Positions 1 through 64,000 of a stretch of 64,000 bases of DNA are shown here, piece after piece; within the stretch, counting starts at the first letter, position 1; each line of letters starts with the position of its first letter. Source of the stretch: Orbicella franksi (taxonomy: Eukaryota); contig OZ116706.1 in NCBI GenBank assembly GCA_964199315.1, positions 30,752,001 through 30,816,000 on the forward strand, given 5' to 3'. Below the pieces are notes generated by a model, which was given only the letters and a program-made list of their open reading frames with translations, was not told the origin of the DNA and ran no database searches. The translations under genes and the position numbers were made by a program.

Positions 1-13194: not shown

Positions 13195-13972
13195 TGCGTC
13201 AGTCAATTCCAGCAGTGCCCATCCCCCCTCCCCGGGCTAACCCCCGGGCATAAGCATTTTTTACAAAAATGGGCAAATTCCCCGGGGTGGGGACGAAAAA
13301 AGAGGGCAAATGCCCCGCCCCCGGGATCGTCGCCTTCCAACACCTCTGCAGTTTTTTTTTTTTTTTTTTAATTAATCTGTGAATAAAACGTTCAACTGTT
13401 CAGTCTTTTAATGCAACGGTAAGACTTCAATGACAACAGTACGTGTTAGTTGATTTTGATTATATTTATTTCTTTAGATTTTGTTTTTAACAGTTTTCAA
13501 GATCTGTCTTGAAGATCGCATCATTTGAGTTCGCAAACCACTTTCATGAATTTAAAAAATGCTAGACTAGTTTTGAATGCGAAATGCGAAATAGTCGTGT
13601 TCACGTCAGTGATTGTTTTTGTCATGATAAACAAAATATAGTTCACCTTGTCGGTTATATTTATATGCTTACAAGTAATGAAGAAATATCTGAAACTGAG
13701 AAAACATACCTTTAAAAACATCTACAAGTTTCTCTAGTCCCTGACGGACAAGACATTGTCCGACAAACGCCTTGTCTTTCCCGATGAACTCATCCATGGC
13801 ACTTTCGAAAACACGTGTGTCAAATGCCCGAGGGTCGCCCCGGGGTACGCAAATGCACAGCCCCCGGGCCGCGATAAAATTGCGAATGCCCCACCCCCGG
13901 GACTGACAACGTGAGCAAATGCCCCGCGGTTGCCCGGGGGAGGGATGGGCATTGCTGGAATTGACTGATGCA
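13195..13972. mobile_element. PIF/Harbinger-like MITE
   Basis: TIRs tgcgtcagtcaattccagcagtgcccatcccc / gggatgggcattgctggaattgactgatgca; TTA on both flanks (13192-94, 13973-75). Confidence 0.75.
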
Positions 13973-14744
13973 TTACGTTCAGTTTTGATGAATGCTATTT
14001 CAAACAATAATTAAATGCATTTACAATATTAGACGGCTTCATAATAGACTATTCACAGCCCTCTATTTTCTCATATTATTCGATCATAGAACGCGCGGAC
14101 AGAATCTCGAGAGAAATGGACCCCAGCGCAAAACGGAAGACTTGAATGGGTAGGGACGGGGTGGGGACCGAGATAAATAAAGTGGCCGTAGACATCTTTG
14201 GAAAAAAGTGGATTGAACACGTAGACCTTAATGAGCTCTAAAAATCTGCAAAAGCACTGTCTGACGGCTCCACTCTAATAGTAATGATAACACAACATAA
14301 AGTGCCCCTCATAAACACATGTGAAGCAAAGAAAGGTCGAGAGATCGATGTGTTCGCCGTTTTGTGAAAGATCTTTCAACGTTTCATGAACACAAAATTC
14401 GAACGCTCCCTCGGACTCTGCCATAGGTATTTTGATCTTGTCGTGTTCTGGATGTTAGATTATGCATGAATGTCAAATTTTTGATGTCACGTTTTGATTG
14501 ACAGGCTAGTAACCAATCAAATTGCACTATTTCTCCCTGTTCGTAGGCGAACGGACTTCGGTAAAATGTTTGGGATTTACTGCAAGCGATTCCTTTTCTC
14601 TCCCACCCCCTCCCAATTCTCGCTCACCCCCTCCCCACTTCTCCCCAATTTTTTGCTCACTCCAGGCGCGCTCCTTCGTTCGCTCGCTTGCTCGACCTCT
14701 CCGCCTGGAAAAGGAAAGGAAACGACTGCTAGGCAGGCTATTCT

Positions 14745-14783
14745 CATTGTTGTTGTTGTTGTTGTTGTTGTTGCTGTTGTTGT
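14745..14783 (+). repeat. (GTT)n microsatellite
   Basis: About 12 GTT units with one GCT interruption. Confidence 0.9.
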
Positions 14784-15027
14784 TTCGGGACCCAAAACCA
14801 TCATGAAAGAACAAATAAAAGAGATGGAAGAGCTTAGGATTCCTTCCAGCGTTTTGTCAACAAAGGACGACTTGCTTCTGCTGATTGGAGAAGCGAAATA
14901 CAAGCTTGTTTTCGGAAGAAAGCCGAAGACTTTTGGATGCAAAATTCCAAAACATGTTATTTACGAAGATTCTCCGCTAAACAATTGTGCCACGCTCATT
15001 GTAACTGACGAGTGCCACACCACGTAA
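14770..15027 (+). pseudogene. RecQ/DExH-like helicase fragment
   Basis: VVVSGPKTIMKEQIKEMEELRIPS resembles motif Ia (VVVSPL..IM.DQI) and LIVTDECHT resembles motif II (DECH); then a stop; no motif I; upstream part of the ORF is a repeat element. Confidence 0.55.
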
Positions 15028-15413
15028 CACCTTCGGAATAAATTCTCCGCAGATATGTAAGGCGTCTTGCCAAGATTCCCCAAGCAAAAGAACAAGCGCA
15101 TATCCTACCAAAATCGGAGGACTGCTTGATTTCGGCTTTCTCCCCCTTTTAGCAGCGTTTTTTTTTTTTTTTTTTTTTTGGAGTTGAAGAAGTCGTCTGA
15201 GACGACATTCTTACATCCAAATGCACGTGTGTGTTGTTGTTTGCAAACTGATACTTGTAATCAATCAACAAGCAATTTTACCGCTCAAATTTTATTGGTT
15301 CAATTTAGTTAATTGGTTAAGGGGTGGAGCTGTTAGTAACAAGGAGATAACATGGGGAGGAGCCCAATAAGTACACTTTTTTCCATAGATGTCAACAGTC
15401 TCTCTATTCTTCT

Positions 15414-16693
15414 TGCTCACTTCGCTCGCAAACCCCACCCCCCAACCCCTGCTTGCTTCGCGATCGCTTTTTCTTTCGCGTGCGTAAATACAGAGGCTGT
15501 GAACAGTCTTGCTTCATAGTGGCTTTGATAAAGAGTAAAGATTGCATTGATGTGATTGTCAGCCATGCACGAAATTTTTGTAGTATCAACACCGCTATTG
15601 TTATGAAATTGCTCACTTCGCTCGCAAACCCCACCCCCCAACCCCCGCTTGCTTCGCGATCGCTTTTTCTTTCGCGTGCGTAAATACAGAGGCTGTGAAC
15701 AGTCTTGCTTCATAGTGGCTTTGATAAAGAGTAAAGATTGCATTGATGTGATTGTCAGCCATGTACGAAATTTTTGTAGTATCAACACCGCTATTGTTAT
15801 GAAATTGCTCACTTCGCTCGCAAACCCCACCCCCTCAGGAAAACTAAGGCATGGGTCAGCAATTATTTTCCTCAAAACAGTTAGGGGGTGGTCTACGTTC
15901 TGAGGCTTGGTTCATAACAACATAAACTTTTGGGAGACAGATACATCTTCTAAAGTGATTATTTTTGACTTGTCAAACTTATGCAAATTAGGTCACGTGA
16001 CCTGATACGGCCAAAAAAACGTGGAAAGTCTTTAAGCAAAAATACGAACAGTTTGCAAAAAGGTTTCAACAGAACTGGTACGGGACAAGTCCTAATGACA
16101 ACAGCAAAGGAACTGTGCTTGGCAATTGTTGAATAGTTCATTATTTCTGGAAATAAACGGTTTCTCCTACTAGTACCCAGTCCCCCAATAAAAGTAATTT
16201 GTCTTTTTAAAAGTTCCTATTTACGTATCTTAACTTTTCCAAGCGCAGAAACGATGTATCTAATGACCCTAAACTCATGAAACTAACATCAAGGTTTAAG
16301 GACATAAGAAAAGTGTTCCCATTTAACAAAAGAGATTATTTGGCTTGAAGAGACCACGTGACCTAATTTGCATATTTTCGACATTCCAAATTGACACAAA
16401 CTGTCAACCTTTTGACCTGGCAAAGTTTCATGCTGCTACAACTAAAACTTCAAAAGATACACTACCCCCTAACTTTCCGGGTGAATAACTGGAGGCCCTT
16501 GCCTTAATTTACTTGAGCCCCAACCCCTGCTTGCTTCGCGATCGCTTTTTCTTTCGCGTGCGTAAATACAAAGGCTGTGAACAGTCTTGCTTCATAGTGG
16601 CTTTGATAAAGAGTAAAGATTGCATTGATGTGATTGTCAGCCATGTACGAAATTTTTGTAGCATCAACACCGCTATTGTTATGAAATTGCTCA
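15414..16693. repeat. 196-bp tandem repeat (about 3 units, third interrupted by an insertion)
   Basis: Units at 15414-15609 and 15610-15805; the third starts at 15806 and resumes at 16518-16693; near-identical by eye. Confidence 0.85.
15834..16517. mobile_element. 684-bp TIR element inserted into the 196-bp repeat
   Basis: Imperfect TIRs ctcaggaaaactaaggcatgggtc versus reverse complement ctcaagtaaattaaggcaagggcc; the repeat's C5 run becomes C4 + C4 across the insert, consistent with a 3-bp TSD. Confidence 0.6.
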
Positions 16694-17097
16694 ATATTTG
16701 TATTCAAGTAACCTCATCTTCAAATTCACTATTAGTGATGCTATTGATGTTACGTTCAAATTACAAAATCATTGTTTCTGATTTTAATGACGCGACGGTA
16801 ATCGACCCAACTTGCAGATAATTTTGATTGTGAAATTATCAAAATCTATATGAATATTTACTGTTTCTAAGATGTTTTACTGCCCAGCTTCTGCTGCATT
16901 CTACTTGCAATCTGAAACTCTCAGTCTATAAGCTACTGCCTTTCACTGTGCAAAATACAGTATTTTCTGTGCGAAACTCAGTCATGAAAAAGTAACACTA
17001 GGCTAGGTTATTCAACAGAATCAAAAAGCATGAAGACCTTATTCTACAACATCACCAGTTGAAACAGTCTTAGAGACACGTCCAGTATTAGCAGAAA

Positions 17098-17829
17098 CTA
17101 GCCACGAAACGTATTAATAAATGCAAACAAGACAACTGCAGCTTGAAGAGGCAGCAACTTGCTAGCTTCGCTTGGTACAGTTATCGCGTCAGTTGTATTT
17201 GTTTGGGTGGACTTGGTCGGCTCGGTGTGGTTTCCTGTAGTTGGTGGCTGACTTGTAACGTTTGGATTCGTTTGGTACAGTGTAACCATTGTGCCGTGTA
17301 CCGTCATCCCAACCTGTTTACAAGTTGTTCCTGCCGCTATCGATATATTATAACTCGCGAGAACTGTTAGTTCGAAGGTCTGAGTTTTGTTATCCTGTAT
17401 ATCAAATTTCCCGTCAATTTTGGTAGGAAATGTCATCGAAAATCCACCGTTATGCCGGAGAGTGTAGATAAATTTAATCAAGTTGCCATCAATTCCTTGT
17501 TTCAGCGTTTTCTCCACTGGAGTTTCTCCCAGACACAAGTTTCCGCCAGCATCCAGTAGTTTTTCTTCCTCATAGGAGATCCTCGCAGCTTTGTCCTTTC
17601 GAAAGGCGATGTAAAACCGGTACAAAGGATATCCTTCCCGATACACTGGAGCATTGCTTAGCGTGTAGTTGTTCACCAAGCGACCAGAAACTGCCTTTAT
17701 GTGCGTGCTTGCGACAGAACCCAGATGAGTTTCGCTGACGCTAACCGGGGAATCCCATGAGATTGCCGAAGATGATACTCCTCCCAGCACAAAAATGATG
17801 GAAAGAGAAAACACAGTAGCGACTTGCAT
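17098..17829 (-). CDS. Secreted, putatively GPI-anchored glycoprotein, paralog A2 (243 aa, intronless)
   Basis: ATG at 17829; 9 aa differences from A1 and the same architecture. Confidence 0.85.
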   Translation of the reverse strand: MQVATVFSLSIIFVLGGVSSSAISWDSPVSVSETHLGSVASTHIKAVSGRLVNNYTLSNAPVYREGYPLYRFYIAFRKDKAARISYEEEKLLDAGGNLCLGETPVEKTLKQGIDGNLIKFIYTLRHNGGFSMTFPTKIDGKFDIQDNKTQTFELTVLASYNISIAAGTTCKQVGMTVHGTMVTLYQTNPNVTSQPPTTGNHTEPTKSTQTNTTDAITVPSEASKLLPLQAAVVLFAFINTFRG

Positions 17830-18764
17830 GATTCGAAATGTTGTTGAAGACAAGCAAACTTCCAAGTTTGTCTTTTTTTCCCCGATTAGAAGTGATTTCC
17901 CTTGTAAAAGTAAATAGCTTTAAGTATGCTGATATATTGAAAGAATGACGTCAGTCAGGCGAAACTTCCGGTTGTCTGTTTAAGTTCTAATTAGTAGACT
18001 GCAGGATATTATCTTTATAACGTACAACATCACGTACGGCCATAAGAAGGAGAATAAAAAAGAGCCGTTAGCTTTAACGTTTTCGCCAAAAAGTCGGCAG
18101 GCTAGTGACATGTGCCAAGGAAGAGGACTTCTCAACAAAGAGGCAAATTTTCAGACACCTATTTACAAGATGCGGCAAGATGTGGCTTGCTTGCAATCTA
18201 CCAATGTGGGCGTTTGTTTTTATTTCTGTAATCAGCTTTAAGAGAATTTTGCATTTATTCCACCAATAGAGTTTACTTCACACTCACCGGATTTCTTGGC
18301 ACTTTAGTGTGAGAGAATTAATCCGCGCGATTATTCAGTTACGAATTGTCCGAATGCACTTTGGAAGTTGGAAATGCCTTCAGGAAGCTCTTCTCTGCTG
18401 GACCTTGCGCAACTAGTGTTCTAGCAGCTTCCGTCGCTGACAGGACGTGGATGGCGACCGAAAGGATTAAAAATAACTTGGAAAAAAATAAACATTAGTA
18501 CTGGATTTCTGAGCTCTGTGGCCCGGCTTCCAGCCTGAAATTCACATAAGCATTTTGTCTTTATTAGAAGGTATTTCAATATGGACTTTTTGTCGTAAAT
18601 GCAGGTTAAAACGACAGCTTGCCGACTCGATGGTAGCCTGTGAACGCAGACGTATTTCCGGCTGTCACTTGGTTCCGCCGTTTTTTTCAGTGAGGGTGCG
18701 CCAAAACATATCCTGCGGAAGGGGTATATTCTCCCTACCCTCCAACGCAGACGTTCTTTCTTTT

Positions 18765-19480
18765 CTTCTGCTCAACCCTGAAAAGACAAAGTTCATGGTC
18801 TTTGGCAGCCGCCCAATGATCCGCTGCCCGATGATCAAGCTTTCGCTGCTCGGAAGGAACTAGTGCCATCAGAGTCCATCAAAGATCTCGGTGTAACTTT
18901 TGACCGTACTCTGTCATTTGACAATCACATCTCAGTGACAGTTTCATCTTGCGCGAGTAAATTAACCAAGATTAATTAATCGAGCAAAGCACGCATTTAA
19001 CCCTGACCTATAAGTGACCATCATAACTGCCCACTAACGCCTCTACCCGTAATTTGCAAAAAATATAACTCGTCCAGAACTTCGCGGCTCGGATAATTAT
19101 TGGTGCAAGGAAATTTTGAACACATAACTCCATCACTCAAAAACTTGGGGGTAGCTCCCGGTTAAAAAAGCAGTTTTATCTCCGCGAAGCTATGACGGCT
19201 ATCTTCGCTTTGAAGTGCATGACGGGCTGCGCCCCGACTCACCTGACGTCAAAGTTTGTAACAAAGAGGACAGATATCTGACCGCAAACAAGAAACTCAT
19301 TCCAAATGTTAAAACATTCCTTTATGTAAGGCCGCTACTGGTCAGAGGACATTTCAATACAGGATAGCAAACTTATGGAATTTATTAGCTAAAGATTTAA
19401 AACTGTGCAAAGGTTCAGTATTCTTTAAGAAAAATCTTAAAGCAAAGATACTTAACGAGTTTTTGAAACAAGATTCTCAA
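18765..19480 (+). mobile_element. Degraded LINE (CR1/L2-like) reverse-transcriptase 3' fragment
   Basis: Frameshifted segments LLNPEKTKFMVFGSR, IKDLGVTFDRTLSFDNHI and GQRTFQYRIANLWN, typical of the C-terminal part of CR1/L2 ORF2. Confidence 0.75.
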
Positions 19481-19970
19481 ACTCATTAATAATTCATCAA
19501 GTTTAAACAAGGCAAATCATGACAATGACAGTGTTTGGATATCTGATCTTAATTAGCATAGATTTTTACGATTGCTGCGCGTCGTATTTTCAACTCTCTT
19601 TTCGGTGTTTGGAAATGTGGTCAAACACGCTTTAAAACCCTAAAATGTACCGAAAAAGCTCCCGCTGAGTACCTTTTGAGGCTGAACACCCTCACAGGAG
19701 GCAAAACCGCGTTTTTAACCCCTATAAGGTACGACGAGCCTGTACTCTTTATATGGCTGTCGATCCCCCCCCCCCCCCCCCCCACGGGCTACCATCTCTC
19801 AAGATTTCTTTCCTCTCTCAGGCGGAAAGAAAATTATTTAATCCGTGATTTTTTGCGACCTATTAAATTTTCAACTCTGTCACTGTCAGGTAAACACATT
19901 TGAGCTCGTACAAAAACTAAGTGAACTTATTTAGCGAGATTATCTTAGGTTTGCAGCGATAAACACGCAG

Positions 19971-20741
19971 TTAGTAAAGAAAAATGTTAGAAAACACAAA
20001 AAGCGAAAACACAACCGGAAGCAGTATGTTACTGATTTTAGGTATATTTGCTCCGTTTGGATTTGTTTCGTACATTGTAACTACTGTGCCTTCTACCGTC
20101 ATCTCAACCTGTGTGCAGGTTGTTCCCGCCACTATTGAAGTATTATATCGCGCAAGGGTTGTTATTTCAAAGCCTTGATCTTTGATATCCTTCAGTGAAA
20201 TTGTGTTGTCAAATCCATGCAGTTTCACCATTGTTCCATCATTGTACTTGACCGTGGTGTTCAATTCGACCAAGTTCTCGTCAATTCCTTCTTCTAGCGT
20301 TCTGTTTCCCGCCAATTCTCCCAGGCAGAGTTCTCCCCGATCGTTCAGCAGCTTCTCTTCCTCATGTGAAAGCCTCACAGCTCTATTCGTTGGAATGGCG
20401 ACATAACTTCGGTACATTGGATATCCAGACCGATATACTGGAGCATTGCTAAACATATAGCGACGCACCAGGTAAGCGGCAACCACTTTCTTGAATGTTC
20501 CTGAGCGTGATCCCAGCCTGGTTTGCTTGACGATCACCGGAGACCGTACTGAGGTGGCTGGAATCGGTGTGTATTTAGTGATTTTAGGTTTCGAGCTCGA
20601 TCCTGATGAAACTGATCTAGTGCGTGATCGATTTCTGGAGCGTCCCGCTCGAGAACTTCCTCTGACACCTCTTGCAGTCTGAGATAGTTCCACCATCATA
20701 AGAATGACGAGTAGAACAAGGAACAGTGCGGAGACTCGCAT
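19971..20741 (-). CDS. Secreted, putatively GPI-anchored glycoprotein, paralog B (256 aa, intronless) with Arg/Ser-rich N-terminus
   Basis: ATG at 20741 (MRVSALFLVLLVILMMVELSQTA); shares SNAPVYR.GYP.YR, EEEKLL..G.LC, FE.T.LA.YN.SI.AGTTC.QV.MTV.GT and YETNPN with A1/A2; hydrophobic C-terminus. Confidence 0.85.
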   Translation of the reverse strand: MRVSALFLVLLVILMMVELSQTARGVRGSSRAGRSRNRSRTRSVSSGSSSKPKITKYTPIPATSVRSPVIVKQTRLGSRSGTFKKVVAAYLVRRYMFSNAPVYRSGYPMYRSYVAIPTNRAVRLSHEEEKLLNDRGELCLGELAGNRTLEEGIDENLVELNTTVKYNDGTMVKLHGFDNTISLKDIKDQGFEITTLARYNTSIVAGTTCTQVEMTVEGTVVTMYETNPNGANIPKISNILLPVVFSLFVFSNIFLY

Positions 20742-21476
20742 TTTTTGATGATTCACACGTCTAAATCAAACCTTCCAATGTTTGTCTTTTGTAGTCCAAG
20801 TTGTTATCTGTGTTACGCAACAGTTAATACTTTGATTCGTGACTTCAGACATGACCCCCTCTTTGAACTATGATGTCACTGGCACAATTTTATGGATAAG
20901 ACAAACGAGGGTACACGTACATTCGGTTTTTTTTTTCCTGCAAGATCCAATGAGCTTACAAGAACGACTTTCTTGTCCTCCAGTTTCATAGCTTCGAATG
21001 AAGCAGAAAAATAAAAGCAAGAAACCCCCGAAACTTTAGCTGATAGTGTCTCAATTCAATAAAGAAAAAGATGCCGTATATGTAACACCAACAGATCACA
21101 TTCTCTTGGTAACACCCAATCTCCCCACTCCCCCTACCCCGGTTCCCACTCGTCTCCTGTATTTCTACCACACTGAATCTGTTTACCAATCGCCCAATTA
21201 CAGACTGATTTAGAGTTTTTTTTTTTTCTTATTTAGAAGAATTACTCAGTTAACAAATTAATTTTTTTCATGAGTTTCAGGAGCCCATAAGGCAATCGGC
21301 TCCTGGCCCGCTATCCACAGAAGAAATCACTATCCAGTGGATAGAGTGGTTTGTTTTGTTAGCACTTATCCAGCCTTCGAACAACCTGCACGGTCTGTGT
21401 TTTTTTTTTTTTTTCTGTTTTTTTTTTTTTGGCCGCGTTTTCCTTAGTTTAATGTGGGGACTGGGATTTAGAAGGA

Positions 21477-23075
21477 ATGGCTACCAAGTTCATACGCCGC
21501 CATCTTTTTTTCAATCTTTGTTGTCCAATTTTGTCTCACAGTATGACCATCAAGAATACGGTGACTGCTCTTACCAGAGAAGAGATTATCTCACTTCTGA
21601 TTCAAGCTGCTATTTGGGCTATGATAGCCGTAGCTATCTCTGTCATAACTCTGGCGATAGCAGTGATTTTCCTTCGATGGTATGTGCGTAAAAGATCACG
21701 GAATGCGCTGCCACATCTTCGGGCTGTGCGAGGCAAGAGAAGAGATTTTCGGCCTGTTGTTGTTGGATTTTTTCACCCTTACTGCAACGCAGGAGGTGGA
21801 GGAGAGAGAGTGCTTTGGACAGGCATTCGAGCTCTCCAAAATCGTTATGATTTTGTTCGTTGTGTTGTGTATACAGGAGACCCGCATGTTAGTGGAGAAG
21901 AAATCCTTCGAAAAGCCAGGCAACGTTTCAACATATCTTTGCCCCAGCCGGTTGAATTTGTCTTTTTAAAGAAAAGGCGCTGGGTTGAAGCGAGTATGTA
22001 TCCATACTTCACACTCCTGGGACAAAGCTTAGGATCAATGTTGCTGGGCTGGGAAGCTCTGAACTCTTACTTGCCAGACATTTTCCTGGACACTATGGGT
22101 TATGCCTTCACTTTGCCTCTGTTTCGCTATCTTGGTGGCTGTCAGGTTGGTTGCTATGTTCACTATCCAACCATCAGTACGGACATGTTGTCGCGTGTCG
22201 GGGGCCAAACAGTTTCATACAACAATGCTTCATTCATCAGTAATAGTCGCATTCTAAGCACGGTCAAGTTACTTTATTATTACTTGTTTGCAGTAATATA
22301 TGGTCTGGCTGGGTCTTGTGCTCAAGTTGTCATGGTGAATTCAACTTGGACATATGGCCACATCTTGTCGTTATGGAGGAAGAAGAACCAGACATCCATA
22401 GTTTATCCACCTTGCGACACTCGGGCGTTCTTAGAATTGCCAATAAAGGTTGGTAGTGCAGACATCGATGAAGATGACGATGACATTGTCCACTCCGTAG
22501 TATCTGTTGGACAGTTCAGACCAGAGAAAGATCACCCACTCCAACTACGATCTTTTCATGAGTTCCTCAAATGCAAAATGGCAAAAGACCGACACAAGTA
22601 CAAACTAATTCTTGTTGGGAGCTGCCGTAATCAAGAAGACACAGACAGAGTAGATTCTCTGAAACAGTTGGCATCAAAGCTTGGAATTAAAAGCAATGTG
22701 GAGTTTGCTTTGAATGTTTCCTTTGAGAAACTCAAGTCTTACCTTGCAGAAGCAACCATCGGTCTCCACACAATGTGGAATGAACATTTTGGGATTGGCG
22801 TTGTGGAGTGCATGGCCAGTGGTGCTATTGTTTTGGCTCATGACTCGGGGGGGCCTAGAATGGACATTGTCATTGAATGGGAAGGAAAGCCAACCGGGTT
22901 TTTGGCAAGTGATGAGAAAAGCTATTCTGCTGCCATGGAGACGATCTTTGCACTCTCACCAGAGGAGAGAAGTGTCATATGCCACAATGCAAGGGACAGT
23001 GTCAACAGATTTTCAGAGAAAGCTTTTGAAAATGGATTTCTTCAATGTACTGAGCCCTTGTTCATGAGTGTGTGA
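21477..23075 (+). CDS. ALG11: GDP-Man:Man3GlcNAc2-PP-Dol alpha-1,2-mannosyltransferase (intronless, up to 532 aa)
   Basis: N-terminal membrane anchor, then the family motifs [46 protein letters not shown] and [19 protein letters not shown]. The start could be 21477 or 21543. Confidence 0.95.
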
Positions 23076-25491
23076 GTTCAAATACAACACTTTTATCCAT
23101 AATACTAATGTTCAGGACATTGAGGAATATTGCATTTACAAAGGATTCTTCAAATTATTATTATTATTGTGTGTTAAGCCCATGATACATGGAAGTTCAG
23201 AGAGGCATCCCATTATCGGGAAGAACTGTCATGGGGCGGCATGGCCTCAGCTAGCGCAAGTACACTATACTCTATCAACCTCTTACTGCAATCAAGACTG
23301 CGATTAGAAACAGATTTGAGGAAAAAAATTCTTGATTCTAGTTTGGTGAAATAAATAATTATGAAAAAGCATGGCAGAAATTCAGTAGTGCTATAATCAA
23401 ACGATTTATCAGTGTTCCTTAGTCAAGAGCTAGCTTTAGGTTCCAAGTTGCTAGTCTCTAGGTTTGGCTGAAAGAGTTAAATTGTTACAAAATGGTTAGA
23501 GTAATTTTCGAGAATTGAAATCAATAAAACTTTAGTTTTGGGATCTATCTGTGTAGTTCTCAGCCATCACTGTACACATCTATGTAGATGTACAGTCGGG
23601 TCCTGAAATGAGTTAGGAACAGCCACAGGGCGGGATTACAGATAAGCTCCTAACCCTCAAAAATGCCCTGTCAGGCTCGTGGCCCTTTCAGGCTCTCCTG
23701 ACCAAGCTCTGCCAGAAGCATGCCCATTGTAGGACTGCTTTGACAGATCTTGGAGGTGCAAGGGCAAGTTTCAGGGGCCCAAAAACCAGCTTGCTTAGGG
23801 TAGATGGGGCTTGTAGCCTGGGTGGGCAGCCCATCTAAGAGAAGGAAAATGTTGATTCTAAACCCGGATAGATGGCCACCCATTAGCCATAGCTGGCAAC
23901 CATCTAGGGGAAGGAGAACTCTAACAGAAAACCTACTGGCCCTCAAGGTTGGGATTGGGCAGAGCACTAATATCCCCCTCCTGTCAGAAAGCATTTATTA
24001 CAGGAACTGAAACCAGACAAAGTAGTTGAGTGATATTTGTATGGAACTGCTAAGCATAACACTCACTCCTACCAACGAACAACTTGTTTTCAATGCCACT
24101 TGTTTTGGCTTAAGTAAATGTTCAGGCAGGTATTAAGAAGCCTTGTAATCAATTAGGACTCAAAAATATAACCACCACCAACCATTTATTGACTTGATAC
24201 ATTGTGTATATTACAAGAAGTATTAATCTTAAATTACATTAACAAAATCCGACAAAGGCTTTACATGCATTTGTCTCAAAATAATATTAATATGCAACAA
24301 GATGCAGAATATTCTGCAAGTTATAATTACGTACAATTATTACATGGCTTGTTCTTGAAGCTGATATAATGCACAATTTGATTGGATAATTGTAGGGCAT
24401 TATTCTCCCGTAAAGCACATGGGGCCAATCATGGGCTTGCAAAAACAAAGCAAAGAGCCATATAATAAACAACTTATTAACCTCAAACGTTTGGTCTTGA
24501 CTGGAAAATCTCAAACCTCGGCTTTGCCCTATTGACTTCACTATAGCTCGGTCAAGGTCTTGATTTGAGATGATTATTTGAAATTATTATTTGGTTTGAG
24601 ATTTTCCATGAAAACTCCACTCTCAGGTAATAAGTAGTTAGAAGATGCAAAGGTCATTTTGATACTGTTGTGAGGATGAACCATCACTCAGAGTGTAACA
24701 ACTCCAATCAGCCAGCTGACCAATCAGAGTTTTCAAGAGGTTTTTTTTATTATTATTTTAGAACAATAGTTTTTGCTCCTTTGGTTCAGAGTTACTTCAT
24801 TGCTGTTGTAAGTCAAATAACACTTTGGCTGCCACTCAGTTCAGAATTATTTTGCCAGGTTCAGGCTAGCCCTAGACAAAATCAGTTTTGTTGAATGCGT
24901 TCAGACTGCTAATTAAATTTGTCCCCCCATAATTATTGCAGCTGGATTCAGTTTTTTTTATTTATCGGATTCGGAGTAACTGCTGCTCAGGTGTTACAGT
25001 TTTCTTTATTTAATGGTAAACAGTTCAGAATTTGTTTTGTGATAGTTACTTTTGTTGACCAGTTTAGCTAACATTTCTATTATTTTTCCCAAACTCAGTT
25101 CTTGGAATTTCAACTTACAATGCTTTCAGTGCCGTGGAAGAAAACGAAATCCCGATTATCTTGTTTGACGGCATCAGAAAATTTCCCACTGATTGCACCA
25201 GTTATGAGGATGTCCATTTCACAAAGAATTTAGCGTGAAATTCATGGGTCACGAAAAGGGCACTACATGTACCTCCCCTGAGGTCTTAAAATAACATTTA
25301 ACTTATAAAACAGAGATAATTGTAATATGATTAATAGTTGTACATCAATTGATAATTATCTTTACCATTAACAGTTATTTTTAAGGTTCTTTCTTGTACA
25401 TCATGTAAATATGTATTGTAATTATATAATTTTGAGATAACAATGAAATAATTATTTCATGTGTAAAACGTTGTCATTTAAGTCTTGACTT

Positions 25492-28477
25492 TTAAACAAC
25501 TTCCCATGCAAACTTTTCTCTGTCTGGAAGAAGAAAGAAAACACACACAAAGAAAACAGTCAGTCATCAGTCAGAGATATTGATCACGTGGATTTTCATT
25601 ATACAATGAAACTCTTATTAATTGAGACATACCACTGAATGTGGTTGTGCTTTTGCAACTGGTTTTACTACAGCTCAGTAGAATTGCAGTTTCAATAGAG
25701 TGAATCCAAAGACAGAAAGTGACTATGATAAAATTGGGACTGAATAATTGTTATTTGCAAGTTCATTGCCTTTGAAGTACATGTAACTGAAAATGGGGAC
25801 AACGGTTGGCCACAGGATAAACTCCATTACAATATAGGGCAGAGGCTCTGAGACACCACCAGCACATGTAAACAAAAGCTGACCCAAATACACTCACCTC
25901 CCCCCTGGGGATTCAGGCACTGGTCAGAGTCCCTTAGAAGTCTTAATTAACCAACAAACCGGAAAAGTGACAGAATACAGCATACTCAAAAGTAGCCTGA
26001 CATGGGACTAACGTGATTACTAACATTACCCTCTTCTAAATGCTTCAAGATTTAGATTCTTGTGGCTTGTAGTGAGATGAATTCGTATCTTCTTGTGGCT
26101 TCTTGCCCTTACATATTCAACTTCTTGCATTTCCAAAAGTTCTTACGGGTGAACCGCAAAACGCTACATTTTCACTTGCGTGTTCTTCCCCTTGTGTGTT
26201 CCTGCAGCACAAGAAAATTTTCTTGTGCCAGTTCTTGCGTGTGCACTATTTTGGGGCTGTACTGTACAAAAATTGGGATAATTAGCTCCTGAGTTTGATA
26301 TTATCCTTTTTTTTTTTTCTATTTTGCTATTATTTGAAAACTTTAAAAAATGAGGTGCCAAAAATTTAGAGAAGAGAGCTACATGCAGTTAAGTAAGGAA
26401 AATGAAAGCTGTAAAGGGTTGAAATTACCACAGTTTGATAAGTACTCAGCCACTTTCTGTTGACTGTTCGCTTTAGCCATGGTCAGCGCTGTGTTTCCTT
26501 TCTTTGATTTCATTCTGAAGTCTGCGCCTTGCAAAACCAAGTACTTAACGCAGGTCAGATGGCCATTTCTTGCGGCAACATGTAGAGGTGTACAACCTGA
26601 TATGTCAGCAAGCTCAACATCCCCACCATGTTGAATAAGTAACTTTAAGACCTCCAGGTGCCCATTAGCAGATGCCTTGTGAACAGCAGTGGAGCCAGAT
26701 TCGTCAAACTCTTTTGGACTCTAAAACAGAAGTAAACTTCAAACTAAAAAGACAAGGTTACCCTGTTATATATTAAGTTAGACCAAGGTGGTTGTGTGAA
26801 ACCATAAAAATGAGTCAAAAACTCTAGCCTGTTTCAGGGAATTATCAGATTGCTGAGATGCCGACCTAAAAAAGTCGAAATACAAGAGATCACCAAATTT
26901 TACCTTTTTGGTGTAAAAAAAGTTGTTCAGAGTATAGCACCACCAATTCAACAACAAAAATGTATCATATACCCAAACAAAATTCAACAAAAACACCAAG
27001 AGATGGCCAAAATATGTTTCAAAAATGCACTTTGTAAAATGGGTTTTCCTTCATATTGTCCGGGAGATTTGGTGACTCATACGGGAGACCAGGAGATTTG
27101 GTCTGTATCCAGGAGCGTTGGCACACACGAGATTGTAAGTGAGAAAACTACCAAAACACACTTGTAAGAATAGGTACTTTATCTCTCATTCTGCTCTCAT
27201 TTTCTCTTCACTCAATATTTGCATTTTTTTTTACATACATTTACCTTCCCACAAACTGTGTAACTAAAAAGAACACTATTTAAATAACATCTGCCCCCAT
27301 TGGGAACAGAGTTCACAATTGAAAATGTATTTATATTGATATCACTGGCTGGCAAGACTTACATGCACATGTAACTGACACAGTATAAATCGTATGATTT
27401 CAAGTAAGGCTAAATCATTTCTTATGAAATTAAATGCTTAGACGTCACTCATTTAAACTAAGGACTGAGTCATTTAGAAGCCACCAGACAAATGGGAACC
27501 GTACATACATGTCAAATATATAAGCTTACGTGGTTTGGAGTACATTTAACAACAATATAAGTTTAAATATATTTTTTCAGATTTTTCAACAAGTTTACAT
27601 TAATTTATTTCATGATAAATTTTGTGAGCAGTGCTAAATTACAGAGAAATCTAAATCAAGCTTTGCTTAAACGTTAAACGAGTTATGTAGAAGTCTTGTA
27701 TACATGTAGATAGTAAAACCCTCACCTGCCCATTCGCAAGGGCTTGCGAAGTCTCTCGGGTATCGCCCGTAAACGCTAAATGAAATAAAAAATTAAAATT
27801 AAAAAATAACCAAGATGTTTCTCGATCTCATGACCTCTCATGTATACACAATAAATAAATGCATGTAGTTTATTTATTAAATGAAACGTTGCTTGAAGAA
27901 TTGTTCGTGAACAACCGTCCATCTAACTCTTTTATACTGAAACTCGCTCAAAATCGAAGAATATAAGTTTAAATGTTACCTTCGATCGATCAAACTCGAA
28001 GCTTTGTTACCGGTAAACACAAGATTTGTATTTGTTCAAATATTTTTTTAACTCCATGAAAATTGCCGCAGTTACTTCGGTGCTTTCTACATCAGGCCAA
28101 AACACAGTGTAACTGGGTTAGGACGTAATGCAGTTTTCTTCATCACACGACACCTGCCGTGATATCGACATCCATTTTACGCTCGAAATCCAAGTCCAAG
28201 ATTTTCTGGGGAAAGAAATCTTGTCCATGAACTTATGATTAAACATCACACATTTCATTTGACGTACCAGCCTCGTGCAGGTTTGGCACGGTTCGTAAAG
28301 GGACTCCGTTTTTACAGATCATCCTCTGGCACTCTCTGTGTAACTGGAATGCAAATATAAAATATGACCACCAAAACAACACATGTCGCTCAGCTAAATG
28401 TCAATATGTCCGCCATATTGAAATGTAAATAAGATTACCTTCGGCTCCAGTCCTACGCCTGTGACTCCTCTTCTCAT
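25492..28477 (-). CDS. Ankyrin-repeat protein (about 211 aa, 7 exons, about 4 ANK repeats)
   Basis: Phase-consistent GT-AG exons 28439-28477, 28268-28343, 27726-27775, 26429-26720, 26030-26141, 25633-25667, 25492-25523 (636 nt). Reads ...PNLHEAAFTGD...GSTAVHKASANGHLEVLKLLIQHGGDV...GCTPLHVAARNGHLTCVKYLVLQGAD...GNTALTMA. The last three exons are less certain. Confidence 0.8.
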
Positions 28478-28675
28478 CTTGATCCCTTGCAGAACACTAA
28501 ACGGCACAAAACTCTCTAAAAAGCACAACAGCTGCTCACTGGAAACTCTCAAAAATTCTCTAGATTTCGATAAACGTCCGCGCAACTTAAATTCGTACGC
28601 GCAATAAATGTACGCGTAACTTAAAATCAAAATGTTTCCGTGCGCGCGAGGAGCCGTGGACACGCTAAAGCACTT

Positions 28676-28844
28676 TATTATATGGCAAGCTCTGCGAGCG
28701 GGCAAGATGAATCAAATCCTGCGCTGTGATTGGCTACCCGAGCGCGCAAGATGGGGCTATCTTGCCCGCTCGGGACTACCCGCCGTGTCCCGCAAGAAAA
28801 ATTTCCCCGAAAGCCATATAATGTGTCCTTTATTAACCAAGCTT

Positions 28845-28879
<35 letters not shown>

Positions 28880-28965
28880 TTTAAGATAAAGAGAATAAAC
28901 TCGCAAAAAAAGAACTTGGCCAATACCCAGCCATCTTGACCTCACACTTGGTCAATAATCCATAT
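28676..28965. mobile_element. Dispersed repeat (MITE-like), copy 1
   Basis: High similarity to 37065-37380 (gcgggcaagatgaatcaaatcctgcgctgtgattgg...cttgacctcacacttggtcaataa). Confidence 0.7.
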
Positions 28966-29177
28966 ATAAGACGCTCCACGCGCAGAACGGAGACGCCAAC
29001 CTCGCGGTGCAGAAAAACCTTCACGCTTGGCAATCTAGGGTCGGAATCGCGGATGGATTCGCTAACAGATCACACCATAAAACACCCTCTGGGCCCCAGG
29101 GTAACCATAATTTTCATTGCCGTATTGACTCTAGGCTGTTTATATTGCAACAAACTTTGCAAGGGTAGCTTGCTTAA

Positions 29178-29925
29178 GGTGGCCGAACACAGTTTTCGCG
29201 CGCGCACAAGGATTGCAAAGAGCGATCATTTCATTTACTCAACATCCGCTCTATCTGTGCTATTTTTTCTCTATTATTGAACGCAGTGTATTGATGACTT
29301 TAGTCTTTTATTACAAAGATATGTTAGAAAAGGTAACGACGCAAAGAAACCAGCAATTCTCAGCTTTCTCTTTGTTACCGAAAGAACCCAGTTAAATGCA
29401 GGGCATGCGCAGTTGCTCAAAAAATTGAGACCGATTGCTTTTGCAGAAACTTGCGGATTTCTGACAATCCAGTCGTTAGAATTTCAAGAAATTTGGCAAA
29501 AAAAAAAAAAATAGTTCAGAAACCACGTGAATGATCTACCGCAAAAAATCTGAATTTTGACATAGGGAATTTTTAATAATACAGAACATGCGGTGAAAAC
29601 GATTTACGGCGAATTACGAAAATCGCCTATGTCAAAATTTTATTAGAACAGCGTTGACAGAAGGGATTTAATGTCAATTCGTAGTGGGCAAAAGATGAAA
29701 AAAATCTAACGACTGGATTTTTTTTAAGTAAACAAAAACCATTTTTTAAGCCTCGTTTTTAACCAGCCCCGTTGCCATGGCAACAGCACACACCTTAGCC
29801 AAAATGCGAGAATAAACTTTTCTGTGGTTAACCTTGACTCTTGCAAAAAACGAGCGCCAAAGCATAAATAGCTTAAAAGTAATGGTGAATTAAGCATAAG
29901 CTCTTGAAAACTGTGTTCGGCTACC
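29178..29925. mobile_element. TTAA-flanked MITE (Kolobok-like GG..CC termini)
   Basis: TTAA at 29174-77 and 29926-29; TIR GGTGGCCGAACACAGTTTTC versus GGTAGCCGAACACAGTTTTC (19/20). Confidence 0.8.
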
Positions 29926-30329
29926 TTAAACACCTTAGAATCCAAGGTGCGAAAAAAGGAAAAACTTACAGATTTTTTAAAAGTTGAAGCACAGTCACCT
30001 GGAGATGAACAGGGACTCGTGGAACGAGAAGCGGAGAACAGGTTGTTAGAAGGTTGAGCTACATTGCTAACTGGGACGAGCAAAGTATGTATGTATCATG
30101 TATGGCCTAAATCTTGATCTTGGAAGTCTGCAGGAGGACTTGTAATGAAGTTTGGCTGATCTCTGTTTTATTTTTGTGCGATGCAATCAACCTTTACATG
30201 TGAACATTTGAAAGATCATCCTTTCTTGGAGACGTCGCGAGACATATATCTATTCAAGACCTTTTCACCTGAAAACTTGACCCAATAATACCGGTCGTTT
30301 GGTAACCGTGGGCAAAACAGGGTAAAGCT

Positions 30330-30584
30330 GAAGATTACCCCGCTTCTGTGGCACTAGGCGACTAGGAGTATTTCTACTCCACCCTGGATGGGATGCTAGA
30401 TCATCACAGGGTTACCCCCCAGCATCAAATTCGCCGACACCCATTTATACAGCAGGGTAAAGAGAGGCACTGTGAGAGTAAATTGTCTTGCCCAAGAACA
30501 CAAGACAATGTCCCCGGCCAGGACTCGAACCAGGAACGCTCGGTCCGGAGTACAGCGCACTAAGCGTGAGGCCACCGCGCCTCC
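30330..30584 (-). mobile_element. tRNA-derived SINE
   Basis: Minus strand begins GGAGGCGCGGTGGCCTC (A-box-like) with B box GGTTCGAGTCC near 30520-30530; diverged relatives near 31760-31915 and 41850-42000. Confidence 0.7.
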
Positions 30585-31202
30585 ACGTCGCAAAGGACAC
30601 CAAACACAAAATTACCATCGCCTTTATTTAAATATTTTTGCATTTGAATCCACAATTAATACATCTAGGACGAACAAGTTTAACATCTTCATTTAACGCC
30701 GTGAACCACAACGGTTTAACCACAAATTAATTGGGTAAATGTAAAAACTTCAACTTACTTAGCCGGACTCGAGTGGCACTTTGTGCCAGTCTCTAATTTG
30801 TTCAAGCTCATTCATAACATGATTAGCAAACATCTTACATCATACTCTTATAATTTTTTTGCTTTTCGATTCGTTAACTAAATAATTTTCATCTCTTTCT
30901 TATTTAACTTTATGTAAAAAGGTATTTCTTCTAGCAAACAAATTAGCTTTCTTTATCTCTTCAATGTAATGGAATTACGATAATACATTCATGTCTGTTA
31001 CGAATTTCTGTATAGATATTTTTAAGCATTCTAATAAAAGAAATAAATGACGGCACCACCAAAACATCCACAGGAGATAAGACGGTACCCTCCAAAAACT
31101 ACTTGCTTAATTTACTGTTGAACCCCTTAAAAAGCGGGCACTTCAATCGTGTTTGAATTGACAGCGCGTTCAAGCTGTGCTTTCCAGGTTGTCTACATTG
31201 TT

Positions 31203-34200
31203 TCACTGTTCAAGCCGAACATTTCCTGGCATTCCAACTTGTCGTGGTCTTTTGAATTCTCTTCTGACGCTGGCCGGGATGAAACTGGGCAGAGGTGAGA
31301 GGGCAGGTGGCTCAGCGATGCTGTCCAATAACTTCCGTTTTGACTGCCTCGACGTCGTGCGTGCACCGGCAGTAGGCGTGACCGGATTATTAGGGTCCTC
31401 AATGTTGGAGACATTCAATTTGCGTGACAGCGCGTGCTCGTCACATGACGTTGATTGACCGAATCCAGCTAAGCGATGTTCTTGGCCGCTGAGAATTGGG
31501 CTGCCGTTTTCCTGGAAAAGAGACAGTATGGTGGAATAATAAATAATTATCTAAGATCGTGTTCTACTGGGAATATTTGAGTTGTTGCTTTCCCGTGTCA
31601 ATTAAGAAGGAAACCGTTTTCGGTTGGTTTTGGTAATCAACTTTTCAGCTGGGATCAAAACTTAGCATGGTTTTAACCGATAGCACCACATTACAAACTC
31701 AAAAGGTGACAAAGGACATTGTTCCACACTGCCAGACCTTATCCCGGTATGTTTGTACTTCCCCTCGATGGGCTGCTAGTACATCGCAGGGTTACCCCCA
31801 CTGGCCCAGCATCAGTGGTACCCATTTATACACTAGATTGGAAAGATGGACTGTTAGGGTAGAGTGACACATCAAAGAACATAGCAACAAGACCCCAACC
31901 TAAACAGAGTTCTTCACAATAAACAGACACACTTGAAACTTTCATGAAATCAAAGTTTTCACCTTTGGCATAAAGAGTTTTGTGAGCCTCGCAAGACGAA
32001 ATGATCAACGTTAGAAGAAAAAAAAAACTAAGTAAATTGTGAGGGGAAATCACATACGAAGACAACGCATCATAAACACAATCGTAGTTTTAACAAGGCT
32101 GCTACATACTCTGTCTGTGGATTCCACTGTAACCGTTACATCCATACACTTCTTTCTCAGAGCAGAATTGTAATTTTGCCGTCCGTACGTAGGTACAGTG
32201 TTGACTTTCACGTCCACTGAAGGAGACGCTCGATTCGGGCGAAGCATGGTAGTCAAAGTCTGCTGAATGTGACACATGAAAAGGTTCATATCCTGCAAAA
32301 AATAACAATAATAATATAAATATCAGATTTTATTAATTATGAGTGTCCATGTAGTACTATGCACCCTCCAAGATGTTTCGAACAAAGCAGTTACTTCGCC
32401 AACCATTCAGAATTTCAGGCAAAACAGGGAAAATTAGACAAATCACGACCAAATGTGCGCAAAGAGAGGCACAGTACATACCGGTATACTTTGGTGCAGA
32501 TTGTGCAAGGCAGTCCGTAGATGTGGTTCGCGAGGCTTTAGGGTCAGCGTTGACAGTTCAGTGAAGGTCAGGGAGGGGCACTGGATCCGGTCATCTGGTC
32601 GAACTGTTAAGTTGGTACAGCAAATGAAGCTACAAGGCTTGATCAGATCTTCTACAGCCACCGCCTGTGTTAAAGACGGCAAGAGTTAAACTTTTCACGA
32701 AAATTAGGAGGTTAAACCATAATACAGATGTAAATTGCTACAATAAAATAATAATAATAATAACAAAAAAAGAACACAGAAAACCTTCAATCCTCCCCAG
32801 AACTTTATCGCCACTAAGTTGCTGTCCTCGTCTGACAGATAAACGGTCTGCATGCTGGAACTAAAAACAAATGACAGTGTACAACAAAATAAAGCCTTCT
32901 TGTACAGAATGATACGACTTGACATGGCAATTTCTGGCTCTCTGAAATCTTCGTAAGGTTACAGAACCAACATAAGAGTCGAAGTGATTGAAATGGGACT
33001 AACTACGCGTAGTACCATCAGGGTGGAGAAGGGTGCAAATGAATTATCACCTAGACTTGATTTCACCAGAGGCACTGTTCATGCGGCTGCGTGTTGCATC
33101 GAGCCACCAAACAATACTTCAAATTCATTTCACCGTTTTATCAACTTTTGTAACCTTCTAAACTTCTAACGCCCCAAGTAAATTCCCAAACGGGTCAGGC
33201 AATCGATTTTTATCACATCCAAAAGCTGGAACCTTCTCTGACATTCAGGACCAATCAGATGACGAGTGTGGTTAACGACGGTGAAGCATTGGAAATGGAA
33301 TTGAATATGAACAAGCTTCCTAAAAGCGCCACGCTTAAGTTCAATCAAGCAACACTATTGTTAAAAAAGTATGGGTACCTGGGGCTGGAGAAGGTAGATA
33401 CAGGACTGCAAAATACCACCACTCCAACTACATCGACTTCTGAAAACGACTGCAACGAACCACATCGCAACTCATCAAAAGAACCGGCCTGAGAAAGGAG
33501 AACAGTTACATATCAACACACAGACTGTCATTCAAAACACTCAACTTCGTACTAAATGGACGATTCGATTGAGGCCTTGTATTGTTTTTACATGTTTTTG
33601 CATGGATCAATTGGGCTCTCGAAAAAAAGATGAGAAATCACAAAACAGGGGGGTTAAAAACGTGGGAATTTTTTTTATCATTCCAATTGACTCCTAGCTT
33701 CCATAAGTGAACACTGATTCAGAAAGTAAATAACCTACACTGAGATTTAGATTTCTGTAAAGAGGGACTTGCGCTTGAATGCCAGTTGTTTAGATTTAAG
33801 GTATCAAGTACCGTTAGTCCGTGTCGTTATTTATAAAGTTTACTCCGATAGCATACCTGTCGAGGCATGTAAACCACTCTTTTGACATCTGGGTCACTGG
33901 GCAGCTCTTCGTATCTTGTCGTTCGTGTTGCTGAAAGCTTTTGTTAGTAAAACGGAGAATAAGTGTTGGTCTAAAACAGCGCCAACTTTGTACGGGGCTC
34001 AGTGGAGTGAAAGCGACACATGGCACCAAACGATATTGAAACATGCAGCAAAATTACAGATTACTCATTAGATAGAACGATATATAATAAGACCCAGGCA
34101 ATCTCGTGTTTTTAATGTTCTGCTGTGCACTTGCCTGTAGTTCAGAGGCACCTGGTCGGTTCCTGAAGAAACAAAAATGAACACTTTATGAGAGCACGAT

Positions 34201-34291
34201 TGACAGACTAGGACGCACTTTACAAATAATGAATAACAAAGTGACGTTTTTCGTAATGTTGGAGAAATCCGCGCCAACAAACAAACAAAAT

Positions 34292-34322
<31 letters not shown>

Positions 34323-34443
34323 TCCAATTTAAGCAATTGGAAAGAAGAAGCCTGAAAAAAATCAGGGCTTCAACGGGATCCCGTTGAAGCCCTGATTTTT
34401 TTTTTTTTTTCCAGGCTTCTTCTTTCCAATTGCTTAAATTGGA

Positions 34444-34474
<31 letters not shown>

Positions 34475-37400
34475 ATCTACAACCGCAGTTCACATACGAA
34501 TTATTTCATATATACTTCACAAACAAACAAAATGATTTGTAACCTGACTCCAGCTGCTGTTAAATGATAAATTCTTAATCGGGATCCCTCGCTCAACAGA
34601 TGCATCACTTCCTCGCTTGGCCGCCAAATGCTTAACACTGCAGCTGAAACGACAAATGTCTATTTCAGAAATTATAGCCTCGCTGGCAGTGAACTGGTCA
34701 CAATAACTGGTTATTGTTAAAGTGCCACTATGATCAAATTCTCGATACCCAATTTTTTACATTTTCGTACACAATAGGTCTTTTCTAGATATCTTGCCAA
34801 ATTTCAATCTATTACGAACACTAGAACTCATGTTTTTTTGGACTTTTATTTCTGAGAATTTACGCCCGCCATTAATTTTCCTTGTTCCAAGTCTTGATTG
34901 AGAATTTTTAGAAAATGACGTCATTTTCTCAAAAATACCGCACGGGCTGAAATTATAATAACAATTAGCCGCAATTCGCATTAAGAATAACAAAAACTTT
35001 GGCTCATATATTCGTACAATTTTCCACATTAATTGTTATCATAATTTCAACCCGTGCGGTAGTTTTGAGAAGATGGCATCATTTTCTCAAATTCGCAACC
35101 AGGACTTGGAACAAGGAAAATTAATGGCGGCCGTAAATTCTCGGAAATAAAGGTCCAAAAACTGCGAGTTCTAATGTTCGTAATAGACTGAAATTTGCCA
35201 AGATATCTAGGAAAGACCTATTGTGTACGAAAATGTAAAAACATGGATATCGAGAATTTCATCAAAGTAGCACTTTAAACAGAGCGGTTTTCAATTGAGG
35301 GTAATAAAACAACATTTAAAGCAAGCAATCGGATATAGGCAATGCAACCAGCGCAAAGCGCGGAAAATCTGGTGTGTGCGATCACCATTGGTTTTGGCTC
35401 TACTTCTTGAGAAAGTGGTGGAATTTTCTTTATGTTATTGTTGTTATTTTTTTTAATCAATCTATAAGCGTACGTCAACAATGCAAATCCAAAACATTTT
35501 CGACATCCAAGCTCGAACAAAAATCGCACGTATGATCGCTGGTTCTGCTTTGCAAGTAGCATTTTCTATTTCATACAAATGGACACACGATGACGCTACA
35601 AATAATCAGTAATTTTGGGCTTTGTTAAACACAAGAGATACTCACTCTGCCTGGCTTGCCCTTTGCAAAGGTAATCCGCAATTCGAACTTTCAGTAGAGG
35701 TACCACGTTTCTTTGAAGCTGGCGCTGAGAAGACAAACAATTGGCATCAAACTACTGTGATACAACGTTGTACTTGTTACAGTTTTCTTTTAATCCTCGG
35801 TCTTGAATGACCACAAAATTTTCCAATAACGTCTAACTTCTCGCTATTAAAACACACCCATGCCAATAATCGCGCGTTCCGCAAAGGTGCTTTCCCATGA
35901 CTGACAAAAAAGTTTGTTGCTGTAATGATTTTGCGCTAGTCAAAGCTACGGTTAGACAAGAGGGAAGTCAAAATTCTACAATGTAAGGCAGTATGGTAAA
36001 ATACAAACAACAGTCATTTGAATTCACAGTTTGGTCTGCTCCCAATTTACGCACCAGTGTAGCTCAATTGTTAACGCAACCCTTGAAGCCCCGAAGATTT
36101 TTTCAAGAGTTTTTTATATCTTTTTTCATCATTGTTTAAATTGCAACACAATTACCAGGATCATGACTTCACCTCACTCTATATTCAGTTGATATCTGAT
36201 TCCATTGAATTGATACACATCACTTGCCACAAGTTTAACAACATTGATAATTGCTGAGTTACCTGTTCTTCCTCTTGTTCTTTCCAAACACGTTCAAACT
36301 TGCTCTGTAATTCCGCACATTTTCTCTCCTGTAACGAGCGCTGGTAATCTTCTAAGGCTCGCACTTGCCGCTCATTGAGACACTCCTGAAAGGGGAAAAA
36401 TGATTTTCAACGTGAGAGTAGTCTAGCGGTGGCTTTCAAGGAAATAGAGCCACTTAAAAACTACAAAAAAATGAAGTTTTACTCCCTCAGATCAACACTT
36501 CATATTTCCAGATGTTTGCGATTGTTTGTTGCTTTTCATAGACACATTTACAATGCACAACGTTCATGTCCTCAGCTTGTAATTCTTCTATCCGACGCCC
36601 GATAAAGTTAGACGTAATGTAAATCTCTAAAAAGAAACTGTTACTCAAACTGCAGGTAGCCTTTGACTATTATATGGCTGATTTATTTTTGAAATAAATC
36701 AGTGTCACAACAGTTCACAGTTGTCAACAAGGTGATTATAAGTAAAACAGAAACCATGACAGGAACACTAACTTTGACTGAGTCAGGATCGGAAGCCTGG
36801 GTAAGAGTTTCATAAATTTCCTTCCCGTCATGCAAGTCTTTCAAATCACGTGATGAAAACGAACGGCGTCGGAACCTCGCAGATCTTCTCTTTTCTGTAA
36901 TTAAACAAAAAAACAACAACAACAGTGTCCTTAAGCGTCTGTCGTAGAAACTGGAATTTTCTTTGGCTTGAAGGACTAATGATCTAATCTGTTTAACAGA
37001 GGTTGTTAAGTTCATTGTTGGACTTCCATAATCTACTTGCGAGCTTAAGTGACAGTATATCGAATTATCATATGGTTAGCTCCGTGAGCGGGAAAGATGA
37101 ATCAAATCCTGCGCTGTGATTGCCTACCCGAGTGGGCAAGATGGAGCTATCTTGCCCGCTCGGGACTACCCGCCATGTCCCGCAAGAAAAATTTTCCCGA
37201 AAGCCATATAATAAATCCTTTATTGACCAAGCTTGTTCGGCCAAGATGGCTGGATATTGGCCTCGTTCTTTTTTTGCGAGTTTATGGACCTCGACTCCGT
37301 CTCGGTCCATACACAGGCAAAAAAAGAACTTGCCCAATATCCAGCCATCTTGACCTCACACTTGGTCAATAACCCATATTTAGTATAAATTAATTAGCTG

Positions 37401-40400
37401 ACCGAGCGACATACCGACCGTCTGACCGCCCGCTCGGGCGAGCGCGCGACTCCATGTACCTATCCATAGACTGACGTCACAAAAAGAACAAAAGTTAAAT
37501 TTGACCGGAGTTGTATATGACTAACCTGGCAGTTGGCATTCTTTTTCAAACTCTTCCTGTATTTTCAGAAACAGCTTTTCCCTTCGCTTCTGTCGATCTG
37601 CTTCAAACTTTTTGGCTTCTCTTTCCTCAAGCCGAGAGTTGCGAAAAACATTGGTACCATCGGACATCTTTTCCATCCACTGTGAATATAAACAGACAAT
37701 ACGGATGTGAGTTACTGGCAGAAAAAACTCAACTATGGTGTTAATCAATTACATAACATAATGTTCTCTCTTACAAACCTTTGATTCGATGAAATACCAG
37801 CATTAGCTTTAACCATATCACTTGTCAGTATTCCTACCTGCACAGGATACTGCCTCAAAACGATGGCGTCCACACAGCCTGTGAATCCTCCATCACCAAA
37901 CAAAGAGGCCAGCGGTAATGCAAACGCACGCGCGTGGCTATGGAAACCAAGTTTCACATCCCATCGTGCACGCCGGGTGGAGTTGGCATGAAGCCGCAGC
38001 ATCAATGACGAGGGAGCCTGTTAGAAAACAGAATTACGAGTCACTTTGGGCGAAAACTGGTGAATGCCCAATGGGTGATTTCTGTCCACTAACAAAGCAC
38101 TCACGACTGCATCTTCTTGAATACTAAACGAATGGTTACTACGTTGTGTCATGGACAGGAGGGTACTGCCGAGAACAAGCAATGGTGAATATGCCCTACA
38201 AGAAGCAAGCATATGGCATGGGCCAATATCTCAGCACCTCTGTCAAAATTGTAAACATTTCATGGATGAAAAAATTCCACAAGGACCAACGGCATATTTT
38301 ACGACCATCCCTTCACCCTTGTCGCCTTGTGTACATATTCATTGAGCCGCAATTGTACCTCTAAAGGGGACACAGCCTGTTCAGACCCTATCAGTTCGGC
38401 TCCATACACGAACAACTTTTGCCCAACAACAATCTTTCTGTCATGTAACAGTCTTGTAAGTGGTCTGTCCAATGTGGCTCGAATACCATACCAGCCATCA
38501 GTAACCTCTATGACTGCACAACTCTGAAATTCAAAAACAAACGGAAACGTTTTCGATTTACTAACAGTCGTCAGAAAACGGAAAAATAACCAAAGAAGCC
38601 TGCTTTTAAATTTGTGGACTTCTTTCACAATCATTAACCCGAGAGCTAGTCTGCGTCAGGGACATGAAACGACAGGCGGAAATCTTTCGCATACGCAGGG
38701 CAACTGAGAGCTTCTTACTTTATAATGAGTCACTAAAGAGTTTGTTCTTGGACTTTAAGAGTACTGCTTCATTTCTTTAGAGTTGTGACATCATTGGTTT
38801 CTCGAAAACACTACTAGCGGTAAACTACCCCACTTTCCCCCCCTAATCACAGAATTTACATTAGCAAAGCATAGAAGTCCACAGGTAGTCACCTCTATTT
38901 TATTAACAGTGCCATGCCCGTCTTTTTCGCCGTCGTTGTCTGTCTGCTTTGCAGCAGTGTTGTCAACTTGATTTTCCGTTACTGTTACTCTGGAGACACA
39001 CAGCACCATCGCACGACTGGATGTATCATCCCGCTCCAGTATTTTCTTCAATGCAGACCTAAGAGATAAAGATAACGTCACTGAAAAACTGTTGGATTTT
39101 CTGTGAATACATTCAGATCTCAGTGGTACCTGTTGCTGTGATCGATTTCACGGTCATATCTGTACTTCAGTTGACACAAAACCCAGTCCGGAGTCAGGCA
39201 TCTAAAACACAAAAATATTACTGATGTAAGACGGCCTCGAAGGACACAACAAACGCTTGCAAATATATACTGGCAAAACCCGCACCATACTTACTAGCTC
39301 CATGGCGCGAAATAAATATCAAAGTTAAACCCACTGAAAAAGAGAATAACTTCAAAATTTGATTGGTGTCGTCCTAACTACAGTAGAAATTGTGTTTTTA
39401 CATCTTTTGAGAAGTAAAAACCTGAGCGTTTTCCCAATGGAGCTACAGACTAGTAAATATATTTAATTACAACTAAATTTTACGAAAGATTCCTCTTAAC
39501 GCAACAAACCACACTGATTTACGAAAAAGCGTTGGGAGCTTGGCATGTGTTACATACCAAAACGAACCACACCATAATCAAATTCCCCATTACAATGTTC
39601 AGAGTAATCAGTCCTAGCCGAACAATTATCTTCTTTTTTTTAATGCAAAAGTAAACTTACCTTCCAGCAAATTGACATGGAAATGCAACTTCCGTGGCGG
39701 CTAGTTTCCATACGAGCCATCTGTAATGATTTGCGATCCACTGTTCACTGATCAACTGACCGTCCACTCCAGGTGTGCTAAGAAACGCACTGACAAAAAC
39801 AAAACAAGATCTTCCTGAAAATTCTACCTTGCTTAAGATATAACATCACACATTTCCACACATGGAAAAAGGCACACACCTAATCCTAAGAGAATGCAAG
39901 ATATTTGTCACGAGTCTCCTAAAGCTCGTTTGTAGCCCTTTAGCACAGAGGCCAGCTTTCCAAGATAAACCCGCAACAACGTGACGAGGAAACATCAACC
40001 AGCACTGTTTCATGATGCAGTACAGTGAACTTGGTTGATTGCCGTGAATCACCACTCAGACTACAAGATATCATCTTTTCACACCTCTCAATTAATTTTG
40101 ACATCGAACTTACGTATTTATATTATTTCTTTCATTTACCTTTGTATTTCTTCCAGGCCCACGCAGCCATCAATCCCAGCATGCAACACTCCGCCGTCCT
40201 CCATTCTAATACCACCCCCGCTAGTCAACACAGATTCACTGAAATACTTCCTTCCGATGAACCGGAATGATCCCGCATTAGAGGAAGAAATAGAGATCAC
40301 CTCTGGAGACACACCCAGTTCAATCAGCTGAAATAAAAGTAAAATTACAGCAGGATCAGTCACAAAGACTATTTTAATAAAGATGAGCTGTTTCGAGTGA

Positions 40401-43400
40401 CTTGTAAACAGGAATACTCCGCTATTTGGCCTCCTCATTTATGAAGAGAAGTCACGGTCATTTTAGGGAGGATAAGACTAGCAGCTTACCTCCGCTGTGG
40501 TGAATTGCCCTGGCAGTGTGCCATGTCCAACAATATCTTTAAGCTTTATTCTTCCATTGTGGAGACGCAAATGAGAAAGGAAACCAGGCTGCGGTTTCAC
40601 TTTGCCGTCGGTCTGAAATGGAAGTGAAATTGTATTATATTTTCACTGAGAATGAACAGAATTAGAAACATGGTATCTGTCAACAACTCTCTACAGATGG
40701 CAGAACTTGTACGATTCAGTGGAAGTCAGAGGTTTCCTTTTGCTATTTACGTCTGAAATAAGGAAGTGTGATACTTTATCTATCCATTATTATTTGGATA
40801 AAACGAAAATCAACAAGCTAACCTGAGAAACAGTTCCATGATGACCGTTCTTCTCATCCATTGTGCTGTTAGACGCTGATATTCTGGGTTTCTTTGAAGA
40901 CGGTTCCACGACATCTGAACCTTGAGCCTCCGCGGAACCACTGACCGGTATACTAGAGCTACTACAACGCGCAAGAGGCGAAACCTCCCTACTGGCTTCC
41001 TGCTTTCTGTAGGGCGTGATAAACTGCGGCCGAGGACCAGACACCCTTCGGTTTGCGTTGGAATTCAAAGGGGTACTAGTCTTTGGTGTGGGGGCAGCTT
41101 TGGACTTGAAGCAGCCTGGCGTCATAGCTCGAAGTGACCTTCTGACAACGCAAAAGTTTATTTGTTTATTCAGCAAAACTATTATAAAACTAAATAAGCA
41201 AAACATTCTTTTAAGTTAAGGTGATTCCTTAGTATTGCATCGCGCATCCCTACTGTGCACGATTTTCGCGTCATTAGCGGGCGCACATGAGCGCTTGCGC
41301 GTACAAAACGTTAGAGATTTCCCTCAAACTAAGCTCGATAGCGAAATAAATGCTCTTTTTCTCTTAAAAGAGCACGGTGACCCCTACTTTTTATTTCATA
41401 ATTTCAATGAGAACAATATCCTCAATAAGTGAGAAAAAAATAGCAGAAATCTATGGCTACCTTTTAGGCAAATGAAAGAAATATTACAGAGGGAGACCTA
41501 ACGGGCCCAACAGCGCATGTCCAAATTATGCAGGGTATCTGAAGACATTTTTTTCTGGGACGTAGATGAATAAACAATCAAAGGAAGTCGAACTCTGTGT
41601 GGTATAACCCGCTACATTAAAAAATAATCGAGCTTATTTGTTGCGCGCGGAGATTACCAAAAGACATCTAAATAACCGTATTTGTCAGCATTGTGGCGTG
41701 AAAACAAGCACGATGACCACCTCTTTTCACTACGTTTTTAATATCTCCTTATCCTGTAACAACAGCATACCAAGTTTCAACGGAAATCTATAGCGGGGTC
41801 TTTTACTAGGGAATCACCTCAAGCGTCTTCTGGGGTCAACTAGCTCAGCAGACCAGTCTTGATCCTGGTTCTCATCTTTTGAATCGAATAGGAGAGCTAC
41901 TTTCCCAGATGGGCTGCCAGTCAAACAAAAGTGCGACTTACAAGTAGAGGCTTATTCACCTGGATCGAGAGGCGCTCTGTGAGAGCAAAGTATGAAGCAC
42001 AAAAACGCGGCAAAATGATGCAAATGGATCTTTTGATTACATCAACGGACACTGTTTTTAACTTCCCCAAAGACGCAAGCTTTCAAAAAAACGAGTAAAA
42101 CCCTTGTAATACAGACAGAATTAAATGGTGGTACCTTGGTGAATACGAGCTCTCCACAGCCGTCAGGCGTGCCCGGAGAGGAGCATGGAACCGTGCTCGC
42201 CGATCATGCAACACACCTAATAAGGAAAAGAAACCAGAAATGAGAAAACGTCACAAAGACACAAGACAAGAGAAAGCTGTATCAGACAGATATATCTGAC
42301 ACTCACCAAAATAGCGAGACCATTTTTGGAGAGTAACACCGAGAAACTTAAGTACAGAACCTCTCACGAGATTAATAGTGCTTTTCAACACCCCGAGTTG
42401 GACGATTTTAAACATTTCAAGGACAATTTTAGTGAGAAAGGCCAACATAATAAATGCTGAGGAAAGTGATTTCAAACGTGTTGATAATAAACGAAATGTA
42501 AATTATGAGGCTTACCCGGGAATCTATATGTACATGTATAGTGAGATACAACTGATGTAGATGAAGTTTACCTGATGGAGTGGTTGTACAAGGCTTCATC
42601 CCATCACGTGTCTCTCTGTGACTTGAGTTGAACATGTCTTCACTACATCGCAACTAAAAGAATTGAAAGAATAATGACACAAAAGCATCAAATTTCATAT
42701 CAGATCGATATGACAAACACGAACTAGTCTAGGATAAGTTAATATTAGGGAGTACATTATATTTACAGTTACTAAATAGGCTACTTACTGGTGTCGAGCA
42801 ACGTCTTGGAAAGTCATGGTCAGAAGCCCGTGCAGGCCCTTTTGATTCGTGAAAAAAAAGAAGACAGTTACCAAATCTGCACTAAATACATGTACTAAGG
42901 TAGGGGCTGCTAAGATGCACCATTCATGAAGTACACTATAGGATCGTTAATTTTTATCAGATAGTTACCTTTCTCCCTTCCTGTTATAAATGAACCTTCT
43001 GGCCTGTTGAAGGAGCTGCATCCAACAGCAATCCCATCGTGCAAGTTACCTGAGACATCTGAGGTGTCCATAACTGATTCATAAGCCAGGAGTGCTTCAG
43101 AACTCTCTAGAACCTCGCGGGATACCGCTTCATCGTGTTCAACAGAGCAGCTTCTACCTGGTGTGGACATAGTCCTACCATGCACCTCTGTAGCAACCAC
43201 ATGTTCACGTACAGAAGCTTCTGCATCTTTTGTTTTGGAGTCGATAAATGCACTGTCCGCCTCCTGTAAAAATGCTTTAGCTTTAGAGAGTGCCTGTTCT
43301 GATACCGAAACTCTTTGACCTCCAGCGGTGAAAAAACCGCCAAACGTCCCGCCGTAATTTCCAGTCTCTTGTTCAATGATGCTCAATTCTTCCCTTGCCT

Positions 43401-46400
43401 TTCTTGACGCATCCAGAGATGTAGCTACAGTCTCCGTGTTAGTTGCCCGCAGTTCCCTGTCAATGTCAGCCATTTTCTTTTTCGCTTTTGCGAGCGCTGA
43501 TTCCGAAATTTCCACCATTTTACCACCTGCTGTTTGAAAACCAGAAAATTCTGAAAAACTGGTTGAACTTGGTTTGGTTTTAGAAAAACCTGTGGCAGAT
43601 GCGCTGCTGTGTTTGTTTTCCTGGAGGGATCTGTCAATCTCTTGCATAATGGCAGCTCCTCTTTCCATTGATTCTTTAGACAGTTCAACGCTCTGTCCAC
43701 TTGCTGTTTGGAAACCAGAAAAACTAGTTAAAGATACACCGTTGTCCCATTTATCCTGAAGGGATCTGTCAATCTGTTGCATTATTGTCGCTCCTTTTTC
43801 CATTAATTCCTTAGACAGTGCAACGCTTTGTCCACTAGCTGTTTGGAAACCAGTAAAACTAGTTGCAGACACACTGTTGTCCCATTTATCCTGAAGGGAT
43901 CTGTCAATCTGCTGCATTATGGCAGCTCCTTTTTTCATTGATTCTTTCGACACTTTCACGCTCTGTCCACTAGCAGTTTGGAAACCAGTAAAACTAGTCG
44001 CACTACGTGGGTGCTCTACACTGTTTTCCTGGACGGATCTGTCAATCTGCTGCGTTATGGCAGCTCCTTTCATCATTGATTCTTTAGACAGTTTCACGCT
44101 CTGTCCACTAGCGGTTTGGAAGCCAGAAAAACTACTTGTACTACGTGTGTGTTCTGCACTATTTTCCTGGAGGGATCTGTCAATCTGTTGCATTATGGCA
44201 GCTCCTTTTATCATTGATTCTTTCGACAATTTTACGCTCTGTCCACTAGCAGTCTGAAAACCAGAAAAACTAGTTGCATTATGTGAGTGCTCTGCACTGT
44301 TTTCCTGAAGAGATCTGTCAATCTGTTGCATTATCGCAGCTCCTTTTTCCAAAGATTCTCTGCACAGTTTAACGTTCTGTCCACCAGCAGTTTGGAAACC
44401 AGAAAAAACAGATGCGCTGGGTGAGTTAGATATGCTGGTGCCCTTGTTCTGTTCCAGGGATTTGTCAATCATTTGCATCATGGCCGCCCCTTTTTCTAAT
44501 ACTTCTTTGGACGGGGCTGCGCTTTTACCTGCGGCAGTTTGAAAACCAGAAAAACTTATCAGGTTGGTCGTGTTTGTTCCAGGTTTGTCCTCGCTTGGCA
44601 TTACCTGCGCTTCTGTCGGTAAAGAGTCCTCGGCATCTTTGGAAACACAGTGGTGCTTTTCATTGGCCAAGTGGCAATCAATAGTTTCTTGCAGCCCTTC
44701 TGAGGGATCCGCCGTGATTCGTCTCATTATGTCGCTGCCTCGTCTCAAGGCTTCCTCGGATAAAGTTACCTTCTTTCCCCCGGCTGTCTGAAAACCAGAA
44801 AACGTGGCAAAACTAGCTTCAGAAAGCTCTCCACTTTCACTATTTGCGGTTTTAAACCAACATGAACTTGCGGAATGAGTCCATGACTTGTTCTCGTCTT
44901 CAGAAACAAAATCGTGATCAATGTTATTCACTTTACCTTCCAAAGTGTTCAAAACGTCGTTACTCTCGTCGATCATTTTATCTCCCGTCTGTCTCCTGGA
45001 GTCTTTTGTAATGCGCAACGAACGCGGTGAAACGTCAACATCTCCAGCTGGAACTGCGTGGAAACTGTTACGACTTTCCACATTCTTGTGTCGTGGCTTA
45101 TAAGCTCCCTCGAGGGCCAACTCCCGGTCGATTTTATTCCAAGTACTTTTTGCCTTGCTCAGAGCTGCCTCCGATACAGGGACGGGATTGCCACTTGCAG
45201 TCTTAAACAATACACAAGGTTTTTCTGGATTTGGAGTTGTACTTCTACAATATTCGGTCGTAATGTTCTCCTGGTATTGTGAGGATCTTTCGGGATCTGA
45301 TCGCCCGCGCGTCAGGTCAGAGAACTCTTCTGTGTTTGTGAGAATTCCTTCATGATGTTCCTCGATTCCTTCGCTTTCCTCGCAAATGGTGGCCAGTGAA
45401 TCTCGCCTTTGTCGTTTACAGTCATTCAACAAATCCTCAAGCAAAGAGTCATTTACGATTTCACTCTGTTTACATTTCAACTCATTCACTGATTGCTCAG
45501 CGTTTTGTAAAGCCATCTCCTCAATTTCCTCTTTTATTGCCGAAGTATTTTTCCCAGATGCATCCATATTTAGCTCGTCTGGCTGTGGCATATCTTTCAG
45601 TTGTGATGCCCCGTAACGTGGTCCTTCAGAGTCCCCCTCTCTCAGCTCATTTCCTGAGGCTCTTTGCTTGTTACTAATGCTGTAAGATGGTTCTTTCTCT
45701 CTTGCAACCTTCACAATCTGGCCACTATCGCCAACATCCAACTCAGCGTCTATTTCGCTCAAAGTTTTTCTCGCTTGTTTCATTGCTGATTCAGATATGT
45801 GAACTTGTTTCCCACTTGCCGTAGAAAAACCACAAAATCCCGTCAACACAGATGACCGTTGTTTCTCAAAGCGGGATGTATTATCTGTTTTTGTATTAAA
45901 TTTGTGAGCCGCCCCTTGTTCCTTAACCTCATTAACGTTCCCTTCTATTTCGGGCGAATATCTTTTAATTACTGGGCCAAATATCGGCTGGACAGCTGTA
46001 GAAATTCCATCAAGGTTTTCTTGTGCCATTTCTGGTTGTGCTATTTCTGTTTTCACTCCTTTAGTTAAGTCAGCCCCTTCACGGAAAATATCTTCATCAA
46101 CCACCTCGTCCGCTGTTGGCCTTTGCTCCTGTGAAGTTAAGCTTACCGTAGGTAGATCCAACTCCTCCAACAAAGCGTGAGGACAATTGAGAGCTTTGTC
46201 CGATATCTCAATTTTCGTTCCTCCCGCACTGTGAAATCCCGTCTTCCATTCAGAACGCAAGGCCGGCGCGTCCTTTTGAAAGTTAACACAGGAAACTGGG
46301 CTTTCAATCACGTCGCTTTCCCCTTGGTGACTTCTGTTTTTCAAGGTTTTTTCATCCTTGTGCACTACAGCACTTTGTATCTTCATGTCCTCCGCTTTAC

Positions 46401-49400
46401 ACTTTATAGATGCATCGATTTCTTGTGTAATGTTGTCAGTTCTTTTCCGCAAATCTTCAATACTCCCCGAAGACAAGACTTGCTGCTGTACTGTCGATGT
46501 TGCGATATAACCATTCAAAGAGTTTAAAGATGGGGGAGAACAAATACATTCCACAGGAAACTGACTGAGTGCATCCATATCAAAAAGGACGTCGTCTTTT
46601 GGGATGTGGTTCACTGTGGACAACAACGTATTTACATCTCTCTTACTTTCACAGAACGTTCTCATCTCGTCCGACTTAAGCCTCTTGGACATTGGCAACT
46701 CACCCTCTCCACCCTTGGGACTACTCGTGTCAATCGTAGCGCAGTGGTCAATATTCCCTTTTCCTTCTTCAGCGGTAGATTTCTTTTCCTTGACAACTCG
46801 GGAAACGTCAGCAGTTGTAGTATTATTATTTATACGCTTGCCTGTATCTTGTTTTGACACTTGACTAGCAGTCGGATATGAAAATCGTTTCGTTCCAACT
46901 GATCGCCGTAATCCGGGAACTTTACAAACCGACCTCCTCCTAACGAGGTTGCCGTGATCATCCGCTGACCGAGTGGTGGACTCGGCAGAGTTTGAGCTTG
47001 TCTTTTTATTGGCTTCTTCAGAAAGGTTCGTTTTGTTTGGTGGGGTTCGAATGCCTTGTTGAAGGTCTTCAGTTGGTTGACTAGAGGTGTTTAGTATCAC
47101 CTGATCAACGCGCGATGACTGGGCATTCAAACTGACGGAAAGCGACGAACCTGCAAGAAAAACAAGGGTCGATAATTTTCTCGTACTTTTTGCTAGGTTA
47201 AAGCAGCTCAGTCACGGTATTTTGTGTCATTTTGGCCCAGCACAAAATAAGCTTCTGGGGTTCTTTTCAAAATTTCCGACGAGGACCCCCGTCCCTTTTA
47301 TATGGGAGTCACCCCCCCGGGGACGATAGCCTCTCCCTCCCCCCTCCAAAGGAACAAAATGCGTGACGACACATGAGTAGGAGGCTAGGGAGACGATGAC
47401 CCTTCCGCAGGACATGTTTTTATAAAAAAAAGCACCCACATTGACAGATTGCAATCCCGTCACATCTTGTAAACTGATATCTAAAATGATTTGTGAATGA
47501 AAATTTGCCTCTTTGCGAACAAGTCCTCTTGCTTGGCACATGTTACTAGCCTGCAAACTTTTGGTAAAACGTCAAGTTATAAACACCAACTTGGTTGGTG
47601 AGAACGTTATAGCTAACTTCACTTTTTTAATTCTACTTCCTATTCATTTTTGAGCTGGCAGGAGTATCAGCTTCGGCTATCTCATGGGATTCCCTGGTCA
47701 GCGTCTGTGAAACTCAACTGGGTTCAGTCGGACGCACGCACATGAAGGCAGTTTCTGGTCGCTTGGTGAACAACTACACGCTAAGCAATGCTCCAGTGTA
47801 TCGGGAAGGATATCCTTTGTACCGGTATTACATCGCCTTTCGAAAGGACAAAGCTGCGAGGATCTCCTATGAGGAAGAAAGACTACTGGATGAACGAAGA
47901 AACTTGTGTCTGGAAGACGCACCAGAGAAGAAAACGCTGCGTGCTTGTTTAGAATTCGCAAAACGACGTTTTCGGCGATTTTCCGAAGATTTCCGACCAC
48001 TTTCCGAAGATTTCCGAAGATACTTCAAAATTTGTCCGAAGGCCAGACGAACGTTTTCAAACATTTTACAAAGACTTCCGAAGATAACCGAAGATGTTGT
48101 GATAATACACCAACGAATTTAAATGCTGTTAAAGAGACAAAAATATTATCAAAAATGATATCACACATGTGGGATATCGCTTTTAACAATTTGCTACCAC
48201 TCGATCTACCTCTAGCTTTTATATAATAAAATCATAACATCGACGAACGCAGTTCACGTACACAGCGACGCGGTGTAAACTTCGTTTGAATGATTAGCTC
48301 TTGGAGTTTAGTTTCCGGGTTTAGAGGTTGATATGTTTGGAGAAGAACAAACAGATACTTAAACAACTTCAGTACAAAAGTTTATTATAGAAACCACAGA
48401 GGCACCCGTTTTCTTCTATACCTAAAACGCATGTTTAAGGTTTTCAATGACCATTTTTGACAAATATTAAACATGTTTCTGTTTGCTACTTAAACGCGGC
48501 CAATCAGGGTTTAATGGTAAAATTTCCTTTTCTTGTATTGGCTCCATCCGGTCTACTGCGTATTTAATATTCTAAACACGCCTGATCATAAAGTCGGGAG
48601 CCAGGCCAGATGGTTACTGAGGTTATGGTTTAAAACACAGCTCGTTTGTGCAAGGAACAGAACCACCAGGAGAAAGATGGGGCCTTTAAAGTCGTTCTTG
48701 ATTCTGTTTTTAGCAGTGCTGTCGTTAACGCTGTGTGTTGAAAGTCGCAGTTACAGTATTTTACCGGAAAAAGGTAAGACTTGAAAGGTTTTTAGCAGAT
48801 CTCACAAAACATCGCGTGACCAATGTCTGAGCAGAATTTTGAATTTGTTAACAAATGGTGGGCTTAGTTGAAGTTCCTAAGCATAAAGCGATTCCTTTTT
48901 AAAACACCTTCTCTGTAAAATTCTTATATTCGGATTCATATCGGCAATATTGAATGTTACAATAAATTTGGAAATTAAACAACCGAAAGCTATCGGTTTT
49001 ATGAAACTGCCGAGGAGACAATGATAGCCTGAATCGAACTCAGAAAATCTCAAAATGCATTTAATGCTTTAAACCTTCAAATTTTGAACTAGTGAAAGGG
49101 TAACTAGTGAAAACAGTACTAAGAAAATGAATTGTTCAAATTTTTAGGTGCCGAAAGTCGACTGTCTTAGAATATTCGACACGATAATGCTGCTTAATAT
49201 ACTAAACATAGACTATTTAAGATGCACCAACTGATTAAGCCACAATTACTGCAATTAACGTACACGCAACCAAGAACACTTTGTTAATTCGTCTGACTTA
49301 AAAAAAAAGTTAACCGGCAAGAAATTTATCAAAATACGTTAAGAAATATAAGAACGGGGTGAATAAAATTTCAATGGTTATTCTTGCGGTATCACTGAAA

Positions 49401-52400
49401 TACTAGTTGAAAGACACGCCTTTTGTTTGTGAACTTAAGTTTGCACTTTCGCGTCGTCTTCGAAGCCTTCAAAATTTGAATTTGAATGGTTTTCATTATC
49501 AGACTGGAACACTTTCTCATTGAGCGACATCTGCATGTGTTAAATTAAAATGATTTTCAAGGCCCGCTTATCACAAGTGAGGGGCCCTATGCACCTGTTT
49601 GTATTGTTGTCAGATAAACAAAGGACTGCTCTCCTTAAGTCTGGCAGGGTTTCTGAGAACACCTATTGACACATATCGTGAAAACATACTTCTCTTAGAA
49701 CAAAGAAATTATACAGGCGATGAAATCGCCTATTGGATATTTCCAATTCGACATAAATGTAATTCTAACAATTCTGGCGGAGTTCAGGACTATTTTAACA
49801 AAGAGAAATTTACTCTCGCACAGTAAAACAGTGTATTCTCCGATATATAATTAATGTTGTAGAACAAATTAAAGCCAAAGTAGAGGAAATTCCAACTGAA
49901 GCCGGTTTTCGAAATAGAAAAATACCAACTAGGCAACAACAAACCAAACAGGCATAAGGAAGGTTAATGTTTGGATAAAATAAGGCCCCGTTCACACGTA
50001 TCCGGATATTTTTGAATCCGCAACTTTTTCTTTCCGGATACGGCCTCCGTCCACACGCATCCGGCGAATTAGGCAGCGAATCCAGATATTTTTGAATCCG
50101 CTCTCCAGACTGGAAAAAAATAAATCCGCAACGAATCCGATAACGTGTGGACGGTGAATCCGAATAGTTTCAAATCCGATGACGTAGCAAAATCGCGTCC
50201 AGTCTCTTACCGAACAATAAACCAATATGGCGGCACAACGTGTAGGCCTAGTTTCTCTTGAGTGAATCCGGATGCCATCGGATGCGTGTGGACAGGCGAA
50301 TTCGATTTGAATACGCTACGTGTGGACGGGGAAATTTTTGAATCCGGAAAGAAAAAGTTGCGGATTCAAGAATATCCGGACACGTGTGGACAGGGCCTAA
50401 AATGCATATTCAGGCTAATGTATTCCAGATCCATTCGCAAAGTGGCACGTTTAAATAATTGCTCAGTGCCTTCTGTTTGCGCCAATGTATATATTTTTTA
50501 AACCCTAGCTCGCAAGAGGCATCGTGGTTTAAATTTTTGCGCGGAACAATTTTCGCATAAGAGTTCTCCGCAAAAAGAAAAGAAACAAACGTTCCAGCCA
50601 AATCTAAAGAAATTCAGTAAAATTTTCCTGTGCAACTAATTTGCTTTGACAACACTGGGGTGTAGAAGATACGTTCTGGTTAATTTGAATAAAAACAGTC
50701 TTTAGGTTTATACGTTACACTGCAGGTGTTTTAATTCGGAGACAATGGGAGTTGAAAACTGACACAATCACTGAATAAAACGTCTAAGCATTCCTGTCTC
50801 AATTTATATCATGCCTACGAAAAGAGTTAAAATGCTAGTGTTGCAGTAGGAATTGAACTTTCAGTTTCCCCTAAATGGAAATATGACAGAAGAAAAAAAG
50901 ACTCCAAGATTTACATGTGAAACATAATCGTGTCTATGACAAATTCTCGATTGGTTCTCCGCGCCTAATTCTGTTACCACTAATATTATTTAATCAATTG
51001 ATTTAAAAAACCACGCTAGTATCTCATAATGTTGCTTATGACTGGTTTTTACCAGCATGTTTGTATATATACAACAAAGGCAATGACACAAAGGAGATGA
51101 GAGCGGGCTACATAAATTTACTGATTTAATGAAAATAAAATGGTGTGTTTTATAAAGGTTACTCCTCAACCAGTAAGCAGTGAGCACCGTGCATCTGTTG
51201 TTCCTATAAGAACTGAACATTCAGTTTGCTTTATTTGTTTCTTTTTTATTCAACTAGACGATGACACTGAGGAGTTGGGAGTGGATTACCTCGAGTTACG
51301 TAGGTTAAAGAAATTGTAATTTTGTGTCCCTAATTAAGGAAAGTTGTTCATGATTGGTTTTATATGTTGATCTTTGGGTTTCTTCTCTTTTTAACAAAGG
51401 CGATGAAACAGGGGACTTGCGAGCAGATTACAATAATTTGCGTACGCTAGAGAGAATAATTATAGCTTTGTGTTAAGGAAAGTTGTTCATGATTGGTTTT
51501 ACATGTTGATCTTTGGGTTTCTCCTCTTTTTAACAAAGGCGATGATACAGAGGACTTGGGAGCAGATCACAATAATTTGCGTACGTTAAAGAGAATATAA
51601 CTTTGTGTTAAGGAAAATTGTTCAAGATTGGTTTTCTATGTTCATCTTTGGGTTTCTTCTCTTTTTAACAAAGGCGATGAAACAGAGGACTTGGGAGCGG
51701 ATTACAATAGTCTGCGTAAGTTAAAGAGAATATAAAAGAATTGGTTCATGCTTTTAGCGTACATCGAGTTATGGATGCACTTGGAAAGTTTGAAGAGCAC
51801 CCAGGAAGCTAGAGTTGCTCTCGGCTATCGCCTCGAGCAACTCTTACGCTTCTTTCGTGCTCTCCAAACGTCCCGCATGCATCCATAACTCGATATACGC
51901 ACGCTAAGCATGAACAAGGAAAATGGTTCATGATTGGTTTTATATGTTGATCTTTGGGTTTCTTCTCTTTTTAACAAAGGCGATGACGCAGAAGACTTGG
52001 GAGCGGATTACAATAATTTGCGTAAGTTCAAGAGAATATAGCTTTGTCTTAAGAAACGTAGCAAATGGCTAGTTTTGTGTATTACTAACATGTTTCTTCT
52101 TTTCACCACAAAGGCGATGACACAGAGGACTTAGGAGCAGACTTCATTAATTTAGGTTCGTCAAAGAGAATATGACTTAACTAATTTGACCTACTAAGTA
52201 ACTAAGTTGTACATGATTGGTTTTATATGTTGGTCACTGATTTCTTCTCTTTTTAACAAAGACGATTACACGGAGGACTTGGGAGCGGATTACTACAACT
52301 TGGGTAAGTTAAAGAGAATATAATCTTGTGTTAAGGAAAGATTTTCATGACTGGTTTTGTATATTGGTCAGTGTTCGTTATTGATGTTCTTCTTTTTTTC

Positions 52401-55400
52401 AACAAAGGCGATGACACAGAGAAAGTGGGAGCGGACTACATTAATTTACGTAAGTTAGAGAAATAATTTTCTGTTTCAGAAAGGTTGAACTAAGATGGTT
52501 ACGGTTGTTAACAGACAATTTGTAGCCATCATCACCTGCTGGATTTCGTCTTTAGATCTCATCCACATGAACAGAAAATTGGAAGAGAAACTTCGTTCTG
52601 GCTTGATAACGGCTTTAAGCTGTTTTCAACGTATTTCACAAAGTTTATCAGGGGTCTGAGGTCTTGTGGACACGAAATGAGCTTTGTTTTATCACTTGAA
52701 AATTTTCATGTAAACTGAATCAAAACTGAAACTGTAGGAGTTTCCCATATGTTCTCCCTAATTAACAAATGGTAAACGCCATAACGTGTACTATTGAGTT
52801 ATGGATGCACGCGGGAGGTTGCTAAGCACGAAAGAAGCGTAAGAGTCGCACGAGGCGATCGCCTCGTGCGACTCTAGCTTCTTGAGTGCTTAGCAAACCT
52901 CCCAAGTGCATCCATAACTCAATAGTACACGCTACGGCGTTTACCATTTGTTTTATAACATAACATTGAAACATTGGAACAACAGAAGTCCTTTTATTGA
53001 GCTACATCCCAAAAAATGTAGTCTTACATGACAAGAGAAAACAAGCGCGCGAAAATTCATTCATGAAAACCGACTGCACACCAGTAACTCGATAAAGTTT
53101 CATCTTCACACAACTGTGAAGACAGTTTCGCATTTCTGGGAGAAGGACGTCGGCCATTACTTTGGAAACAATGTCTGTCAAAAGATTTGCTTTGTAAACA
53201 TTAGCACACACGTCAGCAGCGTACACCCATGGGCAAATAGTAGACGCTAAATTAACCAATCAGAGCGCGCGCTTTGCTTTAGTTATGTTATAATTATTCT
53301 ATTTGTACACGTGACAGCCACGTGTGGCAAGTCGTCAGCAGCAGGAAGCCGCGTGATTGGTGGCACGGACGCTGCTCCAGGTGAATGGCCCTGGCAAGCG
53401 AAGCTTAGAACCAAAGACTCAGGATTCATCTGTGGCGGCTCGCTCATCACACCAACATGGGTAATGACTGCTGCTCACTGCGTCTCAAGTTCTGATGATC
53501 CCAGCGTGTACAGCGTGACGATGGGGGACCTCAACAGAGAGAAACCCGAGGGAACCGAGCAGGAGTTCAGCGTCAAAAGAGTGGTAGTACACCCTAAGTA
53601 CAATTCGCCGATTGCTATCAATAACGACATAGCTTTGCTGCAGTTGACACGTTCAGCAAGCAAGAATTCCTTTGTGAACACGGTGTGTTTGCCGGACGAG
53701 TCGGAGGTCGTGCCAGTTGGAACCAAATGTTACATTTCAGGTAAAAATGAACTTGTTATTGTCTCTGTCAATATACACTTGAGTAAAGAACTGCAGGCTG
53801 CACTTCACAAGCGAGCGTAGAACTGCCTCATTTTAACGACTAAGAATAAGAGAACTTGCAGAGACTGAGAGTTTCTTGTATTAAAAAAAATTGCAGCTAA
53901 ATAACTGAGAGAAAAATGCAGTGGAACAAAAATCCCTTATTCGATAGTTTTAAATATAACACTTTTAACTGACAGCTTATTCTTTTGAGAAACTTACTTA
54001 ACCCATTGTTTCATCGACGAAGTCTGTGTATCAGTTACGGTAAGCTCTCTAATAATTTTTAGTGATTATTGGTCAGATAGAATCTCATATAGACCAGTTG
54101 TCGAACAAAGAAGTCGTCGGACAAAATTCATTCGGTTCTTCTTCGATTTTGACAGTTGCACGGTAGGGAACCGGTTTGAAAAACGCTTAAACCTCCTTTA
54201 GATCCTGGAAGTTTCGAGCCGATATTTTTAACCATTAAATTGCTGTTAACTGAGAATTCGACGAAATGGCATAGAATTTATCAGGTTCACGAGCATTAGG
54301 TGGATGTCTGCGTTCTTCACTAAACGAGTTCCAGTCGAACAGTTGTAATGCGAACACAGTCAAAGTAGGACTGCTCGATCCGGAGTCGAGTGAACTAACC
54401 ATGAGGACACCGTGCCTCCACAACACAATCAAATAAAACGGAACTTATTCTGTGTGAATGTTGTTTTGTTATTACAGGTTGGGGACAGATGACTCATCCC
54501 GACGATGCAGCCATTAAACTCCAACAAGCTCCCATGCCGGTCGTGTCCAATCGTGTCTGCCAAGCCAAGCACATGAAATCACCTATCAGCAGTGCTGGGG
54601 AGACCGCCGTGACTTCAGCTATGCTGTGTGCAGGAGACGCCGGCAAAACCAAGATAAGCGGCTGCTTTGGTGACAGTGGAGGACCTTTTGTTTGCCGAAA
54701 CACAGCTGGCCAGTGGGTACAGCAGGGGATCGTGAGCTGGGGTGATACGGTCTGCTCTTCAAAGAGTCACTTCACTGTGTTTGCTCGAGTGAGTGTCTTT
54801 CGACAATGGATCGAGGATACAATTAGCGAGTAAATCGAAGGTGTTAAAAAATCGCTTGCAAAGAAACTAGCGATAAATTAAATTAAACAAAATCATGAAA
54901 ATACTTTTACTTAAACTAACAACAATAAAGCGATGAATCTGCCGATTTAGTGTTTGTGCTTTTTTGTTGTTGCTGTTGTTTTTCGTGTGAGTAATACAGA
55001 CCATTCAAGACGTCCATAAGTTTGATCGCTGTTCCAAGCAAGACTGGGCTAATAACCGAACAGAACACAATTTGTGGGAAATTAATTAGAGATGAAAGAT
55101 TATAGCCCGCTCGCTCGACAGGTTTACAGTTCAGATTGCTACACAACGAATTTTGTCAACGAATCACATTTGACAACCACAAAAACGGTTTACGCGCCTC
55201 CCAAACATTTAAGATCCCGGATTACATGAAGTCAAGTAATAGAACAAAGTCAACACAATTGACAAAAATCACTTCATCGGGTTTCAGCGGTTTTATTCTT
55301 TTTTTTGGGGGGGGGGGGGGTTATTTTTTTGGTTTAGTCAGCCCTGCTTGGTTGAAAAGAAACACCAGCATATTGCCGTGATTATGTAAAACACGCAGCC

Positions 55401-58400
55401 AATTAATCATCCTCACAACAACCGAAGAATAGCCACGCTCGCAGGATAGGTCATTCGCCCTTTTGCGTAAAACCCTCGTATGAACATGAGTTTTGAGCAA
55501 TACTCTTATTGTGAGAAATACACTGTACTCGTGCCCAAATAAAAACTTTTGTAACAGACTCCATGTTAAAGTTGAGTTGAAAGGCACATTGGACATGACC
55601 AATTGCTTTGATAGTAACTTACCACTGAAACTAACACACTAGAAGAAAGACAAAAATAAACGAGAAGCATTTTTCATTCTTAAGACTTCTTAAACACAAC
55701 CTACCTAGTCCAGAGGTTCGCGAATCTTTCTCAACTCCAGAACCCAGTTTGTCTGCCTCAAGCGCCATAGCCAGTTCAAAGGACCTCGAAGGAGAACCAA
55801 ACGTGACATCAGAAACTTCAAGTTTGCAATCCACTTCAGTGGCGTGACGAGTAATGTCACACGCCGCTCGTGCTTGTACTTTGTCACACAACAGGCTTGA
55901 CGAATTAGGAAGCGCACTTGTATCATGTGTAAGGCTCGTGTCACGATGTCTTGTCACGCACAGTTCATTTAGTCCTGTTATAAAACCGATTGAGTTGGTA
56001 GATGAAATTCTGGGCGTGGTTGCGATGTCACGATTCTCACTGAATACAGGTTTAGGAGTGGACTGGGCCAAAGCTTTGAATGGAGTCTTGGTGGTGGGTG
56101 AAAGAAAGGTGTTTGGACCTGGCGATTGAAACAGGTTTGACTTGGGAGATGATGGAGAGAACACCTTGGACTGGGGACGCCTTTCTACTGATGGTGAAAC
56201 GATCAAAGGCTCTTCATTTAACGTTTCTGAGAGACTTTTGACGTCACGTCTAGATTCATCATGATAAGAATACTCCACTAAGAATTCCTCCGCTATGCAA
56301 GAATTATCTGCCGTCTGTGCTGGGTCGCGTACAGCGTCCTCTTCCTCCAGTGGTTCTAAAGACAGGTCGTTTGTTTTAGCATCGTCCATGGATAGCTCTA
56401 CAGGGTCCATGGAATGATTGGCGGTCGAGCCAGAGAACAGGACTCGGGCAATACGCTGAAAAGATAATATACCCTGATTACCAGAAAGGCTTTGAGTAAC
56501 CAGAGTGCGTGTAAAAGCTTACAAAATAAGTCAGCCTCTGAGGTATAGCTCAACATTGTCACCGCATAAATTCAGCCAGCACAGACTGAGGGGCTTAGAA
56601 GAATGTGACTGCTTTCGGATAGAACATCACTCCACCGCATGAGACGTCTTTATGAATATCGTGAACATTCATCAGGCCTGTCTAATTCAATCAGAGACAC
56701 AAAACTATTGGGATCGACCGACTATTGACCGACTATCGACCGAGTGTTGACCGACTTTCGACTGACTGTCGACCGATATATGATCGGTCGATTATCGACC
56801 GACTCTCGACTGATATATCGACTGCCATATCGGTCGAGACTACCTACAGTAAACATGATCCAACTATTGCCTACTAAAATTATTGGTGCAGAGCCTGTCA
56901 TTTGTACCTTACGAAAAGTTTGCGATAATACAGGACATGAGTAAAAAAGAAATTATTTTAAAAAGAGATTACGAGATAACATTTAGCGCACCCTTGACGG
57001 AGGTTGGTCTTCTCCTTCTGTCGCGTTTTCATTCGTGTCTCCTGCATCTTCTTCTTCGCTATCACCTTCATCTGTAAAACACAAAATACAGTGAATTCGT
57101 AGGAAAAAAAACACGCGGTAGCGTGCTCATTCCAAAACCTATTCTGGAGCACAATCTGTTCCCCAGTCTTTACGACGTCGGTATTACTCGTAGACGCCGC
57201 GGAGCGGCGAAGGTCTGGAAACAAAGAAAGAGATGCTCATGGAAATAACACCCAAAACCCACTCAAAATGTATAAACTCTCCCACAATATGACGTATTTT
57301 ACAGTAGAATCCCACTTAAAACCAAATAATGAAAGAACCCGTAAGAGCCACGCTTTTAAGTTTGTAGTTCCTAGGGCAAAGAATGATATTTAAGTTTTCT
57401 GTCTTCCCACGAACAATCAATGAACGGAACTCTCTTCCTGAGCACATTGTGAATACAACGTTCGTGGATAGTTTTAAAGCAAGGCTAGTTAATAGTTATT
57501 AATGTTCCATGGTATTATTTTTAATGTTTTAGTTTTGATATCCCATTGTACTACTTTTACTCAGATTTTTACAGTTGGTGTGATATCTTACGATTTTCAC
57601 CGACTTAACTAGGTGTAGATGTAGATGTTAGGAGTAACAAGTCCACTACTCTATTGTCAGTGACCACCAGAACAAGGCAAGGCAATTATCCATTTTTTTT
57701 TTTTTTTTTTTAACAGAAACATTAATGACTGGTGGCCAATTCCAACATCAAACTCATCTTCTATTTATAGCTTACACTCTCAACCTGGTCCTACGCCAGG
57801 GACGCCTCTAGGCATTATTGTCTCATTAGGAGGTAGAACCTTTTAACTCAACAGAGCATTGTGGAAAAAGTTCTTTACAGATCTGCAATGATTTATGAAT
57901 AAAAATTAAAAACGAGACAAAACGCTTCAGGCGACGTTAGGAGAAAACATTTGTTCATTCGCACATTTCACCAGCGACAACTGTACCCAGTGAATAGAAA
58001 ACTATATTCAATCGATATTTGTTCTATAACACTGTCGTACACTATACATTAGACATTAGAGAAAAGGTCACAGAAACGCTTGGAAGCAAAGTAAAGACGG
58101 TTTAAATTAACTCTGACAGGGTATATGGGGTTTACAGCAAGGACACTCAAACCCTAACACTTAATTTCCACTCCCACCCCCTCCTTTTCTTGTTTTGCTT
58201 TGCTTTTGGTGACTATACGATGAGGACTCTCCATGAAATGTAAAGGATTAGGTTTTATTACATTGTAAAGATGCTAATCTCTTCCATGAAATGAAGAAGC
58301 CTCATTCTATAGTCACCGTAAAGAATATGTCGAGTATTCATGGTTCGAGTGCACTTAAAGTAACGCTTTAGGATGATCTCGATGTAAAATACCACAACAT

Positions 58401-60637
58401 TCGCTCAATAAGGCGTTCAAGGTAAGTGAAAGATTCTTCCGTATCCTCCAGTGTGATGTTATAATTGATCACCAATGAAACTCTTAACATTCATTCGATT
58501 GATGGCACACTGAAATATGCACTACTTTGTCGTGTCTGAAAGTAGCTTTAATTAATGTGTACCGCCAGGAAAAAAAATAATGCGTGCCGCTCTCTGCGGC
58601 TTGTTGGTTAAAACTTTATGTTTAATTACTTAAATCCTGAAGATATTTTGTCTCCAACAAACTAAATACACGCCAACGTTTTTTTCTCGATGACGTGGTG
58701 TCGTTAATTAAGTGACATTCGTTTGTGATGATATTTCACCCTGTCCCTTCCCAATCTGTCTTTCTCGTGAATTTAATCATTTGAAAAACGCGCAAGTCTT
58801 GAACATTTTATACGAGCGATAGTTCACAATGTCAAAGCATACACAGCGATAACACAGTAAGAGAGCTTTGCTTGCGCCCAAAGTCCATTGCGTGCGACTA
58901 CCGTTAGGAAATTTTGGAAACGCCGACGACATTTTCTCATGAATTCCCGATAATTTAATCTAAACGGCTTTTAATCCTCAAGAAAGGTTTACGCATGTTA
59001 AATAATTCAAATAAGCTGGCAAGAAAGAATTAAGCTGGAATGGAGGATTACGATAAAGAAAAAACCGTTTAATCTTACTACTGTAGCAGGTGCAGCACTT
59101 TAACACAACAAAACAAAACGGAACATTTCTAGCAACTTATTACCTGATACACACGAATCATATCAGAAATGTACGGGCTCTCCTCGAATATCTATACGAC
59201 TTAGGGGGATCTCACGGGGACCCCATAGCCGTAGGCAAGATTGTCATACAATTCAAGATGTCTTAACCCTGACCTCAATCTCTCTTCCCTGGAATAGCTA
59301 TACGACTTAGGGGGATCTCACGGGGACCCCATAGCCGTAGGCAAGATTGTCATACAATTCAAGATGTCTTAACCCTGACCTCAATCTCTCTTCCCTGGAA
59401 TAGCTATACGACTTAGGGGGATTTCACGGGGGTCCCATAGCCGCAGGTGCGGTTTTGATACAATTAAAGGTTCCTTAACCTTGACCTCAAACTCTCTTCT
59501 ACTTGGGGTTGATTATATCTTCCCTGTCACTTAACGAGTCCCGCGTCCTGGAGTCCCCTTGTCCCAAAGTTCCCATACGATGTAAAACTGAGATCGGTTT
59601 TTGAATCTTGGAGTTAATTAAAGGCAGGTAAAATATCCCCGGGCAAAATAAGGATCAGCCGAAAGGCGACTTCAACCAACTCTGTCGAGGATCAAAGATA
59701 ACAATCAATGAAATATGCTTTTTGATGTACTCTTACAAAACCGTTTAGCACATCAATAATGTATGGTATACAAGTAAAACGAATGATGACCACAAGCTCT
59801 TACAGAGCGTGGCGGCGACTTTGTACGAATTAACACATGTTAAGTACAGGGAGAAACGCAATTTAACATACCAAGCAAGTGGAAAGCGGCAGCAAAGCAC
59901 GAGAAAATTTCAAGTGGAAAAAAAGTCGAGATTTCACAGTTATTTATGTACAGATGTATAGACTTGAATCGTTAGTTTTTCAGTGATGTATTTATAATTG
60001 ATGAGTACACAGCTTGCGAAGAGCTCCTTGACGAAAAACACGCATTTACGCTCGCAAAAAAAGATGATATAAACACCAATTAACACGCCAGGGGTAACAA
60101 AAAGGTCACAAAAAGAATTCGCTGCTTTAGAAACAACAAGTAGTTAAAAGTATTCCAGTCATTAGCGGAATGGATAAGGCGCACAGGTAAGGCAAGCTGA
60201 AGATAACGAGAGAGAGTTTGAAACCAAGATAAGCAGAGTGCCGAGCAAACACAGGATGGCGAAAACTACCAGTTAATTCTCGAGTCAATTTCACTGTTGT
60301 GCTAATGGAGGGCTGTTTCAACGCTGATCATTAACACTTGAAAAGGATTTCTCCTACCTCCAGCTGGCCCTTTCATCTTCAACGGAGGAGTTGCCATCGA
60401 TTCCGACCATTCTACAATATCATCGTCGCTACCACCCGCTAGCAAGCAAGACAGCGTCGAGGTTCTTTGGCCCTAGGAAGGTACAAAAACAAAACAACAG
60501 CACTCCACAGTCTACATCTACCATCTCATCCGTCGCTCGCCTGAGTTCCACGTTAACATAACAAAGCCAACGAGCAGGCCATTTTAGAGAAAATTGAGAA
60601 TCTTACTGCTCGCAAGATAGGAGTTGACGGCGTGCGA
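31203..60637 (-). CDS. BRCA2: Breast cancer type 2 susceptibility protein ortholog (at least 28 exons, at least about 2750 aa; 5' end unresolved)
   Basis: Phase-consistent exons: 60607-60637, 60358-60472 ([12 protein letters not shown], like human MSWSSSLATPP), 56992-57071, 55705-56455, 42969-47150 (BRC repeats), 42789-42838, 42572-42653, 42135-42216, 40823-41141, 40490-40612, 40140-40327, 39661-39789 ([20 protein letters not shown]), 39130-39201 ([11 protein letters not shown]), 38893-39058, 38359-38523 (EVTDGWY), 37838-38017 (ANSTRRARW), 37526-37679 (tower), 36773-36894, 36263-36385, 35646-35724, 34544-34643, 34135-34162, 33857-33937, 33379-33488, 32785-32860, 32482-32664, 32110-32292, 31203-31511 (TR2). 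Confidence 0.93.
34290..34476. repeat. Near-perfect 187-bp palindrome within a TSD-flanked insertion
   Basis: Arms atgaaagtgaagaatgatcatcgcag...tcagggcttcaacgg / ccgttgaagccctga...gatcattcttcactttcat centred on GGATCC; 15-bp direct repeat AAACAAACAAAATGA at 34279-93 and 34521-35. Confidence 0.9.
34721..35274. mobile_element. Fold-back MITE with about 245-bp inverted arms, TTAA-flanked (Kolobok-like AG..CT termini)
   Basis: TTAA at 34717-20 and 35275-78; arms complementary over their length around a spacer of about 60 bp. Confidence 0.8.
37065..37380. mobile_element. Dispersed repeat (MITE-like), copy 2
   Basis: Same family as 28676-28965. Confidence 0.7.
42969..47150 (-). CDS. BRCA2: BRCA2 giant BRC-repeat exon (4182 nt)
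   Basis: Acceptor ttcttgcag|G at 47150 and donor G|gtaact at 42969, both phase 1; 13 full FxxAxG repeats plus one truncated. Confidence 0.93.
43633..44406 (-). repeat. Tandem array of six BRC repeats (138/138/138/135/135-nt spacing)
   Basis: F(S/T)GFQTA(S/G)[23 protein letters not shown] units starting at 44406, 44268, 44130, 43992, 43857 and 43722. Confidence 0.95.
47643..47942 (+). pseudogene. Truncated fragment of the A-type GPI-protein gene inside a BRCA2 intron
   Basis: In frame [99 protein letters not shown]; in-frame TAA at 47628 and no start Met; truncated by a ccgaag-rich repeat. Confidence 0.85.
47945..48240. repeat. ttccgaaga-rich interspersed repeat
   Basis: Multiple short ttccgaaga/tttccgacc units. 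Confidence 0.55.
48677..54833 (+). CDS. Secreted S1A (chymotrypsin/elastase-like) serine protease zymogen with an acidic micro-exon-encoded pro-region (403 aa, 11 exons), nested antisense in a BRCA2 intron
   Basis: Exons 48677-48773 (signal [23 protein letters not shown]), eight 42-nt exons, 53318-53740 (PTCG...GSR|VIGG, TAAHC, NDIALL) and 54478-54833 ([14 protein letters not shown]). All junctions are phase 1; total 1212 nt. The join of exon 1 to the rest is inferred from phase. Confidence 0.88.
49984..50397. mobile_element. PIF/Harbinger-like MITE
   Basis: TIRs ggccccgttcacacgtatccggatatt / aatatccggacacgtgtggacagggcc; TAA on both flanks. Confidence 0.8.
51258..52449 (+). repeat. Tandem array of eight intron-exon units, each with a 42-nt phase 1-1 micro-exon
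   Basis: Exons 51258-51299, 51400-51441, 51539-51580, 51674-51715, 51980-52021, 52114-52155, 52262-52303 and 52408-52449; each has a polypyrimidine tract, AG and a GT donor, and none has a stop. Confidence 0.9.
51744..51915. mobile_element. Palindromic MITE in intron 4 of the micro-exon array
   Basis: gttcatgctt..gcgt..tcgagttatggatgca / tgcatccataactcga..acgc..aagcatgaac. Confidence 0.75.
52764..52952. mobile_element. Palindromic MITE, same family as 51744-51915
   Basis: aacaaatggtaaacgcc...gagttatggatgcac / gtgcatccataactc...ggcgtttaccatttgtt. Confidence 0.8.
56712..56840. repeat. About 11-bp tcgaccga-type minisatellite
   Basis: Repeated (t/a)cgaccgac/tcgactga units. Confidence 0.75.
57260..57500 (+). 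mobile_element. CR1-like LINE 3' end relic
   Basis: Degenerate KFS.FPRTI.E.NSLP..IV....DSFK-like segment. Confidence 0.5.
59192..59500. repeat. 106-bp tandem repeat (two identical units plus one diverged)
   Basis: Units start at 59192, 59298 and 59404 (ctatacgacttagggggatctcacggggaccccatagccg...). Confidence 0.9.
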
Positions 60638-63092
60638 CTGGTTGAAACGAGGTACAAGATTTCATTTATTGTCACTTGCCACTGTGTGTAAGGTGAGTTT
60701 GCCGCGTAAATAGCACACATTCTCAGTGCAGTATTTAAGTTACCAACAGGAAAGGTCAGAAAACTAAACTGTTCAGCTTTATTAAAGAAACCCCCTGGTG
60801 ATATCGAGCTACGTGTACTCCTAAAAAAATATATAGCGCTTTAATGAAAATCTTATCCATAAGTGAATTTGGCAAAAGGTTACTGTTTCTACAAGATGTT
60901 AGCGTATTCCACTTGATGTTTTAAATAAAATGCAGTCGCCTTAACGCCTAATAAACATTTTTGAAAATAAAGTCAAAGTCAAATTGAAGTAAAGTTAAAG
61001 TTACAAATCTACAGATTTGTATTCTGTGAAATTCAGGTCTGATTCCACTTTAGTTCAAAGCTTTACGAATGCCAATAGATCTTCGCGGCAAGGTTGAATT
61101 TACGAGATTTGTTCTGTCTACGAAAACTCTCTTACAGAACAGGTTCATCACGAAGGCAGATGTTGAAAACCAAGGAAGTCAAACAGTAAAACGATTAATT
61201 GCTGTATATACAAGCGTTTACAGAATATTTTTAAAAAGGTGTGAATTCGCTCAAGACGTTAGTAACTAATATGAGTATTTTTCAAATGAATTACTCAAAT
61301 AATTATTACAATATTCAAAACAATTAAGAGTGGGACAGAAGTTTTTTCGATATGATAATTTTAGCTTTGCTTTTTCACATCAGCTTTGTGGAATCTCTGT
61401 GGTACATGTGCGGAACTCGAAAATATAAACAATAACATTCTTGTTCACTGTGAATAACGTTTTTAGACGAAACAATCGAAGTACAGGCCTATGTATAACT
61501 GTATGCTATTAGGACTGAAAGGCTTCCTCGATAAACGTTTGCATATCAATTGAGAAAGCCGCTACAATTTTTTTCAATAAATGGGAGAAAATTATTCCAT
61601 TACGTATTACTTGAAACCACGAGAAAATATACAATAAAATCTGGTACTAGCAGCTCACGTTTATTTTTATATATATATAATCGTGCTAATATAACTTGAC
61701 CGTGGATACAACAATTATGACAGATAAGCTGAAAGTTCTCACATAAATTGCATCCTACATGTACGTCTTGTTTTACACTTGCATTTGTTAATTCTGCTAA
61801 TCGCCACGTATTTCAGCGGAAAATAAAAGCTTAAATCTCTATCACTGAGCCATAAAGTGTGCTTAGCCTAAAAGAGATCCTTCAATAATGGCTGGATTTG
61901 ATAAAAGCTAGAATCATTAACGAGCTGAGAGCAAGGATGGACTAGACCAACCAAAAACTCAAAACTGTTTCATGTTTTACTCCAACGACCTGACACTTCT
62001 TTGGCAAAAACTCTTGAGAATTGTTTTTCCAGTATGAGTCTTTTAGCAGACAACCATTGATAATTATTAGAGCCCAGAACTTGAGATTCTTTAAAAAGGC
62101 TCAACTTACTGGTCACAATTTTGTCATGACATCTGAACTAATTGCCTTATACTCATACTGCTTCTAAATTACAAAAATGTCCAAGCTTGTACACGGGCAC
62201 AGCTTTTAAAATTTTTCGTTAATTGTTCCTTGTTGTTCAAATCTTTTCATCACTTGTGTTTGTTCATGATCTTCTTTGCTAAAATACTTATCAATATCTC
62301 ATAGGATCCTCTGAAGGGAGGGAGTGGGTCATTTTTTTGAGCGGGTGCAGAGTATGGAGGTTGGTGTAAGTGGGTTAGGGTTTAGACTCACTGGCAGTCA
62401 AACTGCATATTAATTTTCTCTTGGTACAGTATACATAACGCACTCATTGCTGTTAAGTTTCTCTCAAAATTTTGTTCATGGAATTTTGCCACTGGACATG
62501 TATAAGTACTCACTTTCATTCAGTTCCTGAAGGAGTTTGGAGTGGGGGTGAAACACTCCCAAATTTTGATAGGTGCTCCAAACCACCTCTTGCTTCCTTT
62601 TAAAATGTTCTTGAAAGAAAACATTAAGCACTTAATGACTGGCCCCAAGGGAAACTGAGATTTTTTATGTCCCCAAAACCCTCAATGTTCCCCAAGGGGA
62701 AACTTTTTTTTTAGTTGGAGGGTATAGCGAAAAACTTAATGGAAAAATTCCTGTGGGCCAGTCATTATGTGTTTTGTTATACCTCCCAACTCAAAAATAG
62801 AACAAACTGAGAAAAAATTATTTGCTTGACACTGGCTGGCACACAAACTTGCCATGATTTCAAGGTGCGTGTCAAAAGTTCAAGTTGTTGTCTCCCTTAG
62901 AAAATAGTGAGTTTTGTTTGCTCTAGGGAGTTATTGAGTTGACATGTGTCACATTCTCCTCCAATCGGAAAAAGTAATATTTGAATTGGGAGGTATAACA
63001 AAGATTGCTGTTCAATGATTTTTTTTTTTTTTTTGCACTTCACATATACATGTACACCATGCAATTTCAAAAAGTCAGGTCTTGAGTCTTAC

Positions 63093-63262
63093 CATGATTT
63101 CTGCTAAAATATCTGGTGTTGTTTTTCCTCTTATGAACCAGTCACTTCCACTTCTGTACATGGAGGGAGCCATTGGAGTGGCAAGAACCTGAGTAGAGCT
63201 TGGGCTTGCTTCAGCTGCCTTGTATGAAGTGTCTCCATGACAGGTAGGCTGCGACTCTAAGC
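63093..63262 (-). CDS. Candidate upstream BRCA2 exon
   Basis: Open frame (STQVLATPMAP, resembling human NQLASTP) with a strong donor ATG|gtaag. The acceptor is weak and the linking exon(s) to 60637 were not resolved. Confidence 0.4.
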
Positions 63263-64000
63263 CTTCACACAGACAACAAATCAAATTTATTGTCAGTTAA
63301 GTGAGGATGGTGATGAACCCTGCCGAATTCTAAGGTGGCTAATGACAGTTGACAACATTATTATGTCATTTAGTATTTCAGGGATATACATGTAGCTAAA
63401 AAAAATGAGCTGCCAGACTCAATCTCATTGACGAGCCCAGCTGACATTAAATCTTTTGCACATTACATGTAAAAGTTACATGTACCCTAAGTCTTTGTCT
63501 TCTAATGAGATTTCAGCCACCGAAAAGCTCTCTTAAACTTTCAGTGAGTGGAATTAGCCAGCAGGAGCTAGAAGCTACATGTAAATGCACATCCCTATTA
63601 CATTTTAAAATATATATATATTTTTTTTTAACAACAGGACCTACATTGATAACAGACACATACAAAATAGCTCATATATAGCGGCTAGCCCATATTAATC
63701 AATATATTTTCAATTATTATTGTTAAAACCCCTTGCTGTTAACATTACACTGCAGGTCACAGAGCAGTTCAAAAACCCTTACCCTATCAGGCTGGGTACA
63801 TGGCCTTCAAGATTTATTTGACCCATACATATAGATTACATCACAATAAATTATACATGTATATACATTGTACAGTCAGACTTTTTCTGTAATCCAGTCT
63901 GTTGATTTTCTTTTCTAAATTTTTGATGGCTTTGTCCACCTTCATCATTGATTATTAAAATCAATGGTAAGTAAGCATGGGGGAGCAGTTTCCTCTTGTT

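Follow-up and report, generated by a model that had tools for sequence, protein, structure and literature searches.

A tandem array of BRC repeats, shared with other stony corals, in the BRCA2 gene of Orbicella franksi

The BRCA2 gene and its central exon

The window analysed here is a stretch of 64,000 nucleotides from Orbicella franksi (assembly GCA_964199315.1, contig OZ116706.1, positions 30,752,001 to 30,816,000), and all coordinates refer to it. It contains the large central exon of a canonical stony-coral BRCA2, a gene present as a single copy in a 497-Mb assembly. The minimum span of the gene and its N-terminal exons were delimited by tblastn with the BRCA2 proteins of Stylophora, Oculina, Porites, Acropora and Montipora, which also placed the end of the C-terminal exon at about 31206. 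The DNA-binding-domain exons were identified by direct Pfam matches, each above its cut-off, to PF09169, PF09103, PF09121, PF21318 and PF09104.

31206-63275, minus strand: BRCA2 gene, minimum span in the window
63275-63069, 60472-60344 and 56473-55703, minus strand: N-terminal exons
42969-47150, minus strand: large BRC exon of about 1394 codons, from the open frame and inferred splice sites
32482-40438, minus strand: DNA-binding-domain exons, whole set
40142-40438 and 39660-39845, minus strand: helical exons
38872-39060, 38305-38538 and 37838-38020, minus strand: OB1 exons
37527-37682, minus strand: Tower exon
34543-34653, minus strand: OB2 exon
32482-32685, minus strand: OB3 exon

The gene can be called a canonical BRCA2 because the helical, OB1, Tower, OB2 and OB3 exons all lie downstream of the BRC exon on the same strand. 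Together with a match of the exon to the BRC repeat family PF00634, they uphold the initial annotation of the gene as BRCA2, and the exon also matches named coral BRCA2 proteins in an orthology comparison. Trypsin-like ORFs precede the BRC exon and are encoded on the other strand, an arrangement also found in L001 and L002.

The BRC repeats lie in an ORF of 1406 amino acids (42910-47130, minus strand). The exact ends of the exon are placed at a putative acceptor, CCTTGTTTTTCTTGCAG/G at 47151/47150, and a putative donor, AG/GTAACT at 42969/42968. The match of a polyA RNA contig ends at 42974 and is followed by 22 unmatched letters; RNA depth is zero in 42700-42856.

Within this exon are 13 complete BRC repeats, six of them in tandem, and one half repeat. 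A motif search located FxxA-type cores at amino acids 299, 435, 642, 780, 863, 912, 958, 1004, 1050, 1095, 1140, 1198 and 1266 of the ORF, and a truncated core, WFKTANS, at 759, bearing out the initial count of 13 complete repeats and one truncated repeat in a single exon. The cores span 43240-46248, in agreement with the 43255-46236 first reported, and the pattern F-x-(T/S)-A is present in all 13 as well as in the half repeat. A HMMER/Pfam count, also proposed at that stage, gave a PF00634 score of 223 bits for the whole exon (E=1.1e-67) in 12 stretches, while an HMM made from the exon's own units recovers 13 repeats. When nine units were scanned one by one, eight reached or exceeded the PF00634 gathering cut-off of 20.3 bits. 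Seven repeats (BRC1-5, 12 and 13) are dispersed and unique in sequence, with 1:1 orthologs in relatives, and the remaining six form the array. The PF00634 scores below are followed by ortholog clade supports where these were obtained.

46141-46248, minus strand: BRC1 (FHSAGG), dispersed, 20.7 bits
45733-45840, minus strand: BRC2 (FSTASG), 33.8 bits; clade with Oculina, Stylophora and Porites, 98/90
45112-45219, minus strand: BRC3 (FKTASG), 36 bits
44821-44859, minus strand: half repeat WFKTANS, 21 amino acids ahead of BRC4 (motif search)
44698-44805, minus strand: BRC4 (FQTAGG), 38.4 bits; clade with Acropora, Montipora and Oculina, 100/98
44410-44556, minus strand: BRC5 (FQTAAG), 49 amino acids, at the 5' edge of the array, 13.2 bits
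43552-44409, minus strand: six-unit tandem array (Tandem Repeats Finder, unit table, dN/dS, subtype clades)
44272-44409, 44134-44271 and 43996-44133, minus strand: array units of 138 nt with ENS.EH tails
43861-43995 and 43726-43860, minus strand: array units of 135 nt with DKWDN tails
43552-43725, minus strand: array end unit, 58 amino acids, ENKHSS tail
43444-43551, minus strand: BRC12 (FQTAGG), unique, after the array, 38.2 bits; orthologs in Porites, Stylophora, Oculina, Acropora and Montipora
43240-43347, minus strand: BRC13 (FFTAGG), final repeat, 33.7 bits; ortholog clade 100/95

The half repeat gave no PF00634 match when scanned singly, and a counterpart, GFKTAIG or GFETAIG, is retained in relatives P0001-P0003. 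BRC5 is degenerate beyond its FxxA core and is 64-71% identical in nucleotides to the array units.

Tandem Repeats Finder reported the array at 43614-44407 with a period of 138, 5.8 copies, 85% matches and a score of 969. The units measure 46, 46, 46, 45, 45 and 58 amino acids, with three ENS.EH tails, two DKWDN tails and one ENKHSS tail. An array of six units at 138/135-nt spacing, with two tail subtypes recording duplications, was thus correctly recognized from the outset. Its description as homogeneous holds in a relative sense: the units resemble each other more than the dispersed repeats do, and they are pairwise 78-89% identical in DNA, with no identical pair.

Age and distribution of the array

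It had been proposed that the array is a recent, lineage-specific expansion which raised RAD51/DMC1 loading capacity, perhaps adaptively, in an animal that lives long and is exposed to UV. The existence of the array and the likeness of its units agree with this, as does the pairing of WIN_09 and WIN_10 in one tree (support 97/82), and in Trypanosoma brucei tandem BRC expansion has a known importance for recombination (PMC2408642). However, the expansion is not recent, because the mean dS among the six units (0.48, estimated from 39 codons per unit) is about twice the dS of 0.18-0.30 between Orbicella franksi and its nearest available relatives. Runs of identical units, absent here, are found in the arrays of relatives, one of them known from a short-read assembly at 2.9x. 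The truly recent expansions belong to the relatives and not to Orbicella franksi, whose array is small and consists of old duplicates under purifying selection. Between array units dN/dS is about 0.28; comparison of orthologs gave 0.24-0.39 in BRC codons and 0.47-0.74 in the linkers. The array region is 55-78% identical in amino acids between corals, compared with 35-50% for the unique flanks.

Nor is the array lineage-specific, since other coral genomes also contain units of both subtypes as well as the end unit. The BRCA2 proteins compared were those of Stylophora pistillata (P0024), Porites lobata (P0240), Acropora palmata (P0239), Montipora capricornis (P0238) and Oculina patagonica (P0028 and P0050). 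In all of these, unique BRC repeats flank a tandem array with a period of 45-49 amino acids, and such an array is present in every scleractinian examined. The ENS.EH, KWDN and end-unit subtypes each form a clade of units from several coral genomes (KWDN support 100/97). Judging from this sequence comparison, the common ancestor of the sampled stony corals already possessed the array as well as the unique repeats. The annotated proteins differ in total repeat number (Stylophora 14, Porites 15, Acropora 12, Montipora 10-13 and Oculina 13, as 10+3), and their interior array units cluster partly by species. Other relatives have 11-23 repeats, and across corals the central array varies from about 4 to 16 units beside the same seven unique repeats. 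It had been reasoned that an ancestral array with the same count in related species would speak against novelty; the array is indeed ancestral, but the count is not constant.

With 13 repeats, Orbicella franksi falls in the lower-to-middle part of the coral range of 10-23. Counts of at least 13 also occur in proteins from an annelid (36-40), leafhopper, urchin, amphioxus, scallop and cockroach, and the suggested link to longevity and UV exposure finds no support when 13-40 repeats are carried by short-lived insects, an annelid, urchins, scallop and amphioxus. On dS and on the shared subtypes, recent expansion was rejected, and its adaptive form is largely refuted and highly improbable. A high BRC count in a coral is instead ordinary for stony corals and for many invertebrates rather than a special adaptation, with the 6-8 dispersed repeats of vertebrates at the low end of the range. 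Querying with the Stylophora DNA-binding domain recovered five coral proteins and amphioxus, followed by vertebrates (chiefly birds), with no anemone, octocoral or hydrozoan protein among them. A literature search on BRC repeats in corals and cnidarians, including Nematostella, Hydra and Acropora, found no relevant paper.

Array turnover and copy number

The best explanation, in which confidence is high, is that this is a canonical BRCA2 central exon comprising seven unique repeats and an ancestral six-unit array that evolves by gain and loss of units. In-frame units of 135/138 nt would be gained or lost, with unequal crossing-over or replication slippage as the simplest mechanisms, such that the units at the array edges remain orthologous across species while the interior turns over.

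The array was compared with independent sequencing data. Contigs from three DNA runs, belonging to three studies, and from one polyA RNA run align to the exon without indels or joints, and sequence words from the array interior occur in 20 runs, which come from 8 studies. With the same units present in related corals, assembly artefact was rejected as the entire explanation. Nevertheless, the true or allelic copy number in Orbicella franksi could differ from six: the assembled array might be one haplotype of a variable locus, or might contain collapsed units. In each of the three DNA runs, summed contig depth over 43770-44083, and likewise over 43799-44269, reaches 2.2-3.5 times the flanking value, and the assembled array, in which the only exact repetition is one stretch of 36 nt, has almost no repeated 31-mers where the depth is raised. 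The contigs listed break at 43770 and at 44083/44194, with none among them bridging 43770-44083, and the fraction of sequence words recovered from the runs is about 0.1 smaller inside the array than across the 2.2-kb stretch. Furthermore, one related coral assembly (ERZ25067879) contains two contigs with flanks 97-99.7% identical that carry 23 and 19 repeats, or 16 and 12 array units. Against this, no run reported joints or indels, most unit-to-unit junctions are spanned by some contig, and overlapping short allelic unitigs can raise summed depth. Within its contig, the window begins 30.75 Mb from the start, and units that are 11-22% different should be easy to assemble from long reads. On balance, a copy number other than six seems rather unlikely for the species.

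For stony corals in general, it may tentatively be suggested that the central BRC array is a coding minisatellite, with alleles of different length and subtype composition segregating within species. In that case, these long-lived clonal animals would vary heritably in how many RAD51 monomers one BRCA2 molecule can carry, and Orbicella franksi may have alleles besides the assembled six-unit one. The natural series of seven unique repeats with about 4 to 16 array units offers a way to study why many RAD51-binding sites are retained in BRCA2, which recent work in mouse (PMC12803100) and that in T. brucei (PMC2408642) leave open.

RAD51 binding and comparison with known systems

The FxxA core of a BRC repeat mimics the RAD51 oligomerisation motif. 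By homology, each coral unit would be expected to bind one RAD51 monomer through this core, a contact that a conserved second hydrophobic patch (GAAIMQQID) would strengthen, and one BRCA2 molecule could thus bring many RAD51 monomers to single-stranded DNA. A profile of the coral units matches human BRC4 in its complex with RAD51 (1N0W chain B, E=8e-8) and other solved BRC peptides; RAD51 binding by the repeats is suggested by the BRC4 match and by purifying selection. This match is limited to the FxxA half of the unit, the second module (IMQQID) is unlike the human LFDE motif, and BRC5 has degenerated past its core, so that some or all array units might have ceased to bind RAD51, acting as spacers or binding another partner, for instance DMC1 only. 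Such a loss is improbable given an FxTASG core with little or no variation across all array units, a low dN/dS between units despite their dS, and an array region better conserved between corals than its flanks.

The human protein, whose BRC4 aligns with the coral FxTASG core, has the same domain order, with BRC1-8 in one large exon followed by the helical, OB1, Tower/OB2 and OB3 domains. Its eight repeats are, however, dispersed and mutually unlike, whereas six of the 13 in the coral lie head to tail with a 45-46-aa period.

In T. brucei, BRCA2 likewise carries an in-frame tandem BRC array followed by a diverged last repeat, and copy number shifts between close relatives. The trypanosome units are virtually identical in DNA, with less than one change in each, and related kinetoplastids do not have the expansion (Hartley and McCulloch 2008, PMC2408642). 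Neither hallmark of recent expansion is seen in Orbicella franksi, where the units have diverged to 78-89% identity with a mean dS of 0.48, and where the array and its subtypes are common to all stony corals examined; a T. brucei-like state is found instead in relative P0001. A BRC array of changing repeat number is also known from dmbrca2 of Drosophila yakuba, in which unequal crossing-over has both lengthened and shortened the array and length alleles segregate (Bennett et al. 2010, PMC2882388). There the scale is far smaller, at 3 versus 5 repeats, and the canonical DNA-binding domain present in the coral protein is missing from Drosophila BRCA2.

The BRCA2 gene and its BRC repeats

BRCA2 at this locus is ordinary and intact, with a BRC architecture typical of stony corals. 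Its large central exon, which carries the BRC repeats, corresponds to an open frame of 1406 aa (42910..47130, minus strand); the most likely exon limits are 47150 to 42969, with an acceptor at the start (CCTTGTTTTTCTTGCAG/G) and a donor at the end (AG/GTAACT). The match of a polyA RNA contig ends at 42974, beyond which 22 of its letters stay unmatched; in the adjoining intron bin the RNA depth is 0. The DNA-binding-domain exons all lie downstream on the same strand. Placement of both protein ends by tblastn means that the gene occupies no less than 32 kb of the window. BRCA2 is single-copy in the 497-Mb assembly, the window lying 30.75 Mb into its contig (C9).

BRCA2 features outside the BRC exon (minus strand; ends by tblastn with coral BRCA2 proteins, domains by direct Pfam match)
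63275-63069, 60472-60344, 56473-55703: N-terminal exons
40142-40438, 39660-39845: BRCA-2_helical
38872-39060, 38305-38538, 37838-38020: OB1
37527-37682: Tower
34543-34653: OB2
32482-32685: OB3
near 31206: C-terminus

A trypsin-like protease gene (51258-52449) is nested in the intron between the exon that ends at 55703 and the start of the BRC exon at 47150. In the intron directly upstream of the BRC exon, a very high-copy repeat (47096-47400), probably a transposable element, reaches a summed contig depth of ~58,000-64,000 vs ~130 on the exon in one DNA run (X1), with many loose contig ends at 47198-47321.

Motif search of the 1406-aa frame found 13 complete BRC cores (F-x-T/S-A-x-G/S; aa 299, 435, 642, 780, 863, 912, 958, 1004, 1050, 1095, 1140, 1198 and 1266) and a truncated core, the half repeat WFKTANS, at aa 759; an HMM built from the units also counts 13. 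The Pfam BRCA2 repeat model matches the whole frame with 223 bits (E=1.1e-67) in 12 stretches. When nine of the 13 complete repeats and the half repeat were scanned singly, eight of the nine scored at least the 20.3-bit cut-off and the half repeat gave no match. The ninth, BRC5 (13.2 bits), is possibly weakened in Orbicella franksi alone. After its FxxA core, BRC5 (44449-44556) reads KSAAPSKE in this genome vs KSVTLSKE in relatives. Tandem Repeats Finder detects a single array, at 43614-44407 (period 138, 5.8 copies, 85% matches). The initial annotation had correctly counted 13 complete repeats and one truncated, a six-unit array and two tail subtypes.

Array units (minus strand)
44272-44409, 44134-44271, 43996-44133: ENS.EH tails, 46 aa each
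43861-43995, 43726-43860: DKWDN tails, 45 aa each
43552-43725: end unit, 58 aa

Read support and array length

Assembly artefact as the source of the array is ruled out by contigs and words from independent runs and studies. DNA contigs from three runs, one in each of three studies and under two organism labels, align to the exon; each shows 0-15 differences from it and neither indels nor joints. Contigs of a polyA RNA run under a third organism label leave little of the exon uncovered and bridge four of the five unit-to-unit junctions, and for units 7-10 alone 0.51-0.84 of the sampled words are found in 20 runs from eight studies and four organism labels.

The DNA contigs listed end at 43770 and start again at 44083 or 44194; across the three intervening bins the summed depth reaches 2.2, 3.5 and 1.8 times that of the flanks, in equal ratios in each DNA run. 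Despite the raised depth, the assembled array contains only a single exactly repeated stretch, of 36 nt. Short allelic contigs that overlap may have inflated the depth, or another haplotype may carry further units resembling units 8 and 9.

Each of the three DNA runs, from three studies and under two organism labels, has two contig forms, one being the window sequence, at 42922-43095, 44447-44533 and 45579-45746. The second differs from the window by 14/174 nt, four listed SNPs and 9/168 nt, respectively, and represents either deeply diverged alleles common to the samples or an unassembled second copy.

Age, constraint and turnover of the array in corals

A word-indexed protein search found ~50 coral-like ORFs of the BRC exon. 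The ten nearest relatives carry the same trypsin-like ORFs upstream of it; two of their contigs (L001, L002) also carry the DNA-binding-domain exons downstream. On these two the trypsin-family ORFs lie 5-6.5 kb upstream, on the strand opposite BRCA2.

BRC repeats in corals, with a vertebrate control
Orbicella franksi (window): 13
Ten nearest relatives (ENA assemblies, 65-75% identity): 11-23
Stylophora pistillata: 14
Porites lobata: 15
Acropora palmata: 12
Montipora capricornis: 10-13
Oculina patagonica: 10+3 (two gene models)
Xenopus (control): 8, as expected

The initial annotation had described the expansion as recent and lineage-specific, and had suggested comparing orthologues across cnidarians. 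Run on stony corals, this comparison found the array, with consecutive units spaced by 45-49 aa, in all those examined, but not a constant count (10-23 repeats). In single-unit trees BRC1-5, 12 and 13 each have a single, strongly supported ortholog in every species, and some of the resulting clades span both Acropora/Montipora/Porites and Stylophora/Oculina; the array units group in one clade. When full-length array units from six genomes are placed in a DNA tree, it resolves multi-species groups for ENS/EHS (89/98), KWDN (100/97) and the end unit (80/76). The relatives' tails are DKWDN, DKLDN, EKWDN and ENKH/ENKD...TGF.KTKPSS. These common tails and groups indicate that both subtypes predate these species, and the array is thus not lineage-specific.

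Nor is it recent. Array units share 78-89% DNA identity over 39 codons, with a mean dS of 0.48 (range 0.25-0.81) and mean dN of 0.13 (Nei-Gojobori; few sites per pair, although the 15 pairs agree), vs a dS of 0.18-0.30 for orthologous exon parts against the two nearest relatives compared by DNA. The duplications are therefore older than the split from those corals, which have only ~75% protein identity over the BRC exon. Any gene conversion would lower, not raise, the apparent age of the units.

dN/dS is ~0.28 between array units and, between species, 0.24-0.39 for BRC codons vs 0.47-0.74 for linkers; among distant corals the array retains 55-78% amino acid identity vs 35-50% for the unique flanks. 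A profile built from 43 coral units matches, in the FxxA half only, human BRC4 as bound to RAD51 in 1N0W (E=8e-8) and further BRC peptides of solved structure, one of them from Leishmania. Human BRCA2 has an LFDE motif in the second half of the repeat, where coral array units differ; a 12-residue stretch there is nearly constant among them. Purifying selection, array conservation and the BRC4 match suggest, at the sequence level, that each unit binds one RAD51 monomer.

Different coral lineages have amplified different subtypes. Among the relatives' proteins, P0002 has eight ENS and zero KWDN units, P0001 has twelve KWDN units (nine of which fall into two sets of copies with identical DNA), and P0006 and P0010 have just three to five array units. 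P0001 and P0003 (23 and 19 repeats; L002 10001-15430 and L004 2001-6899) come from two contigs (58x and 66x) of one ENA assembly, ERZ25067879, and are most simply two haplotypes or two genotypes; their flanks share 97.1-99.7% DNA identity, whereas one array is four units longer than the other and the subtypes are ordered differently. P0009 and P0010 (the latter a 2.9x short-read contig) have a 98% identical unique spacer, yet 12 vs 11 repeats. Edge units remain orthologous between species while interior units turn over, a pattern expected of unequal crossing-over, by which the array probably evolves.

BRC expansion in other animals

Searched with a profile, 1.84 billion representative proteins gave 1294 matches. 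Among the best 150, 63 of 112 newly fetched representatives have at least 13 units by HMM, 49 of them with a regular tandem run of at least five.

BRC units in other animals
Owenia fusiformis (annelid): 36-40, exact 33-aa period
Macrosteles quadrilineatus (leafhopper): 24-26
Lytechinus pictus (urchin): 24
Branchiostoma belcheri (amphioxus): 22
Argopecten irradians (scallop): 21
Diploptera punctata (cockroach): 21
Ischnura elegans (damselfly): 20
Dryococelus australis (stick insect): 16-17
Diadema setosum (urchin): 16
Ptychodera flava (hemichordate): 14

The Orbicella franksi count of 13 is not unusual. The largest count met was in an Owenia fusiformis protein (P0121, 4819 aa), with >30 units at the exact period; regular arrays elsewhere have periods of 33-38 aa in the leafhopper, stick insect and urchin, and the damselfly has a 116-aa double unit. 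Short-lived insects are among the animals with high counts, and the proposed link to longevity and UV exposure finds no support.

What remains of interest is the fast array turnover in related corals, together with possible length alleles. No literature on BRC repeat expansion in cnidarians was found. Tandem BRC expansion has been described in Trypanosoma brucei (PMC2408642), and in Drosophila yakuba repeats have been both gained and lost (PMC2882388); the turnover of the coral array and its possible length alleles are of the same kind as known from T. brucei and Drosophila.

Follow-up and report, generated by a model that had tools for sequence, protein, structure and literature searches.

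INTRODUCTION

In the micro-exon genes (MEGs) of schistosomes, a signal-peptide exon is followed by short symmetric exons; the loss or skipping of a unit keeps the reading frame, and secreted variants result (10.1101/2023.06.21.545858). Here we describe a stony coral gene, located in a stretch of 64 000 nucleotides of the Orbicella franksi genome (contig OZ116706.1; hereafter the window), that likewise has a signal-peptide exon followed by symmetric micro-exons with lengths that are multiples of 3 (eight exons of 42 nt). The two systems share no homology, however: the coral micro-exons make up 28% of the coding sequence (336 of 1212 nt), the remainder encodes a Trypsin domain and they are thus joined to a conserved catalytic domain, whereas a MEG is defined by a coding sequence that consists mostly of micro-exons and lacks a conventional domain. 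Moreover, a single 42-nt exon has been copied to give all of the coral units, and their variation appears to be mainly genomic (between haplotypes) while that of MEGs arises by splicing.

Tandem arrays of phase 1-1 exons also encode the variable-length repeat proteins tropoelastin and titin (PEVK region). There, as in the coral, symmetric exons were duplicated together with their introns, but the coral repeat is very short (14 amino acids), acidic and Tyr-bearing, it lies in the N-terminal extension of a protease and closely related corals differ in how many copies they have. Acidic stretches that adjoin a serine protease or the site of its activation, and tyrosines with acidic neighbours, are known from the DDDDK motif of trypsinogen and from the acidic repeats of hirudin and heparin cofactor II. 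The coral stretch resembles these without apparent sequence homology, and it differs in being repetitive, much longer and predicted to be tethered. We consider it probable that the locus encodes a chymotrypsin-like S1A zymogen whose N-terminal tail has grown by duplication of a micro-exon module, in an array that evolves by birth and death.

RESULTS

Eight micro-exons join a signal-peptide exon to two protease exons

A mechanical scan found exactly eight 42-nt exons, each preceded by AG, followed by GT and free of stops in phase 1-1, at the positions within 51258–52449 that the first-pass annotation of this DNA had given, and their translations were the same as the unit peptides listed there. 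The phase fit with the signal-peptide and protease exons claimed in that annotation also held, as exon 0, the eight units and the two protease exons join into 1212 nt with an open frame of 403 amino acids. The features of the locus are as follows.

48677..48773, + strand: exon 0, which carries the start codon, the signal peptide and a short linker and ends in phase 1 (direct reading, frame check, RNA joints to 51258 and 51539)
51080..51121, + strand: decayed ninth unit, with acceptor and open frame kept and the donor GT changed to TG (Hamming scan)
51258..51299, + strand: micro-exon E1, the oldest 5' unit, closest to Oculina unit 1 (scan, RNA, unit tree)
51400..51441, + strand: micro-exon E2, member of the recent burst (scan, RNA)
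51539..51580, + strand: micro-exon E3, member of the recent burst (scan, RNA joints exon 0–E3 and E3–E4)
51674..51715, + strand: micro-exon E4, member of the recent burst (scan, RNA joint E4–E5)
51757..51900, no strand assigned: palindromic MITE-like insertion in the E4–E5 intron (inverted repeat I3; related copy at 52764–52952)
51980..52021, + strand: micro-exon E5, member of the recent burst (scan, RNA joint E5–E6)
52114..52155, + strand: micro-exon E6, with a counterpart at 2886 of the related coral locus L005 (scan, RNA, unit tree)
52262..52303, + strand: micro-exon E7, of the type that founded the E2–E5 burst (scan, RNA; clade support 0.99)
52408..52449, + strand: micro-exon E8, the ancestral unit beside the Cys1-equivalent, present in all orthologs (scan, RNA; pairs with the L005 unit at 3421, support 0.98)
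53318..53740, + strand: protease exon 1, with the PTCG Cys1-equivalent, activation site R|VIGG, His57, Asp102 and Cys122 (Pfam Trypsin E 1.7e-38, RNA joints)
54478..54833, + strand: protease exon 2, with the Ser189-type pocket, GDSGGP motif of Ser195 and stop codon (Pfam Trypsin E 2.1e-20, RNA joint 53740–54478)

The introns between the units measure, in order, 100, 97, 93, 264, 92, 106 and 104 nt; the E4–E5 intron is long because the MITE-like insertion lies inside it.

Splicing was followed in polyA RNA-seq of a closely related coral, ∼1% diverged from the window, with a species label that may differ from that of the window and isoforms that may not be exactly those of the window individual; junctions were counted in run X23, and Logan contigs came from runs X9 and X4. 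In X23, the array was joined by 91 (E4–E5), 81 (E5–E6), 73 (E6–E7), 69 (E7–E8) and 75 (E8–protease) reads, the two protease exons by 44, and the 5' part by 13 (exon 0–E1), 22 (exon 0–E3) and 29 (E3–E4). All X23 joints from E4 to the protease exon were GT..AG, on the + strand and exactly at the predicted boundaries, and the contigs of X9 and X4 showed identical joints. Because the junction counts from E4 to E8 are near-equal (69–91), units 4–8 are constitutive and present in essentially all transcripts. In X4, a 1419-nt contig has 168 nt (the length of four units) ahead of protease exon 1; the depth of this contig, 83.6, is also that given for the X4 contig at the E5–E6, E6–E7, E7–E8 and E8–protease joints. 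No direct junction of exon 0 to the protease exon (48773–53318) was present among the joints listed; nine further joints lie outside this listing, and minor isoforms, some with skipped units, may exist. The junction reads and the open frame together identify the units as true exons that keep the frame and belong to the coding sequence of a secreted S1A protease, as had been proposed.

For the decayed unit at 51080–51121, RNA depth was 0 in the 200-nt bin of X23 that contains it (51040–51239). At position 51412, in E2, the window reads G and all 45 of the 45 X23 reads have A, so that a Gly codon (GGG) in the window is a Glu codon (GAG) in the RNA. A region of high RNA depth at 53040–53293 was rejected as an extra exon, as its reads split into many sequences at 53293, the mark of a dispersed repeat.

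The enzyme is of the chymotrypsin type

Both protease exons matched Pfam PF00089 (Trypsin; 133.1 and 73.9 bits, cut-off 20.6), and the spliced translation carries the TAAHC, DIAL and GDSGGP motifs together with an Arg|V-I-G-G activation site. In the ortholog P0157, the triad motifs, the activation site and Cys122 (in VCLP) align to chymotrypsinogen A, which is also its best sequence match among solved structures, and residues 49–303 of the P0157 model superpose on residues 1–244 of chymotrypsin with Z ∼35. The nearest named relatives are of the chymotrypsin-like CTRL-1 and chymotrypsinogen types; a targeted literature search on CTRL-1 in corals gave nothing useful. As read from the translation, the pocket residue is Ser189, as in chymotrypsin, and ten Cys follow the signal peptide, which fits the five disulfides of chymotrypsinogen. 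The gene product is thus, to judge from its sequence, a secreted chymotrypsin-like (S1A) zymogen of a stony coral. With chymotrypsinogen A and cnidarian CTRL-1 it has in common the trypsin fold, His57/Asp102/Ser195, cleavage after Arg before V-I-G-G and the Ser189-type pocket, and with chymotrypsinogen A also the five disulfides, with an N-terminal Cys that aligns to Cys1 and is predicted to act as a tether. It differs from the chymotrypsinogen types in an added acidic repeat of 112 residues, N-terminal to Cys1 and encoded by the eight micro-exons.

The number of units differs between related corals

The window holds eight intact units and a decayed one. At the Oculina patagonica locus L001 there are 2 units, as there are at L002 (42 and 45 nt) and L006; L008 has 1 unit of 60 nt, and L005, from a closer relative, has 4 intact and 2 decayed units. 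Transcripts P0156, P0157 and P0162 contain a single unit each, and the CTRL-1 of Nematostella (P0168) has no such acidic repeat extension. Copy number, for which the first-pass annotation had suggested a comparison among species, therefore does differ (1, 2, 4 with 2 dead, 8 with 1 dead), with probable haplotype differences in addition. The exon length, which had been said never to change, is constant in the window array but not across species, given the 45-nt unit in one coral and the 60-nt unit in another.

In the unit tree, E8, E6 and E1 each pair with units of other species, and E2–E5 form a burst in the lineage of the window. Units 2–5 are recent duplicates, as their introns (0.86–0.91) are conserved as well as their exons (0.86–0.90); in the older units exon similarity is retained and the introns have diverged. 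The constant exon length had been taken to imply selection. A pN/pS of 0.32 (pN 0.15), with the better conservation of exons than of introns in the older units, shows that the units evolve under purifying constraint, whereas the equal conservation of exons and introns in units 2–5 removes those units from the argument.

The array is a lineage-specific expansion, in which tandem duplication of a module of ∼135–148 bp (a 42-nt phase 1-1 exon and a ∼95-nt intron) has lengthened the N-terminal extension and units are born and die over time. The units are all symmetric and each brings its own splice sites, which is why the frame survives whenever one is gained, lost or inactivated. Unit number changes fast between related corals and probably also between individuals. 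The locus is an RNA-verified case of a protein segment whose length rises and falls as copies of a very small symmetric exon are born and die; if tail length affects the behaviour of the protease, it would offer a simple heritable way to tune the enzyme.

The repeats of the Oculina ortholog, used as a query against 5.8 billion proteins, matched that protein alone, so a wider family of D-Y repeat tails was not recoverable by that sequence search, and no database protein carries the tail of the window. A two-unit segment gave only sub-threshold leads in the ESM Atlas (best 0.85; clip-domain and trypsin fragments). With protease exon 1 as the query, multi-domain proteases dominated the representative protein search, and the sole close matches were the Oculina model, which is truncated, and a handful of short read-through ORFs of genomic origin. 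Arrays of this kind are missed or cut short by standard gene prediction, and coral proteomes are therefore probably under-annotated for such repeats.

The tail is predicted to remain tethered to the active enzyme

The tail of 112 residues is rich in Asp and Tyr (36% Asp + Glu, net charge −33, pI ∼4). It had been called a pro-domain, which is too loose a label: in the protein the array precedes the Cys of PTCG, which is placed opposite residue 1 of chymotrypsin (the alignment of the P0157 model starts at 49), and for this reason the tail is predicted to stay bonded to the active enzyme by a disulfide once R|VIGG has been cut, and not to be released. The bond would be Cys1–Cys122 and would hold the whole tail. 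The AF2 model of P0157 has a pLDDT of 85 at residues 41–50 and <60 at residues 21–40. The hydrophobic end of the last unit (D-Y/F-I-N-L) may alone dock on the protease, beside the Cys1-equivalent, and the other units may be disordered, by extrapolation from this single-unit model to units 1–7. We suggest, with low confidence, that the tail is a tethered polyanion of variable length that modulates packaging of the protease, the timing of its activation or the binding of partners or substrates; its tyrosines may be sulfated, and the enzyme may trim the tail itself.

Sulfation could have a more specific role, in which the tail would be a module like those of hirudin and heparin cofactor II and its sulfotyrosines would bind a cationic exosite or a partner. 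In substrates of tyrosylprotein sulfotransferase (TPST), position −1 is acidic, and the positions within ±5 hold several acidic but few basic residues. The coral protein has a signal peptide, Asp precedes 7 of the 8 repeat tyrosines, and around 8 of the 9 tyrosines of the N-terminal region the positions within ±5 include 2–4 acidic residues and no more than 2 basic ones. The sulfation context noted in the first-pass annotation therefore stands for this species. It does not extend to the orthologs, where the Tyr is not the conserved element: in the single-unit orthologs its place is taken by F, T, A or L, and in the window one unit has His and one has Phe. A targeted literature search found no evidence of TPST activity in this coral and gave nothing useful on TPST in cnidarians. 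We regard the sulfated module as a tentative possibility.

Variation in the 5' units probably follows haplotype

The 5' half of the array differed between RNA samples. Contigs of X9 joined exon 0 to E1 and had T at position 48699, those of X4 joined exon 0 to E3 and had C, and X23 was mixed, with 72% C at 48699 and 63% exon 0–E3 joints. In addition, one joint ran backward relative to the window, from 51715 (the end of E4) to 51400 (the start of E2), which linear splicing of the arrangement in the window cannot produce. Circular RNA was set aside as its source, as 28 reads support the joint where exon depth is ∼100, and the library was polyA-selected. Since the choice of the first junction tracked the allele at 48699 in all three runs and one joint was backward, the pattern speaks for haplotype structure more than for free combinatorial splicing, and the 5' units likely vary from one haplotype or individual to another.

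The first-pass annotation had suggested combinatorial skipping, by which a single genomic array would yield many tail lengths and so tune length and charge in a regulated manner. Symmetric exons can indeed be omitted without a frameshift, X23 contains both exon 0–E1 and exon 0–E3, and X9 has contigs with E1–E3, E1–E4 and a variant E1–E4, three different joints from E1 that would require alternative splicing if X9 is one diploid colony. Against this stand the near-universal inclusion of units 4–8, the allele dependence of the first junction and the backward joint. Introns of ∼95 nt, moreover, favour intron definition, under which exon skipping is uncommon. Regulated skipping is thus rather unlikely, and differences between haplotypes remain our preferred reading.

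The array could also be the cnidarian counterpart of a micro-exon variation system, borne by an enzyme. Haplotype, and perhaps splicing as well, would then fix the number of units, and this number would tune a tethered polyanionic tail with sulfotyrosines, which would be an intrinsic pseudo-substrate or inhibitor of the protease or a module for granule packaging. If this were true, colonies would show heritable differences in when the protease is activated or where it is targeted; we consider it improbable.

Matrix targeting and peptide release are improbable roles of the tail

An acidic tail could also bind mineral or Ca2+ and target the protease to the calcifying matrix, as a skeletal organic matrix protein. 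The high content of Asp and Glu and the low pI fit such a role, and S1 proteases are present in coral skeletal proteomes (PMC3748352). However, the skeletal S1 proteases reported from A. millepora have a CUB + S1 architecture (PMC3748352), unlike the protein of the window, and membership in the skeletal matrix was set aside because of this difference. The tail also has no long poly-Asp runs, and CTRL-1/chymotrypsinogen-type proteases, its nearest named relatives, are expressed in the mesenterial filaments of another coral (PMC11269664). We therefore hold mineral binding to be very improbable.

The least probable reading is that the array is a precursor of acidic 14-residue peptides released by cuts at L-R or after Y, F or L: a single Arg is present at 5 of the 7 unit boundaries and the Ser189 pocket could cut after Y, F or L, but 2 boundaries lack Arg, canonical processing sites, dibasic or otherwise, are absent, the orthologs have one or two units only, fused to the docking segment, and the unit sequences drift (pN as above), unlike the copies of a typical bioactive peptide.

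RESULTS

Eight micro-exons precede the protease exons

The first-pass annotation had placed eight 42-nt phase 1-1 exons on a secreted protease. A sequence scan of 51258-52449 found all of them, each exactly 42 nt long with an upstream AG (mostly within ...ttttaacaaag) and a downstream GT; splice sites were intact and the frame was open in all eight.

Features of the locus
42910-47130, -, BRCA2-like large BRC-repeat exon, upstream of the protease gene
48677-48773, +, exon 0 (signal exon)
51080-51121, +, decayed ninth unit; acceptor and frame retained, donor GT changed to TG
51258-51299, +, E1
51400-51441, +, E2
51539-51580, +, E3
51674-51715, +, E4
51980-52021, +, E5
52114-52155, +, E6
52262-52303, +, E7
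52408-52449, +, E8
53318-53740, +, protease exon 1
54478-54833, +, protease exon 2
55631-56410, -, BRCA2-like 259-aa exon, downstream; shares 55% identity with the exon beside the orthologous protease at coral locus L002

Splicing exon 0, the eight units and both protease exons together yields 1212 nt encoding a 403-aa protein, with all introns in phase 1. Tandem Repeats Finder detected a 135-nt period across units 2-4. Inter-unit introns measure 92-106 nt, except one of 264 nt (E4-E5) that carries a palindromic MITE-like insertion (51757-51900); a related element lies in the intron preceding the protease exon (52764-52952), the arms being 53-57 nt long and 81-93% complementary. Intron 1 contains a large foldback-type repeat (49840-50440, inverted arms 'tccggat...gaatccgcaac'). 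Its word depth is very high in the X9 and X4 RNA contig runs, probably because the repeat belongs to an abundant transposon family. The protease gene sits between exons of a BRCA2-like gene on the opposite strand. BRCA2 Pfam matches also flank the protease in the Oculina and L006 loci, so the nesting looks conserved.

Reads of a polyA RNA-seq run (X23), whose species label may differ from that of the window, were mapped onto 48640-54639; about half of the mapped reads were 95-99% alike to the window. Exon joints in these reads fell on the predicted sites and had GT..AG ends.

Junction reads in run X23
Exon 0 to E1: 13
Exon 0 to E3: 22
E3 to E4: 29
E4 to E5: 91
E5 to E6: 81
E6 to E7: 73
E7 to E8: 69
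E8 to protease exon 1: 75
Protease exon 1 to 2: 44

The same joints were present in Logan contigs of X9 and X4. One X4 contig (1419 nt) contained both protease exons and, 5' of protease exon 1, 168 nt equal to four units; its depth (83.6) matched the value given for the X4 contig at four joints, E5-E6, E6-E7, E7-E8 and E8-protease. Micro-exon junction reads were thus present, and none of the joints listed led directly from 48773 to 53318 (nine weaker joints lay outside these), indicating that the micro-exons are real. A fourth run, X21, had almost no reads, so expression depends on the sample. RNA depth at 53040-53293 exceeded that of the exons, but the reads split into many sequences at 53293; this segment is a dispersed repeat transcribed elsewhere, outside the exons of the protease gene.

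The 5' units probably vary between haplotypes or individuals

Combinatorial skipping had been proposed earlier. Variant 5' junctions were seen, but units 4-8 were in essentially all transcripts and the first junction, which varied among runs, tracked a SNP in exon 0 (48699). In X9 the allele was exclusively 48699T and the first joint exclusively exon 0 to E1; in X4 the allele was exclusively 48699C and the first joint exclusively exon 0 to E3; X23 had 72% C with 63% exon 0 to E3. X23 also contained a back-joint from the end of E4 to the start of E2 (28 reads), which linear splicing of the window's units cannot yield, and E1 joined to an E4-like unit starting with GT, not GC (21 reads). We read this as haplotypes or individuals differing in how units 1-4 are ordered and how many of them there are. 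Alternative splicing may still account for some of the 5' variation, as three different joints leave E1 in X9, although the agreement between first junction and 48699 allele across all three runs argues against it. Circular RNA was rejected as the source of the back-joint, which is too abundant for a polyA library.

At 51412 in unit 2 the window reads GGG (Gly), versus GAG (Glu, the repeat consensus) in 45/45 X23 reads and the X9 contig. In unit 5, two sites that look heterozygous (51988 and 52013) have alternative bases that approach the sequence of neighbouring units. Additional copies of a unit, or gene conversion, may explain these observations.

Unit number differs among corals

The closest database protein was a hypothetical Oculina patagonica protein (P0023; 83% identity in the protease part, two units), and its locus has acceptors and donors in the style of the window.

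Units in orthologous genes
Window: 8 intact (42 nt) and 1 decayed
L005 (closest relative, 80-88% nt identity): 4 intact and 2 with acceptor lost
L001 (Oculina patagonica, locus of P0023): exactly 2 (42 nt)
L002 (coral metagenome): 2 (42 and 45 nt)
L006: 2
L008: 1 (60 nt)
Transcripts P0156, P0157 and P0162: 1 each
Nematostella CTRL-1 (P0168): 0

The two species with dead units show decay through loss of a splice site, a change that leaves the frame intact. In a tree of units with their flanks, E8 paired with the last L005 unit (support 0.98), E6 grouped with the L005 unit at 2886 and E1 with Oculina unit 1, while E2-E5 formed a window-lineage burst within an E7-type clade (support 0.99). The C-terminus of the P0023 gene model (L001 10001-14306) is truncated and carries a frameshift, the final ~30 residues being non-protease; the last protease exon exists in L001 at 14245-14619. 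In L004 (13680-14886) and L008 (14516-15524) the ortholog is followed in tandem by another trypsin-domain gene, which is more divergent; a tblastn search of the window detected no paralogue of this kind.

Across all unit pairs pS was 0.48 and pN 0.15 (ratio 0.32). For E1, E6 and E8, identity to other units is higher in exons (0.69-0.83) than in upstream introns (0.42-0.62). Constant exon length had been taken to imply selection. This fails for E2-E5, where introns are as similar (0.86-0.91) as exons (0.86-0.90); judged from these similarities, their constant length is due to youth, not selection.

The acidic tail is predicted to be tethered to a chymotrypsin-like enzyme

Both large exons matched Pfam Trypsin. 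An R|VIGG activation site and a Ser189-type pocket are present in the translation, together with the motifs TAAHC, DIAL and GDSGGP. Among solved structures, bovine chymotrypsinogen A was closest in sequence to the full-length ortholog P0157 (1.9e-45), with the VCLP Cys aligned to its Cys122. In the AlphaFold2 model of P0157 (mean pLDDT 81), residues 49-303 superposed on chymotrypsin chain residues 1-244 (Z ~35). Residue 49, the Cys of a PTCG motif immediately after the last unit, thereby lies opposite chymotrypsin residue 1. In the window's translation ten Cys follow the signal peptide, as many as the five disulfides of chymotrypsinogen require. On these grounds the repeat tail would be expected to remain disulfide-linked to the enzyme after activation.

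The tail in the window comprises 112 residues (29 Asp, 11 Glu, 8 Tyr; net charge -33, pI ~4). In the P0157 model, residues 41-50 (E-D-F-I-N-L-P-T-C-G) had a pLDDT of 85 and residues 21-40 below 60; the unit's hydrophobic end beside the Cys thus appears to be docked, and its acidic portion to be disordered. The repeat Tyr had been proposed as a sulfation site, and its context fits the usual tyrosylprotein sulfotransferase substrate rules, but single-unit orthologs have F, T, A or L at this position. The conserved element is acidic residues, then x-I-N-L, then Cys.

DISCUSSION

The skeletal S1 proteases reported from Acropora millepora combine CUB with S1 (PMC3748352), and mesenterial filaments of Fimbriaphyllia ancora show high chymotrypsinogen expression (PMC11269664). 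Given these reports and the unconserved Tyr, we tentatively favour a digestive or gland-type zymogen whose polyanionic appendage is tethered and disordered and varies in length; the appendage may influence packaging, the timing of activation or the binding of partners.

The coral array is a well documented, fast-evolving instance of the phase 1-1 tandem exon duplication known from extracellular proteins. Like schistosome micro-exon genes (10.1101/2023.06.21.545858), it has a signal exon followed by symmetric micro-exons; the coral gene nevertheless falls outside the definition of those genes, because only 28% of its coding sequence is in micro-exons and it has a conventional catalytic domain.
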